Position numbers and translations under genes: made by a program
Assembly: GCA_016703105.1 (NCBI GenBank)
Contig: JADJCS010000020.1
Coordinates: 179,924-243,923 of the forward strand
Source of the DNA: Flavobacteriales bacterium
GTDB taxonomy: Bacteria > Bacteroidota > Bacteroidia > Flavobacteriales_F > PHOS-HE28
Direction: 5' to 3'
DNA: 64,000 bases
Notes under the pieces: generated by a model
The model's database searches: none
Seen by the model: only the letters and a program-made list of their open reading frames with translations
What the model was told of the DNA's origin: nothing
In this document: in pieces, positions 1-64,000 of the stretch
Numbering within the stretch: position 1 is the stretch's first letter
Layout of the letters: the number at the start of each line of letters is the position of its first letter

Positions 1-2570
1 AATGGTTCGATGACAACGGGGGCAACTGGACGAACATGGTTTCGGGCAGCGCTGCGGACAAGGCCCGGATGACCGGTTGGGACATGCCCGATCGCGATGT
101 GGCCGTGATCGACGCCAACGCCCCGAGCACCGCCGGCACGACCTACCAGACGCGTCTAGGGAACATCCTTATGGCGATGGCCGTCCAGCCCGGTACGGGC
201 CAGGTGACGGTGGTGGGCACGGACGCGACCAACGAGATCCGGTTCGAGCCGGTGCTCAACGGCAAGTTCCTCCGCGTGAACCTGTCACGGTTCACCACTG
301 CGGGTGGTGCCAACACAATCACCGACCTCAACCCGCATATCAACTACGCCAATAGCGCACTGCCCATCCCCCAGCGGATCCAAAGCATCGGTGATCCGCG
401 CGCGATCGTATGGAAGGCCGATGGCAGCAAGGCCTACATCGCCGGCATGGGATCGAACAACATCATCGCCATCGACGGTGCGGGAACACGGCTGGGTAGC
501 GGGCCCATTCCTGTGGGAGAAGGACCCACAGGGATCGTGATCGATGGGGTGCGGAACAAACTCTACGTCCTCAACAAGTTCGAAGGCTCGGTGAGCACCG
601 TGGACATGATCACCGACCAGGAAGAGGCCCGGGCGAACTTCTTCGATCCCACGCCCATGGTGATCAAAGCCGGCCGGAAACACTTGTACAACACCCATTT
701 AGGCAGCGGGAACGGACACATCTCATGCGGATCCTGCCACGTGGATGGTCGTTGGGACCGCTTGGGTTGGGATCTCGGGGACCCGAGCGGCGCGATGAAC
801 ACGGTGAGCGGTAAGTCGTTCCACCCCTTGAAAGGTGTGAAGACCACCCAATTCCTCATCGACATCATCAACCGTGGCCGGGGGAACCTGCACTGGCGGG
901 GCGACAAGGAGGGATTCGCCGATTTCGCCGGGGCATTCACGCATCTCCAGGGGCTGTCCGCCCCGAAGCCACTGGATGAGATGCAGGAGTTCGAGGATTT
1001 CCTGGCCGCCACGTGGTATGTGCCCAATCCCTTCCGGGTGTACAAGCCGAACTCGCAATCCTCCACCTCTCGGCTGAACCCCAACCGCGTGCGCGGCACG
1101 GGCACCACGTTCCAGAGCATTCCGCCAGCGGTCAATCTTTTCGTAGCGGTGAACGCCAACTGCGCACATTGCCACAACGCCCAAACCGGCCGCGGGGAAC
1201 TGATGGGCAATGGGAACGTGGCGGGTACCGGGCCCGGAACCCACGTCGATTTCACGTTCAACCGCAATATGTCCTCGGACCTTCGGAGCAGTTATCGAAA
1301 GAACGGCTTCTTCTATAACACGACGGAGTGCAATTCGGGCTTTGGCCTGATGAGCGAGGGCGTGATGGAGACCTGGTTCAACACCGCTGGCCTCGGTACC
1401 GATGGAGCGCAGCACGGCTATTTCGGGGACTACGAACCGGAGATCCTTTCCTGGTCCGGCGGTATCGACCAAGCCAACTGTGCGGCCTGCTTCACATTCC
1501 CCCTGGCGAGTTCTGTGGTGCAGGATGCCGCGCCGGGCGTGGGCCTGCGCCAGACCTTCAATGGCGCTTCCATCGGGAGCGTCACCCAGTTGAACGTGAT
1601 GAAGGATCTGGTGGACACCCGTTCCTCTGAATACGGTATGATCGTGAAGGGCAAGTACGGCGGCGAGATGCGCGGCTTCTATTACATGGGTAGCAACCTG
1701 TACCAGAGCGATATCTCCGGCCAGACCGTGACACACACGCAACTGCTCACCTCGGCCCAAGGCAGCGGTGGTCCGCTGAGTTGGACCCTGGTTCACCCCA
1801 GCACGCGGGTGCGTGCAGGCGTTGATGCTGACAGCGATGCGATCCTTGACCATGATGACCTGCAGGCGAAAGTGAACGTGCGCGCGAACATGGAGGGCGC
1901 CTATGTCGGAACGGCCATGCGCAGCACCCTGCGGGACAATAGCCTGCTACCAGCCACCGATCCCTACGGGCAAGGTGCGCAGGTCGACCCGGATGTGCTT
2001 CAATACCAAGGGTTGGCCGCTCCAGTGGATTGGGCGCTTGTGGAACTGCGGAACAATGCCACACCAACCCTGGTGGAGGCATCCAGAGCGGTGTTGGTGC
2101 AGCGTTCCGGCAATTTGATGATGCCAGCGGGGGAGCAGACCATCACCTTCCCAACCGTTCCTGCGGGTAACTACCATGTCGTCGTGCGCCATCGCAACCA
2201 CTTGGGGGTCATGACGTTCCAGCCTGCCGCCTTGGGCAGTCCTGGTGCCCTCGTCGACTTTACCAAACCAGCCACAGCCACTTGGGGCACCGATGCTCAG
2301 AAGAACGTAGCCGGGGTGATGGTGATGTGGGCGGGAGATGTGTCGGGCAACGGCATCATCAAGTACGCCGGTGGCGGCAACGACCGTGATCCGATCCTGG
2401 TGCGGATCGGTGGAACCGTCCCCACTTCCACGGTGCCTGGCTACCATCCGGAGGATGTGAACCTGGACGGTGTGGTGAAGTATGCGGGCTCCAGCAACGA
2501 CCGCGACCCCATTCTTGTGAACATCGGCGGCAGTGTGCCAACAGCCGTCAAGACCCAGCAAGTGCCCTAG
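1..2570 (+). CDS. Partial (5'-truncated by window edge) secreted protein with YVTN-type beta-propeller repeats and two CxxCH heme motifs (CGSCH, CAHCH; di-heme cytochrome c peroxidase-like). C-terminus has two dockerin-like Ca-binding repeats.
   Basis: Open frame continues upstream of the first Met at 36 with no stop in bases 3-35. Repeats of type 'YIAGMGSNNIIAIDG..GIVIDGVRNKLYVLNK'. Two CxxCH about 145 aa apart. Tandem 'D.(S/N).(N/D)G(I/V)(I/V)KYAG..NDRDPILV.IGG' near the C-terminus. Confidence 0.55.
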   Translation, partial: WFDDNGGNWTNMVSGSAADKARMTGWDMPDRDVAVIDANAPSTAGTTYQTRLGNILMAMAVQPGTGQVTVVGTDATNEIRFEPVLNGKFLRVNLSRFTTAGGANTITDLNPHINYANSALPIPQRIQSIGDPRAIVWKADGSKAYIAGMGSNNIIAIDGAGTRLGSGPIPVGEGPTGIVIDGVRNKLYVLNKFEGSVSTVDMITDQEEARANFFDPTPMVIKAGRKHLYNTHLGSGNGHISCGSCHVDGRWDRLGWDLGDPSGAMNTVSGKSFHPLKGVKTTQFLIDIINRGRGNLHWRGDKEGFADFAGAFTHLQGLSAPKPLDEMQEFEDFLAATWYVPNPFRVYKPNSQSSTSRLNPNRVRGTGTTFQSIPPAVNLFVAVNANCAHCHNAQTGRGELMGNGNVAGTGPGTHVDFTFNRNMSSDLRSSYRKNGFFYNTTECNSGFGLMSEGVMETWFNTAGLGTDGAQHGYFGDYEPEILSWSGGIDQANCAACFTFPLASSVVQDAAPGVGLRQTFNGASIGSVTQLNVMKDLVDTRSSEYGMIVKGKYGGEMRGFYYMGSNLYQSDISGQTVTHTQLLTSAQGSGGPLSWTLVHPSTRVRAGVDADSDAILDHDDLQAKVNVRANMEGAYVGTAMRSTLRDNSLLPATDPYGQGAQVDPDVLQYQGLAAPVDWALVELRNNATPTLVEASRAVLVQRSGNLMMPAGEQTITFPTVPAGNYHVVVRHRNHLGVMTFQPAALGSPGALVDFTKPATATWGTDAQKNVAGVMVMWAGDVSGNGIIKYAGGGNDRDPILVRIGGTVPTSTVPGYHPEDVNLDGVVKYAGSSNDRDPILVNIGGSVPTAVKTQQVP

Positions 2571-2591
2571 CGCAACTGAAGGCGAAACGAA

Positions 2592-2621
2592 CAGCCCTAT
2601 CCATACACCGTGGGTAGGGCT
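2592..2621 (+). terminator. GC-rich hairpin (CAGCCCTA...TAGGGCTG) 22 nt after the stop of the first gene; possible intrinsic terminator, but with no T-tract
   Basis: Inverted repeat read directly from the sequence; no U-run follows. Confidence 0.25.
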
Positions 2622-2775
2622 GCTCGCTATGTTGGCCTCAATGGGTGAAAGGCCTCGTGGCAACTTCCTTTTTCCGCTGTTTGGCCGATCCAGGAAAGGA
2701 TCTAACTTCGCGCCCCCTTCCCAGGGAAGGTCACAATCCCCACGAACCGTGGCATCGACATCGCATACCACCACC

Positions 2776-3204
2776 ATGGCCAACAAGGCCACCGTCGCCA
2801 AGGAATGGCTCCTTGTGGACGCTGAGAACGAGACCCTCGGACGTTTGGCGAGCAAATTGGCCATCCTCGTGCGCGGCAAGCACAAGCCCACCTTCACCGC
2901 CCATGTGGATACCGGTGATCACGTGGTGGTGATCAACGCTGATAAAGTGCGTCTCAGCGGAGCCAAAATGGCCGACAAGATCTACCAGCGTTACAGCCTC
3001 TATCCCGGAGGACAGACCCGCGAGGTGGCCGAGAACCTGCACCGCCGCAAGCCCACCGCCCTGGTGGAACTCGCCGTGCGCGGCATGTTGCCGAAGACCC
3101 GTCTGGGCCGCGCCCAATTCAACAATCTCCATGCGGTGGCCGGTACCGAGCATAAGCACAGTGCCCAGAGCCCCCGCCCCATCGATCTGAACAGCATCAA
3201 GTAA
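2776..3204 (+). CDS. rplM: 50S ribosomal protein L13
   Basis: '[35 protein letters not shown]' is canonical L13. ATG at 2776 lies inside the longer listed ORF; 142 aa. Confidence 0.95.
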
Positions 3205-3208
3205 GCAG

Positions 3209-3595
3209 ATGGACGCTATCACCACCATCGGTCGTCGTAAGACCTCCATCGCACGTGTGATCCTCATGGAGGGTACCGGCGAGATCTCCGTGAACGGCGT
3301 GCCGGGCACCGAGTACTTCCCCATCATCCTGCAGCAGTTCAAATTGAACCAGCCCTTCAAGCTCACCGATACCGTCGGCAAATACGATGTGCAGGCGCGT
3401 GTGGACGGTGGTGGCATCACCGGCCAGGCCGATGCGCTGCGTTTGGGTATCGCTCGCGCGCTCGTCGAGGTGGATGCGGAGAACAAACCGAAGCTCAAGG
3501 CCGAGAACCTCATGACCCGCGACCCCCGTGCCGTGGAGCGCAAGAAGTTCGGCCGCAAGAAAGCGCGCAAGCGTTACCAGTTCAGCAAGCGTTAA
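3209..3595 (+). CDS. rpsI: 30S ribosomal protein S9
   Basis: '[10 protein letters not shown]...[19 protein letters not shown]...[12 protein letters not shown]' is the S9 signature; it sits 4 nt after rplM, the conserved rplM-rpsI pair. Confidence 0.95.
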
Positions 3596-3707
3596 GGTCC
3601 CTGCGCTTGTTCAGGATCCAATCCTGGCGGACTCATCCCTAACAGGGGTGGCTACCCTCAGGATGCCTGTAAAAAGGGGAAAGGAAAGTGAACCAAACAA
3701 GAGGATA

Positions 3708-4502
3708 ATGGCCCGTACCGAATTCAAGCAATTGTTGGACGCTGGCGTCCACTTCGGCCACTTGCGCCGCAAGTGGAACCCGAACATGGCCCCTTACATC
3801 TTCACCGAGAAGAAGGGCATCCACATCATCGACCTGAACAAGACCGTGGTGAAGCTCGATGAGGCCGCTGACGCCCTCAAGAGCATCGCCCGCAGCGGCA
3901 AGAAGGTGCTCTTCGTGGCCACCAAGAAGCAAGCGAAGGATATCGTCACCGAGAAGGTGAAGGCCACCGGCATGCCCTACGTCACCGAGCGTTGGAGCGG
4001 AGGTATGCTCACCAATTTCGGCACCATCCGCCGCGCCATCAAGAAGATGGCCATGATCGACCGGATGAAGACCGACGGCACCTTCGAGAACATGAGCAAG
4101 CGCGAACGCCTCCAAGTGATGCGCCAGCGTGAGAAGATGGAGAAGAACCTGGGGTCCATCGCTGATCTCACCCGTCAGCCTTCCGCCCTCTTCATCGTGG
4201 ATATCGTGAAGGAGCATATCGCGGTCGCCGAGGCCCGCAAGCTCAACATCCCCGTGTTCGCCATGGTGGATACGAACAGCGATCCCAACCTGGTCGATTT
4301 CCCCATCCCCGCCAACGATGATGCCACCAAGAGCATCGAGTTGATCGTGGACGTGGCCATTGCCGCCATCATGGAAGGTCTGGAGGAGCGCAAGAACGAC
4401 AAGGACCGCATGCCGGAAGGCGAAGTGGCCGAAGGCGAAGACGGCGAGGAATCCGACGAGGTGGCCGTTGAAGGTGCGAGCACGGAGGAAGCCGCTAGCT
4501 GA
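3708..4502 (+). CDS. rpsB: 30S ribosomal protein S2
   Basis: 'MARTEFKQLLDAGVHFGH..RKWNPNM' is the S2 N-terminus. Start chosen at the internal ATG (3708) of ORF 3528..4502. Acidic C-terminal tail. Confidence 0.95.
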   Translation: MARTEFKQLLDAGVHFGHLRRKWNPNMAPYIFTEKKGIHIIDLNKTVVKLDEAADALKSIARSGKKVLFVATKKQAKDIVTEKVKATGMPYVTERWSGGMLTNFGTIRRAIKKMAMIDRMKTDGTFENMSKRERLQVMRQREKMEKNLGSIADLTRQPSALFIVDIVKEHIAVAEARKLNIPVFAMVDTNSDPNLVDFPIPANDDATKSIELIVDVAIAAIMEGLEERKNDKDRMPEGEVAEGEDGEESDEVAVEGASTEEAAS

Positions 4503-4538
4503 ACGATCCATACCAACCTACCGCAAGTGAGCACGACC

Positions 4539-5369
4539 ATGGCCATCACCGCCGCCGATGTGAACAAACTGCGCCAGATGACCGGCGCAGGTATGATGGA
4601 TTGCAAGCAAGCCCTCACCGAAGCCAATGGCGACTTCGATGCCGCCATCGATGTGCTTCGCAAGAAGGGCCAGAAAGTGGCCGCCAAGCGTGCCGACCGC
4701 GACGCCAACGAAGGACAGGTGGTCGCCAAGACCACCGCCGATGGTACCCGTGGCGTGTTGATCTGCCTGAACTGCGAGACCGATTTCGTGGCCAAGAACA
4801 GCGACTTCGCTGCAGTGGCCGATCGCATGGCCCAGATCGCCTTGGATAAGGGTGCCGCTAGCATCGACGCCCTGAAGGCTCTGGCCTACGATAGCAATGG
4901 TTTGACCGTGGCCGAGAAGCTGATCGAGCAGACCGGCGTGATCGGCGAGAAGATCGACATCAGCGCCTGCCAAGAGGTGAAAGCCGCCTTCGTCTACGCA
5001 TACAACCACCCGGGTAACAAGGTGGCCAGCATCGTGGGGCTCAACAAAACCGGCTTCTTGGATGCCGCCAAGGACGCAGCCATGCAAGTGGCTGCCATGG
5101 CCCCGGTGGCCGTGGACAAGGAGCGCGTGCCACAAAGCGTGATCGACAAGGAGATCGAGATCGGCAAGGAACTCGCCATCCAGGAAGGCAAGCCCGCTGA
5201 GATGGCCGAGAAGATCGCCCTGGGCCGATTGAACAAGTTCTTCAAGGAGAGCACCCTGCTCGCCCAGGAGTTCATCAAGGACAACAAGCTCACCGTGGAG
5301 CAGTACTTGAAGAGCGTGGACAAGGACCTCACCGTCACTGACTTCAAACGCCACTCGCTCACCATCTGA
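4539..5369 (+). CDS. tsf: Translation elongation factor Ts
   Basis: 'MAITAADVNKLRQMTGAGMMDCKQAL' is the EF-Ts UBA-like N-terminus. ATG at 4539 (the track ORF begins at a GTG at 4527). Conserved rpsB-tsf order. Confidence 0.93.
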   Translation: MAITAADVNKLRQMTGAGMMDCKQALTEANGDFDAAIDVLRKKGQKVAAKRADRDANEGQVVAKTTADGTRGVLICLNCETDFVAKNSDFAAVADRMAQIALDKGAASIDALKALAYDSNGLTVAEKLIEQTGVIGEKIDISACQEVKAAFVYAYNHPGNKVASIVGLNKTGFLDAAKDAAMQVAAMAPVAVDKERVPQSVIDKEIEIGKELAIQEGKPAEMAEKIALGRLNKFFKESTLLAQEFIKDNKLTVEQYLKSVDKDLTVTDFKRHSLTI

Positions 5370-5391
5370 TGGGCGTGCATATCGCATAGAC

Positions 5392-5428
5392 AAGGGAGGC
5401 TTCGGCCTCCCTTCTTTTTTGTTGTTTT
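5392..5428 (+). terminator. Rho-independent terminator after tsf (stem GGGAGGC-ttcg-GCCTCCC, then a T-rich run)
   Basis: Perfect 7-bp GC stem with a tetraloop followed by 'ttcttttttgttgtttt', 22 nt after the tsf stop. Confidence 0.6.
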
Positions 5429-5446
5429 GACCGAACCCAGCATCTG

Positions 5447-6172
5447 ATGACCAACGGCAAGCCTCGCACCTTCAAACGCATCCTGCTCAAGCTTTCCGGC
5501 GAGAGCCTGATGGGCGACCAGGACTATGGGATCGACACCAAACGCTTGGACCAGTATGCCGAGGAGATCGTGGCGGTCGCCCAGAGCGGTGTGGAGGTGG
5601 CCGTGGTGATCGGCGGTGGGAACATATACAGAGGCATGCAAGCCGCAGGCACGGCGATCGATCGTGTACAGGGCGATCACATGGGCATGCTGGCCACCAT
5701 GATCAATAGCCTGGCCATGCAGAGCGCGCTGGAGGCCAAGGGGCACAAGACCCGGTTGCTGAGCGCCATCAAGATGGAACAGATCGCCGAGCCTTTCATC
5801 CGCCGCCGCGCTGTGCGTCACTTGGAGAAAGGCCGGATCGTGATCTTCGGCGCCGGTACCGGCAACCCCTACTTCACTACGGATACGGCCGCCAGCCTGC
5901 GCGCCATCGAGATCGAAGCCGATGTGATCCTGAAAGGCACCCGCGTGGACGGCATTTACACCGCCGATCCCGAAAAAGACAAGACCGCCACCAAGTACGA
6001 TCGCATCAACTTCGAGGAGGTCTACGCCAAGGGTCTGAACGTGATGGACCTCACCGCTTTCACGCTCTGCAAGGAGAACAAGCTGCCCATCATCGTCTTC
6101 GATATGAACAAGCCCGGTAATCTCCGCAAAGTGGTCACCGGTGAGCCGCTGGGTACCCTAGTAGAGTTCTAG
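5447..6172 (+). CDS. pyrH: UMP kinase
   Basis: '[42 protein letters not shown]' are amino-acid kinase family / PyrH motifs. Confidence 0.95.
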
Positions 6173-6252
6173 CGCACTATCCCGTTCTCGCTTATCCGCT
6201 CTTTAGTGGTAGTGCGCCGCTTCGATACCTTCGTGGCCCACAACGAATTGCC

Positions 6253-6813
6253 ATGAGCGACGTCAATACCGAGATCAAGACCGCCGAAGACCTGATGAGC
6301 AAGGCGGTCGACCATTTGGAGCATGAACTGACCAAGGTGCGCGCCGGCGCGGCGAACCCGGGGATGCTCGAAACCGTGCGTGTGGACTACTACGGCTCCA
6401 TGGTACCGCTTTCGCAAGTGGCCTCGGTGAACACCGGTGATGCGCGTACACTCTTTGTAAAGCCCTGGGAGAAGAAGCTGATCGAGGCGATCGAGAAGGC
6501 CATCCTCGGCGCCAACCTCGGTTTCAACCCGAGCAACAATGGCGAGAGCGTGATCATCCACGTGCCCATGCTCACCGAGGAACGCCGCAAAGATCTCGTG
6601 AAGAGCGCGCACAAGGAGGCCGAACACGCGCGTGTGAGCATCCGCAGCATTCGCCAGAAGGCGATGGAGGCGATCAAGGCCGCCAAGAAGACCGGCCTAC
6701 CAGAGGATCATGCGAAAGGCCTGGAAGCGGATGTCGAAAAGCTCACCGCCACTTACAACAAGAAGGTGGAGGAGCATATCGGGCGGAAGGAGAAGGACAT
6801 CATGAAAGTCTGA
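6253..6813 (+). CDS. frr: Ribosome recycling factor
   Basis: 186 aa with 'VRVDYYGSMVPLSQVASV..PMLTEERRKDLVK' typical of RRF. Conserved pyrH-frr order. Confidence 0.95.
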   Translation: MSDVNTEIKTAEDLMSKAVDHLEHELTKVRAGAANPGMLETVRVDYYGSMVPLSQVASVNTGDARTLFVKPWEKKLIEAIEKAILGANLGFNPSNNGESVIIHVPMLTEERRKDLVKSAHKEAEHARVSIRSIRQKAMEAIKAAKKTGLPEDHAKGLEADVEKLTATYNKKVEEHIGRKEKDIMKV

Positions 6814-6821
6814 CGCCCGCG

Positions 6822-7724
6822 TCAAGCCCAGACGGGACTTCCCTCAGAGCAATTCCTGCACATCTCGATACTGCTGCGTGAGCGGAACAAGGTCTGCCTG
6901 AACTCATCGTAGGCCTCGCTCTGCCAGATCTCGCGGAAGGTCTGCGTGCGCAGGTCGCCCAGGACGTAATGCGCGTCCTTGTCGAAGCAGCAGGGCACCA
7001 CGCGCCCATCCCAGGTGACCACGCAACTGTGCCACATCTTCCAGCAGCGGTCGTCCAGGGCGTTCTTCACCTCCCACACGCCATTGGTGTTGCGCCGATA
7101 GCGGGCGTACTTGTCCTGCGTGGGGATCAAAGGATGATCGGCCTTCGGGTCATAGATCTGCGCGGTCTTCAACCAGAGATCATCCACGCCGATGCGCTTG
7201 GCCAGGGCCCGTGCCTGCGGTATCTGGTGCTCGTTCGGGCGCACCACCAGGAATTGGAATACCACATGTGGGGTGCGGCTCTTGAGTTTCCGCTTCCACT
7301 TCACCACGCGCTCGGCGCCCTCGATCACCTTACTCAGGGTGCCCTCGATACGGTACTGTGAATACGTATCCTGGTCGGTGCCGTCGAGGGAGATGATCAG
7401 GCGGGAGAGGCCACTCCGCACGGTGGCTTCGGCCTTCGCTTCGTCGAGAAAATGGGCGTTGGTGCTGGTAGCGGTGTAAATGCCCTTGCCGTGGGCATGC
7501 CGCACCATATCCAGGAACCCCGGATTGATGTACGGCTCGCCCTGGAAGTAGAAGGTGAGCGCCCAGAGGTCCGGTGCCAATTCATCGATCACTCGGCTGA
7601 AGAGGTCCTGTTTCAAATTGCCCGTGGGGCGCGTGAAGCTTCGTAAGCCACTTGGACATTCGGGGCAGCGCAGGTTGCACGCGGTGGTAGGTTCGATACT
7701 GATGCTGACCGGCAGCCCGCGCAT
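6822..7724 (-). CDS. Radical SAM enzyme with C-terminal SPASM/twitch-like Cys-rich domain (possible peptide/protein maturase); the start could also be at 7847
   Basis: Cx3Cx2C motif 'CNLRCPEC' preceded by 'ISIEPTTA'. C-terminal Cys cluster 'CWKMWHSCVV..VVPCCFDKD..EMCRNCSEG'. Confidence 0.8.
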   Translation of the reverse strand: MRGLPVSISIEPTTACNLRCPECPSGLRSFTRPTGNLKQDLFSRVIDELAPDLWALTFYFQGEPYINPGFLDMVRHAHGKGIYTATSTNAHFLDEAKAEATVRSGLSRLIISLDGTDQDTYSQYRIEGTLSKVIEGAERVVKWKRKLKSRTPHVVFQFLVVRPNEHQIPQARALAKRIGVDDLWLKTAQIYDPKADHPLIPTQDKYARYRRNTNGVWEVKNALDDRCWKMWHSCVVTWDGRVVPCCFDKDAHYVLGDLRTQTFREIWQSEAYDEFRQTLFRSRSSIEMCRNCSEGSPVWA

Positions 7725-7902
7725 CCGGGGCACACGTGTACGGCTCGCCTCTCGGAAACTGCTCCAAACGCGCCATGCGTTGCGCGCACGGCGTCGGTCC
7801 AACGTCCGGGCCCATTCCACCCCATCACGCAGCGGTGCGAGCATCACGCCGCAAGGTAGCCCGCCTCATTGCGGCAGTTACATTTCCGTCCGCATCCGTT
7901 CT

Positions 7903-9783
7903 ATGGGCGGAGCGCTCAACTCTGTGCGACGCTTACTCCTGTTGCTTTCCAGCGGCCTCGCGCTTTCCGCATCGCAAGGCCAGGTGCAGGTATCGGGTAT
8001 TGTGCGCGATGCGCGGAGCGGAACACCGATCGCCTTCGCCAATCTGCTTGCCGAGGGCGAACGTGTAGGGGCTTCGTCGGATATCGATGGACGCTTCATC
8101 ATGATGGTGTCTGCGTTCCCAGCCGTTGTCCGCGTGAGTTGTGTCGGCTACGTTCCCGCACGATCGGTCTGGGAGGGTCCAGGTCCCTTCGAGGTCGTCT
8201 TGGCGCCGAGCATGGAACAACTCTCGCCGGTGGACATCAACCCCGAAGAGAACCCGGCGCACAGGATCATCGAAAAGGCGACCGCCAACCGCCGCATGAA
8301 CGACGGCATGGGGCACCATGCTCACCGGTACCGGGCCTACAGCAAAACGATCTTCACCCTTGCGGTGGATAGCGCCCTTTTGAACGACACCGCGCGGATC
8401 GCAGCGCTGCCGGAACAAGACCGTGATGCGGTGCGCTTCGCTGTCCGCCAGCACATTTTGCTCCTGGAAAGCGCCACGCGCTGCACCAGCGATCCGCCCA
8501 GGCGGCGCACCGAGGAGGTGCTCGCCATGCGCGTGAGCGGGTTGGAGGATCCCTCCTTGCTCGCGCTCGCGGCCTCCAGCCGAAGCTGGTCGATCTATGA
8601 TGCGGAGATCGCGCTCAACGAACGCCGCTTTCCCGGCCCGCTCGCACCGGGAAGCACCAAGCGCTACTTCTTTCTGATCGCTGACACGCTGTATGCGGAA
8701 GGGGACACGGTGTTCGTGTTGCGTTTCCAGCCCCGCACCGGCCACCCTTTCGATGGCCTGCAAGGCCAACTCGCCATCCATTCCGCGAGCTATGCGGTGC
8801 AGCATGTGGTGGCTGAACCGGTGGAACAGCGGGCCAGCTTGGGCATGCGCATGCGGCAGCTCCATCAACGCGTGGGTGATACCTGGTTCCCCGTGCAGGT
8901 GGAGAACACGCTCTACCTGGACCTGCTCCAGATGGAGAGCTACAAGCTGATGGGTCTTGCGCGTATGGACATTTCGGACATCGAGACCGATGTGGCGCTC
9001 ACTGCGCGCGAGCTGCGTGGCACCGACCTCGTGGCCGATCACATGGTGACCCGTGCCACCCAGGCCTACTGGGACAGCTTGCGTTCGGTACCCTTGGACA
9101 GCAAGGACCGCTTGACGTACCGCACTATCGACAGCCTTGGCCGGGCTGAAGGACTGGACCGTACGTTGAAAGTGTTGGATGCGCTGGCGCGCGGTGCGAT
9201 CCCCTACGGCCCGGTCGAATTCCCGCTGGACCGGATCGTGCGCTACAATGGGTACGAAGGTTTCCGGTTGGGCTTGGGCATCCGTACCAACGAACGTTTG
9301 AGCCGCAGGCTCCAGATGGGGGGGTATGGTGCCTATGGGACCATGGACGGGGCAACGAAGTACGGCGGGGAGTTGACCGTTCGCCCCTGGCCCTCCCGCG
9401 ATACGGAATTGCGCATGAACTATGCGAACGATGTGGCCGAGACAGGGGGGTGGGCTTTCGCTTCGCCACGGTCGTTCCTTTCCGAGGAGAGCTATCGCCT
9501 GCTGTATGTAACGCGCATGGATGCGGTGGAGCGCTACGCGGCGGAGGCTGGGATCCGGATCTTCCGGGACCTGAAACTCTGGCTTGGCACCGAGCGCGCT
9601 CTGCGCGTGGACAGGACCGGGTACAGCTACGCTGAGGTCCCTGCGGAAAGGGTGGTCCTTCATCGCAGCAGTTACTTGACCGGAGCCGTCACCTTCGGGC
9701 TGCGCTATTCTTTTGGGAGCGGGGTGCGCGGCTACCGGGCCGCTATGTGGTCACAGACCCGGGGGGGCCGGTGGTGCAGCTAA
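7903..9783 (+). CDS. DUF5686-like protein with N-terminal carboxypeptidase-regulatory-like domain, N-terminal ~630 aa. The reading frame breaks at the G7 run 9761-9767 and continues in ORF 9747..10337.
   Basis: Signal peptide 'MGGALNSVRRLLLLLSSGLALSA' then 'VSGIVRDARSGTPIAFANLLAEGERVGASSDIDGRFIM' (CarboxypepD_reg-like). The family is typically ~800 aa. The next ORF is in the -1 frame, has no start or signal of its own, and looks like the beta-rich C-terminal part. Confidence 0.7.
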   Translation: MGGALNSVRRLLLLLSSGLALSASQGQVQVSGIVRDARSGTPIAFANLLAEGERVGASSDIDGRFIMMVSAFPAVVRVSCVGYVPARSVWEGPGPFEVVLAPSMEQLSPVDINPEENPAHRIIEKATANRRMNDGMGHHAHRYRAYSKTIFTLAVDSALLNDTARIAALPEQDRDAVRFAVRQHILLLESATRCTSDPPRRRTEEVLAMRVSGLEDPSLLALAASSRSWSIYDAEIALNERRFPGPLAPGSTKRYFFLIADTLYAEGDTVFVLRFQPRTGHPFDGLQGQLAIHSASYAVQHVVAEPVEQRASLGMRMRQLHQRVGDTWFPVQVENTLYLDLLQMESYKLMGLARMDISDIETDVALTARELRGTDLVADHMVTRATQAYWDSLRSVPLDSKDRLTYRTIDSLGRAEGLDRTLKVLDALARGAIPYGPVEFPLDRIVRYNGYEGFRLGLGIRTNERLSRRLQMGGYGAYGTMDGATKYGGELTVRPWPSRDTELRMNYANDVAETGGWAFASPRSFLSEESYRLLYVTRMDAVERYAAEAGIRIFRDLKLWLGTERALRVDRTGYSYAEVPAERVVLHRSSYLTGAVTFGLRYSFGSGVRGYRAAMWSQTRGGRWCS

Positions 9784-10337
9784 CAGCATGGCGCGCGTTG
9801 AACGGACTTTGGGAAGGGGAGTGGGATAGCTGGCGCGTGGTGGCACAGGCGGAACACACCTTCCGTCACGGTATGAAGGCCCTTACTCTGCGGGTGGTCG
9901 GTGCCATGGCCGATCCCCATGCGCCCGCCCCGTTCCTCTTCAACCTGCGCGGTACGTATGAGCGGGACCTTTCCGTGGCCACGCCGTTCGCGTTCGAGAC
10001 GATGCGTCCCAACGAGTTCGTCGCCGACCGTTCCATCATGGCGCATGTACGGTTCGGTCTCGGGCCGGTGCTTTGGCGCAGCAAGTACTCCCGCCCCTCG
10101 CTCATGCTCGTTGGCAGCGTTGCGATAGGGGATATGGACCACCCCGAGCTGCATGTGGGCTGGGATATCACTACGCCGAAGCAGGGTTTCTACGAAGTTG
10201 CTGCCCAACTGAACAACCTTTTACGCAGCGGTATCGCGGGTCTTGGCCTTTTGGTGGCTTACAGGTTGGGGCCCTACTCTTTCGGCGCGTTCGAGGACGA
10301 TGTAGCCGCCAAGATCTCCCTGTCCTTGAGCCTTTGA
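9747..10337 (+). CDS. C-terminal continuation (196 aa) of the DUF5686-like gene in a shifted frame (apparent frameshift / possible pseudogene)
   Basis: No independent start context. Joining the two frames at the GGGGGGG tract gives one ~811-aa protein of the expected family size. Confidence 0.55.
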   Translation: MVTDPGGPVVQLTAWRALNGLWEGEWDSWRVVAQAEHTFRHGMKALTLRVVGAMADPHAPAPFLFNLRGTYERDLSVATPFAFETMRPNEFVADRSIMAHVRFGLGPVLWRSKYSRPSLMLVGSVAIGDMDHPELHVGWDITTPKQGFYEVAAQLNNLLRSGIAGLGLLVAYRLGPYSFGAFEDDVAAKISLSLSL

Positions 10338-10385
10338 CCTCGCTTCCGGACCTCCGCCGTGGATCTCGTTCCTTTGTACGGATAG

Positions 10386-10407
10386 GCCCCGGCACGGTCC
10401 GGGGCCT
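10386..10407 (+). terminator. GC hairpin (GGCCCCGG-cacggt-CCGGGGCC) between the DUF5686-like gene and the MMPL gene
   Basis: Perfect 8-bp inverted repeat followed by 'tatttgt'. Confidence 0.35.
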
Positions 10408-10421
10408 ATTTGTCCGATAGC

Positions 10422-12857
10422 ATGTGGGCTTGGCTGGCCAGTAGGATCCTCCGCAATCGTGTCGCCGTTCTGGTGGCTGTTGGTTTGCTCACCGTTTGGT
10501 CGGCGTGGGAGGCCACCCATATCGGCATGGAATACAAACATGGCGGCCTGCTCCCCAAGTCGGATAGTGCGTACGTCGAGTACGGCCGTTTCCTCACCAA
10601 TTTCAGCGAGGACGGCAATGTGCTGGTGATCGGCACCCAGGGTCCCCAGCTTTACACGCCGGCCACCTTCACCGCCTGGCGACAGTTGGGCGATGACCTC
10701 AAGGCCATCGACGGCATCGATTCGGTCTTCAGCGAGGCGCATCTGTTCGAACTGGTCCGCGACGACAGCTTGATGCGTTTCCGGGTGGCACCGGTGGTGA
10801 AAGAAATGCCCAAGGACCAGGGGGCCATGGACTCCTTGCTGGTGCGGATCCGGGCATTGCCCTTCTATCGGGGCCTGCTCTACAACGACAGCACCCAGGC
10901 CAGCCTGATGATGGTGTTCGTGAACGCGGCGCGGTTCAACAGCGCGGAACGAGGCGATGTGGTGGACCGCGTGGCCGATCGTGCCAAGCGGTTCGAGGCG
11001 GAACAGGGACTCGCCGTCCATCTCAGCGGACTTCCCTACATCCGCGTGCGCACCACCGGTATGGTGCAGGCGGAGATGCCCGTGTTCATGGTGTTGAGCA
11101 TGAGCGTTTGCGCCCTGCTGCTGTTCCTGTTCTTCCGCAGTTGGCGCGTGATGATGATCTGCATGGCCGTCGTGGCCATCAGTGTGGTGTGGAGCTTCGG
11201 CGCCATGGGCTTCATGGGCTACCACGTCACCATCCTCATGAGCGTGATCGCCCCCCTGGTGATCGTGACCGGCGTGCCCAACTGCGTGTTCCTCATCAAT
11301 GCGTACCACTATGAGTATGTGCGCCACGGCAACAAGGTGAAGGCGTTGCAACGCGTCATCAGCCGCATCGGTGCGGCCGCTTTCCTCACCAACGCCACCA
11401 CTGCGGTCGGGTTCACCACGTTCTGCTTCACCTACAGCCGCACACTCCAGGAATTCGGGTTGATCGCCACCTTCGGCATCATGGTTCTATGGGCCCTCAG
11501 CTTGCTATTGATCCCTGTGATCTTGAGCTATATGCCCGCACCGAACCCGCGCCATTTGAAGCATTTGGAGCGGCGCTGGTTGGACCTTGCCGTGGAATGG
11601 ATCGTGCGCACCGTACGCGATCGTCGCCCCCTGATCTATGCTGTGACCACCCTTGTGTTCGTTGTGTCCCTCTTCGGTATGTTGCGCTTGCGCGATGAGA
11701 GCCGCATTGTGGACGACCTTCCCAAGGACGATCCCGTGCTTACGGACCTGCGCTTCTTCGAAAAGAACTTCAAAGGCGTGATGCCCCTGGAGATCGTGAT
11801 CGACACGAAGAAGAAGAACGGGGTTTTCCGGGATGCCACGCTGAAACGCATCGATGAGCTGAGTGATTCGCTGGCCGCATACCCCGAGTTCTCCCGTGCG
11901 CTCAGCATCGCCGATGCGGTCAAGTTCACGCGCCAGGCGTTCTACAACGGCGATCCGGCGATGTACGGCCTGCTCACTTCCACGGACAAGACCTTCATCG
12001 CTCCGTACGTAGAGAACCTCGGCTCCAAACAAAGCGTGGCCAAGGCCTTCGTGGACAGTAGCCGCTCCACCACCCGCATGACCGTGCAGATGGCGGATGT
12101 GGGCACGCAACGGATGGAGGTCCTGCTCGCAGAACTGCGGGTGCAAGTGGACAGCATCTTCGAGCCGGACAAGTACGATGTCACCATGACCGGCACCAGT
12201 GTGGTCTTCCTCAAAGGCAGCGGGTATTTGGTGAGCAACCTGGTGATCAGCCTGTTCTGGGCCGTGGTGCTCATCATGGGCATGATGGCGCTCCTGTTCA
12301 ACTCGCTGCGTATTCTGGTGGTCGCGCTCATCCCCAACCTTATTCCTCTGGTGGTCACTGCGGGTCTTATGGGCTTCCTGCACATCCCCATCAAGCCCAG
12401 CACCATCCTCGTATTCGGCATCGCCCTGGGCATCGCGGTGGATAATGCCATCCACTTCCTCGCCCGTTACCGTTTGGAATTGCGACTTACCGGGAACGAC
12501 CTGAAGCGTAGCGTGGACCTCGCAACACGCGAAGTGAGCGTGGGCATCATCTACACGAGCGTGGTGCTGCTCGCTGGCTTCAGCATGTTCGCCTTCTCGC
12601 ATTTCGGCGGGATCCAGGCACTCGGGGTACTTACCACCCTTACACTGCTGGTGGCCATGTTCACCAATTTGCTGGTGCTGCCGTCGCTCTTGATCTCGTT
12701 CAACAAGTCGCTCATGACCAAAGCCTTCCAGGAGCCGTTGCTCGACATCCTCGATGAGGAGGAGGACATCGACCTGATGGAACTGAAGTTGGAGCCCAGC
12801 ATACGCACCCCACGGCCGAAGCCCGACCCCCCCACCGCACACGACGACGACGAATGA
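10422..12857 (+). CDS. MMPL/RND-superfamily exporter (HpnN-like), 12-TM with two large periplasmic loops
   Basis: Two repeated halves, each with a hydrophobic 6-TM block (e.g. '[39 protein letters not shown]' and '[38 protein letters not shown]'), the SSD/MMPL architecture. ATG at 10422 (the track ORF starts at TTG 10410). Confidence 0.85.
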
Positions 12858-13723
12858 AAGGCATCATCCTGGCCGGTGGTTCCGGCACGCGGTTGCACCC
12901 ATTGACGCTGGCCGTGAGCAAGCAGCTCATGCCCGTGTATGATAAACCGATGATCTACTACCCGCTGAGCACGCTCATGGCCGCGGGCATACGCGACGTG
13001 CTGATGATCAGCACGCCACACGACCTGCCCAGCTTCCGCAAGCTGCTCGGCGATGGCCAGCGGCTCGGCTGTTCTTTTTCTTATGCGGAACAGCAGGTCC
13101 CCAATGGGCTCGCACAAGCCTTCGTGATCGGCCGCGAGTTCGTGGGCGGGGACAGCGTGGCCTTGATCCTCGGCGACAACATTTTCCACGGCAGCGGGCT
13201 GGGCACCAAGCTCATGGACCACTCCCATGTGGAAGGCGGCCTGGTGTTCGCCTACCGCGTGAGCGATCCCGAGCGGTACGGTGTGGTGGAGTTCGATGAT
13301 CACTTCAACGCGAAGAGCATCGAGGAGAAGCCGACAAAGCCCAAGAGCAATTTCGCCGTGCCGGGGCTGTACTTCTATGACAACAGCGTGCTGGATATCG
13401 CCGCGCAGCTGAAGCCCAGCGCGCGTGGGGAATACGAGATCACGGATGTGAACCGCGAATACCTGCGTCAGGGCCGCTTGAAAGTGAACGTTTTGGACCG
13501 GGGTACCGCCTGGCTCGATACCGGCACCTTCGAAAGTCTGATGCAAGCGGGCCAGTACGTACAGGTGATCGAGGAGCGGCAGGGCCGCCGCATCGGCTGT
13601 ATCGAGGAGGTGGCCTTCCGCCGCGGTTTCATCGATGCGGCACGGTTGAAGGTCATCGCGGAACCGTTGCGCAAGAGCGGCTACGGGGAGTATCTCATCG
13701 CCGTGGCCGAAGGCCGTGCTTGA
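12854..13723 (+). CDS. rfbA: Glucose-1-phosphate thymidylyltransferase
   Basis: '[18 protein letters not shown]...[17 protein letters not shown]' is the canonical RfbA/RmlA N-terminus. The start overlaps the MMPL stop (ATGA). Confidence 0.9.
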
Positions 13724-13726
13724 TCG

Positions 13727-14695
13727 ATGGCCGCGCGTACCACCACATCCGCCGACGTTCTTCGTGTGCGCTTCGAGAAACACGCGGAGGTTTGGATCGC
13801 CGCGCTTCCATCGCTGGCCTTGTACGCGCCTATGGCCTACCTCATGCGCCTTCCGGCGAAGCGGGTCCGGCCCGTGGCGGTGCTGATGGGCTGCGAACTC
13901 TTCGGGGGCGAGGTGGAGAGCGCGCTGGACGAGGCGCTCGGCATCGAGCTGTTCCACAACTTCACGTTGATGCACGATGACATCATGGACCAGGCCCCGC
14001 TGCGGCGTGGGCAGCCCACGGTGCATGCGAAGTGGGATGTGAACACCGCCATCCTCAGTGGCGACGCGATGTTGGTGAAGGCCTATCAGCTCATGGGCCG
14101 CCATCCCAAGGTACTCGCCCTGTTCAGCCAGCACGCGCTCGGCGTTTGTGAGGGCCAACAGTTGGATATGGAGTTCGAAACGCGCCACGATGTGGGCGCG
14201 GACGAATACCTGGAGATGATCCGCTTGAAGACCGCTGTGTTGTTGCGTTGTGCCGTGCAGACAGGCGCGCTTGTGGCGGGTGCCTCGGAAGAACAAGCGG
14301 CTCGGCTCGGCACCTTCGGCGAAGAACTAGGACTCGCCTTCCAGTTGCGTGATGATCTCCTCGATGCCTTCGGTGATCCTAAGAAGGTGGGCAAGCAACA
14401 AGGCGGCGATCTGCGTGCGGGCAAGAAGACCTGGATCTTGATCCGCGCGTTGGAGCTGAGCAGCGCCGCCGGCCGATCCGAGTTGCGCGAAGAACTCGCT
14501 CGTTCCTCCTCAGAACGCGATGTGCCACGCATGCTGGGCGTGCTGCACGAACTCGATCTGCCCGCGCTCGCAGCGGGCGAACTGGATCGTCACCACCAGA
14601 AGGCGATGGCCGCGCTCGAGGCGGTCGTGGCACCGGACGATGGCAAGGAGGCGTTGCGTGCGCTAGCGGCTTCGCTCTTGCAGCGGGCGAGCTAG
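13727..14695 (+). CDS. Polyprenyl (isoprenyl) diphosphate synthase family protein
   Basis: First and second Asp-rich motifs 'LMHDDIMD' and 'FQLRDDLLD'. Confidence 0.85.
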   Translation: MAARTTTSADVLRVRFEKHAEVWIAALPSLALYAPMAYLMRLPAKRVRPVAVLMGCELFGGEVESALDEALGIELFHNFTLMHDDIMDQAPLRRGQPTVHAKWDVNTAILSGDAMLVKAYQLMGRHPKVLALFSQHALGVCEGQQLDMEFETRHDVGADEYLEMIRLKTAVLLRCAVQTGALVAGASEEQAARLGTFGEELGLAFQLRDDLLDAFGDPKKVGKQQGGDLRAGKKTWILIRALELSSAAGRSELREELARSSSERDVPRMLGVLHELDLPALAAGELDRHHQKAMAALEAVVAPDDGKEALRALAASLLQRAS

Positions 14696-15606
14696 GCGCG
14701 TTCGGGAACGAACAGGTTGCGCAAGGCCCCTTCGAGCGTTGTATGTGTGCACTGCGTTCCCTTCGCTTGAAGCCGCCCGTTGCTCACCCGGCTTCCCTCC
14801 AACAGCAGGCCCGCGCGTTCACCAAGGATCAGCCACATCACGAAGGTTGGCACAGCGGGCAGGAAGAAGGGCTTTCCCATCACCTGCGCCAGCGTGCGCA
14901 TGAAGGTCCGTTGGTCCGGCTGTTCGTCGGCCGCCACGTTGTAGGCACCGGCCATATGTTCATCGCTCAACGCTCGCTCATAGACGCGGACCAAGTCGTC
15001 GATGTGTACCCACGGGACCCATTGCTTACCGCTGCCCAATGGGGACGCCAACCCCCATCGGGTAAGCAGTGACAATGGCTTCAGTGCGCCACCCTCGCGC
15101 GCAAGTACGATCGGGGTACGCAACTTCACCACACGCGTTACGGGCCGCCAGGCGTCCACGCCTTCTTCCCATGCGGCGCTGATCCGAGCGATCGTATCGT
15201 TCGCCGGTGGATCCTGCTCGCTGAAGATCCGGTCCGTGGTGATCGCGCCATAGTAGCCGATGCCCGCTGCGCTGATGAAGCTCTTCGGCACATGCCCGGT
15301 GCCCTGAGCGATGCGCAACAACAACCGGGCACTATCCGCACGGCTCGCGATCAACTCCTTCACCCGGGTCATCGACCAACGCCGATCGACGATCGGTGCG
15401 CCGGCGAGATGTACGATGTGATCCACGCCACGCAAGGCGCCTTCGTCCATGGTGTTCGCCGCGACATCCCAAAGGAAGGTCCGCACATCCTTTCGGCCGC
15501 CGAGCTTGCGGCTCAACCAACGCACGTCATGTCCGGTCGCCAATAACCTACCTGTAAGCCGCTGACCAATGAGCCCGCTGCCGCCGGTGATCAGGATCGT
15601 CGCCAT
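14692..15606 (-). CDS. TIGR01777/YfcH-type NAD-dependent epimerase/dehydratase family protein (DUF1731 C-terminus)
   Basis: 'MATILITGGSGLIGQRL' Rossmann GxxGxxG motif. Length ~300 aa with the conserved C-terminal extension. Confidence 0.8.
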   Translation of the reverse strand: MATILITGGSGLIGQRLTGRLLATGHDVRWLSRKLGGRKDVRTFLWDVAANTMDEGALRGVDHIVHLAGAPIVDRRWSMTRVKELIASRADSARLLLRIAQGTGHVPKSFISAAGIGYYGAITTDRIFSEQDPPANDTIARISAAWEEGVDAWRPVTRVVKLRTPIVLAREGGALKPLSLLTRWGLASPLGSGKQWVPWVHIDDLVRVYERALSDEHMAGAYNVAADEQPDQRTFMRTLAQVMGKPFFLPAVPTFVMWLILGERAGLLLEGSRVSNGRLQAKGTQCTHTTLEGALRNLFVPERA

Positions 15607-15731
15607 GCGCAAAGGTCAGTGCCTAAGGATCCGTGGTGGCAGTTCATTAACAGGACATTGACAGACCGGGAGATACCTTGTGGAACGCGAAAGGGCGCCA
15701 GGAGGCGCCCTTTCAATGGGTCAAGGAACGC

Positions 15732-16610
15732 TCAGCGCGCGCGCTCGATCGTCTTCAGATCCTCGTCGATGATGCCTTCCTTCTTCCCAAAGATGGCCGC
15801 CTCATCGCGCAGGTACATCAATTCACCAGTGCTGGCGTTGAAGACACGCTTGAAGCTGTGCTTGTTCTTGTGGTCGCCCGTGAGCAGCACGTCGGCCACG
15901 CCTACGCCGGGTTCGCCTTTGATCGCAGCTGCGTTCAATTGCATCAGGTCCATCACCTGCACCTTGTGCGTATAGTTCGCTTTCACCGTGGCCTCATCAG
16001 GTACGCTTTTGTCCAGTTGCTCCTTGGCGATCCATAGGTCCAGGTCATCGCGCAGCAGTCGCTGGCGGCCCTGGTACATGCGGTCAGCGGTGGCGCGGTC
16101 GATCACCTTGCCGCCGCTCACCTGCTTCAGATAGTCCTGTATGTTCTTCACATAGATGTTCATGAAGCCGGCGGTGCCTTGCGTGGCCATCTGTGCGGGA
16201 TCGATCTGGATGTAGGCGAGGTCCTGTGCGTTCGGCAGGTTCACCACAGCATTGTCCGTCACTTCCAGCACTTCGCCTTTCTTCTGCTTCCAGCCCTGCA
16301 TCAACGTCAGGAAGGTGCCCGTGTATTTCTCCGGGTCATTGCGCAGGGTCTTCACCAGGTAGGTCTTGTCCGCCGCGATGGGCTGCGTGGCCAGGTCGTT
16401 CACCGTGATGAAGTCGAACGACTTGGTGAATTTCCAATGCGCTTTGATGGCGTCCATGATCGCCCGGTTGTAGGGGCTGTCACCGGCGTCGAGCACCACC
16501 AGGGTCGTGGTGGTCTGCGCGTTCTTTACGGCGTTGGCATCGAAGGTGCCGTACTGGGCCATTGCGGCCAAGCTCAGCGGAAGGAGACAGGAGAGGAGGA
16601 GGGAACGCAT
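15732..16610 (-). CDS. Hypothetical secreted protein (signal peptide 'MRSLLLSCLLPLSLAAMAQ')
   Basis: Long ORF with protein-like composition and an N-terminal signal peptide; no recognisable domain. Confidence 0.55.
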   Translation of the reverse strand: MRSLLLSCLLPLSLAAMAQYGTFDANAVKNAQTTTTLVVLDAGDSPYNRAIMDAIKAHWKFTKSFDFITVNDLATQPIAADKTYLVKTLRNDPEKYTGTFLTLMQGWKQKKGEVLEVTDNAVVNLPNAQDLAYIQIDPAQMATQGTAGFMNIYVKNIQDYLKQVSGGKVIDRATADRMYQGRQRLLRDDLDLWIAKEQLDKSVPDEATVKANYTHKVQVMDLMQLNAAAIKGEPGVGVADVLLTGDHKNKHSFKRVFNASTGELMYLRDEAAIFGKKEGIIDEDLKTIERAR

Positions 16611-16707
16611 GTTCGGATACCGGATGTTTTTGGATCTTTAACGGTGGCGGCGCGTCGGCGAAAATAGTGCCAGGTCCGGTCCCACCTTTGCGCAACTTCT
16701 TCACAAC

Positions 16708-17073
16708 ATGGATAGCGGCCTGATGGTGCAAGGTGATGGCGAGGTGCGGCGCTACTTGGACCGCGCTGAGATCTTGCGCGACACCGTAGAGCAGCTCCGG
16801 AAAGACCTCGCCCTGAGCCCTGACGAGTTCGCCAGCCCGGAAGTGGGCGACGGGGCCGTCGAGCAGTTGCGGGCCGGGGTGCTCGGCCATTTGGAAGCAT
16901 GGCAGGTGCGGCTCCCCGCGGCTTTCGCAAGGGCGGTCAACCGGGTGGACCTCACGGAACGCATGGTGGATGAGGCCATGGCCCGGGGCGGCCTGAGCGA
17001 ATTGGCCGGTGTCATGGTGCAACGCTGCCTTTTGAAAGTGTTGTTGCGGAAGCGGTTCGCGGGGAAGGGATAG
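16708..17073 (+). CDS. Small hypothetical protein (121 aa) in the sucA upstream region
   Basis: ORF only. Composition is plausible for a cytosolic protein, but there is no homology evidence. Confidence 0.3.
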   Translation: MDSGLMVQGDGEVRRYLDRAEILRDTVEQLRKDLALSPDEFASPEVGDGAVEQLRAGVLGHLEAWQVRLPAAFARAVNRVDLTERMVDEAMARGGLSELAGVMVQRCLLKVLLRKRFAGKG

Positions 17074-17173
17074 CATGCCCTTCACCGCCACGGCGGTTAG
17101 TCGGTGGCTGTGCATTTCTCCACGCCTCCGGGCCTCCGTGTAAGCTACCCCGCCTTCTACCTTCGCACACCGA

Positions 17174-19945
17174 ATGGACAAGTACTCCTACCTGAGCAAC
17201 GTCGACAGCGCATGGCTTGACGACCTGCACCAGCAATATCAGAAGGACCCCGCTAGCGTCGAGACCGGCTGGGCGCGCTTCTTCGAAGGCTTCGAGTTCG
17301 CCAAGTCGTTGGAGGGGGATGCGCCCTTGAGCGCTTCATCCGCAGCACCCGCACCCGGCAGCAACGAGCGCTTCGAGAAGGAATTCCGCGTGCTGGAGCT
17401 GATCAACGCTTATCGCACGCGCGGGCATCTCTTCACTCGCACCAACCCCGTCCGCGACCGCCGCAAGTACAGCCCAACGCTCGACCTGGTGAACCACGGC
17501 TTGAGCGATGCCGATCTGGACACCGTTTTCTCTGCGGGCAATGAGGTCGGTTTGGGTCCGGTGAAGCTGCGCGAGATCCTGGCTCTGTTGGAGCAGACCT
17601 ATTGCCAAAGCGTGGGTGTGGAGTTCAAGTTCATCCGCGACCCGGAGAAGTTGAAGTGGATGCAGGAGCGCATGGAAGGCTCGCGCAACACGCCGAACTT
17701 TTCACTCGACCAGAAGAAGGAGATCCTGGAGAAACTGAACGAGGCGGTCGTCTTCGAGAAGTTCCTCGGCAAGAAGTTCATCGGTGCCAAGCGCTTCAGC
17801 ATCGAAGGGGCCGAAGCGTTGATCCCAGCGTTGGACACGGTGATCGAGCACGGTGCGGAACTCGGCATCACGGAGTACGTGATCGGCATGGCCCATCGCG
17901 GTCGACTGAACGTACTGGCCAACACCTTGCGCAAGAGCTACGACCAGATCTTCAGCGAATTCGACGGCAAGGATTACGAGGACGCGTTGGTGGAGGGCGA
18001 TGTGAAATACCACATGGGCTACAGCAGCCTCGTGAAGACCAACACCGGCAAGGAAGTACGCCTCACGCTCGCACCCAACCCCAGCCACTTGGAAACGGTG
18101 GGTCCGATCATGCAGGGGATCTCACGGGCGATCATCGAGCATGACGACAACTTCGCCAAAGGCATCACCGCACCGATCCTCATCCACGGCGATGCCGCCG
18201 TGGCAGCGCAGGGTGTTGTTTACGAAGTGGTGCAGATGGCCGGGCTGAAGGCCTACGAGGTCGGCGGCACCATCCACATCGTGGTGAACAACCAGGTCGG
18301 CTTCACCACCAACTACATCGATGCGCGCACCAGCACGTATTGCACCGACGTGGCGAAGACCACGCTTTGTCCGGTGTTCCACGTCAACGGCGATGATGCG
18401 GAAGCGGTGGCCTACACCGTGAAGCTCGCGATGGATTTCCGGCAGAAGTACGGGCAGGATGTATGGGTGGATATCCTCTGCTACCGCAAGCACGGCCACA
18501 ACGAAGGCGATGAACCGAAGTTCACGCAACCCTTGCTGTACAAGGCGATCGCGGCGCACCCCGATCCGCGCGAGATCTACACGCAGAAGCTCATCGACAG
18601 CGGCGTGGAAGGGGCACGCGAGATGGCACAGGAGATGGAACGGTCGTTCACCGAGATGCTGGATGCCCGACTCACGGAAGCCAAGCAACAGCGTGTGGGC
18701 AAGATCACCAACTTCCTCGAGGAACGTTGGAAAGGCTTCGAGCGTGCGGAAGAAGGGGACTTTGCGAAGTCGCCGACCACTGGCGTGAAGATGGAGACGC
18801 TGAAATTGATCGGCGAAAAATTGAGCGCGATCCCCGAGGGGAAGAAGTTCTTCAGCAAACTGGAGAAGATCCTCGGCGACCGCAAACGTATGATGGCCGA
18901 GGAAACGCTGGACTGGAGCATGTGCGAACTGCTCGCGTACGGCTCATTGCTCGTGGAAGGACACCCTGTGCGGTTCACTGGTCAGGACGTGGAACGCGGC
19001 ACCTTCAGCCATCGCCATGCGGTGGTGCGCATGGAGGACAGCGAGGAGGAGTTCATCCACCTCAAGCACATCCAGGAGGGGCAGGCGCTGTTGCAGATCT
19101 ACAACTCACTGCTGAGCGAATACGCGGTGGTGGGCTTCGAGTACGGCTACGCGCTCACCAACCCGCAAACGCTCACCATCTGGGAAGCCCAGTTCGGCGA
19201 TTTCGTCAACGGCGCGCAGATCGTCCTCGATCAATACCTGTGCTGCGCCGAAGAGAAGTGGAATACGCAGAACGGCATTGTGCTCTTGCTTCCGCATGGC
19301 TACGAAGGCCAAGGCGCGGAGCACAGCAGCGCTCGCATGGAACGTTTCCTCCAGAGCTGTGCCGACGGCAACATGGTCGTGGTGAACTGCACCACACCGG
19401 CGAACTTCTTCCACGCGTTGCGCCGACAGCTCGCTTGGAACTTCCGCAAGCCGATGGTGGTCTTCACGCCGAAGAGCTTGTTGCGCCATCCGAAGTGCGT
19501 GAGCAAATTGGATGATCTGTCTAACTGTGGTTTCCAAGAGCTGATCGATGATGCCGGTGCCGATCCGAAGGATGTGAAGACCGTGATCTTCACCCAGGGC
19601 AAGATCCACTACGAGCTTGCGGAACACCGCGAGAAGAACGCCATCACCGATACCGCGCTCGTGCGCATCGAACAACTGCATCCGCTCCCTGCGGACCAGA
19701 TGCGCGCTGTGATCAAGAAGTACGCGAAGGCTGATCGCTACCTCTGGGTGCAGGAGGAGCCACTGAACATGGGCGCATGGAGCTACATGGCTATGCACTT
19801 CAATGATGTGAAGTGGGAGGTGATCGCACGTCCTGCGAGCGGCGCTCCCGCCACGGGCAGCAGCAAGCGTAGCGCGAACCAGCAGATCGCGATCATCGAG
19901 AAGGCGTTCAGCAAGTCAACATCCAACACCAAGGTGAAGGCGTAG
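17174..19945 (+). CDS. sucA: 2-oxoglutarate dehydrogenase E1 component
   Basis: 923 aa. 'RGHLFTRTNPV', 'GMAHRGRLNVLAN' (ThDP-binding) and 'FHVNGDDAEAV' are all characteristic of OGDH E1. Confidence 0.95.
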   Translation: MDKYSYLSNVDSAWLDDLHQQYQKDPASVETGWARFFEGFEFAKSLEGDAPLSASSAAPAPGSNERFEKEFRVLELINAYRTRGHLFTRTNPVRDRRKYSPTLDLVNHGLSDADLDTVFSAGNEVGLGPVKLREILALLEQTYCQSVGVEFKFIRDPEKLKWMQERMEGSRNTPNFSLDQKKEILEKLNEAVVFEKFLGKKFIGAKRFSIEGAEALIPALDTVIEHGAELGITEYVIGMAHRGRLNVLANTLRKSYDQIFSEFDGKDYEDALVEGDVKYHMGYSSLVKTNTGKEVRLTLAPNPSHLETVGPIMQGISRAIIEHDDNFAKGITAPILIHGDAAVAAQGVVYEVVQMAGLKAYEVGGTIHIVVNNQVGFTTNYIDARTSTYCTDVAKTTLCPVFHVNGDDAEAVAYTVKLAMDFRQKYGQDVWVDILCYRKHGHNEGDEPKFTQPLLYKAIAAHPDPREIYTQKLIDSGVEGAREMAQEMERSFTEMLDARLTEAKQQRVGKITNFLEERWKGFERAEEGDFAKSPTTGVKMETLKLIGEKLSAIPEGKKFFSKLEKILGDRKRMMAEETLDWSMCELLAYGSLLVEGHPVRFTGQDVERGTFSHRHAVVRMEDSEEEFIHLKHIQEGQALLQIYNSLLSEYAVVGFEYGYALTNPQTLTIWEAQFGDFVNGAQIVLDQYLCCAEEKWNTQNGIVLLLPHGYEGQGAEHSSARMERFLQSCADGNMVVVNCTTPANFFHALRRQLAWNFRKPMVVFTPKSLLRHPKCVSKLDDLSNCGFQELIDDAGADPKDVKTVIFTQGKIHYELAEHREKNAITDTALVRIEQLHPLPADQMRAVIKKYAKADRYLWVQEEPLNMGAWSYMAMHFNDVKWEVIARPASGAPATGSSKRSANQQIAIIEKAFSKSTSNTKVKA

Positions 19946-19990
19946 CCGCTCTTTCACTCTCGCACCCTTTCACTCTCTCACTCTCCCCCA

Positions 19991-20272
19991 ATGGCACTCA
20001 TCGACATCAAGGTTCCCAGTCCCGGCGAAAGCATCAGCGAAGTGCGCATTGCGCGTTGGCTCGTGAAGGACGGCGATGTGGTGAGCAAGGACCAGGTGCT
20101 CGGTGAGATCGACAGCGACAAGGCCACCTTGGAGTTGAGCGCTGAAGCCGAAGGCAAAGTGCAACTGCTCGCCAAGGAGGACCAGACCGTGAACGTCGGT
20201 GATGTGGTGGTGAGGATCGATACGGCTAACCGCTGCGCACGCTACCCCCGTAGCCAAGGCGATGCTCGATGA
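19991..20272 (+). CDS. sucB: Dihydrolipoyllysine-residue succinyltransferase (E2), N-terminal lipoyl domain fragment. The frame breaks near 20229-20232 and continues in ORF 20262..21131.
   Basis: Lipoyl domain '[35 protein letters not shown]'. The other frame, from ~20214, reads '[37 protein letters not shown]' (linker plus E3-binding domain). Confidence 0.8.
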
Positions 20273-21131
20273 CAAGGGCGTGAGCGCTGATAAAGTGAAG
20301 GGCAGTGGTCCCAACGGACGCATCACGAAGAGCGATGTCGCCGCTTATGTATCCGGTGGTGTGAGCGCCGATGCGATCGCCATGAACGGCTGGGGTGGAA
20401 AGCGCGACCAGAACCGCGTGAAGATGACCACGCTGCGCAAAAAGGTCGCTGAGCGCTTGGTCGCGGTGAAGAACCAGACCGCCATGCTCACCACCTTCAA
20501 CGAGGTGGACATGAGCGCTGTGATGACCCTGCGCGATAAGTACAAGGACAAGTTCAAGGAGCAGCACGGCGTGGGCCTCGGCTTCATGAGCTTCTTCACG
20601 AAGGCGGTTACCGAAGCGCTCCGCCTCTTCCCTCAAGTGAACGCGCACATCGACGGCGAGGAGATGATGATGCACGACTACGCCGACATCGGCATCGCGG
20701 TCAGCTCACCGAAAGGCCTGATGGTGCCCGTGGTGCGCAACGCCGAGAAGCTTTCGCTCGCGGAGATCGAATCGAAGATCAAGGAGCTCGCGGTGAAGGC
20801 CCGGGACGGCAAGCTCAGCATCGACGAGATGACCGGCGGCACCTTCACCATCACCAATGGTGGTGTGTTCGGCAGCATGCTCAGCACGCCGATCCTCAAT
20901 CCGCCGCAGAGCGCCATACTCGGCATGCACAACATCGTGGAGCGGCCCGTTGCTGTGAACGGCCAGGTCGTCATCCGCCCCATCATGTACGTAGCGCTCA
21001 GCTACGATCACCGCATCATCGACGGCAAGGAGAGCGTGAGCTTCCTGATGGCCGTGAAGCAGATGATCGAGGATCCGGACAAGATGGTCTTCGGCGGGAA
21101 GGATCCGGGGGAGGTGTTGTTGGGATTGTAG
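20262..21131 (+). CDS. sucB: E2 succinyltransferase, E3-binding plus catalytic domain (C-terminal 289 aa) of the frameshifted sucB
   Basis: Catalytic motif '[17 protein letters not shown]' (DHRxxDG active site); peripheral-subunit-binding domain at the N-terminus. Confidence 0.85.
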
Positions 21132-21203
21132 CGGCGATAGGGGACAGCCCATCTGTTGCTATCCGAGCGTTCCGTCGAGTTGCTCAAACGCACGGGCGAT
21201 CGA

Positions 21204-22328
21204 TCACCCTGCCACGCTCACGCCGACCAGCTTCCCGATGCCGAAGGTGACCGCCGCAGCGGCAAGGCCGAACAAGACCTGGCGCATACCGGAGAACCAG
21301 ACACCGCGCCCGGTGAATAGCGTGATGGCACTGCCGATGATGAACAATCCGGCCGCGCTCAATCCCAAGCTGATGAGGATGGCCAACATGCCACCCGTGA
21401 AGAAGAAGGGGATCACCGGAAGGATGGCACCCACCGCGAAGAGGAAGAAGGACGTGATGGCCGCTTCCCACGCCGAGCCCTTCAACTCCTCCGCATTGAT
21501 GCCCAGCTCTTCCTTCACCAAGAGCGCGTGCGCCTTGCCTTTGTCCGCGAGCGCCTCGCTGGCCAGTCGCTCGGACTCCGCTTCCGAAATGCCCTTCGCC
21601 ATGAAGATCAGCACGAGCTCCTTGCGCTCTCCTTCAGGGTTCGTTTCCAGTTCGGTCATCTCCAGCGCCATCTGTCGTTCGTAGAGTTCCTGCGAGCTCT
21701 TCACGCTGATCCACTCGCCGAGCGCCATGCTCAGCGCACCAGCGAGCAATCCGGCGAGGCCTGCCAACAACACGCCCTGATCACCGTCGGTCGCACCGGC
21801 AACACCCATCACCAGGCTCATGTTGCTCACCAGCCCGTCGTTGGCGCCGAGCACGGCTGCGCGCAGGGCGTTGCCACCCACGGTCTTGTGCTTGCCTTCT
21901 ATGCGGCCGAGTTCCTCTCCACCCATGCCGCGCTTGTTCGCCATCAGCGACTGCAGGATCAGCACGTGGTTGCGCTCCCCACCGCTCAAGGGGGTTCCGG
22001 TCTTCCGTTTCAACGATACGGTGGCCGACGCAAGGCCCTTCTCCACGTCCATGAGCTGGGCGATCACATGCCCGTAACCCATCCGCTTGCCGATGCGGTC
22101 GAGCATGCGCGCACGCCACGAAGGACCCGGTATTTCCTTCAGCGTCCCGTCCGCCTTCAATTGCGCGAAGGCATGTTCGGCATGACCGCGTTCGATGTCC
22201 GCCATTTCGCGGAAGAGCTTTGCCACTTGCCCGTCCTCCTCGTGGGCGGCGATGCGATCATAGAGGAAGGCCGCGTCCACTTCGGTGCGGAGACTTTCGA
22301 CGCGTAGGCGGAGCGATGGCGTGGACAT
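21204..22328 (-). CDS. MbfA-like iron transporter: N-terminal ferritin-like/erythrin domain fused to a VIT1/CCC1-family membrane domain
   Basis: 'ESLRTEVDAAFLYDRIA..EMADIERGHAEHAF' (ferritin-like), then 'ALRAAVLGANDGLVSNMSLVMGVAGA' and C-terminal TM helices typical of VIT1. Start taken at 'MSTPSLRL' (the track ORF extends to 22388). Confidence 0.8.
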   Translation of the reverse strand: MSTPSLRLRVESLRTEVDAAFLYDRIAAHEEDGQVAKLFREMADIERGHAEHAFAQLKADGTLKEIPGPSWRARMLDRIGKRMGYGHVIAQLMDVEKGLASATVSLKRKTGTPLSGGERNHVLILQSLMANKRGMGGEELGRIEGKHKTVGGNALRAAVLGANDGLVSNMSLVMGVAGATDGDQGVLLAGLAGLLAGALSMALGEWISVKSSQELYERQMALEMTELETNPEGERKELVLIFMAKGISEAESERLASEALADKGKAHALLVKEELGINAEELKGSAWEAAITSFFLFAVGAILPVIPFFFTGGMLAILISLGLSAAGLFIIGSAITLFTGRGVWFSGMRQVLFGLAAAAVTFGIGKLVGVSVAG

Positions 22329-22427
22329 GCGCACAAGGTCGGCAGGAATGTGCGGATCTCTGGCAGCGTGCCCATTCGAATGCGGCACTGACGATCGTCA
22401 CTACTTGACCCGCGTTGTGCACCTACT

Positions 22428-23027
22428 TTGACAAGCTGGTCAAAATTCAAAGGAGTGAAAGTGCCCTTGTTCATCAAGCATGTTCTCCCGTTCGCTGCGA
22501 TGTACGCGGTGATGGTGGCGGCGGCGATCCTTTTGGATCGCGGTCTGCACGCCATGGGGTTGGACCATGTGGGGCGTTATCTGGGCCCTGCGGGAACGGC
22601 GTTCATCGCGCTCTCGTTCGTGTATTCATTGCGCAAGCGGAAGATCATCCACTCCGGGCCACCCAGGACCTACCTCATGGTGCATGAGTATCTCGCTTGG
22701 GCCGGCTCGGTGATGATCCTGGTGCATGCCGGCATCCATTTCAACGCCCGCCTTCCCTGGCTGGCCACCTATATGCTACTGATCAGCGTGGCGAGCGGGC
22801 TTGTGGGCAAATACCTCCTGAAGAGCGCCGGTCATTCTTTGGAAGAACGACGACAGGAATTGATCGCGAGCGGATCTACCACCCCTGAAGTGGACAAGGA
22901 GCTCTTCTTCGATTCGGTGACGGTGAACGCCATGAAGCAATGGCGCGTGGTCCACCTGCCCATCGCGTTCACGCTGGGCTTCCTTACCCTGTTGCACGTG
23001 ATCACCGTCCTCATGTTCGGCAAATGA
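22428..23027 (+). CDS. Small polytopic membrane protein with conserved His residues (cytochrome-b-like/DUF4405-like module). Paralogous to the N-terminal part of 25019..25879. Start uncertain: TTG 22428, GTG 22461 after AGGAG, or ATG 22500.
   Basis: 5 predicted TM helices. Shared motifs with the paralog: 'Y..RKR', 'L..HE.L...G....L.H', 'SG.(V/I)G(K/R)(Y/F)', 'W.V.HLP.A'. The stop overlaps the start of the next cytochrome gene. Confidence 0.6.
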   Translation: MTSWSKFKGVKVPLFIKHVLPFAAMYAVMVAAAILLDRGLHAMGLDHVGRYLGPAGTAFIALSFVYSLRKRKIIHSGPPRTYLMVHEYLAWAGSVMILVHAGIHFNARLPWLATYMLLISVASGLVGKYLLKSAGHSLEERRQELIASGSTTPEVDKELFFDSVTVNAMKQWRVVHLPIAFTLGFLTLLHVITVLMFGK

Positions 23028-24040
23028 AGAAGGTCATCATCCTTGCCTTGATCGCGGCGTTCATCGGGCTGGTGTACCTGTTCCCGCACAGCATGCTCGA
23101 GCCCGGGGAACTGGTGGAAGGACACCAGAAGACCCGCGACAATTGTTTCTCCTGCCATCAGCCCTTCGGAGGTCTGCCCAATGCCAAGTGCATCGTCTGT
23201 CACACGGTTGGCGAGATCGGGAAGGATACACTGCTGAACACGGGACCGACGCTTTTCCATGAGGCGCTCAGCGGTATGGAGTGCGTGGAATGCCATAGCG
23301 AGCACATGGGGCGGAACGCGGACCTGACCATGGGCGGCTTCGAGCACGCACTGGTCCCAGCAGCCATAGTGGAGGACTGCAACCGTTGCCATGCGAAACC
23401 AACGGACGAACTGCACACGCCGCTGCCCAACAAATGCGCGGCCTGCCATGATACGCAGGGCTGGAAACCCGCACGCGAATTCGACCATTCCTTGCTGTCG
23501 GCAGCGAGTAAAAGCGATTGTGCGAGTTGCCACCAGCGCCCCACCGATACGCTACATGAACGCATGAAGGGCAATTGTGCCAGCTGCCACTCGACCACCG
23601 CATGGAAGCCCGCAACCTTCGATCATGCCGCTTTGTCCGCTGCGGAGAAGGACCATTGCGCAACCTGCCACCAACCGCCCAAGGATGCTTTCCACCAAGG
23701 CACCAAGGACAATTGCGCCAGTTGCCATGGCACGAACGCATGGTCGCCTTCCACGTTCGATCACTCGGCGTACTTCCGATTGGATGGCGACCACAACGCG
23801 AAGTGCGCCACCTGTCACCAAGCCAACAACTACGGCAGCTACACCTGCTACGGTTGCCACGAGCATACACCGGGCAATATCATCGGCGAGCACCAGGAAG
23901 AGGGGATCACGAACATCACCGACTGCGTGCGATGCCACCGCAGCGGTGATGAGGATGACATCCGCATGGATGGACGGTCCGGAAGCGAAGGCGGGGAAGG
24001 TGCCCGCAAAGGCCGTGATCGTGAAGGGGAGGACGATTGA
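23024..24040 (+). CDS. Multiheme c-type cytochrome, 12 CxxCH motifs in 338 aa, signal-anchored
   Basis: N-terminal TM/signal 'MKKVIILALIAAFIGLVYLF'. Twelve CxxCH (CFSCH, CIVCH, CVECH, CNRCH, CAACH, CASCH x3, CATCH x2, CYGCH, CVRCH) with repeated '(A/T)WKP.(T/R).FDH' spacing. Confidence 0.85.
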   Translation: MKKVIILALIAAFIGLVYLFPHSMLEPGELVEGHQKTRDNCFSCHQPFGGLPNAKCIVCHTVGEIGKDTLLNTGPTLFHEALSGMECVECHSEHMGRNADLTMGGFEHALVPAAIVEDCNRCHAKPTDELHTPLPNKCAACHDTQGWKPAREFDHSLLSAASKSDCASCHQRPTDTLHERMKGNCASCHSTTAWKPATFDHAALSAAEKDHCATCHQPPKDAFHQGTKDNCASCHGTNAWSPSTFDHSAYFRLDGDHNAKCATCHQANNYGSYTCYGCHEHTPGNIIGEHQEEGITNITDCVRCHRSGDEDDIRMDGRSGSEGGEGARKGRDREGEDD

Positions 24041-24058
24041 ACCGTGCCCCTGACCTGA

Positions 24059-24140
24059 CGGGCTTCCCGACGGCCGTGAAGCAGATGATCGAGGACCCCA
24101 GCAAGATGGTCTTCGGCGACATGGTGCCGGGGGATTGCAT
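24059..24140 (+). other. Non-coding remnant homologous to the 3' end of sucB (~80 nt, about 80-85% identity to 21040-21122), within a spurious ORF
   Basis: Translation '[21 protein letters not shown]' versus the sucB C-terminus '[21 protein letters not shown]'. At nucleotide level 'ggccgtgaagcagatgatcgagga' is identical in both. Confidence 0.55.
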
Positions 24141-24316
24141 TTCAGGTCGTAGGTCTTGGGTGGTTCTCTGCTGCTCGGAGGCATCGGGCAGCCCCTGTGT
24201 CCTTCCGGGGATCACATGTTCAGGGACCGATCCGTCCGGTTCCGTCGAAGGGAAATCCCGTTCGGGGGATATTGTCATGGAACTGCCATGGCTTGCTTCC
24301 TACCTTCGAGGCCGGT

Positions 24317-24703
24317 ATGAAGAACTTCGCGGCTTACCTCCTCATTCTCCATGTGCTGTTGAGCACTTGGGCGCCGGGCGGGCTTGCGGAGGTGGCACGC
24401 CTTCCTTCCCTTCAGAGCCATTACGCGGAGCACTTCCTGGAAAGCGGTGGCACCATGGGGTGGGGTGAGTTCCTGAAACTCCACTTCGCGGACCCGGAAC
24501 ATGAGCGCCAGGATGCGGACAGGCACAGTGCCTTGCCCTTCCATGGTCCTTCCATGGCCATGCACATGTTCCTGCCGCCGGCAGCATCGGCCAGTGCGAT
24601 ACCCGCCGTGGTGACCCCCCACGTCCGTCCTGGGACCCTAGCGGCCGAAGTGGGCCAGTGGCCCGGGCGATCGGTGTTCCATCCGCCCAAGTCGATCGGT
24701 TGA
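24317..24703 (+). CDS. Small His-rich exported/membrane-anchored protein (128 aa), paralog A of a pair ending in '...GQW.GRSVFHPPKSIG'
   Basis: N-terminal hydrophobic helix 'MKNFAAYLLILHVLLSTWA'. Motifs 'LQSHYAEHF', 'HFADPEHE', 'LPFHG' and a C-terminus identical to that of 38911..39300. Confidence 0.55.
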   Translation: MKNFAAYLLILHVLLSTWAPGGLAEVARLPSLQSHYAEHFLESGGTMGWGEFLKLHFADPEHERQDADRHSALPFHGPSMAMHMFLPPAASASAIPAVVTPHVRPGTLAAEVGQWPGRSVFHPPKSIG

Positions 24704-25018
24704 GGCGCGTGGGCAGGAACCCCCTGCCGCGCGGACAAGAGCCACTGCTGCTCGGCGGGTTCTTGAACAGTCGTCAACCGTCAATTCCAGTTCATGCGGA
24801 CCCTTGGGGCCATAGTCTTCAACATCATCTTGCTGCAACGCTGGTCCATGGCGATCATTCCGGTGCACTCGGCGAATATCTGCGATCTGGCGCCATGAGA
24901 GGTCGGACCTTCCCCCATATCCCGGCGTATGATGTTCGTTGTGTGGGCCGCATCGGATGCATGTGCATCGTAGCGTCATATTGGGAACGACTGAACCTAC
25001 CGGCTTGACAGGACATTC

Positions 25019-25879
25019 ATGACGCGCACCACCCACACCCTCTTCATCGGAACCATGTCGGCCATCGTCGTCGTGGTGACCGTGTATCTCTCGTACGTCG
25101 GCTGGTCCTACTACCAATTGCCGCTGGAGGAGCGATTCTATCACCCGCAGCACAACTGGTTCAAGCCGAGCGGCGCCTACGGCCATGGCATCGGTATCCT
25201 CGGCACCTTCCTCATCTTGTTCGGTGTGGTGATCTACATCGCGCGCAAACGCTACAACTTCATGACGAAGCAGCTCCGGCTGAAGTACCTGCTGGAGTTC
25301 CACATTTTCCTCTGCACGCTGGGGCCGATCCTCATCCTCTTCCACACGGCCTTCAAATTCGGCGGACTGGTCTCAGTGGCGTTCTGGAGCATGGTGGCCG
25401 TGGTTGCCAGCGGCGTCATCGGGCGCTTCATCTACATCCAGATACCGCGCACCGTGGAGGGTCGCGAACTCAGCCTGAACGAGGTGAAGGGTATGCGAGC
25501 CAAACTGGTCGAGAACCTGAAGCAGAGCGTTGGCCTCGACGAGCAACTGATCCCGTTGATCGTCGGCACCACGGACGGCGAGGGTGCTGCCGCAAAGCGC
25601 AGATCGTTCATTTCCAGGTACCTCGATGAACGCAAGGCCGTCGGTGTGATCCGGTCATCCTTGAAGGCGAAGAACATGGCGCGTGAGGAGCAGGCATCCA
25701 TCATCCGCATGGTGAAAGAAGAGTTCGCCTTGTCCCACCGGATCGGTCGATTGCTCACCATGCAGAAACTGTTCAAGTACTGGCATGTGGCGCACCTGCC
25801 CTTCGCGTTGATCATGCTCATCGTGCTCATCATACACGTGGCCGTTACGTTGTCCTTCGGATACAAGTGGATCTTCTGA
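25019..25879 (+). CDS. Polytopic membrane protein: cytochrome-b-like module (paralog of 22428..23027) with an inserted ~110-aa cytoplasmic segment and a final TM helix
   Basis: Aligns with 22428..23027 ('ARKRYNF', 'LLEFHIFLCTLGPILILFHT', 'ASGVIGRFI', 'WHVAHLPFAL'). Its stop overlaps the next start (TGATG). Confidence 0.7.
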   Translation: MTRTTHTLFIGTMSAIVVVVTVYLSYVGWSYYQLPLEERFYHPQHNWFKPSGAYGHGIGILGTFLILFGVVIYIARKRYNFMTKQLRLKYLLEFHIFLCTLGPILILFHTAFKFGGLVSVAFWSMVAVVASGVIGRFIYIQIPRTVEGRELSLNEVKGMRAKLVENLKQSVGLDEQLIPLIVGTTDGEGAAAKRRSFISRYLDERKAVGVIRSSLKAKNMAREEQASIIRMVKEEFALSHRIGRLLTMQKLFKYWHVAHLPFALIMLIVLIIHVAVTLSFGYKWIF

Positions 25880-27210
25880 TGGAAGTGCTGATCGAACAAA
25901 TAGCGATCTACGGTTCGGTGCTCCTGCTCTGCGGGCTCACCATCTTCTTCTACATGCGCAGCCTCAAAAAGAAGTCCGCGATCGTGGAGAAGAAAGTGGC
26001 CAAGGCCAAGGAGGAAGGCATGTTCGAGCCGGTATCGCTGCATCCGTACATCGACCTGAACACCTGCATCGGTAGTGCAGCGTGCGTGGCCGACTGTCCG
26101 GAAAAGGACATCCTCGGCATCGTGGACGGCAAGGCCACGGTGATCCTCGCCAGCAACTGCGTGGGCCATGGCGCTTGCTTCCACGCCTGCCCGGTGCAGG
26201 CCATCTCCCTGCGCATCGGCACCGAGACGCGCGGCATCGATCTGCCGCACGTGGATCAGACTTTCGAGACCAACATCAAAGGGATCTACATCGCGGGGGA
26301 GCTCGGCGGCATGGGTTTGATCAGGAATGGTGTGGAACAGGGTAAGCAGGCCATGGCGAATATCGCGAGCGCCAAGAAGCCCAGGGCCGAAGGCGTGCTC
26401 GATGTGGTGATCATCGGCGCCGGACCGGCCGGTATCTCGGCCACGTTGGAAGCGAAAAAGCAAGGCTTGACCAGCGCCACGTTGGAGCAGGATTCGCTCG
26501 GCGGCACCGTGTACACGTTCCCACGCTCCAAGCTCGTGATGACCTCACCGATGGACCTTCCATTGCATGGCAAGGTGAAGTTGTACGACACCACGAAGGA
26601 TGAACTGCTCCAGCTCTGGCGGAAGGTGATCAGTGAGCACAAGATCGAGATCACCGAGAACACGAAAGTGGATGCCATCGTGCCACAGAAGGACGGGACG
26701 TTCAAGCTGTCCACCAACGTGGGCAAGGACTATATCTGCAACAATGTTCTGTTGGCCATCGGCCGCCGCGGAACACCAAGAAAATTGGGCATACCCGGCG
26801 AAGAGTCGACCAAGGTGGCCTACCGGTTATTGGAACCCGAGAACATCGCTGGCAAGAAAGTCGTGGTTGTGGGCGGTGGTGATGCCGGTGTGGAATCCGC
26901 GATGCTGCTGATGAACGACAATGAAGTGCTCTTGGTCAATCGCAACGAGAATTTCGCGGGTATCAAACCCAAGAACCGTGAAGCAGTGACCGCAGCCATC
27001 GATGCCGGGAAAATGAAGGCGGTCTACAAGGCCAACTTGGTATCCATAGCACCGGAATCCGTGTTGTGCAAAGTGGGTGAAGACACGCAGCAACTGCCGA
27101 ACGACCTCGTGTACATTTTCGCTGGTGGTGAACTCCCTACCGGCTTCTTGCAGAAGGCCGGCATTGAGATCACAAAACGGTTCGGACATATCGTGAAGAA
27201 GCACACGTGA
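25879..27210 (+). CDS. Membrane-anchored FeS-flavoprotein: N-terminal TM helix, 2x ferredoxin-like cluster motifs, and a thioredoxin-reductase-like FAD/NAD(P)-binding pyridine nucleotide-disulfide oxidoreductase domain
   Basis: TM 'IAIYGSVLLLCGLTIFFYM'. 'CIGSAACVADCP' and 'CVGHGACFHACP' (non-canonical Cx2(S/H)x2Cx3CP). Two Rossmann motifs 'VVIIGAGPAGISA' and 'VVVVGGGDAGVESA'. Confidence 0.85.
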   Translation: MEVLIEQIAIYGSVLLLCGLTIFFYMRSLKKKSAIVEKKVAKAKEEGMFEPVSLHPYIDLNTCIGSAACVADCPEKDILGIVDGKATVILASNCVGHGACFHACPVQAISLRIGTETRGIDLPHVDQTFETNIKGIYIAGELGGMGLIRNGVEQGKQAMANIASAKKPRAEGVLDVVIIGAGPAGISATLEAKKQGLTSATLEQDSLGGTVYTFPRSKLVMTSPMDLPLHGKVKLYDTTKDELLQLWRKVISEHKIEITENTKVDAIVPQKDGTFKLSTNVGKDYICNNVLLAIGRRGTPRKLGIPGEESTKVAYRLLEPENIAGKKVVVVGGGDAGVESAMLLMNDNEVLLVNRNENFAGIKPKNREAVTAAIDAGKMKAVYKANLVSIAPESVLCKVGEDTQQLPNDLVYIFAGGELPTGFLQKAGIEITKRFGHIVKKHT

Positions 27211-28829
27211 GATCCCTCGCGACATACCTGTTCGTTGTGCTATCGCTGGTGGCGATGACAAGTCGTGCGCAATTGTCGCCGGGGGATCTGACCACCGCGC
27301 ATGCCAACTTGGAGGGCATGAGCAACTGCACGCAGTGCCACGATCTGGGCAACAAGGTGACGAACGCCAAGTGCCTGGAGTGCCATAAGGAGATCAAGTC
27401 GCTCATCACGCAGAAAAAGGGCTACCACGCAAGCAAGGACGTGAAGGCGAAGGATTGCTTCACCTGCCACAGCGAGCACCATGGACGGAAGTTCGAGATG
27501 GTGCGCTTCGATGAGAAGACGTTCGATCACGGGTTGACGGGCTATGCCCTCACCGGCGCGCACAAGCCCGTTGACTGCCGCGAATGCCACCTACCGGACA
27601 ACATCGCGGACAAGGAGTTGAAGAAGCGGGACAAGACCTTCCTCGGCCTGGACCAGAAGTGCCTTTCCTGTCACGACGACTTCCATCAGAGCACGATGGA
27701 CAAGGATTGCCTGAAGTGCCATACCATGACGGCATGGAAGCCGGCCAGCGTGTTCGATCACGACAAGACCGATTTCCCGCTCAAGGGAAAGCACATCCCT
27801 GTGGATTGCAAGGAATGTCACGCCATCACCACCAAGAACGGCAAGCAGTTCCAAGCGTTCGGCGATGTGCCCCACACGGATTGCAAGGCGTGCCACGATG
27901 ATCCGCACAACGCGCACTTCACCAACGCTTGCGCCCAGTGCCACACGGAGAACGCCTTCTCGACCTTCGCAGGGAAGGACCGCTTCGACCACAACACCAC
28001 GCCGTTCAAGTTGAACGGCAAGCACAAGACCACCGATTGCTTTGAATGCCACAAGCGCACCAGCGATCCGCTAACGGTCTTCCAGGACCGGGCCGGGGTG
28101 GCGATGAACCAATGTGCCACGTGCCACAAGGACCAGCACGATGGGAAGTTCGGCACGGACTGCGCGAAGTGCCACCAGGAGAAAGGCTGGGTCGCCGTGA
28201 AGTCGATGGACTTCTTCGATCACAGTGTCACCGACTTCCCATTGCAGGGAAAGCACGTTGACGTGGATTGCAAGAAGTGTCACAAAGGGCGGTACACCGA
28301 TCCGATCGTTTTCGTGGCGTGCAATAGCTGCCATGCTGACTTCCACAAAGGCGAGTTCGCTGAGAACGGTGTGTCGCCGGATTGCGTGGAGTGCCACTTC
28401 CTCACCGATGGGTTCGATGTGAGCATGTATTCCTTGGAGCAGCACGCCACAACGAAATTCCCGCTGGACGGGGCGCATGTGGCCACACCCTGCTCCGAAT
28501 GCCATTTGAACGAGAAATGGAAGAAAGGTGCCGAGAATTCGACCGGAGAGAAGTGGAAATTCCGCGAACTGGCAATGGCCTGCGCTGATTGCCACGACAA
28601 CGTGCACGGTGAAGAGTTCGCACAGTCAGGTATTACGGATTGCAAGCGTTGCCACGTTACCGGCGACTGGTTCCCCAGCTTGTTCGATCATACCAAGACG
28701 GCTTTTCCGCTGGAAGGTGAACACAAGACCGTGGATTGCCGGGAGTGCCACAAGAACCCTGCGGAGGGCAATGAGAAATTGGGGTCGTTCAAGATCGCGA
28801 AGTACCAATGCATAGACTGCCACAAATAG
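27207..28829 (+). CDS. Multiheme c-type cytochrome, 20 CxxCH motifs in 540 aa (GTG start overlapping the upstream stop)
   Basis: Signal peptide 'MRSLATYLFVVLSLVAMTSRAQ'. 20 CxxCH, about one per 27 aa, with a recurring 'FDH...FPL.G.H..V.C..CH' unit. Confidence 0.9.
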   Translation: MRSLATYLFVVLSLVAMTSRAQLSPGDLTTAHANLEGMSNCTQCHDLGNKVTNAKCLECHKEIKSLITQKKGYHASKDVKAKDCFTCHSEHHGRKFEMVRFDEKTFDHGLTGYALTGAHKPVDCRECHLPDNIADKELKKRDKTFLGLDQKCLSCHDDFHQSTMDKDCLKCHTMTAWKPASVFDHDKTDFPLKGKHIPVDCKECHAITTKNGKQFQAFGDVPHTDCKACHDDPHNAHFTNACAQCHTENAFSTFAGKDRFDHNTTPFKLNGKHKTTDCFECHKRTSDPLTVFQDRAGVAMNQCATCHKDQHDGKFGTDCAKCHQEKGWVAVKSMDFFDHSVTDFPLQGKHVDVDCKKCHKGRYTDPIVFVACNSCHADFHKGEFAENGVSPDCVECHFLTDGFDVSMYSLEQHATTKFPLDGAHVATPCSECHLNEKWKKGAENSTGEKWKFRELAMACADCHDNVHGEEFAQSGITDCKRCHVTGDWFPSLFDHTKTAFPLEGEHKTVDCRECHKNPAEGNEKLGSFKIAKYQCIDCHK

Positions 28830-31531
28830 GGGCCCTCCTGCTGGTAGCTGTGCGGTTGAACGCGCAGTCGCCGCACGGCGAAGCCATGAAAATGGATTGC
28901 GCCCAGTGCCATGTACCGGCGGATTGGACGAGCATTTCGGACAGCATTCCGTTCGACCATGATCTGACGCGCTATCCGCTCGTAGGCACTCACGCACAGG
29001 TGGAGTGCAAGGCGTGCCACACAACGCTCGTCTTCGATGAGGCTCCCGACCAGTGCAGTGCCTGCCACACCGATATGCACGGCATGACCGTTGGCGATGA
29101 TTGTGCACGCTGCCACACACCCCGGAATTGGTTGGTTGATGCGATCCCTGAACTGCATGAGGAGAACGGGTTCCCCTTGATCGGTGCGCATGGCAATTTG
29201 AGCTGTGTGGACTGCCACACCTCGGAGACCGCGTTACGCTTTGACCGAATTGGCAATGACTGCATAAGTTGCCATGCGGATGATCTCCGGGCCACCCGGC
29301 ATCCGGACCACATCATGGCCGGATTTTCGGACGATTGCATCCAGTGCCATGATCCGTTGGGCTCTGGTTGGAACACGGAGATCGTCGATCACGACTTCTT
29401 CCCTCTCATTTTAGGGCACGCCATTTCCGACTGCGACCAGTGCCACACGGGAGGTTCTTTCTCCACCTCCTCGTCGGAGTGCGTCAGTTGCCACCAGAAC
29501 GACTTCTCAGGCACCGCCAACCCGGACCATACGGTTGCGGGATTCTCAACGGACTGCGCCACATGCCATACTATAAGCCCAGGGTGGACACCCGTGACCT
29601 ATGATCACAGTGGCTATCCATTGATCGGTGCGCACGCGTTGGTGCATGATTGTGACCAATGCCACAACGGCAATTACAACAACACGCCGAACACCTGCGA
29701 GGGCTGCCACCTGGCGGACTACAACGGCAGTGTCAACCCCAACCACACCGCTGCTGGCTTTTCCACGGATTGCGCGCAATGCCATGACGAGACGGCGTGG
29801 TCGCCGTCCGGTTATGATCACAACGGCTACCCACTGGTCGGGGCGCATACCACCGCAAGTTGCGATCAATGCCACAACGGCAATTACAACAACACGCCGA
29901 ACACCTGCGAGGGCTGCCACCTGGCGGACTACAATGGCAGTGCCAACCCCAACCACGCCGCTGCTGGCTTTTCCATGGATTGCGCGCAATGCCATGACGA
30001 GACGGCGTGGTCGCCGTCCGGCTATGATCACAACGGCTACCCGTTGGTCGGGGCGCATACCACCGCAAGTTGCGATCAATGCCACAACGGCAATTACAAC
30101 AACACGCCGAACACCTGCGAGGGCTGCCACCTGGCGGACTACAATGGCACCACCGCCCCGAACCACACTTCCGCACAGTTCACCACGGACTGCACGCAAT
30201 GCCACGACGAAGCGGCGTGGTCGCCGTCCTCATACGATCATGCGACCACGGGTTTCCCACTTACCGGCGGCCATGTCGGCGTTGACTGCGCGCAATGCCA
30301 CTCCAACGGTTACCAGGGTACACCGATCAACTGTGATGCCTGCCACATGCCGGACTACAATGGCACCACCAACCCGAACCATGCGGCGGCCCAGTTCCCT
30401 ACGGATTGCACGATCTGTCACGATGAGACCGCCTGGGGGAACTCGACCTTTGATCATGGCACGACCAGCTTCCCGTTGACCGGGGGCCACTCCGGCGTTG
30501 CCTGTACGCAATGCCATTCCAATGGGTACCAGGGTACACCGACCAACTGTGATGCCTGCCACATGCCGGACTACAATGGCACCACCGACCCGAACCATGC
30601 GGCGGCCCAGTTCCCCTCGGATTGCACGCAATGCCACGATGAGACAGCTTGGATCCCATCGAGCTATGACCACAACGGTTACCCACTGATGGGGTCGCAC
30701 GCCACGGTCAGCTGCGACCAATGTCACAATGGCAACTACAACAATACACCGAGCACATGCGACGGATGTCACATGCCGGACTATAACGGGACGACCAACC
30801 CGGACCATGCCGCAGCTCAGTTCCCTGTGGATTGTGCACTATGCCACGATGAGACGGCCTGGAACAATTCGACCTTCGATCATAGTACGACCGATTTTCC
30901 CCTGACAGGTGGCCATGCGGGCGTCAACTGCATCGCCTGCCATTCCAATGGCTATCAGAGTATACCGACCAACTGCGATGCCTGCCATATGCCGGATTAC
31001 AATGGCACCACCAACCCGGACCATGCCGCTGCCCAATTCCCCACCGACTGTGCGCAATGCCACAATGAAACTTCCTGGACCCCTTCTACGTTCGATCATA
31101 GCGCGACGGGCTTTGCGCTGACCGGAGGGCATGCGGGCGCGAGTTGTCTCCAGTGCCATTCCAACGGCTATCAAGGCACGCCGACGGATTGTGATGCGTG
31201 CCACATGGCGGATTTCAACGCCACCACCAACCCGGACCACCAGGCAGCCCAGTTCCCCACGGATTGCGCCCAGTGCCACAGTATATCGGCATGGTCGCCT
31301 TCCACGTTCGATCACGACGGGATGTACTTCCCGATCTATAGTGGAACGCACAACGGGGAGTGGAACACGTGCGTTGAATGCCACACCGACCCGAACGACT
31401 ATAGTGTGTTCAGTTGCATCGATTGCCATGAGCACGACGACCAAGCCCAGGTCGACAATGATCATAGCGGGGAGAACGGGTATTCGTACAACAGTGCCGC
31501 CTGCTTCAATTGCCATCCCAATGGGAATTGA
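28808..31531 (+). CDS. Giant multiheme c-type cytochrome, 37 CxxCH motifs in 907 aa; polymer of ~70-aa triheme (cytochrome-c7-like) modules
   Basis: Signal peptide 'MHRLPQIGALLLVAVRLNA'. 37 CxxCH counted. Repeated unit 'GYPLVGAH...CDQCHNGNYNNTP.TCEGCH.ADYNG..NPNH.AAGFS.DCAQCHDETAWSPS.YDHN'. Confidence 0.9.
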   Translation: MHRLPQIGALLLVAVRLNAQSPHGEAMKMDCAQCHVPADWTSISDSIPFDHDLTRYPLVGTHAQVECKACHTTLVFDEAPDQCSACHTDMHGMTVGDDCARCHTPRNWLVDAIPELHEENGFPLIGAHGNLSCVDCHTSETALRFDRIGNDCISCHADDLRATRHPDHIMAGFSDDCIQCHDPLGSGWNTEIVDHDFFPLILGHAISDCDQCHTGGSFSTSSSECVSCHQNDFSGTANPDHTVAGFSTDCATCHTISPGWTPVTYDHSGYPLIGAHALVHDCDQCHNGNYNNTPNTCEGCHLADYNGSVNPNHTAAGFSTDCAQCHDETAWSPSGYDHNGYPLVGAHTTASCDQCHNGNYNNTPNTCEGCHLADYNGSANPNHAAAGFSMDCAQCHDETAWSPSGYDHNGYPLVGAHTTASCDQCHNGNYNNTPNTCEGCHLADYNGTTAPNHTSAQFTTDCTQCHDEAAWSPSSYDHATTGFPLTGGHVGVDCAQCHSNGYQGTPINCDACHMPDYNGTTNPNHAAAQFPTDCTICHDETAWGNSTFDHGTTSFPLTGGHSGVACTQCHSNGYQGTPTNCDACHMPDYNGTTDPNHAAAQFPSDCTQCHDETAWIPSSYDHNGYPLMGSHATVSCDQCHNGNYNNTPSTCDGCHMPDYNGTTNPDHAAAQFPVDCALCHDETAWNNSTFDHSTTDFPLTGGHAGVNCIACHSNGYQSIPTNCDACHMPDYNGTTNPDHAAAQFPTDCAQCHNETSWTPSTFDHSATGFALTGGHAGASCLQCHSNGYQGTPTDCDACHMADFNATTNPDHQAAQFPTDCAQCHSISAWSPSTFDHDGMYFPIYSGTHNGEWNTCVECHTDPNDYSVFSCIDCHEHDDQAQVDNDHSGENGYSYNSAACFNCHPNGN
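29657..30150 (+). repeat. In-frame tandem DNA repeat, period 210 nt, ~2.4 copies at ~97-98% identity, inside the 37-heme cytochrome gene
   Basis: 'caatgccacaacggcaattacaacaacacgccgaacacctgcgagggctgccacctggcggactacaa' recurs at ~29657, ~29867 and ~30077. Confidence 0.85.
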
Positions 31532-31559
31532 ACGTACGACGCGGATCCGCAGCAAGGCC

Positions 31560-33029
31560 ATGGGACCATGGTTGCGAGGGATCTGTGTAGCGTTCCTTTC
31601 GGCCGTCGGGATGGTCCCGATCAATGTCCTGGCGCAATCGCCGCACGGCGAGGCGATGAAGATCGATTGTGCCGCATGCCACGTACCTGACGGTTGGAGC
31701 GCCATGCGGGACTCGCTGACGTTCGATCACGGGCAGACCCATTTTCCATTGATAGGCGTCCATGACCAGGTGGACTGCAGGTCCTGCCACGCTTCATTGG
31801 TCTTCAGTGAGGCCCCGCCGGACGATTGCATTTCGTGCCACACGGATGTACACAGTATGTCCGTGGGTGACGATTGTGCCCGGTGCCATACGCCGGTGAG
31901 CTGGCTGGTCGACGACATACCTGAGCTGCACGAGCAGAACGGGTTCGCTTTGGTCGGGGTGCATAGCAATTTGAGCTGTGTGGATTGTCACATTTCGGAC
32001 AACGGCAACACATTCATCAGGCTTGGCAATGATTGCATCAATTGCCACCAAGCGGATTACCTCGCCACCAAGAGCCCTGATCATATGTTGGCGGGATTCT
32101 CCGCGAACTGCGTGGAGTGCCATGATCCACTTGGCTTCGGCTGGGCGACCGATCTCGTTGACCACGATTTCTTTCCGCTCACTCTGGGGCACGACATCGG
32201 TGATTGCGCGCGCTGCCATACCACCGGCGATCTCTCGGCCGTATCGCCCGAATGCGTGAGCTGCCATCAGCAGGACTACAACAGCACAACGAACCCGAAC
32301 CACGCGGCTTCCGGATTCTCCACCGATTGCGCCTCCTGCCATACGACCGATCCGGGGTGGACACCAGCGACGTTCGATCACGATGCACAGTTCTTCCCCA
32401 TCTACAGCGGATCGCACAACGGCCAATGGAGCGCGTGCACGGACTGCCACACGAACCCCAATGACTTCTCGGTGTTCACATGCACCGGATGCCACGTGAA
32501 CCCCCAGACCGACGGCGACCACAATGGCATGCCCGGTTATGTCTATGAGAGCAATGCCTGCCTGGCCTGCCACCCGAACGGGGATGCCTTCGGCTTTGAC
32601 CACAACACCACCGATTTCCCCCTCCAAGGGGGTCACGTCGGCGTTAACTGCACCGAGTGCCACGCGAATGGCTATGCGGGCACGCCCACCAACTGCGACG
32701 CGTGCCACATGGACGATTACAACGGCACCACCAACCCGAACCATAGCGGCGCCCAGTTCCCCACGGATTGCGCGCAATGCCACAATGAAACCGCGTGGAC
32801 CCCGGCCAACTTCGATCACGACAACCAGTACTTCCCGATCTATAGCGGGAACCACAACGGCGAATGGAACACCTGTTCTAGTTGCCACACCAACAGCAAC
32901 GACTACAGTGTCTTCAGCTGCATTATCTGCCACGACGACGAGGCACAATTAGCCGACGATCACAGCGGTGAGAACGGATACGCGTTCAACAGCAATGCAT
33001 GCTTCTCATGCCATCCCAGCGGGAACTAG
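31560..33029 (+). CDS. Multiheme c-type cytochrome, 19 CxxCH motifs in 489 aa; paralog of the 37-heme protein with shared N- and C-terminal modules
   Basis: Start at the in-frame ATG just after the upstream stop. Signal peptide 'MGPWLRGICVAFLSAVGMVPINVLAQSPHGEAMKIDCAACH' parallels '..AQSPHGEAMKMDCAQCH' of the upstream gene. The C-terminal '..YSVFSCIICHDDEAQLADDHSGENGYAFNSNACFSCHPSGN' is also shared. Confidence 0.85.
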   Translation: MGPWLRGICVAFLSAVGMVPINVLAQSPHGEAMKIDCAACHVPDGWSAMRDSLTFDHGQTHFPLIGVHDQVDCRSCHASLVFSEAPPDDCISCHTDVHSMSVGDDCARCHTPVSWLVDDIPELHEQNGFALVGVHSNLSCVDCHISDNGNTFIRLGNDCINCHQADYLATKSPDHMLAGFSANCVECHDPLGFGWATDLVDHDFFPLTLGHDIGDCARCHTTGDLSAVSPECVSCHQQDYNSTTNPNHAASGFSTDCASCHTTDPGWTPATFDHDAQFFPIYSGSHNGQWSACTDCHTNPNDFSVFTCTGCHVNPQTDGDHNGMPGYVYESNACLACHPNGDAFGFDHNTTDFPLQGGHVGVNCTECHANGYAGTPTNCDACHMDDYNGTTNPNHSGAQFPTDCAQCHNETAWTPANFDHDNQYFPIYSGNHNGEWNTCSSCHTNSNDYSVFSCIICHDDEAQLADDHSGENGYAFNSNACFSCHPSGN

Positions 33030-33031
33030 CG

Positions 33032-34630
33032 ATGGCTATGCGAACCCTCACGCTTTGGTCCCTTCTCCTGGTCGTATCCGGTTGCTTCGGGCAGGACGCG
33101 CTGCAGGGTGAGGTCACCTTCATCACGGCGAACAACGTGTATGTCAACTTCGGAACTACGGCCGCCATCGCGATCGGGGATACCCTTCACGTGGTGAAGG
33201 GTACAGAGGTCAGTCCCTGCTTGGTGGTGACCACCAAGTCCACCACCTCATGCCTCTGTACCGTCGTTGCGGGGTGCAAGGTCCAGAAGAACGACAAGGT
33301 CGTGCTTAGGACCCCGCATCCCGTTGTGCCGCCTTCGGGTCGGTCGACCGGGAAGGCGGAGAAAGGTCCCGCCGCCGAGAAGGTCCGTGACAATGGCGAA
33401 CGTTATCGAGGCCGGCTTTCGGCGACGAGCTATAGTACGATCCCATCGGCGAGGGAGAACGATCACCGGGTGATGTACCGCCTTTCGGCCAATGCGGACC
33501 GTATCGGCGGCTCCAAGTTCTCCGCCGAGACCTACTTGAACTACCGGCAGTTGTTCCCGGCGGGGGAGAGCAAGTATCCGCAGCGCACGGAGTTTTTCAA
33601 CGTGTATAGCTTGGCGGTGAACTATGCCCCGGACTCCACTTTCTCGATCACGCTCGGGAGGAGGGTCAATAACAGCGCATCCTCCTTGGGGGCCATTGAT
33701 GGATTGCAGGTGGAGAAGCACTTCGGCGGTTTCTTCACGGGCGTGATCGCCGGGTCCCGGCCTGATATCATCGATTACGGCTTGAACGTCGGCCTGCTTG
33801 AATACGGGGGCTACCTGGGATATGCCCGGAGCGCGGAGAAGTTGGATACGCGAACGACATTGGGGCTTTTGCAGCAGACCAATGCGGGACCGGTCGATAG
33901 GAGGTACGCCTACTTTCAGCATAGCTCCACGTTCTGGAACGACCTCAACATCTTCGGTTCCTTTGAGCTCGATCTCTACGGTTTGGTGGATGGTGCACCT
34001 ACCACCAAGGCCCGACTGACCAACTTCTATCTCTCTTCCCGCTATCGGTTCGGAAAGCGGGTCGATCTGTTCGCTTCCTATGATGCCCGGAGGCGTATCG
34101 TTTACTACGAAACCTATCGGAGCGATATTGAGATGCTGCTGGACGATGATGACGCGATGCAGGGTGCCCGCTTGCGGTTGAACGTGCGTCCGATCAAGGA
34201 TATCAGTTTGAGCGCGAGCTACAGCAAGCGGTTCGAAAGTGATGGAGGGAACAGGTCGGACAATATCAACGGCTACATCACCTTTTCCAAGGTCCCTGCC
34301 ATTGGTGGGCGCTGGTCTGTGCAGGTGAACCGGAACACATCGAGCTATGTGAGGAGCGATGTACTATCCGTGCGGCATTCGCGGATGCTCGTCAAGAAGC
34401 GGATGAACGCGAGCGTATATTTCCGTATGGCGAACTACAGGTACTCCACCCTCCTTGATGTGGAGGGGGTTCCCATGGAACGGCACCAGAAGTTCTATGG
34501 CGTCGATCTCTCCTACAACATCCTGCCCAAGTTGGTGTTCAGTGTGTTGGGCGAACTCTCGACCATGGGCGATGAACAGAACTACAGAGTGAACGTGAGC
34601 ATCACAAAACGTTTCGACAGTAAGAGATAG
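33032..34630 (+). CDS. Predicted outer-membrane beta-barrel protein (candidate porin partner of the cytochromes)
   Basis: Signal peptide 'MAMRTLTLWSLLLVVSGCFG'. ~530 aa with many alternating-hydrophobicity stretches ('YSLAVNYAPDSTFSITLG', 'VDLSYNILPKLVFSVLGEL', 'YRVNVSITKRF'). Starts 3 nt after the cytochrome stop. Confidence 0.55.
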   Translation: MAMRTLTLWSLLLVVSGCFGQDALQGEVTFITANNVYVNFGTTAAIAIGDTLHVVKGTEVSPCLVVTTKSTTSCLCTVVAGCKVQKNDKVVLRTPHPVVPPSGRSTGKAEKGPAAEKVRDNGERYRGRLSATSYSTIPSARENDHRVMYRLSANADRIGGSKFSAETYLNYRQLFPAGESKYPQRTEFFNVYSLAVNYAPDSTFSITLGRRVNNSASSLGAIDGLQVEKHFGGFFTGVIAGSRPDIIDYGLNVGLLEYGGYLGYARSAEKLDTRTTLGLLQQTNAGPVDRRYAYFQHSSTFWNDLNIFGSFELDLYGLVDGAPTTKARLTNFYLSSRYRFGKRVDLFASYDARRRIVYYETYRSDIEMLLDDDDAMQGARLRLNVRPIKDISLSASYSKRFESDGGNRSDNINGYITFSKVPAIGGRWSVQVNRNTSSYVRSDVLSVRHSRMLVKKRMNASVYFRMANYRYSTLLDVEGVPMERHQKFYGVDLSYNILPKLVFSVLGELSTMGDEQNYRVNVSITKRFDSKR

Positions 34631-34631
34631 G

Positions 34632-35414
34632 ATGATGAACAAGAAGATCGGATACATGTACGCATCGATCATCTGTGGGGTCATGGTGACCGCATGCGAT
34701 GACGGTCCCAAGACCATTGCCTCGGAAAAGTCCAATGAGGGCACTACCGGGGTCTTCTCCGGAAATGCGGAGGATGCGTCCCAAGGGGCCGCTATGACCG
34801 GCGCAGGGGTGGGGGCGGACGTGCACTCGATCACCGCGCTCGAAGTGCTTCCAACGACGAAGTACGTATACGTGCGTGCGAAGGAGGGCGATGAGGAGTT
34901 CTGGATCGCGTCCACCAAACAGGAGGTCGTGGTGGGCAGAACCTACTTCTACCGTGGCGGACTTCTGAAGACCGATTTTCAGAGCAAGGAGTACAACAGA
35001 ACGTTCGAGAAACTGTATTTGATCTCGCAGCTCGTTCCTTCCGACCATGGCAGCCAAGGTTCGGGTATGCCACCATCCACGCCGTTCACTCCTACCCAGC
35101 AGGAGCCGGCATCGCCGATCATCAGCGAAGGATCCGTGAAGATCTCCGAACTATTGGCGGACCCGAAGAAGTTCGCCGGAAGGTCCGTTCAGGTCAGTGG
35201 CACCTGCACCAAGGTGAACCCGAACATCATGGGTCGTAATTGGGTCCATTTGAACGATGGCACCAACAAGGACCAAGACCTTGTCGTTACCACGGACGTG
35301 CTGATCCCGGAGGGCCATGCCGTAACCATGGTGGGCACCGTGGCGCTGGACAAGGACTTTGGCGCGGGGTATCAGTACGGTATCCTCTTGGAAGGCGGTA
35401 CGCTGGTGAAGTAG
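34632..35414 (+). CDS. Lipoprotein (lipobox 'VTAC'), possibly with an OB-fold-like C-terminal domain; last gene of the cytochrome operon
   Basis: 'MMNKKIGYMYASIICGVMVTACDDG' is a signal peptide with a lipobox Cys. Starts 2 nt after the beta-barrel stop. Confidence 0.55.
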   Translation: MMNKKIGYMYASIICGVMVTACDDGPKTIASEKSNEGTTGVFSGNAEDASQGAAMTGAGVGADVHSITALEVLPTTKYVYVRAKEGDEEFWIASTKQEVVVGRTYFYRGGLLKTDFQSKEYNRTFEKLYLISQLVPSDHGSQGSGMPPSTPFTPTQQEPASPIISEGSVKISELLADPKKFAGRSVQVSGTCTKVNPNIMGRNWVHLNDGTNKDQDLVVTTDVLIPEGHAVTMVGTVALDKDFGAGYQYGILLEGGTLVK

Positions 35415-35434
35415 GCGCTGGTACCGGGCATCGA

Positions 35435-38400
35435 CTAGGAGAACAAGCGGAACGCCCGCTTCCGCACAAAGGCGATCAGACCAATGATCACCAGCACCAT
35501 GACCCCGATGTACACCCATTGCGGTACCGGCACTGGATCGCCGGCGGCATAGGAGTGGAGACCTGAGAGGTAGTAGTTCACCCCGTAGTAGGTCATGATC
35601 ACGGTGGCTAACCCGAAGAGCGAGGCCACATTGTAGGCGTACAGGCCCTGCAGCTTCGGGATGAGCCGCATGTGCAGGATGAACGCATAGACCAGGATGG
35701 TGACCAAGGCCCAGGTCTCCTTCGCATCCCAACCCCAGTAGCGTCCCCAGGATTCGTTGGCCCACACCCCACCGAGGTAGGTGCCGATGCTGATCATGAA
35801 CAAGCCCCCGATCAAGGTCATCTCACTGAGGTAGGACATTTCCTTCACGACCTTGTGGATGCGTTTCTCGTTGTGTTTCGAGAGGAAGATCATCAGGATG
35901 AGGTTGATCAAGCCGATCACCGCGCCCAGCATGAGGAAGCCGTAGCTCCCCGCCTCCAATGAGACGTGGATGGTCAACCAGTAGGAACGCAACACCGGGA
36001 CCAACGGGGTGATCTCCGGGTCCAGGTAGCTCAACATGGCCACGAGCAGTACCGTTGCCGCAAGGATCATGGTCGCTGCGGATCCACCAAAGGATCTCCT
36101 GGTGAACAGGATACCCGCCAGCACCGTGGTCCAGGCGATGTAGATCATCGACTCATAGCCATTGCTCCACGGTGCACGTTCGGAGACGTACCAACGCAGG
36201 CCAAGACCGATCGTGTGCAGGAAGAACCCGAACAGCAGGAGCACGAGCAGCACTTTCTGGACCTTCCGCAGGTCAACGGCGGGTTTGAAGACCGAAAAGA
36301 ACATCAGGAAAAGGAAGGCCACACCCAGGGAGGTGTAGAACAAGGCCAACCGGTTGAAGACGTTCAGTTCGTTCAGCAAGATCTCCGCTCCGATCCGCGC
36401 AGTGCTGGGGACCACGGCCGCACCTTGCTCCTTTTGGTAAGCACTGAGTTCGTTCAGCAGCTTATCAGGAAGTGCATAGTTGCCGGTGGACATGGCCTCC
36501 CGCAACGCATGGACGTATGTGGAGAAGAACCGGTCCGCAACGGGGTCGTTACCATGTTCGTGACCGTCCGATCGCGCACCGACCCAGGTATTGTTGGGGT
36601 CACCCGGCACCGGTATGATCTTGAGCATTCCGCCCCCCAGCACCATGTTCATGATGTTCAAGCGTTCATCCACTTTCATCAGGTCCTTCTCGTAGACCCC
36701 GCGATCGATGGGTTGCATCGCGTTGACCCTGCTGACCTCATCGCGAAGCACGTAGTCGCCGTTCGAATCGAAGAAGTCCTCGTACGCGGCCAGTGGGCCC
36801 GGGACCCCCAACTGCTCGTGTATCTTCTGGTGTTCACCCAGCTTGATCATCGGGACCGCGATCCAGTCCTTGCTACTTGCCAACATCCCCAGGACCACCT
36901 GGTCGGCGGACAGGTCGTTGATGCGCTCCTTGCGGTACACCTTGCGCATCACCTCGCGCGTCAGTGTGTGCATCGGTTTCATTCGCCCTCGATGGTCCTG
37001 GACCACGATCCTGCTGAAACGTTCGGCATGCGCGGCGTCCACGATGTTCAGGTTGTTACGCTGATCGATCACCTTTTGCGCCTGGGCCAGCGTGGGTGCC
37101 GAGAGCAGGGCCAGCACCAACACCGGCACCGTGGTCGTCCTCCTCATCATTTCGATGTTCTCCGAAAGCTTGTGGAACCGGCTCTTCTTGCTCAAGAGGG
37201 ACATGATCATGCCGATGGTCAGCAGGATGTAGCCGATGTAAGAGATCCAGGTCCCCCAGAAGTCGTGGTTCACGCTCAGATATGTCCCAAGCTCATCCTG
37301 GTCGAAGGAGGACTGGAAGAAACGATAGCCATCGTGGTCCAGAACGTTGTTCATGAAGATGCGGTGGTCCTCCTTCACGTCCGCTCGCTCATCTATCAAC
37401 TGTACCTCACTGGCATAGGAGGTGGCGCTGTTGGTGCCAGGGTAGCGCTCCATGATGAAGTCATAGAGCTTCAGGGAGAAGGGGAGGGGAATGTCCTTGG
37501 CCCCATAGGATATGGCCACGTCCATGTCATCCGCATGCGCGACCGCGGGTCTGCCGGCCATGCCCTTCTGCCCATAGACCATCAGTTCCTGCGCGGTGCC
37601 ATTCACCTTCACCACCATCCGAAGTGCGGTCAGGCTTTCGTTCTTCACCTTGGGACCTTCGGATCCGAGTTTGACGACGGCTTGTTCCTTGAAGTCTCCG
37701 AAGACAAATCCATTGGTCCCGTCGTTGTACATGGAGCGAAGCCGCAACGGATGATAGGCTTCCCGTGGATACAATGTGTCCGTGGTCCGCGTGGCCATCA
37801 CGGTCTGTACCAATGCCCTATCCGACTTGATAAGAAGGGAATCGTTCCGGTAGGCGATGTTCACGGCCTCCGGGAGGAGCGCTTCTGTGAAGTTGAAGAG
37901 CACGTTGTGGTACCGCCTGGTCTCTCCGGCGCTGACATAGTATTCCTCCCGACCGCCCATGCCCGCGAACACCACCTTGATGGTCGGCTTGCCGTTCGGA
38001 GCCTCCTCCAATAGCTGCTTGGGATTCGGTATGAACTCTTGGACCTCCGCCTCGATCAGATCATCGCCGATGAGATATGAACCCCTCCAATCGTTGTTCC
38101 CCAAAGTCGAAAAAAGCACGGGTTCATCGAAATGATAGACCTGCTCGCCCTGCCTCACTTGAAAAAGCAAATAGGTCTCCGCCGAAAGGAAACTGTTCGA
38201 CGATCCGTTCTCCCGGATATGCATGATGCCCTCGTAGCCGAAGTACCGTGTAACGCCCGCGCCGATCAGGATCACGATCATGGCCAGGTGGAACGTGAGC
38301 AAGGCCCACTTCCGCTGCCGCACCATCTTGAACCGCACCACGTTCACCATGATGGTGATGGCGAAAAGGACGAGCAGGAGCGAGAACCACGAGGACTTAT

Positions 38401-38596
38401 AGATGACGTGCTGTGCCGAACTGGTGCCGAAGTCGTTCTCCAAGAAGGTGCCTACGCCGATCGAGGCGGCGAACAATAGGATGTACAGCCCCGCAGCGCG
38501 GGTGGTGAACATTGGCGCGAGAACCTTCTGCACACCGGTTCGGAGGGTGATGAGCATCTTCTTCGTTCGGGATGAGGTTGCCATGGATCGTGTCAT
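35435..38596 (-). CDS. ccsBA: System II cytochrome c biogenesis protein, fused CcsB(ResB)-CcsA (CcsBA) heme exporter/lyase
   Basis: 1053 aa. N-terminal ResB-like TMs plus a large periplasmic domain. C-terminal CcsA with the Trp-rich WWD motif 'WGRYWGWDAKETWALVT' and conserved His. This fused form is typical of Bacteroidota. Confidence 0.9.
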   Translation of the reverse strand: MTRSMATSSRTKKMLITLRTGVQKVLAPMFTTRAAGLYILLFAASIGVGTFLENDFGTSSAQHVIYKSSWFSLLLVLFAITIMVNVVRFKMVRQRKWALLTFHLAMIVILIGAGVTRYFGYEGIMHIRENGSSNSFLSAETYLLFQVRQGEQVYHFDEPVLFSTLGNNDWRGSYLIGDDLIEAEVQEFIPNPKQLLEEAPNGKPTIKVVFAGMGGREEYYVSAGETRRYHNVLFNFTEALLPEAVNIAYRNDSLLIKSDRALVQTVMATRTTDTLYPREAYHPLRLRSMYNDGTNGFVFGDFKEQAVVKLGSEGPKVKNESLTALRMVVKVNGTAQELMVYGQKGMAGRPAVAHADDMDVAISYGAKDIPLPFSLKLYDFIMERYPGTNSATSYASEVQLIDERADVKEDHRIFMNNVLDHDGYRFFQSSFDQDELGTYLSVNHDFWGTWISYIGYILLTIGMIMSLLSKKSRFHKLSENIEMMRRTTTVPVLVLALLSAPTLAQAQKVIDQRNNLNIVDAAHAERFSRIVVQDHRGRMKPMHTLTREVMRKVYRKERINDLSADQVVLGMLASSKDWIAVPMIKLGEHQKIHEQLGVPGPLAAYEDFFDSNGDYVLRDEVSRVNAMQPIDRGVYEKDLMKVDERLNIMNMVLGGGMLKIIPVPGDPNNTWVGARSDGHEHGNDPVADRFFSTYVHALREAMSTGNYALPDKLLNELSAYQKEQGAAVVPSTARIGAEILLNELNVFNRLALFYTSLGVAFLFLMFFSVFKPAVDLRKVQKVLLVLLLFGFFLHTIGLGLRWYVSERAPWSNGYESMIYIAWTTVLAGILFTRRSFGGSAATMILAATVLLVAMLSYLDPEITPLVPVLRSYWLTIHVSLEAGSYGFLMLGAVIGLINLILMIFLSKHNEKRIHKVVKEMSYLSEMTLIGGLFMISIGTYLGGVWANESWGRYWGWDAKETWALVTILVYAFILHMRLIPKLQGLYAYNVASLFGLATVIMTYYGVNYYLSGLHSYAAGDPVPVPQWVYIGVMVLVIIGLIAFVRKRAFRLFS

Positions 38597-38910
38597 AGGG
38601 GTGTTCGGCTCGACCGTCGATGGGCTTGTACTTCTTTGGAACAGTTCGTTGCGTCGTTGCTACTGCGGATCATGCCTGATCGGGAACCGCCCATCTGGAT
38701 GCGAAGTTGCGCTGGTTCCATCGTTGGACCATGACGACCTTGCGGACCACCCTCGCCGAATATGCTTCGCACCACATGCATGCTGGGAGGTAAGGATGGA
38801 ACCAATGATGAAGTAGCCATGGGAACGACCGAAGTGAATTGAACGGAACACGACCGTCGCGCTTACGTCAGAGGCGACAAGTCATCACGGTGCGGCGGCA
38901 CCGCGATCGA

Positions 38911-39300
38911 TCATCCGATCGACTTCGGCGGGTGGAATACGCTGCGCGATGCCCACTGGCCCACGCAGTCATCCTTCACGGAAGCAGGACCCACGCGTAG
39001 CAAACCCCCAAGCATAGGACCGGGCAACGCAAGGGAATGACCGGTGAATAGCGGAGAATGTCCGCTCGCGCCATGGAACGGCAGCTTCGCATGTTGGGCG
39101 GGTTCGCTCGCTTCGTGCCCGGGGTCGCAGTAGTGCAGAAGAACGAACTCGACCACGGTCAACTTCCCGTCAGCACGCTGTTGATGTTCCGTGTAATGCT
39201 CCTGAAGCGCAGGCGCCCTGAAGACCTCTATCAGCCCGGCCGATGCAAAGGCCATCAGAAAGACGTGGGCCGCGAATAGCGAGGCGGTGAGACTGCGCAC
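38911..39300 (-). CDS. Small His-rich protein, paralog A' of 24317..24703 (GTG start inferred by alignment with the paralog)
   Basis: '..LQEHYTEHQ..', 'HYCDPGHE', 'LPFHG', and a C-terminal 'GQWASRSVFHPPKSIG' identical to the paralog. Lengths match (129 vs 128 aa). Confidence 0.5.
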   Translation of the reverse strand: MRSLTASLFAAHVFLMAFASAGLIEVFRAPALQEHYTEHQQRADGKLTVVEFVLLHYCDPGHEASEPAQHAKLPFHGASGHSPLFTGHSLALPGPMLGGLLRVGPASVKDDCVGQWASRSVFHPPKSIG

Positions 39301-39512
39301 ATGCGAATCTAGACAAGTGCAGGAGGGTGGCGCACAAAGGCTCGACGAAAGGATGGTCAGCTTCGACGGACCGATCCCGGGTCGTGACCGTGGCTGGCGC
39401 AATGATCTCGATGCCTTTTCTCTTGTGGAACGAGCGCCTTCACGTTCTGGCGCGCCGACCGCCATTCATTGTGGCTGGCTTTGGGTACGTAGGAACTTGC
39501 GCTATGCAAGGA

Positions 39513-41342
39513 CTAACGCGAAACGATCAACCGCCTGGTGAGCGTGCCACTCTCGGAGACCACTGCCACCAGGTATGTGCCGATGGGCAAATGACTCACA
39601 TCGATCACCGCACCATTGGCCGTGGCTGTGATAGGTGCGCCGATCTGTTGGCCCCGATCGTTGAGCAGGCGGATGCCATTCTGCCCCTTGCTTCGGAAGA
39701 CCACGTTCACAAGGTCCTGGGCGGGGACCGGGTAGACGAGCAGTTCCTCCCGCGCCCGGCCGATGTGAACACTTACCACATCGCTCACGGTGGAGTGGCC
39801 GTCGTGGTCGGTCTGTTGAAGGCGGTAGTAGTTAAGACCGGCTCGGGGCTGCGGGTCCAGCGCGCTGTATTCGAGCATAGTGAGGCTCGTGCCAGCGCCG
39901 GGTACCGTGGTTACATCGATCCAGTCGCTGCCTTCGGTGCTGCGCTGCACGGTATAATGGTCGTTGTTCTGCTCTGAGGCGGTGGCCCAGGTGAGATGAA
40001 CGGTCCGATCTTCCCGCACGTCGGCCTCGAAATTCAAGAGTTCAACTGGCAATGAGGTCTGAACCAGGTTGATGGTGCCCAAGGTGAACCGGCGGTCGTT
40101 CACCAGCGCGTTCACACCGGCGAAACGGTAGAGGTTGCCACCGACCGAGCTCGCCGCGATCGCCACGGGCGCATCATCGGCGAAGACACCATTGTTGTTC
40201 AGGTCCACCAGCAGTCGCAGATCGCTCGCCGTCACAGGGCCCTGACCCGTGAGGTCGAAGGTGATGTTCACGTTGCCCACATCCACGGCGCCCCCGGCGG
40301 CGTTCACCTCGTTCACGCGCCATACCCGGTGCCAGCGGCCTTGCAGGCCGACAGGAAAGTCGGTGCTCCCGATGGCGTGCAGCGCGGCATTGTCATGGCC
40401 CCAAAGGAGGAACTCGTTGTTCCCGAGACCGGTCGCATTGTTGATCTGCACCACCCCTCCGCGTGCATCGGTATGTTGGTTGGTGAGGCCGGTGCGACCG
40501 ATCCCCGCCATTTCGTGATCATAGTCACCGTTCGCGGGATCATCCTGCACATAGATGTTGTTGGCGCTCAACGGTAGGGCATACTTGGCACTGAGGTAGT
40601 TGTTGACTATGATGCGCTGGGTGGAGTTCACCGGGCTGTCGTAGATGATCACTTCGGCCAGATCGCCGTCCATGTTCCAGCCGCTGGTTCCCTGCACATT
40701 GCCGAGATAGAGGGGGTTCGCGTTGTTGGCGGGGAGCTGCAGCAGGCTCGCATCGGAATAGATAGTAGTGCCTGCTTTGTATGCGGTGCGTGAAGGGAAG
40801 AGGAAGAAGATCACCGTGTTGGTGTACTCCAGCAAGCTGAAGGACGAGCTCGTGGTACCGACCGGCGCAGCGGGCGAGGAGAGCAGGTTGAGGATATCGA
40901 AGATGGGCATGAGCATGGCCCCATCGTTCGGGCTCCAGAGGGCATAGTTCGGCTGCGTGCTGGTTCCCTTGGCCAGCCAGGCGTTGTTGCTCTTCGCGGT
41001 GTTCTCCGCGCTCACGAAGAAGATGTCCCACTGGTTCATATCGAGCGAGCCCGCGTCGGGTATGCGCATCTCATCGTCCACCCCGTCGAAGGAGATCATG
41101 GGATGGCCGTTCAGCGCCGAACCCACCCATGTGGATCGCGTGGCCACCGAGGGGCTCGCGGCGTTGTTGCCGTTCCCGCTGCGGTCGGTCCAGTTGGTCA
41201 CCGCTGTGCCGGCCACGGTCGCGCTGTTATCGGCGCTCAGCCAGAGCACGTTGTTGGCGCTGGTGCCCACCCCGCCCGGACCCGTTTGGGCCAGGGCTCC
41301 GGGCCCTATGCAGAGCGCGGCGATGAGCGGTAGGTAGCGCAT
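39513..41342 (-). CDS. T9SS type-A C-terminal sorting domain protein with a LamG/concanavalin-like lectin domain
   Basis: Signal peptide 'MRYLPLIAALCIGPGALAQ'. C-terminal 'LLVYPVPAQDLVNVVF..HLPIGTYLVAVVSESG' is a Por_Secre_tail pattern. Confidence 0.75.
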   Translation of the reverse strand: MRYLPLIAALCIGPGALAQTGPGGVGTSANNVLWLSADNSATVAGTAVTNWTDRSGNGNNAASPSVATRSTWVGSALNGHPMISFDGVDDEMRIPDAGSLDMNQWDIFFVSAENTAKSNNAWLAKGTSTQPNYALWSPNDGAMLMPIFDILNLLSSPAAPVGTTSSSFSLLEYTNTVIFFLFPSRTAYKAGTTIYSDASLLQLPANNANPLYLGNVQGTSGWNMDGDLAEVIIYDSPVNSTQRIIVNNYLSAKYALPLSANNIYVQDDPANGDYDHEMAGIGRTGLTNQHTDARGGVVQINNATGLGNNEFLLWGHDNAALHAIGSTDFPVGLQGRWHRVWRVNEVNAAGGAVDVGNVNITFDLTGQGPVTASDLRLLVDLNNNGVFADDAPVAIAASSVGGNLYRFAGVNALVNDRRFTLGTINLVQTSLPVELLNFEADVREDRTVHLTWATASEQNNDHYTVQRSTEGSDWIDVTTVPGAGTSLTMLEYSALDPQPRAGLNYYRLQQTDHDGHSTVSDVVSVHIGRAREELLVYPVPAQDLVNVVFRSKGQNGIRLLNDRGQQIGAPITATANGAVIDVSHLPIGTYLVAVVSESGTLTRRLIVSR

Positions 41343-41533
41343 AGGTCCAAGGAGTAGACGCTTCAACGCAGGGGGCGGCCCCGGGGTTCCGAAAGGGGAA
41401 GGTGCCTGGAGCGCGGAAGGATCGCAGCCGGTGCTACGCCCGGAGCCCGGTAAGCAAGGGATCGACTCTGCGGAGATATAGGACCGGGGAGGTGGTATTG
41501 GGGTTCTAATTCCGCACGAGGGCGGCAACAACC

Positions 41534-43081
41534 TTAGTCGACCACCAACCGCTTGCTGCGCGCTTCCTGTTCTGAGCGCATCGTGAGGGTGTATAGGCCA
41601 GCGGGCAAATGGCCTACGTTCAACCAATGGGCGGTCCCGTTCATTCGTTCGTGTGCCACCGCTCGTCCGAACGCGTCAGTGATCGTGATCGTGGCCTTGC
41701 ACATTTCCTTGTCGCTGGAAACGCGAATGAGATCATTTCCCGGGTTGGGCGAGATGGTGAGGACGGGCGTGCTCATTTCCTGCGCGCCAGTGGCGATATC
41801 ACCGAGTTTGACGATCCAACCTTCGAAGCCACCGTGGCTGTTGGTGATCTCACCATCGCTCGATCGGGCGAAGGACGCGACCACGCAGCCACCGTCGGCG
41901 GTTTGTTGGATCCCTCCACCTACATCATAGTCGCTTCCCCCCAAGGGTTTCTGCCATTCGAGCCAACCGATGCTATCAAGCTTCATCACCCAAGTGTCGT
42001 AATTGCCATGGTTCCCTGAGACATCGCCGTCGTTCGAGGTCGTATGGCCCGATAGAATGTAACCTCCATCGTTGGTGAGCTGGATGCCATGCGCGGAATC
42101 GTCACCGCTACCACCGATGGCGCGTTGCCACGAGAGCGCACCCGTGCTGTCAAGCTTCACCACCCATACATCGCGGCCACCGTGGTTGCCTGTGACATCC
42201 CCATCCGCAGAGGAGGTCACCCCGGCCACGATGTAGCCGCCGTCAGCGGTCTGGAGGATCGAACCCGCACCGTCCACGTCGCTGCCACCGAGGGTTCGTT
42301 GCCAGAGAAGTGTACCAACGTCATCGAACTTTACGATCCAGAAGTCGTTCTCGCCTTGATTGCCGGTGACGTCACCATTGATGGAGTACGTAAGACCTGC
42401 AGCGACATAACCTCCATCGCTGGTGAACGCGATGGAGCTCGCGGTATCATAGCTTGTTCCGCCAAAGGTCTTCTGCCAGAGCACCGTTCCAGCTGAGTCG
42501 AGCTTCACGATCCAGAAGTCACGGTCCCCGTGGTTCCCGGTAACGTCGCCGTCGTTGGAAGAGGTCTGCCCTGCAATGATGTACCCGTTGTCGCTTGTTC
42601 TCAAAATGGTTTGGGCGTAGTCGCCGTCGCTGCCGCCGAGGGCTTTCTGCCAGAGGAGCGTTCCCGAAGCATCGAGCTTCACTACCCACATGTCATCGCC
42701 TCCATGATATCCCGTGACGTCCCCATTGTTCGAAGTCGTGTAACCCGCCGCGACGTAGCCTCCGTCGCTGGTCTGTTCTATCGAGTACGCTCTATCGTCC
42801 AACGATCCCCCAAGGGGCTTTTGCCAGATCAGCGCACCGGTCGCGTCCAACTTCACCACCCATAGATCATCGCCACCATGGTTGCCAGAGACGTCGCCGT
42901 TGTTCGAATGCGTGGATCCGGCGGCTATGTACCCTCCGTCAATGGTTTGTTCAACATCGGCTGTGTAGTCCGATCCACTACCCCCCAAGGCTCTCTCCCA
43001 TTCGATCCCGGGTGCCCACTGCGCGAAGGCGGACCCGAAAAGCAACAGGCCGATCAGAGCGAGCAGCGCGCGGTTTTCCAT
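41534..43081 (-). CDS. T9SS type-A sorting domain protein built from ~9 tandem ~40-aa repeats ('W.K.LGGS..D.A.SI.QT.DGGY..AG.T.SNDGDVTGNHGG.D.WVVKLD..G.L')
   Basis: Signal peptide 'MENRALLALIGLLLFGSAFAQ'. The repeats are read directly. C-terminal 'LTISPNPGNDLIRV...GLYTLTM' is the Por_Secre_tail. Confidence 0.75.
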   Translation of the reverse strand: MENRALLALIGLLLFGSAFAQWAPGIEWERALGGSGSDYTADVEQTIDGGYIAAGSTHSNNGDVSGNHGGDDLWVVKLDATGALIWQKPLGGSLDDRAYSIEQTSDGGYVAAGYTTSNNGDVTGYHGGDDMWVVKLDASGTLLWQKALGGSDGDYAQTILRTSDNGYIIAGQTSSNDGDVTGNHGDRDFWIVKLDSAGTVLWQKTFGGTSYDTASSIAFTSDGGYVAAGLTYSINGDVTGNQGENDFWIVKFDDVGTLLWQRTLGGSDVDGAGSILQTADGGYIVAGVTSSADGDVTGNHGGRDVWVVKLDSTGALSWQRAIGGSGDDSAHGIQLTNDGGYILSGHTTSNDGDVSGNHGNYDTWVMKLDSIGWLEWQKPLGGSDYDVGGGIQQTADGGCVVASFARSSDGEITNSHGGFEGWIVKLGDIATGAQEMSTPVLTISPNPGNDLIRVSSDKEMCKATITITDAFGRAVAHERMNGTAHWLNVGHLPAGLYTLTMRSEQEARSKRLVVD

Positions 43082-43146
43082 GTACGCATGACGAGCGATG
43101 AAGGTAAGGGAAGCCTTATCCTGAGCCGGAACAGTTGCGGGACGGA

Positions 43147-43545
43147 TCATTTCAATGTGATCGGCACATTGATCTTCATCGGCACCGGCCGTCCATCCAT
43201 CGTGGCCGGTTCGAAACGCAGCAGCTCGCGCGTCATCTCGATGGCGGCCGTGTCCACATCGGCGCGCACGCCCTTGAGGATCGTTGGATCCGTCGTGTGG
43301 CCCAACGTATCCACCGTGAACTGCACGAGGATCTTGCCCTGCACCCCTTCCTTCCGCGCGGCCTTCGGAAATTTGTACGTGTAGGCTACATCGCGCAGCA
43401 AGCCTTCTTCGCCGGAGGGGTAGTAGGCGGCCTGATTGATGTGCATCACGTTGTCCGGGGTGTACACGGTATCCACTCGGCCGCTTTGCGCGAACGTTGC
43501 TGCGCTCACGAACATTCCAAGCGCTACTCCAAAGACCTTGTGCAT
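43147..43545 (-). CDS. Secreted TonB C-terminal-domain-like protein
   Basis: Signal peptide 'MHKVFGVALGMFVSAATFAQ'. 'GKILVQFTVDTLGHTTDPTILKGV..LDTAAIEMTRELLRFEPATMDGRPVPMKINVPI' follows the TonB_C fold pattern. Confidence 0.55.
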   Translation of the reverse strand: MHKVFGVALGMFVSAATFAQSGRVDTVYTPDNVMHINQAAYYPSGEEGLLRDVAYTYKFPKAARKEGVQGKILVQFTVDTLGHTTDPTILKGVRADVDTAAIEMTRELLRFEPATMDGRPVPMKINVPITLK

Positions 43546-43597
43546 GCGACTAAGCGATGGCGGCACCTCGAAAGTAGGATGCGGTGGCCGACCCGGA

Positions 43598-44137
43598 TCA
43601 TTTCGTTGCGTCGAACCGCACCCGGAACACCAACACCTCCTCGCCTCGGTGCGTGCCCCGTTTCTCGAAGGTCATTCCGTTGCGCTTCGCCACCGCCTGG
43701 CTGTTGGCGTTCTCCGGATCGATGAGCGAGATGACCGAGGACGCCAGTTGATGCTCCCGTGCGAATTCCTTGCAGGCGATCGCCGCCTCTGTCGCATAGC
43801 CACGGCCCCAGGCCGAGGGCAACAAGTGGTAACCGATCTCGAGCTCGGGCAGGTCGTCAACTTCCTGCACCAGCAAGCCTACAAAGCCGATGGGTCCTCC
43901 CGTGGCGCGATCGCTGATCACGTTCAGGCAGGAGCCGTCGCGGGCGATGCGGTCCAACGAGCGCTGGATGAAGAAGGCGCAGTCCGCCTCACTGCCCGCG
44001 GTGAAGGGCATGAAGCGGATCGCTTCCGCATCGTTGATGTACTCCATCCACCAACCGCGGTCGTCCATGGTCGGCCTGCGGAAGAGCAGGCGATCGGTGG
44101 CGAGGCCTTCGAGCGAGGGGATGGGGAGGCGGAGCAT
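43598..44137 (-). CDS. GNAT family N-acetyltransferase (RimJ/RimL-like)
   Basis: 'IGFVGLL..EIGYHLLPSAWGRGYATEA' is the acetyl-CoA binding motif arrangement. Confidence 0.85.
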   Translation of the reverse strand: MLRLPIPSLEGLATDRLLFRRPTMDDRGWWMEYINDAEAIRFMPFTAGSEADCAFFIQRSLDRIARDGSCLNVISDRATGGPIGFVGLLVQEVDDLPELEIGYHLLPSAWGRGYATEAAIACKEFAREHQLASSVISLIDPENANSQAVAKRNGMTFEKRGTHRGEEVLVFRVRFDATK

Positions 44138-44506
44138 GCGGCAAATGTGGGATGGGAATGGTCACACAGCGCATCGCGTGGGATCCCGTCTTCCCGGCGT
44201 CGGCCCGATCGACGCGGCTTCTACTTTTAGTTTATGGTCCCGTGTTCTGCTGAAAGAGTGAGGCGTGCGTGGCAAGTGAGAGGGCAGGCCGTCCTCTTGT
44301 GCCCAACCGCAAGGCCAAGAAATGAACCCCAAGCCCAGAACGCACGCTCAAGCCAAGGGTCTGTTGCCTGAAGGCCTATGGGCTCCGCCCACCTTTTTAC
44401 CCGTGTTCGCGCGCAGCCCCGACGTGTCCGGGTGCGAAGCGATCTTTCATCTGTTGAGTAGGCGCTACCTGCGCGCGCTCCCGCGCCTCCTTCGACGGCG
44501 TTCGTG

Positions 44507-44833
44507 CTACTTCACGAACACGATCTCCGCATCCGGAGCCTCGTGCTTCACGGCCTCGATGCCTTTGTCGCGCGCGGCGGTGCTGGTATACACTTCGCTG
44601 GTGCCCACCACTTCGCCGTTGTAGGCCTGCAGGGTGAAGCTGTGGCCGGCATCGCTGCGTTTGCGCTCGTAGTTCATTGCATCGGGTGCGAGCTTCTGCA
44701 CCACCTCAATGCCCTCTTCCGCATCGGCGCGCGTGGAATAGCCTTCGCTCGCCAGAATGATCTTGCCGTTGCCGGCTTTCAGGCGGAAGCGGTGGTCCTT
44801 CGCCTTGTCCAGGAATATCTCGAATGTGCCCAT
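44507..44833 (-). CDS. YegP/DUF1508 family protein (tandem DUF1508 repeats)
   Basis: Two ~50-aa repeats 'F.L.A.NG..I..SE.Y....A..GIE.V'. Confidence 0.75.
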   Translation of the reverse strand: MGTFEIFLDKAKDHRFRLKAGNGKIILASEGYSTRADAEEGIEVVQKLAPDAMNYERKRSDAGHSFTLQAYNGEVVGTSEVYTSTAARDKGIEAVKHEAPDAEIVFVK

Positions 44834-44902
44834 GCGTTGATCAGTGGATCACCGAACATACGGCAAAGACGACCATGCCCAGCCCATGCCCGCCCGGCTG
44901 GG

Positions 44903-45247
44903 TCACAAGCGTAAGAGTTTCCAAAGCACGAATACCAGCACCGCGGTGTTCAGCGCCATGGTCACCACTGACTTCAGGAAGGGGAAGATCATGGCGCAAT
45001 GCACCAGCATGCTGAGGCTTGTGGCCGCGCAGAGCCAGAGGATCAGCGGCCGGCCTTCATCCACGGCCGCTTGTGCGAAGAGGTGAACAACGCCGCACGT
45101 GAGCAGGATATGGCCGTCCATCAGCAGGCGCAGCAGTTCGCGATCGTATCCTGTTTTGTGCTTGGCGAGCACGAAGCCATCATGCAGCAGGCCATTGGCC
45201 ACGGCCCAAAGACCGTTGAGCAGGATGGGTATGCGCAGTCCGCTCAT
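44903..45247 (-). CDS. Small hypothetical membrane protein (~114 aa, 3-4 TM)
   Basis: Hydrophobic ORF. Start set at the internal Met so that it does not overlap the + strand gene at 45341. Confidence 0.4.
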   Translation of the reverse strand: MSGLRIPILLNGLWAVANGLLHDGFVLAKHKTGYDRELLRLLMDGHILLTCGVVHLFAQAAVDEGRPLILWLCAATSLSMLVHCAMIFPFLKSVVTMALNTAVLVFVLWKLLRL

Positions 45248-45340
45248 ATCCACGAAAGTAACCGTCGCTGCGGTGTAATATCTTCCAACGTTCTCCGCTC
45301 GTGGTCCGGTGTTTGCGCACCTTGTGCCCACCCACCATCG

Positions 45341-45688
45341 ATGTTGGAACGAAAACTCCTGCTCCTCGCCATCACGGCGGCCTTCTCGCTCGCCCTTCCG
45401 GCCCAAAGCCCGCAAGATCTTGCGCGCATGGGATGGGAACCCTTGTCGGACAGCCTCTATTTGGTCTGGAACCTGAGCACGGACCAGATCAAGCGCATCG
45501 CCATGATCGAGGACGACTACGAAGTGGAACGCACCGCTCTGGTCTCGGATCCCAAGCTATCCGAAGCGGTGCGCGATACCCGGTTGCGCGCACTGGCCAA
45601 TGCGCGCCGGAAAGAGATCAAGGGTGTGTTGAAGGCGGAACAGTACGAGGATTGGCAGAAGCGGACCCGGGTTGGGGGGCAACACTGA
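45341..45688 (+). CDS. Small secreted protein (115 aa), signal peptide 'MLERKLLLLAITAAFSLALPAQ'
   Basis: ORF with a clear signal peptide and a charged helical remainder. Confidence 0.5.
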   Translation: MLERKLLLLAITAAFSLALPAQSPQDLARMGWEPLSDSLYLVWNLSTDQIKRIAMIEDDYEVERTALVSDPKLSEAVRDTRLRALANARRKEIKGVLKAEQYEDWQKRTRVGGQH

Positions 45689-45718
45689 TCCCATCCTTCG
45701 CCTCCACACTCTTCCGGA

Positions 45719-47494
45719 TCACAACCCGAAAGGAAGCGCGCGTATCCAAAGCTCGGTTCGGACCCCGGTGACGGAATCGTTCCGAAGCAATTCCACCACT
45801 ACCAGGTAGTCGCCCCACGCATCGGGGCGTGGTATGGTGAGCCCTTGCACAATGCTCCGATGCGGTGCGATGTCCTGCTCCATGGCGGTGGGGAAGGGAT
45901 CCGCGAGAACGATGGCGCGATGCGCGGAGTGGACCGTACACCGCAACCGCAATGGATGCTGGTCCGCCGCTAGACAACCGAACGTGGTCGCTCCGTGGTT
46001 GGTGATCCGGATCGGGACCACCGTGCTTTGCGCGGGGGTGAAGAACAAGTCTCCGCCGAGCGGTTCCAGCGTGAGCGCGCTGTTCGGGTCGAGCGCATCG
46101 TGCGCTGAGGTCGTCACTAGCTCGTAGCCCGTGTGAGGCAGTGCGAAGTAGCGTTCGTTCAGGTAGCGGCCGTCGAACCATTCGGGATCCCAGCTCGGAC
46201 CGATGAAACTCCCCTGGCCACCGGCCTGCGCGCGATACGGGGCGATCGCATCGTCGCAGAAGAAGGTGACGGTACTATCGGGGCCGTGGAGCGCGGAGAT
46301 CAGCGCGGTTTCCATGGGAACGGGCCAATGCGAAAGCACATAGCCCCAGGGCAGAACGCGTGAAGTGCCGATGGCCTTTCGAACGCCACGATCGCGAAGC
46401 GCGGAGGTGAGCCGTTCCGCGTACCGCACCTTATCCGTTGCCAGGTGGTGGGAACGCACTACATGCCAGGCGCCGAGGGCCATGACCGAGCAGGCCGCAG
46501 CAAGCACCCAGCGTGGAGCGCGCGTGTACAACGCGTGCGCGGCGCTCGTGAACGCCGCGCACCAGCAGAAGGCGATCACCGGATAGAAGTTCTCGAACAT
46601 GATGGCGGAGCCAACGGCGCGATCCGCGATCAGGATCAGCGCCAGCGAGGCGCTACTGAACAGCAGGGTCCATGCCAGCGACCAGTAACGACGTGCCCAT
46701 ACGAGGCCCGCGCACGCAAGCGCCATCAGGAGTAGGAACGCCTTGAAGTCCGCAAAGGCATCGAGCAGGTGAAGCGTGCTCGGTAGCTCCCAAAGCGCGG
46801 GCAGCTGAACCACCACATCGTGGTATGTGGGCATGCGCGCCTGCTCGTAGTCGGTGCTCTGGATCAAGGTGAGGCGCGCTGCGGACAGCAGCACCAGGAG
46901 CGCGGAGAGCACGAGGTAACGCACGTTCCGCCACGACCGCGTGTCGATACCCACGTACACGATCAGGAACGCGATCGGGATCAATAGCACCTGATGGTAC
47001 AATGAAGCCCACACCGCGGTGAGCAATGCTGCGGATCCCCAGACCCATGCACGGGTCGCCGTACGCACGGTCCTTCGGAAAAGGACCTCAAGGAGCACGC
47101 AGAACGCGATGCCCTGGTTCACTTCGCTCACGCCGTAATAGAAGGTGATGCCCATCCCCGCCACGAGCGTGAGAGGCAGGGTCATCGCACCGCGCGTATC
47201 GCGCAACGGCCAGCCGATCAACGCGAACACACCCACCGGCACCAGTGCCAAACAGAGCGAATAGGAGAGGAGCACCAGGTCCAACGAGGCCCCTCCGCGG
47301 ATCAACGCAAGGGGCAGGAACTGTGGAAGCCACGATCCGATGCGGTGGTGGAAGCTCACCACCTCCCCGGTATCGATCAGCAGGAACGAATAGAAGGCGC
47401 TATCGAAACAGGCGGTGCGTTCCAGGTGGAAATGCCAGGCGAGAACGAACAGGAAACCCAAGGCGATGGCCCCGGCCCAACGCACCGCGCGCAT
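45719..47494 (-). CDS. Large polytopic membrane protein, hypothetical (many TM helices in the N-terminal 400 aa, soluble C-terminal domain)
   Basis: Long ORF; multiple hydrophobic helices; no recognised motif. Confidence 0.55.
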   Translation of the reverse strand: MRAVRWAGAIALGFLFVLAWHFHLERTACFDSAFYSFLLIDTGEVVSFHHRIGSWLPQFLPLALIRGGASLDLVLLSYSLCLALVPVGVFALIGWPLRDTRGAMTLPLTLVAGMGITFYYGVSEVNQGIAFCVLLEVLFRRTVRTATRAWVWGSAALLTAVWASLYHQVLLIPIAFLIVYVGIDTRSWRNVRYLVLSALLVLLSAARLTLIQSTDYEQARMPTYHDVVVQLPALWELPSTLHLLDAFADFKAFLLLMALACAGLVWARRYWSLAWTLLFSSASLALILIADRAVGSAIMFENFYPVIAFCWCAAFTSAAHALYTRAPRWVLAAACSVMALGAWHVVRSHHLATDKVRYAERLTSALRDRGVRKAIGTSRVLPWGYVLSHWPVPMETALISALHGPDSTVTFFCDDAIAPYRAQAGGQGSFIGPSWDPEWFDGRYLNERYFALPHTGYELVTTSAHDALDPNSALTLEPLGGDLFFTPAQSTVVPIRITNHGATTFGCLAADQHPLRLRCTVHSAHRAIVLADPFPTAMEQDIAPHRSIVQGLTIPRPDAWGDYLVVVELLRNDSVTGVRTELWIRALPFGL

Positions 47495-47650
47495 CGATGG
47501 AGGAGCTCCGTTCACGTTCGGTCCCACGGATACAATGTAGCATCCGGGGCTGAAGGCCATTTCATCGGACGGGGATCACGGCAGGCAGGTTCCGTGATCC
47601 CTCCTTCCTGTCCGGAGCACTTTTTTCCATCCGTATCCGTTCATCCCGTG

Positions 47651-48151
47651 ATGCGCACCCTTGGTCTATTAATGGCATGCTCGCTCGCGGCACTGAACGT
47701 GTTCGCTCAACCCGGAGGGGTCGTTCGCACCCATGCCGACAGCCTTCCTCCGTTGAACAAGGGTGTGCTGACCTTCGTGCGCTCGCAGGTGAACAAGCGC
47801 GTGGGCCGCGGCGAATGTTGGGACCTGGCCGCTGCCGCCTTGGACGTGGTGAAGGCGCGATGGGATGGAGCGTATTTTTTCGGTAGACCCGTGGATCCAC
47901 GCACAGAAGTGATCCTGCCGGGCGACATCGTTCAGTTCGAGGGCGTGGAAGTGCTCTACGAGGAGGAAGGGATCACCACGCGCCAACGCATGCCGCACCA
48001 TACAGCGGTCATCTACGAAGCGCATGGTGAAGGGCGCTACACGCTGGCACACCAGAACTTCGGACCGGCCGGCCGCAAGGTGGGTTTGTCCGAATGGTCC
48101 ACCGCACATGTGGTAAAAGGCAAGTACACCTTCTTCCGGCCCGCTCCGTGA
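47651..48151 (+). CDS. Secreted hypothetical protein (166 aa), signal peptide 'MRTLGLLMACSLAALNVFAQ'
   Basis: ORF plus a signal peptide. 'GRGECWDLAAAAL' hints at a CHAP/NlpC-like Cys, but this is uncertain. Confidence 0.5.
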   Translation: MRTLGLLMACSLAALNVFAQPGGVVRTHADSLPPLNKGVLTFVRSQVNKRVGRGECWDLAAAALDVVKARWDGAYFFGRPVDPRTEVILPGDIVQFEGVEVLYEEEGITTRQRMPHHTAVIYEAHGEGRYTLAHQNFGPAGRKVGLSEWSTAHVVKGKYTFFRPAP

Positions 48152-48265
48152 TCGTGCCGCATCCTGGGCGGTCCGATAGGAGGCCTGGATCATCGTGACC
48201 GCATCGCACGATGCGGTCACGACATCCGCTCAAGTCCACGGCCTATTCACCGGGGCTGTTCCCGC

Positions 48266-48691
48266 TCAAGCCGCCTTCTTGCCCATGCCGAGCACCAGTC
48301 CGGCCACGGCGCCCAGCACCGCGCTCATGCACACGTTCACCAGCACGTCCACCACAATAATGGTCGTGTTGGCGTACATGTTCGACATGGCCAAGAAGTA
48401 CATGTCCATCGAGAAAGTGATCAGACCTCCGAGGATCGCGCCCGGCACCGCGCCGCCCATCGCAGTGTTCACGCCCATGCGCCACAACGACCAGCCGACA
48501 ATGGTGCCCCAACCCAGGTTGGCGAGCAGCATGGCCACCATGTTCATGTCCGCCTCTTCCCTCCACATCCCTTCAATGGGGTTCATGTTCGACTCGTAGT
48601 ACCCCATCAGCAACATCCCGAACACCACCCAGCCCAGCAGAAAGCTGGCTACACCTGCCGCAAGCGACGCGAGTATCACTTTCGTGTTCAT
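48266..48691 (-). CDS. Small membrane protein, hypothetical (4 TM, Gly/Met-rich)
   Basis: Hydrophobic ORF 'MNTKVILASLAAGVASFLLGWVVFGMLL..'. Confidence 0.5.
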   Translation of the reverse strand: MNTKVILASLAAGVASFLLGWVVFGMLLMGYYESNMNPIEGMWREEADMNMVAMLLANLGWGTIVGWSLWRMGVNTAMGGAVPGAILGGLITFSMDMYFLAMSNMYANTTIIVVDVLVNVCMSAVLGAVAGLVLGMGKKAA

Positions 48692-48885
48692 GATCGTTCA
48701 GTTTTGGTGGAACGTGGTTCGAAACTAACCGGGAGGCCGTTCGCGCCGGGCTGAGCCGTTCGTGTTCGTGAACCAGCCATGGTTCATTTCTTCCATCGAC
48801 CGCGATCCCCCGCTGGTCGAGGATCAGGGATCCGACCGCGCCGGGCGCCGTAGTTTGGCCGTCCGTACCTCGCGCGCAGCGACGC

Positions 48886-50073
48886 ATGATCCTCAAGTAC
48901 CCATATCCATATCGAGCTTGGCTCAGCATCGCCAACGATCCGGACAATACGCTGCTGAAGGATTGGCGTGAACTGGACCAATTGATCTGGAAGGAACTGG
49001 CACTTCCGCTGGCCAACAGTCTCTTCGTGCGGTCGTATAATCGCAACCTGCCGGGCCAGGTGAATTTGGTGGACCACCCCGAGATCGCCGCACAACCGCA
49101 CGATACCATCCATACCTGGGGCGACTACATGCACGCCGGGGCCCGGGGCTTCGAGCGCGCCGATGCCTTGGATGCTATCCAGTTGTTGCGTTCCCACCGG
49201 ATCCAGCCACGGGTATGGATCGATCATGCCCAATTCCTCGGGAATCTATTGCACCATCATTCGCTCGGCGCTACGCCTGAGCTGAAGGATATGTCCGGCC
49301 ACAAATACCCCGTGCTGCAATACACCCTGGACCTGATCGAGGGCCTCGGTATCAAATACATCTGGGATGGTGATGTGGTGGAACTCCTCGGGCAGGACAG
49401 ACCCTTGAGGCCCTATCCCTATTTCCGCGAAGTGTCCACATCCGAATGGAAGGCCGCCGGCAAGTATGCTTTGCACATGGTGGCGCGGAAAAGCGCCCCG
49501 GCCCGCTTGGGTGAGATCAAGGTGCCAAGCAATGAGCAGTATTTTCCCCACCGCTTTCCCGACGGTCGCATCTTGTATTGCTTCCGTCGCTACGGCACTT
49601 GGAAGGAGGCCGACATTTATGGGATCCATCGTTTGATCGCACCGGAGAACATCAGCCGTCTTTTGGCGCTCCATGCGTCATGTATCGTGTACACGCACCT
49701 GGGTAAGCGCCCTGCCGACAAGGTCCACCTGGACCATCACATCCCGGAGAACACACGCAAGGCGTTCGAGGGGCTGGCCCGCAGATACAAGGAGCGCGAA
49801 CTGATGATCTCTCCGGTCTCCGCCATGCTCGACTATTTCGTGCTGCGCGATCATGTGCGCATCAAGTCCCACAGGATCGAGTTCCGGGCGGACGGTATAC
49901 GCTTTGATCGGGTGGAGCCTGTGGACCTGGCCGGCAAGAAGTTCAGTTTCACCACCCACGGGCTCGATCCGGCCCGGGCCTCCATCACTGCGGATGGCAT
50001 GGAGGTCGCTCATCACCTGATACGGGAGAGCGCCCACGTCTTCTCGATCGAATTCCCCCCGATCACGTCATGA
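48886..50073 (+). CDS. Hypothetical protein (395 aa), translationally coupled to the downstream formyltransferase
   Basis: ORF; its stop overlaps the next start (ATGA). No recognisable motif. Confidence 0.55.
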   Translation: MILKYPYPYRAWLSIANDPDNTLLKDWRELDQLIWKELALPLANSLFVRSYNRNLPGQVNLVDHPEIAAQPHDTIHTWGDYMHAGARGFERADALDAIQLLRSHRIQPRVWIDHAQFLGNLLHHHSLGATPELKDMSGHKYPVLQYTLDLIEGLGIKYIWDGDVVELLGQDRPLRPYPYFREVSTSEWKAAGKYALHMVARKSAPARLGEIKVPSNEQYFPHRFPDGRILYCFRRYGTWKEADIYGIHRLIAPENISRLLALHASCIVYTHLGKRPADKVHLDHHIPENTRKAFEGLARRYKERELMISPVSAMLDYFVLRDHVRIKSHRIEFRADGIRFDRVEPVDLAGKKFSFTTHGLDPARASITADGMEVAHHLIRESAHVFSIEFPPITS

Positions 50074-50864
50074 GCATCATCCTGTTGACCAATGTATCGG
50101 ACGAGGCGCACGCGCTGGCGCATCGGATGCGTTCGGTCGGACCGGGGCTGAGCAGAGTGATCGCCACGGAACCGGAGCCGCACACGGCCGGAGCGATCGG
50201 GCGGTTCGCGCGCGGTACCATCGATTGGCTGCGCATGAAGAAGGTCCGCTTGGACCCGAAGGTGCGGGTAGCCCTCGACACAGAAGCCCGGTTGCGGAGA
50301 AAGGCCTGGGGTGAGTTGCACGCTTCGCACTTGATGACAGGCGTGCGCCATCCATTGGCCGGTGTGGAATACACCCACGTAAGCGATATGAATTCCAAGG
50401 AGGTGGTGGACCTGTTGGAGCGCGAACGGCCGGAGCTCTTGTTGGTGTATGGGACCAAGATCCTGAGGGAGCCCGTGCTGCGCACCGCACGGCGCGGCGT
50501 GTTGAACGCGCATTGTTCCATACTGCCGGAGTACCGTGGTGTTCGTTCCGAATTCTGGCAGTGCCACGACGAGGCCTATGACCATGTGGGCATCACTATC
50601 CACTTGGTGGACATTGGTGTGGATACCGGCATGTTGCTTTTCCAACACCGCACGGAGATAGGCTCGGGCCCCGATCCCTTCAACCTGCGCACCCGCAATA
50701 CCCTCGCGGTGATCGAGCACTATCCGGCCGTCGCGAAAGCCTTCCTGGCGGGTGAAATACTGCCCGTGCCGCAGCCGCAGGGCCTCACTCGCACGTTCCG
50801 GGGTACGGATATCACGCTCGAACGAAAGGTGGCCCTCTATGGTCGCCTTGCCGCCAGGATGTGA
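50070..50864 (+). CDS. Formyltransferase-family protein (Fmt/PurN-like N-terminal catalytic domain)
   Basis: 'GVLNAHCSILPEYRGVRS' matches the formyltransferase 'N.H.SLLP..RG' catalytic motif. Confidence 0.7.
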   Translation: MSIILLTNVSDEAHALAHRMRSVGPGLSRVIATEPEPHTAGAIGRFARGTIDWLRMKKVRLDPKVRVALDTEARLRRKAWGELHASHLMTGVRHPLAGVEYTHVSDMNSKEVVDLLERERPELLLVYGTKILREPVLRTARRGVLNAHCSILPEYRGVRSEFWQCHDEAYDHVGITIHLVDIGVDTGMLLFQHRTEIGSGPDPFNLRTRNTLAVIEHYPAVAKAFLAGEILPVPQPQGLTRTFRGTDITLERKVALYGRLAARM

Positions 50865-50902
50865 TCGTGGCGTGATAGATTTGATCGAACATTTCCCTCC
50901 TC

Positions 50903-52294
50903 ATGCGGAATATCTCGCTCTTTCTCCTCTCTAGTGTGGCCCTGACCCCGGTCGTGCGGGCCCAACAGCAGATCATCAATGGTGGCTTCGAGGATTGGTC
51001 GTTCCGCACCGCGTTCGAGCAGTTGGACGATTGGAGCACGGGTAACTTCACCCTGCCCGGTGTGGAGACCACTACCAAAGTGCCCGGGCACACGGGTGCT
51101 TTCGCCGCGCGGCTGGAAACGCAGACCGATGGGGTCAACACCGTGTTCGGGTTCATCCTCCACGGCGAGTTCGTGAACGATATCCCGACCGGAGGCGTTC
51201 TGTTCACCACCGCGATCGATGCGGTGGAAGGATGGTACCGGTACGACGTGCAACCCGGAGATTCGGCCGTGGTCGCGGTGGGCATTTGGAGCACAGGCGT
51301 GTTCGCGGTGTTCGATGTGCATACCATCGGTGGTTCGCAATCCACATGGACCCCGTTCAGTTTTCCGGTGAACCAGGGTGTGCCCATCGCCCCGGATAGT
51401 GTGGTGGTGGCGGTGGTGAGTTCGAACCCCTACACACCGGGTTCCACTATGGCGGGATCGTGGATTGAGGTGGATGGCCTCACGTTGACATCCACCATCA
51501 CGCCCGTTCCCGATGTGCTGCCGAACAGCGACCTTGAACAATGGACCCTCGTACAGACCGAGGAGGCCGATGATTGGTACTCGCTCAACCCGTTCCTCTT
51601 CGCGTATGGAGCCACCAATGTGACCAAGGACAACCAGCCGAACAGCGGTGCCTATGCGGTACGTATCGAGACCCTTGGGGTCGCGGGAGACACCCTGCCC
51701 GGGTTGCTCACGAACGGACCGATCAATATGCAAGGCGGCAGTAGCGGTGTGCCGTACACGGATATGCCGGTCGCGCTGCACGGTGCCCTGCGGTATGCGC
51801 CCGCTGGCGCGGATTCCGCGGTCCTGTTCGCCATTTTCACTAATGCCGGTGTTGTTGTAGGGAGCGCGTTCACGTATTTCACCGCGGCCACGCCCAACTG
51901 GACCCCCTTCACCGTCCCGGTCTTCATCGGCTCAGCGCCCGATAGCCTGACCATCACGATCTACACGGGGAACCATCCGGGTTCGCAACTCTGGCTGGAC
52001 GATCTGGAGTTCGAGTTCCTCCCCACCGCGATCACCGAGCGGAATATGGAAGCGCCGCGCATCTTTCCCAACCCGGTCACCGAGGCATCCGTCGTTGCGC
52101 TGCACGGTGCGCTTCTCACGCGACAGGAGTGGAGCATCGTGGACGGCCGCGGCCGGCCGGTGCAGGTGGGGTCCTACGGGAGCGCTTCGCAGGAACTGTT
52201 GCATGTTGGGGCCGATGCTTTACCATCGGGTGCGTACTGGTTGCGTTTGGAGTTGAACGGAACGCCCAGGATGCTGCCTTTCTTGAAGCGATGA
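50903..52294 (+). CDS. Secreted T9SS type-A sorting domain protein
   Basis: Signal peptide 'MRNISLFLLSSVALTPVVRAQ'. C-terminal 'RIFPNPVTEASVV...LPSGAYWLRLELNG' tail. Confidence 0.75.
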   Translation: MRNISLFLLSSVALTPVVRAQQQIINGGFEDWSFRTAFEQLDDWSTGNFTLPGVETTTKVPGHTGAFAARLETQTDGVNTVFGFILHGEFVNDIPTGGVLFTTAIDAVEGWYRYDVQPGDSAVVAVGIWSTGVFAVFDVHTIGGSQSTWTPFSFPVNQGVPIAPDSVVVAVVSSNPYTPGSTMAGSWIEVDGLTLTSTITPVPDVLPNSDLEQWTLVQTEEADDWYSLNPFLFAYGATNVTKDNQPNSGAYAVRIETLGVAGDTLPGLLTNGPINMQGGSSGVPYTDMPVALHGALRYAPAGADSAVLFAIFTNAGVVVGSAFTYFTAATPNWTPFTVPVFIGSAPDSLTITIYTGNHPGSQLWLDDLEFEFLPTAITERNMEAPRIFPNPVTEASVVALHGALLTRQEWSIVDGRGRPVQVGSYGSASQELLHVGADALPSGAYWLRLELNGTPRMLPFLKR

Positions 52295-52596
52295 ACGTCG
52301 CGTTCGGCGCGCTGTTGATGCGTGCGGAGGTGTGATCAACGGGGAACAATGTGCGCTGGATCGGCGCACACGCTCCTGTTAACAAGTGTGAACCGTACTG
52401 CGGAAGCTCCTTTGGGGTGCGGCCTAGGTTTGCGCGGCACCTTGCCGGAACATGTGCGGTGCGCATCGTGCGAAGGTCCTGACCGGCCCCTTTTCGCCGG
52501 GACACAGGCCCCACGAGCGGATCGCATAGGCAAGCCCTAGGCCGGTCGAACGACCGATCCTTTGTTCCGGACGGGTAGCTCCTTACCGGTTGGTAC

Positions 52597-55038
52597 ATGG
52601 CTGAACACGGACCCTCTTCGAACGCGGCACGCTCCCTGCGCACCGCCCTGACCCGAACCCTTCGCCCGCTCCTGATCGCGGCTTCCGTTCTGCTGCTTGC
52701 GCAGCAGGAGGCCCGTGCCACCCATGCCATGGGTGGTGAGTTGAGCTACGACTGCATCGGCCCCAACCTCTACAAGGTCTCGCTGAATTTCTACCGCGAT
52801 TGCAATGGTGTCGCCGCACCCACCAACTGCAACAACGGGCTCGAGTTCAATGTTCGCAGCCCGCAGTGCGGCGCCAATTTCAACCAGTGCTTCGCCTTCG
52901 AAAGCGTGCAGGTGATCACGCCGATCTGCGCGAGCGAGACGGATCGATGCCTCAACCCGGGCGGTACCTACGGCGTGGAGAAGTACACCTACTCCAAGAT
53001 CGTCAACCTCGCTGCTTGGGCGGGTTGCGGCACCGATTGGACCTTCAGTTGGTCCCTGTGCTGTCGCAACAACGCGATCACATCGCTCACCAATCCGGGT
53101 AATCAGAACCTCTACCTGGACGCGACCATGAACAATACGTTGGGCGTATGCAACAGTTCGCCCGACTTCCTTACCAACCCGACGCCCTTCTACTGCCTCG
53201 GCCAATCGGTGAGCTACAATCCCGGCGCGTTCGATGTGGATGGTGATTCGCTCGTTTTCCAACTCATCGCCGCGCGCGGTGCCAATGGCAACAACCTCAC
53301 CTATGCCGCGAACTACAGTGCGGCTCAGCCGGTGCGGAACTCAGGGGGTATCAACGCGGTGCAGTTGAACGCGCAGACCGGCACCATGACCGTGGTGCCC
53401 AGTGTGCTCCAGGTGGCCGTGGTGACCTACCGCGTGCGCGAATACCGCAATGGTGTGCAGATCGGTACGGTGACGCGGGATATACAGGTGGTGGTGCGCG
53501 CATGTGCGGGCAATACCGCTCCCACCGCCTCCGGCGTGAACGGCACCACGAACTACAGTACGAGCGTCTGCGCCGGAACACCCATCACCTTCACCGTCAA
53601 CTCCAGTGATCCGAACGTTGGACAGAACGTGACGATGTCCTGGAACAGCGGGATACCGACCGCGAGTTTCACCATCGCCGGTTCGCCGTTCCCCACAGGT
53701 ACCTTCAACTGGACGCCCACGGTCGGCGACATCGGTAACAATGTGTTCACCGTGAACGTGGTGGACGATGCGTGCCCACTGATCGGCACCAACGATTTCG
53801 GGTTCTCCGTGACCGTTACCCCACCCTTCACCGCAGCGGCCGCCGGACCTGATCAAAGTGTTTGCGGCGCGAGCGCGACACTTGCCGCGCAACTTCCCTT
53901 CAACCAGGTGCAGGGTACCTGGTCCGTGGTATCCGGCAGCGGGGTCTTCGCCAATGCGAACGATCCCAACACCACGGTGAGCGGTTTGGCACAAGGCGCC
54001 AACGTGTTCCAATGGAGCGTGAACTATCTCACGTGCGGCATCGCCACCGACCAGGTGACGGTCACCTCCTTCAACGCTGGCCAGGCGGCTTCGAACGCCG
54101 GTGCGGACCAATCGCTCTGCCTGCCTGCCAACAGCACCAACCTTGCCGCCAACACCGCCGTGGCACCTGCGGTGGGAACATGGATCCTGGTGGGCGGTAC
54201 AGGCAACATCACCGCGCCGAACAGTCCCACCAGCACTGTAACGGGATTGAGCATCGGGGCGAACACTTTCCGCTGGACCATCAACAACGGTCCTTGCGGT
54301 GCGCCCACGCAGGACGAAGTGACGGTATTCGTCTTCGACAACGCGCAGGCCGCCGCCAATGCCGGCCCGGACCAACAGCTCTGCACGCCCACCACGAGCA
54401 CCACGCTCGCGGGCAACGCGCCCACCTTCCCCGCGACCGGCGTATGGACGGTGCAACAGGGCACGGGTGTGTTCGCCAATGCGAACAGTCCCAGCTCGGG
54501 GGTGAGCGGTCTCAGCATCGGCGTGAACCGGTTCCGCTGGACCATCAACAACGGTCCTTGCGCGCCGCCCACCACCAACGATGATGTGATCATCACGGTG
54601 TTCAACGCCGCGAGCCCGAACGCCAACGCAGGTCCCGATCTGCAACTGTGCGCGCCGCCCAACAGCATCACCATCACCGGGAACACACCGCTCGCCCCGG
54701 CCACGGGTGTATGGACCCTGGTGAGCGGGCAGGGCAGCATCACCAGCCCCAATAACCCGAGCACCTTGCTCACCAACCTCGGCCTCGGGGTGAACGTGTT
54801 CCAATGGACGGTGAACAACGGCCCCTGCGCGAACGGGGTCACCACCGACCAGATGAGCGTCACGGTGTTCAGCAATGCCTCGCCCGCCGCGAACGCGGGC
54901 GCGGACCAGGACATCTGCTCGAACAATAACAGCACCTTCCTCACCGGCAACACGCCCATTTCCCCGCGCTCGGCACCTGGACGTTGGAGAGCGGCAGCGG
55001 CACCATCGTATCGATCAACGATCCCGGCACACAGGTGA
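52597..55038 (+). CDS. SprB-like giant repeat adhesin, N-terminal part (813 aa). The frame breaks at the C4 run ~54962-54965 and continues in ORF 54984..62363.
   Basis: Signal peptide, then ~92-aa repeats 'AGPDQ.LC.P..ST.L.G......TG.W..V.G.G........P...V..L..G.N.F.W.V.NGPC'. The last ~25 aa go out of the repeat pattern, while the +1 frame restores it. Confidence 0.75.
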   Translation: MAEHGPSSNAARSLRTALTRTLRPLLIAASVLLLAQQEARATHAMGGELSYDCIGPNLYKVSLNFYRDCNGVAAPTNCNNGLEFNVRSPQCGANFNQCFAFESVQVITPICASETDRCLNPGGTYGVEKYTYSKIVNLAAWAGCGTDWTFSWSLCCRNNAITSLTNPGNQNLYLDATMNNTLGVCNSSPDFLTNPTPFYCLGQSVSYNPGAFDVDGDSLVFQLIAARGANGNNLTYAANYSAAQPVRNSGGINAVQLNAQTGTMTVVPSVLQVAVVTYRVREYRNGVQIGTVTRDIQVVVRACAGNTAPTASGVNGTTNYSTSVCAGTPITFTVNSSDPNVGQNVTMSWNSGIPTASFTIAGSPFPTGTFNWTPTVGDIGNNVFTVNVVDDACPLIGTNDFGFSVTVTPPFTAAAAGPDQSVCGASATLAAQLPFNQVQGTWSVVSGSGVFANANDPNTTVSGLAQGANVFQWSVNYLTCGIATDQVTVTSFNAGQAASNAGADQSLCLPANSTNLAANTAVAPAVGTWILVGGTGNITAPNSPTSTVTGLSIGANTFRWTINNGPCGAPTQDEVTVFVFDNAQAAANAGPDQQLCTPTTSTTLAGNAPTFPATGVWTVQQGTGVFANANSPSSGVSGLSIGVNRFRWTINNGPCAPPTTNDDVIITVFNAASPNANAGPDLQLCAPPNSITITGNTPLAPATGVWTLVSGQGSITSPNNPSTLLTNLGLGVNVFQWTVNNGPCANGVTTDQMSVTVFSNASPAANAGADQDICSNNNSTFLTGNTPISPRSAPGRWRAAAAPSYRSTIPAHR

Positions 55039-58000
55039 CCGGCCTCGGCATCGGCAACAACGTGTTCCGCTGGACTGTGAACAACGGTCCTTGCGCCGTG
55101 GGCATCACCTTCGATCTGGTCACCATCCATGTGTATGATGAGAACCAGGCGCCCGCCAACGCCGGACCCGACCAGAGCATCTGTTCCAACACGCCCTCTA
55201 CTTCGCTCGCGGGCAATGCGCCCACGGTGCCCGCCACCGGCACCTGGTCGTTGATCAGCGGGCAGGGCAATATCGTATCCCCCAACAACCCGAACAGCCT
55301 GGTGACGGGATTGGGAGTGGGGGCGAACGTGTTCGAATGGACGGTGGACAATGGCCCCTGCCAGAACCCGATCTCCACGGATCAAGTCACGATCTCTGTG
55401 TACGACGTGGCCAATCCCGTTGCGAACGCGGGTGCGGATCAATCGCTCTGCGGAAGTACCTCCACGACACTCTCCGGCAGCACCGTGATCGCACCGGCCA
55501 TCGGAACCTGGACCCTGGTGAGCGGCAACGGCACGGTAGCCTCACCGAACGCACCCAACACGCAGATCACCGGTATGACCGTGGGTGCGAACGTGTTCCG
55601 TTGGACCGTGGACAACGGCCCGTGCGGGGCACCGACGCAGGATGATGTCACCGTTCTTGTGTTCGATCCGAACCAGCCTGCGGCCAATGCGGGTGTTGAT
55701 CAACAACTCTGTACGCCGACCACGAGCACCTCGGTGACCGGTAGTTCGGTGACATTCCCCGGTACAGGTGTGTGGACGGTGGTTAGTGGTACAGCCACCA
55801 TCACCACACCCAATAGCAGTACCACCACCGTTACCGGTCTGGGTGTGGGTGCGATCGTATTGCAGTGGACCGTGAACAACGGTCCATGTGGGGCGCCGAC
55901 CAATGATCAGGTCACGATCACGCTCTTCGACAGCAATACACCCATTGCGGATGCGGGGCCCGATCAAGAGATCTGCATCCCGACCTTCCCTTCGGAGGTT
56001 ACCCTCTCTGGAAGTCCGGTGATCGCACCCGCTGTGGGCACCTGGACCTTGGTGAGCGGCGCCGGGAACATTGTCGACCCGAACAGCCCGTTCACCTTGG
56101 TGACCGGATTGGCAGTGGGGGTGAACGTGTTCCGTTGGACAGTTGACAATGGTGCTTGCGCCAATTCGCTCACCACCGATGAGGTGTCCATCTTCGTGTT
56201 CGATGCGGCCAACCCAGTGGCCAATGCGGGTCCGGACCAGAGCCTTTGCACCCCGATCAGCACCACGGTGCTCAGTGGTTCCTCGCTGATCGTGCCGGCC
56301 ACCGGAACATGGACGTTGGTGAGCGGCACCGGCGTGATCGTGTCACCCAACGACCCGAACAGCCAAGTGACCGGTCTCACCGTGGGCTCCAATGTGTTCG
56401 CGTGGACCGTGAGCAATGGTCCCTGCGCGAACCCGATCACCACGGACCAGGTCACCATCAACATCTTCAATGGCAGTGCGCAACCGGCCGAGGCAGGACC
56501 GGACCAGACCGTATGCAGTACCACCACCACGGTGACCATGGCGGGCAATGCGCCGACCGGCCTGGCCACCGGAAGCTGGAGCGTGATCACCGGCACGGCC
56601 AATTTCACCGATGCCACCAGCGCCAGCACCACCGTAACGGGCTTGAGCGTGGGCACAAACACCCTGCAATGGACGATCGATAACGGCGCGTGCGGATTGA
56701 GCTCCGACCTCATGATCGTTACGGTGTTCGACTCCAACCAGGCCAACGCCGCTGCCGGACCGGATCAGCAGATCTGCATCCCCGATGTGCCCAACCAAGT
56801 GGCCATGGCCGGCAATGCGATCACCTTCCCAGCGGTGGGCACATGGACCTTGGTGAGCGGCGCGGGCACGATCCTCGACCCCAATGATCCCAACACCGTG
56901 ATCACCGGACTGGCGGTGGGCACCAACGTGTTCCAATGGACCATCCTCAACGGTCCCTGCGCGAACGGGAACACGAACGATCAAGTGACGGTCACGGTCT
57001 TCGACGCCGGTATCGCCGCCGCGAATGCCGGGCCCGACCAGGATCTTTGCACGCCGACCACAACCACCGTGATGGCAGGTAGCACGGTAGCCTTCCCAGC
57101 GGTGGGCACATGGACCGTGGTGCAGGGTGCCGGGGTGGTGATCGTTTCGCCGAACAGCCCCACTACACAAGTGACCGGGCTGCAAGTAGGGGAGACCATA
57201 CTCCGTTGGGCGGTGGACAATGGTGTGTGCGCCGCGCCTTCGGCGGATACGGTGAGCGTCTTCCTCTTCGATGCCAACAACCCGAACGCCAACGCCGGTG
57301 CGGACCAAGAGCTTTGCATCCTTACGACCGCCAGTGTACTGAGCGGTAGCGACATCACCTTCCCGGCGACCGGCACATGGACCGTGATCGCGGGCTCCGG
57401 CGTTTTCTCAGATCCCAATGCGGCCTTCACCAACCTCTCCGGCTATAGCATAGGTGTGAACCTCTATACATGGACGGTAGACAACGGCCCTTGCGCGAAT
57501 GGCATCACCACCGACACCGTGCAGGTAACGGTGTACGACAATACGAACCTGGTGAGCAACGCTGGGCCCGATCAGGAGTACTGCACTCCCGATGATGCCG
57601 CCACATTGGACGGTAGCGAACTGAGTCTCCCGGCCACGGGCTTGTGGACCTTGGTCAATGGTACCGCGATCATCACCGATCCTAACGATCCGAACACCAC
57701 GGTGACCGACCTGGGCATCGGCATCAACACCTTCAACTGGCAGGTGGACAACGGGCCGTGCGTCAATGGCATCACCAACGACCAAGTGAGTATCCTGGTG
57801 TTCGATGCCACCAACCCTGCCGCCGATGCCGGACCCGATCAGGAGCTCTGCACGCCGAACACGAGCACGGTGATGGCGGGCAGCAACTTGATCACGCCCG
57901 CCACCGGTACCTGGACCCTGATCAGCGGACAGGGCACCATCGCCGACGCGAACAGCCCGACCACCGCGATCTCGAACCTGGCCATCGGTGAGAACGTGTT

Positions 58001-61000
58001 CGAATGGACCGTGAGCAATGGCCCATGCGCCAACCCGCTCACCACCGATCAAGTGAGCATCTTCGTGTTCGACGAGAACAACCCGGTGGCCAACGCCGGT
58101 CCCGACCAGGAGATCTGCACTCCGATAGTGAACGCCACCCTGGCCGGCAGTGCGATCACTTTCCCGGCACAAGGCACTTGGACGCTGGTGAGCGGACAAG
58201 GAACGATCGCCGACCCGAACGATCCCGCTACCACGGTGAGCGACCTGGCCGTGGGCGAGAACATCTTTGAGTGGACGGTGAGCAATGGGCCATGCGCCAA
58301 TGGCCTCACCACCGACCAGGTGAGCATCTTCCTCTTCGATGGCACCAACGCGAACGCCGATGCGGGACCGGATCAGGAACTATGCACACCGAACCTGAGC
58401 ACCACGCTCGCGGGCAACGCACCGATCTTCCCTGCTGCCGGATCATGGTCACTGGTGAGCGGTCAAGGCGATATCACCGATCCCACCGATCCCAACTCCG
58501 GTGTGACCAACCTCGCTGTGGGCGAGAACGTGTTCGCCTGGACCGTGGACAACGGCCCCTGCACCAACGGCATCACCACCGATCAGGTGAGCATCTTCGT
58601 GTTCGACGAGTTCAACCCGAACGCGGACGCTGGTCCGGATCAGGAGTTGTGCGCGCCGGACAACAGCACCACGCTCGCGGGAAGCGCGCTCACCTTCCCG
58701 GCCTCCGGGCTCTGGACCGTCGTAAGTGGTACGGTCACCATCCTCGATCCCACCGATCCCAACTCCGCGGTCACCGATCTGGTGGTGGGTGAGGTGATCC
58801 TCGAGTGGACGGTGAGCAATGGCCCATGCGCCAATGGTATCACCACGGACCAGGTCTCCATCCAGGTGTACGATCCGAACAACAACGTGGCGAGCGCCGG
58901 TCCCGATCAGGATCTCTGCACACCGACCACCAGCGCGGTGCTCACGGCGAGCACCACCACCTTCCCATCGGTGGGTACGTGGACGGTGATCAATGGTGGC
59001 GGCACGTTCGTGGACGACAACGATCCAGCCACTACCGTGAACGGATTGCTCGTGGGCGAGAACATCCTGGTGTGGACCGTGGACAACGGCCCTTGCGTGA
59101 ACGGCATCACCAGCGATACGCTGAGCATCTTCCTCTATGACGAGAACAACCCGGTGGCCAACGCGGGACCCGATCAGGAACTGTGCGAGCCCAACACGAG
59201 CACCACTTTCGCGGGAAGCGCTTTGACCTTCCCCGCCACGGGCACCTGGACCTTGGTGACCGGCACCGGCGACATCGCCGATCCGAGCGATCCGAACAGC
59301 GCGGTCTCGAACCTGACCGTGGGCGAGAACGTGTTCCTCTGGACGGTGAGCAACGGACCGTGCAACAACCCGATCACCACCGATCTGGTGAGCATCTTCC
59401 TCTTCGACGATGGTAACCCCGATGCCAACGCCGGTCCCGATCAAGACATCTGCACACCGATCACCAGTGCTACCATGAGCGGCAGCGCGGTGACCTTCCC
59501 CGCAGTGGGCACTTGGGTGCTCGTGAACGGCCAGGGGATCATCACCGATCCGAACAGCCCCACCACCACGATCACGGGCCTGGGCATCGGCCTGAACGAG
59601 TTCAGCTGGACGGTGGACAACGGTCCCTGCGCGAACGGTATCACTACGGACAATGTGGTGATCCAACTCTTCGACGAGAACGCACCGCCCGCCAACGCCG
59701 GCCCTGACCAGGAGCTCTGCGCTCCGGACAATACCGTCCTCATGGTGGGCAACCCACCGGTGGGTGTGGCGCAAGGCACCTGGACGGTGATCCTGGGGGC
59801 CGGCAACATCGTCGACCCGAACGATCCCCTTACGGAGATCAACGGCATCCCCATCGGCGAGAACCAGTTCGTGTGGACCATGGACAACAGCGTGTGCGGC
59901 ATCAGCCGCGATACGATGAGCGTGTTCGTGTTCGATCCGAGCAACCCGCAGGCCGATGCCGGCCCGGACCAGGAGCTCTGTGTGCCGACGGACAGCACGT
60001 ACATGGCCGGTAACACGCCCATCTTCCCAGCTTCCGGTACATGGACCGTGATCACGGGAACGGGTGTGTTCCCCGATCCCACGGATCCGGGCGCCTTGGT
60101 GAACAACCTGAGCATTGGGGTGAACACCTTCCGCTGGACCACCAGCAACGGGCCCTGCGCGAACTCGATCACCTTCGATGACATCAACGTGATCCTCTTC
60201 GATGACAGCACCTCCGCCGCCGATGCCGGTCCCGACCAGGAAGTGTGCCTGCCGCTCACCAGCACCGTGATGGCCGCGGCCGTGCCGCAGTTGCCCGCCA
60301 CCGGTTCCTGGAGTTTGTTGAGCGGCACGGGCGATATCGTCGATCCCGCCAACCCGGCTTCCGTGATCAACAACCTCGACGTGGGGATCAACGTGTTCGT
60401 GTGGACCCTCGACAACGGGCCCTGCCCGCCGAACGGGATCATGACGGATACGATGAGCATCTACGTCTATGATCCCGCCGCCCCGACGGCCAACGCCGGC
60501 CCGGACCAGTTCCAGTGTACGCCCGATCTGGATGCCATGATGTTCGGCAACATCCCCGCCGATCCCGGTGTGGGCACCTGGACGCTGGCGAGCGGCACGG
60601 GCACCATCACCCAGCCGAACAATCCCTTCACGCTGATCACGGACATGGCGGTGGGCGAGAACATCTTCGTGTGGACCATCTACAATGGTCAGTGCGGCTT
60701 CGGTCCGCCGAGCACGGACACCATGAGCGTGTTCGTCTACGACGAGAACCAGCCGCCCGCGCAGACCGGTAACGATCTGGAGCTCTGCACGCCGACCACC
60801 AGTGCTGTGCTCACCGCCAACGATCCGATCTTCCCGGCCACCGGACAGTGGATCGTGGTGCAGGGCGGCGGTTCGCTGGCCGATCCCGCCGATCCCAACA
60901 CCGCCGTGTTCAACCTCACCGTGGGTGACAACGTGTTCGTGTGGACCATCGACAACGGGCCGTGCCCGAACGCGATCACCAACGATACGATGACCGTCGT

Positions 61001-62363
61001 GCTGTTCGACGAGAACTCTCCGGCGGCCGATGCGGGTCCCGATCAGGAGATCTGCGTACCCACCTTCCCCAACACGGTGACCATGAACGCCAGCGTGCCC
61101 ATCTACCCGAGCACCGGTTCCTGGACCTTGGTGAGCGGCACCGGCACCATCACCGATCCGGGCAGTGCGACCACCACCATCACCGATCTGCAAGTGGGTG
61201 TGAGCGTGTTCGAGTGGACCGTCAGCAACGGGCCGTGCAACCCCGGCCAGACCAGCGACCAGGTGTCCATCTCCGTGTTCGATGCGGCGCAAGGCAACGC
61301 CAATGCCGGACCGGACCAGCAATTGTGTACGCCGTTGAACAGCGCTTCGCTCGCGGGCAACGCGCTGATCCTCCCGGCCACCGGCCTGTGGACCGTGGTA
61401 AGTGGTAGTGGCACCCTGGTCTCACCCACCGACCCGACCACGAGCATCAATGGGCTCACCGTCGGTGTCACCACCCTGGTGTGGACGATCAGCAATGGTC
61501 CGTGCGCCAATGCGCTCACCACCGATACGCTCGTCATCAGCGTGTTCGATGGCTCCGCTCCCGATGCCCTGGCCGGCGACGACCAGAGCTTCTGTTCACC
61601 CGCACCCAACGCCACCATGTTCGCCAGCTCCCCTGTTCTTCCCGCCATCGGCACCTGGGCCTTGCTCAGCGGTACCGGTGCGATCGCCAACCCCAACGAT
61701 CCGTTCACCGCCATCAGCGGCCTGGGCCTGGGCGAAAGCGTGTTCGAATGGACCATCTCCAACGGTGTGTGCGGCAGCACTACCGATCAGGTGAGCTTCT
61801 TCGTGTACAACAGCGAACTGCCCCCGGCCGATGCGGGTGAGGATCAGCAGTACTGCCAGCATGAGTTCACCAGTGCGGACCTCGATGCGGAGCCTGTGGT
61901 GGACCTGCTCGCCACCGGTGTGTGGTCCTTGATCGGTGGCTCCGGCACCATCTTCGACCCCACCGATCCGAGCGCCACCGTGGAAGGGCTCAGCCTCGGC
62001 GACAACTTCTTCCTCTGGACGGTGAACAACGGAGTGTGCGGCACCACTGTGGACAGCGTGCTGGTGAACCTGGAGGACTGCCTCAGCATCATCGTCCCCG
62101 ACGCCTTCAGCCCGAACGGGGATGGCGTGAACGATACGTACGTGATCCACAATCTGGAGAGCTACCCGGACAACAGCCTCATCGTGTTCAACCGCTGGGG
62201 CGCGAAAGTGCTGGACCGCAACCCGTACACCAACGACTGGAACGGCACCAGCGAGAACAGCATGAACTGGGGTGAGGAACTGCCCGAAGGCACCTACTAC
62301 TATGTGCTCGATCTGGGCACCGACGCGGATCCCCTCACCGGTTACATCTACATCCGCCGCTAA
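54984..62363 (+). CDS. SprB-like giant repeat adhesin, main part (2459 aa) ending in a gliding-motility-associated / T9SS type-B C-terminal domain
   Basis: ~27 more copies of the 92-aa two-Cys repeat. C-terminus 'PDAFSPNGDGVNDTYVIHNLESYPDNSLIVFNRWGAKV...GTYYYVLDLG' is the CHU_C/type-B sorting domain. Immediately followed by PorP/SprF. Confidence 0.85.
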   Translation: MESGSGTIVSINDPGTQVTGLGIGNNVFRWTVNNGPCAVGITFDLVTIHVYDENQAPANAGPDQSICSNTPSTSLAGNAPTVPATGTWSLISGQGNIVSPNNPNSLVTGLGVGANVFEWTVDNGPCQNPISTDQVTISVYDVANPVANAGADQSLCGSTSTTLSGSTVIAPAIGTWTLVSGNGTVASPNAPNTQITGMTVGANVFRWTVDNGPCGAPTQDDVTVLVFDPNQPAANAGVDQQLCTPTTSTSVTGSSVTFPGTGVWTVVSGTATITTPNSSTTTVTGLGVGAIVLQWTVNNGPCGAPTNDQVTITLFDSNTPIADAGPDQEICIPTFPSEVTLSGSPVIAPAVGTWTLVSGAGNIVDPNSPFTLVTGLAVGVNVFRWTVDNGACANSLTTDEVSIFVFDAANPVANAGPDQSLCTPISTTVLSGSSLIVPATGTWTLVSGTGVIVSPNDPNSQVTGLTVGSNVFAWTVSNGPCANPITTDQVTINIFNGSAQPAEAGPDQTVCSTTTTVTMAGNAPTGLATGSWSVITGTANFTDATSASTTVTGLSVGTNTLQWTIDNGACGLSSDLMIVTVFDSNQANAAAGPDQQICIPDVPNQVAMAGNAITFPAVGTWTLVSGAGTILDPNDPNTVITGLAVGTNVFQWTILNGPCANGNTNDQVTVTVFDAGIAAANAGPDQDLCTPTTTTVMAGSTVAFPAVGTWTVVQGAGVVIVSPNSPTTQVTGLQVGETILRWAVDNGVCAAPSADTVSVFLFDANNPNANAGADQELCILTTASVLSGSDITFPATGTWTVIAGSGVFSDPNAAFTNLSGYSIGVNLYTWTVDNGPCANGITTDTVQVTVYDNTNLVSNAGPDQEYCTPDDAATLDGSELSLPATGLWTLVNGTAIITDPNDPNTTVTDLGIGINTFNWQVDNGPCVNGITNDQVSILVFDATNPAADAGPDQELCTPNTSTVMAGSNLITPATGTWTLISGQGTIADANSPTTAISNLAIGENVFEWTVSNGPCANPLTTDQVSIFVFDENNPVANAGPDQEICTPIVNATLAGSAITFPAQGTWTLVSGQGTIADPNDPATTVSDLAVGENIFEWTVSNGPCANGLTTDQVSIFLFDGTNANADAGPDQELCTPNLSTTLAGNAPIFPAAGSWSLVSGQGDITDPTDPNSGVTNLAVGENVFAWTVDNGPCTNGITTDQVSIFVFDEFNPNADAGPDQELCAPDNSTTLAGSALTFPASGLWTVVSGTVTILDPTDPNSAVTDLVVGEVILEWTVSNGPCANGITTDQVSIQVYDPNNNVASAGPDQDLCTPTTSAVLTASTTTFPSVGTWTVINGGGTFVDDNDPATTVNGLLVGENILVWTVDNGPCVNGITSDTLSIFLYDENNPVANAGPDQELCEPNTSTTFAGSALTFPATGTWTLVTGTGDIADPSDPNSAVSNLTVGENVFLWTVSNGPCNNPITTDLVSIFLFDDGNPDANAGPDQDICTPITSATMSGSAVTFPAVGTWVLVNGQGIITDPNSPTTTITGLGIGLNEFSWTVDNGPCANGITTDNVVIQLFDENAPPANAGPDQELCAPDNTVLMVGNPPVGVAQGTWTVILGAGNIVDPNDPLTEINGIPIGENQFVWTMDNSVCGISRDTMSVFVFDPSNPQADAGPDQELCVPTDSTYMAGNTPIFPASGTWTVITGTGVFPDPTDPGALVNNLSIGVNTFRWTTSNGPCANSITFDDINVILFDDSTSAADAGPDQEVCLPLTSTVMAAAVPQLPATGSWSLLSGTGDIVDPANPASVINNLDVGINVFVWTLDNGPCPPNGIMTDTMSIYVYDPAAPTANAGPDQFQCTPDLDAMMFGNIPADPGVGTWTLASGTGTITQPNNPFTLITDMAVGENIFVWTIYNGQCGFGPPSTDTMSVFVYDENQPPAQTGNDLELCTPTTSAVLTANDPIFPATGQWIVVQGGGSLADPADPNTAVFNLTVGDNVFVWTIDNGPCPNAITNDTMTVVLFDENSPAADAGPDQEICVPTFPNTVTMNASVPIYPSTGSWTLVSGTGTITDPGSATTTITDLQVGVSVFEWTVSNGPCNPGQTSDQVSISVFDAAQGNANAGPDQQLCTPLNSASLAGNALILPATGLWTVVSGSGTLVSPTDPTTSINGLTVGVTTLVWTISNGPCANALTTDTLVISVFDGSAPDALAGDDQSFCSPAPNATMFASSPVLPAIGTWALLSGTGAIANPNDPFTAISGLGLGESVFEWTISNGVCGSTTDQVSFFVYNSELPPADAGEDQQYCQHEFTSADLDAEPVVDLLATGVWSLIGGSGTIFDPTDPSATVEGLSLGDNFFLWTVNNGVCGTTVDSVLVNLEDCLSIIVPDAFSPNGDGVNDTYVIHNLESYPDNSLIVFNRWGAKVLDRNPYTNDWNGTSENSMNWGEELPEGTYYYVLDLGTDADPLTGYIYIRR

Positions 62364-62406
62364 ACCAACGATCCGTACGGGCCGATGAGGATCGGCCCCA
62401 ACAACG

Positions 62407-63354
62407 ATGAAGATGACAAAGGCAAAACGATGGATGGGCAGTGCGCTGGGGATGCTCCTCGGCACTACGCTCCTCGCGCAGCAGGACCCGCAGTTCACCC
62501 AGTACATGTTCAACCTGCTGGCGATCAATCCCGCCTATGCGGGCAGCGCCGAGCGCGTGAGCATCAAAGCCCTTACCCGCCACCAATGGGTGGGCTTCGC
62601 AGGTGCTCCCACCACGCAAACGCTCGCCATCCATTCGCCGCTGATGCGCGAAACCCTCGGCATCGGGGGCACCATCATGCGCGATGAGCACGGGCCCGTG
62701 ACGCAATACGGTTTCATGCTGGACCTCGCCTACCGTATCCATTTCGGCGGCGAGCGCAAGCTGGCCTTCGGCCTCAAGGGCGGAATGAACTTGGTGCAGG
62801 GCCGGTTCGGCGAACTGAGCCCACTGCAACAGGGCGACCAGGTGTTCCAGCAGAACGTGAACACCAAGCTCGATCCCCAGTTCGGCTTCGGGCTGATGTA
62901 CTACGGCGATCGTTTCTACATCGGCTTGAGCACGCCCAAATTGCTCCGCACCGAGTTCTTCGAGGACGCTCCCCTGGACACCACCGGCAGCGCCTGGCAG
63001 CAGGGCCAGCGGCCCCACTACTTCCTCAGCGGTGGCTACGTGTTCAACATGGGCATGTACCACAAGTTCAAACCCACCTTCCTGGTGAAGGCCGTGCAGG
63101 GCGCGCCCATCAGCTTCGACCTCAGTGCCAACTTCTTCTTCTTCGAGAAGTTCTGGCTGGGCGCCATGTACCGCCACCAGGACGCCGTGGGCGCCCTGGC
63201 CCAGTACTACTTCACCGATGGTATTTCGGTGGGCTACTCCTACGACTATCCGATCTCCGTGCTGCGCAACTACAGCGGTGGTTCGCACGAGGTGATGCTC
63301 GGGTTCGACTTCGGCCGCAAGCTCAAGGGTATCCGTTCACCGCGTTACTTCTGA
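62407..63354 (+). CDS. sprF: Type IX secretion system membrane protein PorP/SprF family
   Basis: 'AQQDPQFTQYMFNLLAINPAYAGS' N-terminal signature and the length (315 aa) match PorP/SprF. Sits directly downstream of a type-B CTD adhesin, as in sprB-sprF. Confidence 0.88.
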   Translation: MKMTKAKRWMGSALGMLLGTTLLAQQDPQFTQYMFNLLAINPAYAGSAERVSIKALTRHQWVGFAGAPTTQTLAIHSPLMRETLGIGGTIMRDEHGPVTQYGFMLDLAYRIHFGGERKLAFGLKGGMNLVQGRFGELSPLQQGDQVFQQNVNTKLDPQFGFGLMYYGDRFYIGLSTPKLLRTEFFEDAPLDTTGSAWQQGQRPHYFLSGGYVFNMGMYHKFKPTFLVKAVQGAPISFDLSANFFFFEKFWLGAMYRHQDAVGALAQYYFTDGISVGYSYDYPISVLRNYSGGSHEVMLGFDFGRKLKGIRSPRYF

Positions 63355-63357
63355 TCC

Positions 63358-64000
63358 ATGACGCAGTTCACGCGACCAATGAAGTACACCACCACACGCA
63401 CCCTGGGTATGGCCTTCCTGGCCCTCGCCCCGATCGCCGTCACCGCCCAAGGGCTGAAGGACCGCGTAGCCAACAAGTACGCCGAGCAGTTCGACTACCC
63501 CCGCGTGGCCGCCATGTACCAGAGCCAGGTGGACAAGGGCACCGCCGATGCCGCCGATCTGCGCCGCCTCGCACTCGCCTACAAGCGCATGGGCCAGATG
63601 GAGAACGCCGAGCGCACCTACAAGCAGCTCACCGACTCCAGCGCTGCCGCGCCGGACATGTGGGAATACGCCGAGGTGCTCCGCGCCAACGGCAAATACA
63701 CCGAGGCCAACGCGTGGTACGCCAAGTACGCCGCGCAGAACCCGGACGACCAGCGGGCCCAGGCCTATGTGCGCAACCCGGACCTGTTCGATCGCCTCAA
63801 CCGGGACAGCGCCAGCGCCACGGTGCGCGCGGTCCCCATCAATTCTCCGCAGGCGGACCTCGGTCTGGCCATCATGAACGAGTTGCTCATTTTCTCCAGC
63901 GCACGCGGCGAAGGCGTGGGCGGCAAGGCCGATTACTCCTGGGATGGCCAACCCTTCCTCAACATGCACAGCGCGCTGTTGAAAGGGGAGACCGCCACCG
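63358..64000 (+). CDS. Partial (3'-truncated by window end) TPR plus TolB-like beta-propeller protein, PorE/OmpA-family-like
   Basis: Frame open to the window end. Signal peptide 'MKYTTTRTLGMAFLALAPIAVTAQ', TPR-like 'YAEVLRANGKYTEANAWYAKYAAQNPDD', then a PD40-like 'SPQADLGLAIMNELLIFSSARGEG'. Confidence 0.5.
   Translation, partial: MTQFTRPMKYTTTRTLGMAFLALAPIAVTAQGLKDRVANKYAEQFDYPRVAAMYQSQVDKGTADAADLRRLALAYKRMGQMENAERTYKQLTDSSAAAPDMWEYAEVLRANGKYTEANAWYAKYAAQNPDDQRAQAYVRNPDLFDRLNRDSASATVRAVPINSPQADLGLAIMNELLIFSSARGEGVGGKADYSWDGQPFLNMHSALLKGETAT

Follow-up and report, generated by a model that had tools for sequence, protein, structure and literature searches.

What do two small, histidine-rich proteins with the same C-terminus do on either side of a cytochrome locus? 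The question arises from a 64,000-nucleotide stretch of Flavobacteriales DNA (the window), in which one gene, copy A, lies between a gene for a cytochrome with 12 CxxCH motifs (23024..24040) and the main operon, and the other, copy B, lies directly upstream of ccsBA and on the same strand (Table 1). The first-pass annotation had located the genes in this way. It had also described them as a paralogous pair of genes encoding about 128 residues, with an N-terminal hydrophobic helix and His-rich motifs, that belong to no named family, and each of these points was borne out. Translation gives 128 aa for A and 129 aa for B, and BLASTP aligns them over their full length at 41% identity (E = 8e-29), indicating that the two are paralogues. 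The identical C-terminus of 11 residues claimed for them is likewise correct as RSVFHPPKSIG, the last 11 residues of both; the string quoted at the time, SVFHPPKSIG, is one residue short.

Both reading frames are conserved in related genomes. Orthologues of A or B were found in at least five Flavobacteriales metagenome-assembled genomes (MAGs) and on many metagenome contigs; A-type orthologues share 59–100% identity, and B orthologues occur at loci L009, L010, L016–18 and L031. The dN/dS ratio of A and B is about 0.2 overall and 0.06–0.2 in the His-rich domain. A and B are under purifying selection and are genuine genes.

Table 1. Positions of the two genes, their parts, the leader RNA elements and the downstream genes; CzcI, from another locus, is included for comparison.
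Feature	Position	Strand	Evidence
Copy A, putative CutF-like leader protein gene, 128 aa, ATG start	24317..24703	+	translation, orthologues, dN/dS
A residues 1–24, N-terminal hydrophobic segment	24317..24388	+	hydropathy, AlphaFold helix 2–18
A residues 25–76, helical His-rich domain (HYAEH, LHF, DPEHE, LPFH)	24389..24544	+	conservation, pLDDT, dN/dS
A residues 77–110, linker, length fixed, sequence variable	24545..24646	+	conservation, dN/dS, model
A residues 111–125, EVGQWPGRSVFHPPK, C-terminal arrest-like motif	24647..24691	+	motif counts
Helix 1, 5' arm: last nt of Ser codon + ATC GGT TGA	24694..24703	+	RNAalifold, pair counts, single-sequence MFE
Leader hairpin, 11 bp, directly 3' of A stop	24706..24733	+	RNAalifold, pair counts
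Second leader hairpin, outer stem CAAGA / TCTTG	24736..24765	+	RNAalifold, pair counts
Helix 1, 3' arm: TCAACCGTCA, 20 to 11 nt before ATG 24794	24774..24783	+	RNAalifold, pair counts
Remnant ORF, 34 codons, MRTLGAIVFNIILLQ...	24794..24898	+	blastn/tblastn vs L001, L005, L007
Operon after A: 286-aa membrane protein, Fer4+FAD oxidoreductase, cytochromes, unknowns	25019..35414	+	Pfam, haem counts, synteny
ccsBA, ResB + CcsA fusion, 1053 aa	35435..38596	-	Pfam
Relay ORF, 75 codons, ATGA overlap with ccsBA start	38593..38820	-	sequence comparison
B helix, 3' arm: ACUUCGGUCG, ends 5 nt before ATG 38820	38826..38835	-	B-type folds
B helix, 5' arm: Pro-Pro-Lys codons CGCCGAAGU	38922..38930	-	B-type folds
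Copy B, putative CutF-like leader protein gene, 129 aa, GTG start at 39300	38911..39300	-	translation, BLASTP, orthologues
CzcI, Cupriavidus metallidurans pMOL30, 115 aa	L038:15176-15523		

The N-terminus is basic, followed by about 16 hydrophobic residues and a Pro/Gly break. Residues 6–16 have a Kyte-Doolittle hydropathy of 2.0–2.4 (family average), and the segment is a putative Sec signal peptide or, alternatively, a putative uncleaved signal anchor. A second transmembrane segment, which would place the tail in the cytoplasm, was considered and rejected because hydrophobicity is confined to this N-terminal stretch. The helical domain that follows (residues 25–76) is the putative metal-sensing part of the protein. 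Within it, H35, H39, H56 and P74 are invariant among 142 family members, and H62, H70 and H76 are conserved within the subfamily carrying RSVFHPPK; F52, Y57, L73 and the tail residues P123 and P124 are kept in at least 90% of the 142 sequences. Conservation across the domain averages 2.0 bits per column. The AlphaFold model of A is helical, with pLDDT values of 89–98 in this domain. These conserved residues agree with the suggestion, already made in the first-pass annotation, of predicted metal binding through His; Cys is absent from A.

The linker is constrained in length, with a distance from HYxxH to PP of 87–95 aa in 90% of 260 sequences, and nearly free in sequence (0.57 bits per column; dN/dS 0.2–0.9). 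It was modelled as coil with pLDDT 58–67. The C-terminal PP motif ranks first in conservation, with the His domain second: SVFHPPK reaches 2.88 bits per column, 164 of 175 family sequences carry the pattern S[IV][FW][QH]PP[KR], and in 247 of 260 the PP pair stands 2–4 residues before the end of the protein. In A, the two proline codons occupy 24683-24688 (residues 123-124 of 128); in B, they occupy 38926-38931 on the minus strand. Recognition of the C-terminus by a PDZ-type domain is unlikely because the last one to three residues vary. A Foldseek search with the AlphaFold model gave no match in the PDB, and a profile search of PDB sequences was also empty.

An exhaustive profile search returned 1,240 cluster representatives at E ≤ 1e-3 (clusters at 50% identity), and all members that carry a taxon name are Bacteroidota. 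The proteins are about 110–145 aa long, mostly about 125–130 aa, and have a common core of N-terminal hydrophobic segment, helical domain with invariant His (HYxEH, LHY, LPF), linker and PP tail. Pfam and NCBIfam gave no match for A or B at E ≤ 1, nor for ten distant members. As judged from these searches, this is a large and so far unannotated family of Bacteroidota. Only DUF2946, DUF6660 and DUF7471 matched more than one of the 142 members, all below threshold, which may be taken as a weak hint of kinship with CutF. For DUF2946 (PF11162, the CutF family), A and B had no match at E ≤ 1 and two of the 142 members matched below threshold (best E 0.03). For DUF6660 (PF20365), A, B and the ten distant members had no match and two of the 142 matched below threshold (E 0.1). 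DUF6660 comprises small Bacteroidota proteins with an N-terminal hydrophobic segment, a Cys/His-rich middle and WQPPK-like tails, encoded upstream of TonB-dependent receptor or czc genes; the present family differs from this picture in having His rather than Cys motifs.

The genes directly 3' of distant members are mostly concerned with metal efflux. In 11 of the 13 cases looked up, the family member is the first gene, on the same strand, ahead of CzcA/CzcB-type RND metal-efflux genes; the remaining two precede DUF2231 and a thioredoxin/ApbE cluster, respectively. Within the RSVFHPPK subfamily, the usual next gene encodes a T9SS-secreted protein of about 590 aa, which is neither ccsBA nor a cytochrome. 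A-type genes precede the multiheme operon at no fewer than 14 loci, and B-type genes precede ccsBA in the window and at the six other B loci named above. The Pfam assignments of the neighbouring genes revealed no ACR_tran/RND pump gene beside A or B.

The spacer after the gene measures 87–92 nt in all A and B loci. For the A type, RNAalifold predicted a closing helix (helix 1) that pairs the last codons and the stop with positions -17 to -8 of the next ATG, together with two hairpins (Table 1). Paired cells make up 93.5% of this leader, compared with 33–49% in slid controls, and nine pairs show compensatory changes, compared with 3.6 in shuffles; none of 500 shuffles reached nine. The 11-bp hairpin has compensatory changes at five pairs and 98% of its cells paired, and the second hairpin has compensatory changes at three of its five pairs. 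In helix 1, five of nine pairs never vary and one is compensatory; because its pairs are mostly invariant, the support for this helix comes mainly from conservation and from the analogous helix of the B type. The latter has a different sequence, and one of its arms is made by the PP-K codons themselves. TCAACC is invariant across 10 divergent loci, though it is non-coding, the ORF always ends in xxC GGT/TGT TGA, and pS is lowered over residues 111–128.

Predicted pairing between the 3' end of the ORF and the next initiation region was stronger than in dinucleotide shuffles at all 14 loci analysed, czc-linked members included; the per-locus shuffle fractions of 0.01–0.43 (≤0.10 in 11 of 14) are individually modest. 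The leader RNA is conserved and covarying, and the end of the ORF pairs with the following gene's initiation region. In an Rfam scan of positions 20000–42000 the leaders matched no known RNA family. No intrinsic terminator was detected downstream of A or B, and the sole plus-strand match near A (24110-24133) lies upstream of it. C-rich stretches considered as Rho-type rut tracts turned out to be remnant signal-peptide coding sequence. A common element spanning the two 315-nt regions 3' of A and B was also rejected, as these align poorly when compared directly; the actual similarity consists of the 90-nt leader and the retained start of a deleted gene.

CutF-like proteins sense metal as nascent chains during export; by stalling at a Pro motif near the C-terminus, they unmask the ribosome-binding site of the next gene. 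CutF itself is a Rhodobacter capsulatus protein (Ozturk et al., mBio 2023, PMC9973294; see also bioRxiv 10.1101/2025.02.05.636593). The class, reported to be abundant in Bacteroidota, was delineated by a length below 150 aa, PP within the last 15 residues, an N-terminal signal peptide and a gene on the same strand that follows within 1000 nt (PMC9973294). A and B show three of these four features outright, namely their length, the position of PP and a next annotated gene at 315 nt (A) or 314 nt (B), with the shorter spacers given above in relatives; for the fourth, they have the hydrophobic N-terminal segment, a putative signal peptide or anchor. Two further features of CutF also have counterparts here. 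The invariant H35, H39 and H56 are candidate ligands of a putatively bound metal, and an intergenic RNA predicted from the RNAalifold model, the B-type folds and the 14-locus shuffles would shield downstream initiation. Like CutF-like genes, members of the present family stand upstream, on the same strand, of metal-related envelope genes (RND ACR_tran, OEP, CzcB), and in both an intergenic RNA structure masks, here by prediction, the initiation region of the next gene.

The invariant PP, the fixed-length variable linker and the RNA that pairs stop with start argue for a cis-acting leader of the CutF type and against a stable chaperone. On balance, and with moderate confidence, we favour the reading that A and B are paralogous CutF-like leader proteins acting by a CutF-type mechanism. 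Export, the binding of a metal and its identity, a ribosome stall at PP and the direction in which downstream translation is regulated are what we infer for A and B by analogy with CutF.

The proposed mechanism would run as follows. Guided by its hydrophobic N-terminus, the nascent chain would be delivered to the Sec translocon during translation, and the His domain would reach the periplasmic side while the ribosome decodes the last codons. Tunnel and translocon would be bridged by the variable linker of about 47 residues. The dwell time of the ribosome at [FW][QH]PP[KR] would then depend on whether metal occupies the His domain. In the unmelted state, the long-range helix would pair the PP-to-stop codons with the region just 5' of the next start codon; a ribosome sitting on these codons would melt it and so set downstream translation. 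In most relatives the target would be the T9SS-secreted protein, heading the multiheme-cytochrome operon in the A type or placed before ccsBA in the B type. In the window, the regulated start codon would instead open a short remnant ORF, and at B this ORF would be coupled translationally to ccsBA via ATGA.

The lack of significant sequence homology to DUF2946 or CutF counts against this reading. So does the tail, being neither PPP, as in CutF, nor RAPP-like; Peil et al. in 2013 and Starosta et al. in 2014 are said to have found PPK and PPR to be weak stalling contexts. Bacteroidota mostly lack Shine-Dalgarno-led initiation, so shielding of a ribosome-binding site may work differently here.

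Other differences from CutF are evident. The ligands of the present family would be His only (HYxEH, LHY), in contrast to the CxxxC of CutF, and its closing helix, unlike that of CutF, is built from the ORF's own last codons and stop. The published His-only clusters of CutF-like proteins adjoin HupE/UreJ, whereas the present family adjoins CzcA/CzcB, and the neighbours of the window's subfamily (T9SS protein, multiheme cytochromes, ccsBA) are absent as targets from that study (PMC9973294). A second comparison is offered by CruR of Bordetella pertussis. As summarised in PMC9973294, this upstream ORF (PMC9426467) has a Pro-rich C-terminus and governs, in response to metal, an envelope gene that lies beyond a 162-nt intergenic region, a longer spacer than those seen here; the general layout is common to CruR and the present family. 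CruR is reported to act via Rho-dependent termination and independently of its signal sequence; no terminator-like element was detected downstream of A or B.

The alternative that survives best, although we consider it unlikely, is that the two proteins persist, in the periplasm or anchored in the membrane, as stable His-rich metal binders and act in trans as a CzcI-like quencher, metallochaperone or buffer, with the PP tail as a protein–protein docking motif and the RNA structure as ordinary translational coupling. CzcI is reported to be stable in the periplasm, where it quenches CzcCBA activity (PMC10127602). Like the present family it is small and has a hydrophobic N-terminus; its motifs are His/Cys-rich, and the position of its gene directly upstream of a czc RND operon is that of 11 of the 13 distant members; a confidently folded His domain (pLDDT above 89) under strong purifying selection would also suit such a protein. 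However, no RND pump gene lies near A or B, which nonetheless keep the PP tail even more strictly. CzcI itself has no PP motif (PMC9973294), and homology to it was rejected on an hhalign probability of 7% against the 142-sequence family profile. A docking motif with variable terminal residues would not readily account for a linker of fixed length and free sequence or for PP at 2–4 codons from the stop. The constraint on synonymous sites and the base pairing between the stop region and the next start point to a function in cis.

A cis function need not involve metal. It is improbable, in our view, that A and B are ligand-independent leader ORFs serving secretion monitoring or plain coupling, in which a PP pause and an RNA helix would tune downstream translation to Sec or translation status, comparable to SecM, VemP and the RAPP-type proteins. 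SecM, VemP, MifM and the RAPP-type (RQH) proteins use mRNA structure to control, in cis, the gene that follows, and their anatomy recurs in A and B: a putative export signal at the N-terminus and, a few codons from the stop, a conserved motif, all encoded ahead of the regulated gene (PMC10987492, PMC12992588). The leader RNA evidence speaks for such a leader too. Those proteins, however, monitor Sec or YidC, target sec or yidC genes and conserve only the signal and the arrest motif, with no conserved ligand-binding domain, whereas here a domain of 50 residues carries invariant His. The neighbours met here are metal-related or otherwise different (RND efflux, T9SS cargo protein, cytochromes, ccsBA); secA, secDF or yidC was not met downstream. 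A RAPP-like core ([RQH][AG]PP, RAGP or RAPG) is absent from A and B, where the tail reads V-F-H-P-P-K and that of the family [IV][FW][QH]PP[KR].

The role proposed in the first-pass annotation, in which the proteins would bind haem or iron and serve System II (CcsBA) and the multiheme cytochromes specifically, as chaperones or accessory factors, is the least probable and very doubtful: the positions of the A and B types upstream of the multiheme operon and ccsBA speak for it, and the His residues could ligate haem, but the adjacency is not family-wide, the usual neighbours being metal-efflux pumps (11 of 13 distant members) and, in the subfamily, the T9SS-secreted protein, A has no Cys, A and B have neither a thioredoxin-like fold nor a Pfam or NCBIfam match to known Ccs accessory signatures (ResA/CcsX, CcdA), and the PP motif and leader RNA would have no role in a chaperone.

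If A and B are CutF-like leaders, the window shows them at loci that have lost their usual target. Sequence comparison identifies the remnant ORF, which starts 90 nt after A, as the retained start of a deleted gene for the T9SS-secreted protein, the gene that usually occupies the target position after A-type leaders, and indicates that this gene has been deleted at both the A and the B locus. The remnant ORF is separated by 120 nt from the gene for the 286-aa membrane protein. Since its normal target is deleted, A may now be only loosely coupled to this gene. The operon that begins there encodes cytochromes with 20, 37 and 19 haems and proteins of unknown function of 543 aa and 260 aa.

At the B locus, the relay ORF, likewise 90 nt from the leader gene, begins at the retained start codon of the deleted gene. 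In three variants the frame runs uninterrupted as far as the same ATGA overlap: over 75 codons in the window, 82 in L010 and 161 in L009, where this holds despite a 255-nt insertion. ccsBA is the likely final regulated target of B.

A wider proposal, which we put forward tentatively and hold to be somewhat less than probable, is that the His-type leader family senses periplasmic metal on the ribosome and that two of its paralogues were recruited to translational control of the multiheme operon and of CcsBA, the latter via the relay upstream ORF. If true, metal sensing by a nascent chain would be tied to cytochrome c biogenesis for the first time, with the recruitment placed in one Flavobacteriales lineage and involving a multiheme operon that resembles those of extracellular electron transfer. 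It would show a mechanism known experimentally only for CutF in Rhodobacter, in which an exported nascent chain senses a ligand outside the cytoplasm and ribosome dwell time responds, to be widespread in Bacteroidota. Here the ligand chemistry would be His-only, the pause motif would be another one, and the stop region of the ORF would itself form part of the leader RNA structure. To metal detoxification, the known range of targets would add cytochrome c maturation and a giant multiheme-cytochrome system. It would also provide a testable handle on the control of putative extracellular electron transfer in uncultured wastewater Flavobacteriales and a working annotation for more than 1,000 'hypothetical proteins', and such short ORFs with their 90-nt leaders would have to be treated as regulatory parts of the operons that they precede.

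As a separate observation, a conserved GTCGA motif, a candidate 5' regulatory element, is present upstream of the small gene.

Translation of A and B, the paired genes for small His-rich proteins, placed both ORFs exactly where the first-pass annotation had them and bore out the C-terminus that it described as shared: RSVFHPPKSIG is identical in the two proteins, which align over their full length with 41% identity (E 8e-29). The surroundings had also been read correctly. A cytochrome with 12 CxxCH motifs lies upstream of A, an operon encoding a 286-aa membrane protein, a Fer4+FAD oxidoreductase and cytochromes with 20, 37 and 19 CxxCH motifs lies downstream of it, and B is upstream of a gene for a 1053-aa ResB+CcsA fusion (ccsBA) on the same strand. 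With GC3 values of 0.74 and 0.68 in a window of 60.6% GC, A and B fall somewhat below the best-coding ORFs and were therefore overlooked by a simple GC3 filter. Absence of conservation in related genomes, which the annotation had named as grounds for doubt, is not what we found: several wastewater Flavobacteriales MAGs and metagenome contigs hold orthologues of 59–100% identity, and pairwise dN/dS is ~0.2 overall. A contig of MAG Go_SlAct_bin_145 is nearly identical to the window and carries both copies, its A protein being 97% identical. A and B are genuine genes.

Features in the window and at loci with relatives of A and B (L numbers)
Feature	Position	Strand	Remarks
A	24317..24703	+	128 aa, ATG start
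B	38911..39300	-	129 aa, GTG start
Remnant ORF at A	24794..24898	+	34 codons
ORF between B and ccsBA	38820..38593	-	75 codons
ATGA overlap with ccsBA	38593-38596	-	also L009 10962-10965, L010 about 10677-10680
GTCGA(A) motif, A	about 24225-24245	+	motif also in L001, L004-L010, L016
GTCGA(A) motif, B	about 39355-39375	-	
T9SS-sorted proteins upstream of B	39513-41627; 41534-43150	-	
Electron-transfer-like cluster	22428-35414	+	
Rubrerythrin-VIT1 gene	21204-22388	-	
E2, lipoyl ORF	19991-20272	+	93 aa
E2, second ORF	20262-21131	+	289 aa
Intact ~590-aa gene	L001:10480-12243; L016 from about 8476		
C..DGCY.L.M.D...DGW modules	L001:10480-12243, 12240-13463; L016:8476-10323 (regions given for the ~590-aa protein)		
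Family members in L021	6001-6384; 10945-11334		
DUF2231 membrane protein gene	L011:8001-9062 (with the family member that heads it)		
Thioredoxin-like/ApbE/DUF4266/DUF3570 cluster	L040:5001-8283 (with the family member that heads it)		

The annotation could name no family for the two proteins, and Pfam and NCBIfam likewise gave no match at E<=1 for A, B or ten distant relatives; PDB sequence and Foldseek structure searches of the family also returned no match. A word-indexed search found only 11 close relatives. When 1.84 billion cluster representatives were searched exhaustively with a HMMER profile, 1,240 proteins reached E<=1e-3, and almost all of them are 110–145 aa long. Wherever the source names an organism it belongs to the Bacteroidota (the named hosts being Flavobacterium, Crocinitomicaceae, Ferruginibacter, Hydrotalea, Flavihumibacter and Panacibacter), and all these members are annotated as 'hypothetical protein'.

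The proteins consist of four parts. An N-terminal basic and hydrophobic segment, the sole hydrophobic stretch, is followed by a conserved domain (residues 25–76; ELxKxPxLxxHYxEH, FLxLHY and LPF; 2.0 bits per column), which AlphaFold models as four short helices with pLDDT values of 89–98. H35, H39, H56 and P74 are invariant among 142 diverse members, in which F52, Y57, L73, P123 and P124 are kept in at least 90%. The linker (residues 77–110) has a fixed length but hardly any sequence constraint (0.57 bits per column; dN/dS up to 0.9), the distance from HYxxH to PP being 87–95 residues in 90% of 260 sequences. The best-conserved segment is the tail, S-[IV]-[FW]-[QH]-P-P-[KR] (2.88 bits per column; present in 164 of 175 sequences), and its PP stands 2–4 residues from the C-terminus in 247 of 260 family sequences.

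Genomic context was surveyed in 13 distant members, looked up or recovered. In 11, a CzcA-like RND gene (ACR_tran, often OEP-fused) lies directly downstream on the same strand, followed in ten by a CzcB/CusB-like or other HlyD-type membrane-fusion gene and in L035 by an OEP gene; L021 holds two members, each heading its own CzcA-like RND (czc) operon. The other two precede a DUF2231 membrane protein gene (L011) and a thioredoxin-like/ApbE/DUF4266/DUF3570 cluster (L040), both candidates for further targets of the leader family. In the RSVFHPPK subfamily, the next gene usually encodes a ~590-aa Cys-rich protein and starts 87–92 nt past the small gene; it is followed by a membrane/Fer4-FAD/multiheme operon in the A type (at least 14 loci) and by ccsBA in the B type (seen in L016–18). 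The family is therefore a general opening gene of envelope operons, the majority of which are metal-related.

In all A- and B-type loci, 87–92 nt separate the small gene from the start codon that follows, and this spacer is more conserved than the protein (78–80% nucleotide identity where the proteins are 60–70% identical). Folding of ten A-type sequences with RNAalifold gave a predicted long-range helix (helix 1), in which the final codons and the stop (xC GGT TGA) pair with TCAACCGx, located -17 to -8 relative to the next ATG; this helix encloses an 11-bp hairpin and a second hairpin. In this leader 93.5% of cells are paired, compared with 33–49% when the partners are slid, and 9 pairs have changed on both sides, compared with 3.6 in shuffles (0 of 500 reached 9). 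The covariation lies mostly in the two hairpins. Helix 1 is mainly invariant, with five of its nine pairs without variation and one compensatory: the non-coding arm TCAACC never varies, and in the coding arm synonymous positions are fixed, with GGT or TGT as the last sense codon, C at the end of the codon before it and TGA as the stop in every case. Over residues 111–128, pS is lower than in the remainder of the gene. The B type has an analogous closing helix of other sequence, pairing the Pro-Pro-Lys codons (CGCCGAAGU) with ACUUCGGUCG, which lies shortly before the following ATG. Expected pairs between ORF 3′ end and next initiation region exceeded dinucleotide shuffles in 14 of 14 loci, distant czc-linked members included; the shuffle fraction was 0.10 or less in 11, and Fisher's method applied to these fractions over about ten independent lineages gave roughly 2e-4.

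The anatomy of the family is that of CutF, a Rhodobacter capsulatus leader peptide exported co-translationally via SRP and Sec (Ozturk et al., PMC9973294), for which a 2025 preprint describes a stall at PPP inside the tunnel, with EF-P involved (bioRxiv 10.1101/2025.02.05.636593). Our family and CutF have in common a putative ligand motif, a fixed-length spacer and a position in cis before metal genes, as well as a PP motif that is followed by a basic residue and stands only a few codons short of the stop; the N-terminal hydrophobic segment would correspond to the export signal. The rule-based 'CutF-like' definition asks for fewer than 150 aa, a PP among the final 15 residues, a signal peptide at the N-terminus and a neighbour on the same strand no more than 1000 nt away (PMC9973294); A and B agree with it in length, PP and neighbour, and carry an N-terminal hydrophobic segment of the sort that signal peptides require. 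Of the 5,334 CutF-like proteins reported, many are from Bacteroidota; their neighbours are dominated by OEP, ACR_tran and CzcB, and two His-only clusters neighbour HupE/UreJ (PMC9973294). Two points weaken a reading of A and B as CutF-like leaders: their putative pause motif is neither PPP, as in CutF, nor RAPP-like, and homology to DUF2946, the Pfam family of CutF, was not significant (sub-threshold matches in just 2 of 142 members); DUF2946, DUF6660 and DUF7471 were the only Pfam families matched more than once in this set. The reading with most support, to which we give chances somewhat better than even, is that both proteins are CutF-like leader peptides of the His type that tie translation of the downstream operons to periplasmic metal.

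The predicted geometry fits the CutF model. With the ribosome decoding P123/P124, the tunnel and translocon would be taken up by the ~47 residues that follow H76, every conserved sensor residue (25–76) would be outside, and the conserved segment EVGxWxGRSVFHPP would occupy the upper tunnel. A ribosome that is held at PP, or that terminates slowly, would cover or melt the 5′ arm of the closing helix and so expose the initiation region downstream. Initiation in Bacteroidota proceeds mostly without Shine-Dalgarno sequences, which we count as a weakness of the leader-peptide reading. Fe, Mn, Zn, Co or Cu may plausibly be the metal sensed: the presumed ligands are His, Glu and Asp, a VIT1 gene is adjacent, relatives are associated with czc genes, and cytochrome c assembly is reported to respond sensitively to Cu in the periplasm (reference 6 in PMC9973294).

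Alternatively, A and B could be stable CzcI-like periplasmic metal proteins acting in trans. Their genomic position and the reported quenching of CzcCBA by CzcI (PMC10127602) fit this possible but distinctly less probable reading; however, hhalign to CzcI gave 7%, and CzcI lacks the PP motif. That they form a ligand-independent monitoring or coupling leader is unlikely. Most doubtful is the haem or cytochrome chaperone of the first-pass annotation, which had proposed a check for homologues systematically beside ccsBA or multiheme genes: the CzcA-like neighbours of the distant members and, in the RSVFHPPK subfamily, an immediate neighbour that is usually the ~590-aa T9SS protein, neither ccsBA nor a cytochrome, argue against a cytochrome-specific role.

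The ~590-aa protein, presumably the normal target of these leaders, has a signal peptide, a Cys-rich middle, a T9SS C-terminal domain and repeated C..DGCY.L.M.D...DGW modules. It has no Pfam family, with just a weak F5/8 type C match, and in PDB sequences it weakly matches 'cell surface protein'; the A-type and B-type versions are 65% identical. The gene, intact in L001 and L016, is deleted at both loci in the window and its closest relatives (L004/L009, L023/L031 and L010), leaving the 90-nt leader and the first codons of the gene. Two paralogous loci thus seem to have lost it in parallel, and the deletions are common to the window, MAG Go_SlAct_bin_145 and metagenome contigs L023 and L031. 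At A, 120 nt separate the end of the remnant ORF from the gene for the 286-aa membrane protein. At B, the retained start codon opens an ORF of non-coding-like composition (GC3 0.49), whose stop overlaps the ccsBA start as ATGA, as it does in L009 and L010. Three variants, of 75, 82 and 161 codons, all keep the frame open as far as this ATGA, even the longest with its 255-nt insertion. This suggests selection for a putative relay uORF that would hand regulated initiation to ccsBA by translational coupling.

The CutF-like class and mechanism are already published, and our finding is not categorically new. What appears new is a very large His-only Bacteroidota family without a database model, a leader RNA using the ORF's own stop region, and a pair of paralogues recruited to a multiheme-cytochrome operon and to ccsBA, the putative relay ORF included.

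A- and B-type genes alike have an invariant GTCGA(A) motif about 70–95 nt before the start codon, and A types have a second conserved block, ATTGTCATGG, about 45 nt before it. These blocks may act as a promoter or bind a regulator; the motif fits neither a sigma-70 consensus nor any obvious Bacteroidota -33/-7 consensus.

Two large T9SS-sorted proteins are encoded immediately upstream of B on its strand; in its C-terminal region, the first shows homology to the corresponding part of the ~590-aa protein (tblastn E about 1e-21). The large cluster around A resembles an extracellular-electron-transfer system in a Flavobacteriales genome: it encodes two His-containing membrane proteins (199 and 286 aa) without Pfam matches, the Fer4+FAD oxidoreductase, the cytochromes with 12, 20, 37 and 19 CxxCH motifs, a 543-aa protein with a weak porin-like match and an unknown 260-aa protein. 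Adjoining it divergently is a gene that fuses a rubrerythrin-like N-terminal domain to a VIT1 iron/manganese transporter domain; VIT1 also occurs near the B-type locus in L018. Finally, the 2-oxoglutarate dehydrogenase E2 is encoded in two overlapping ORFs, a lipoyl domain and an E3-binding plus catalytic domain; a frameshift or an assembly error could explain this, or the split may be real.
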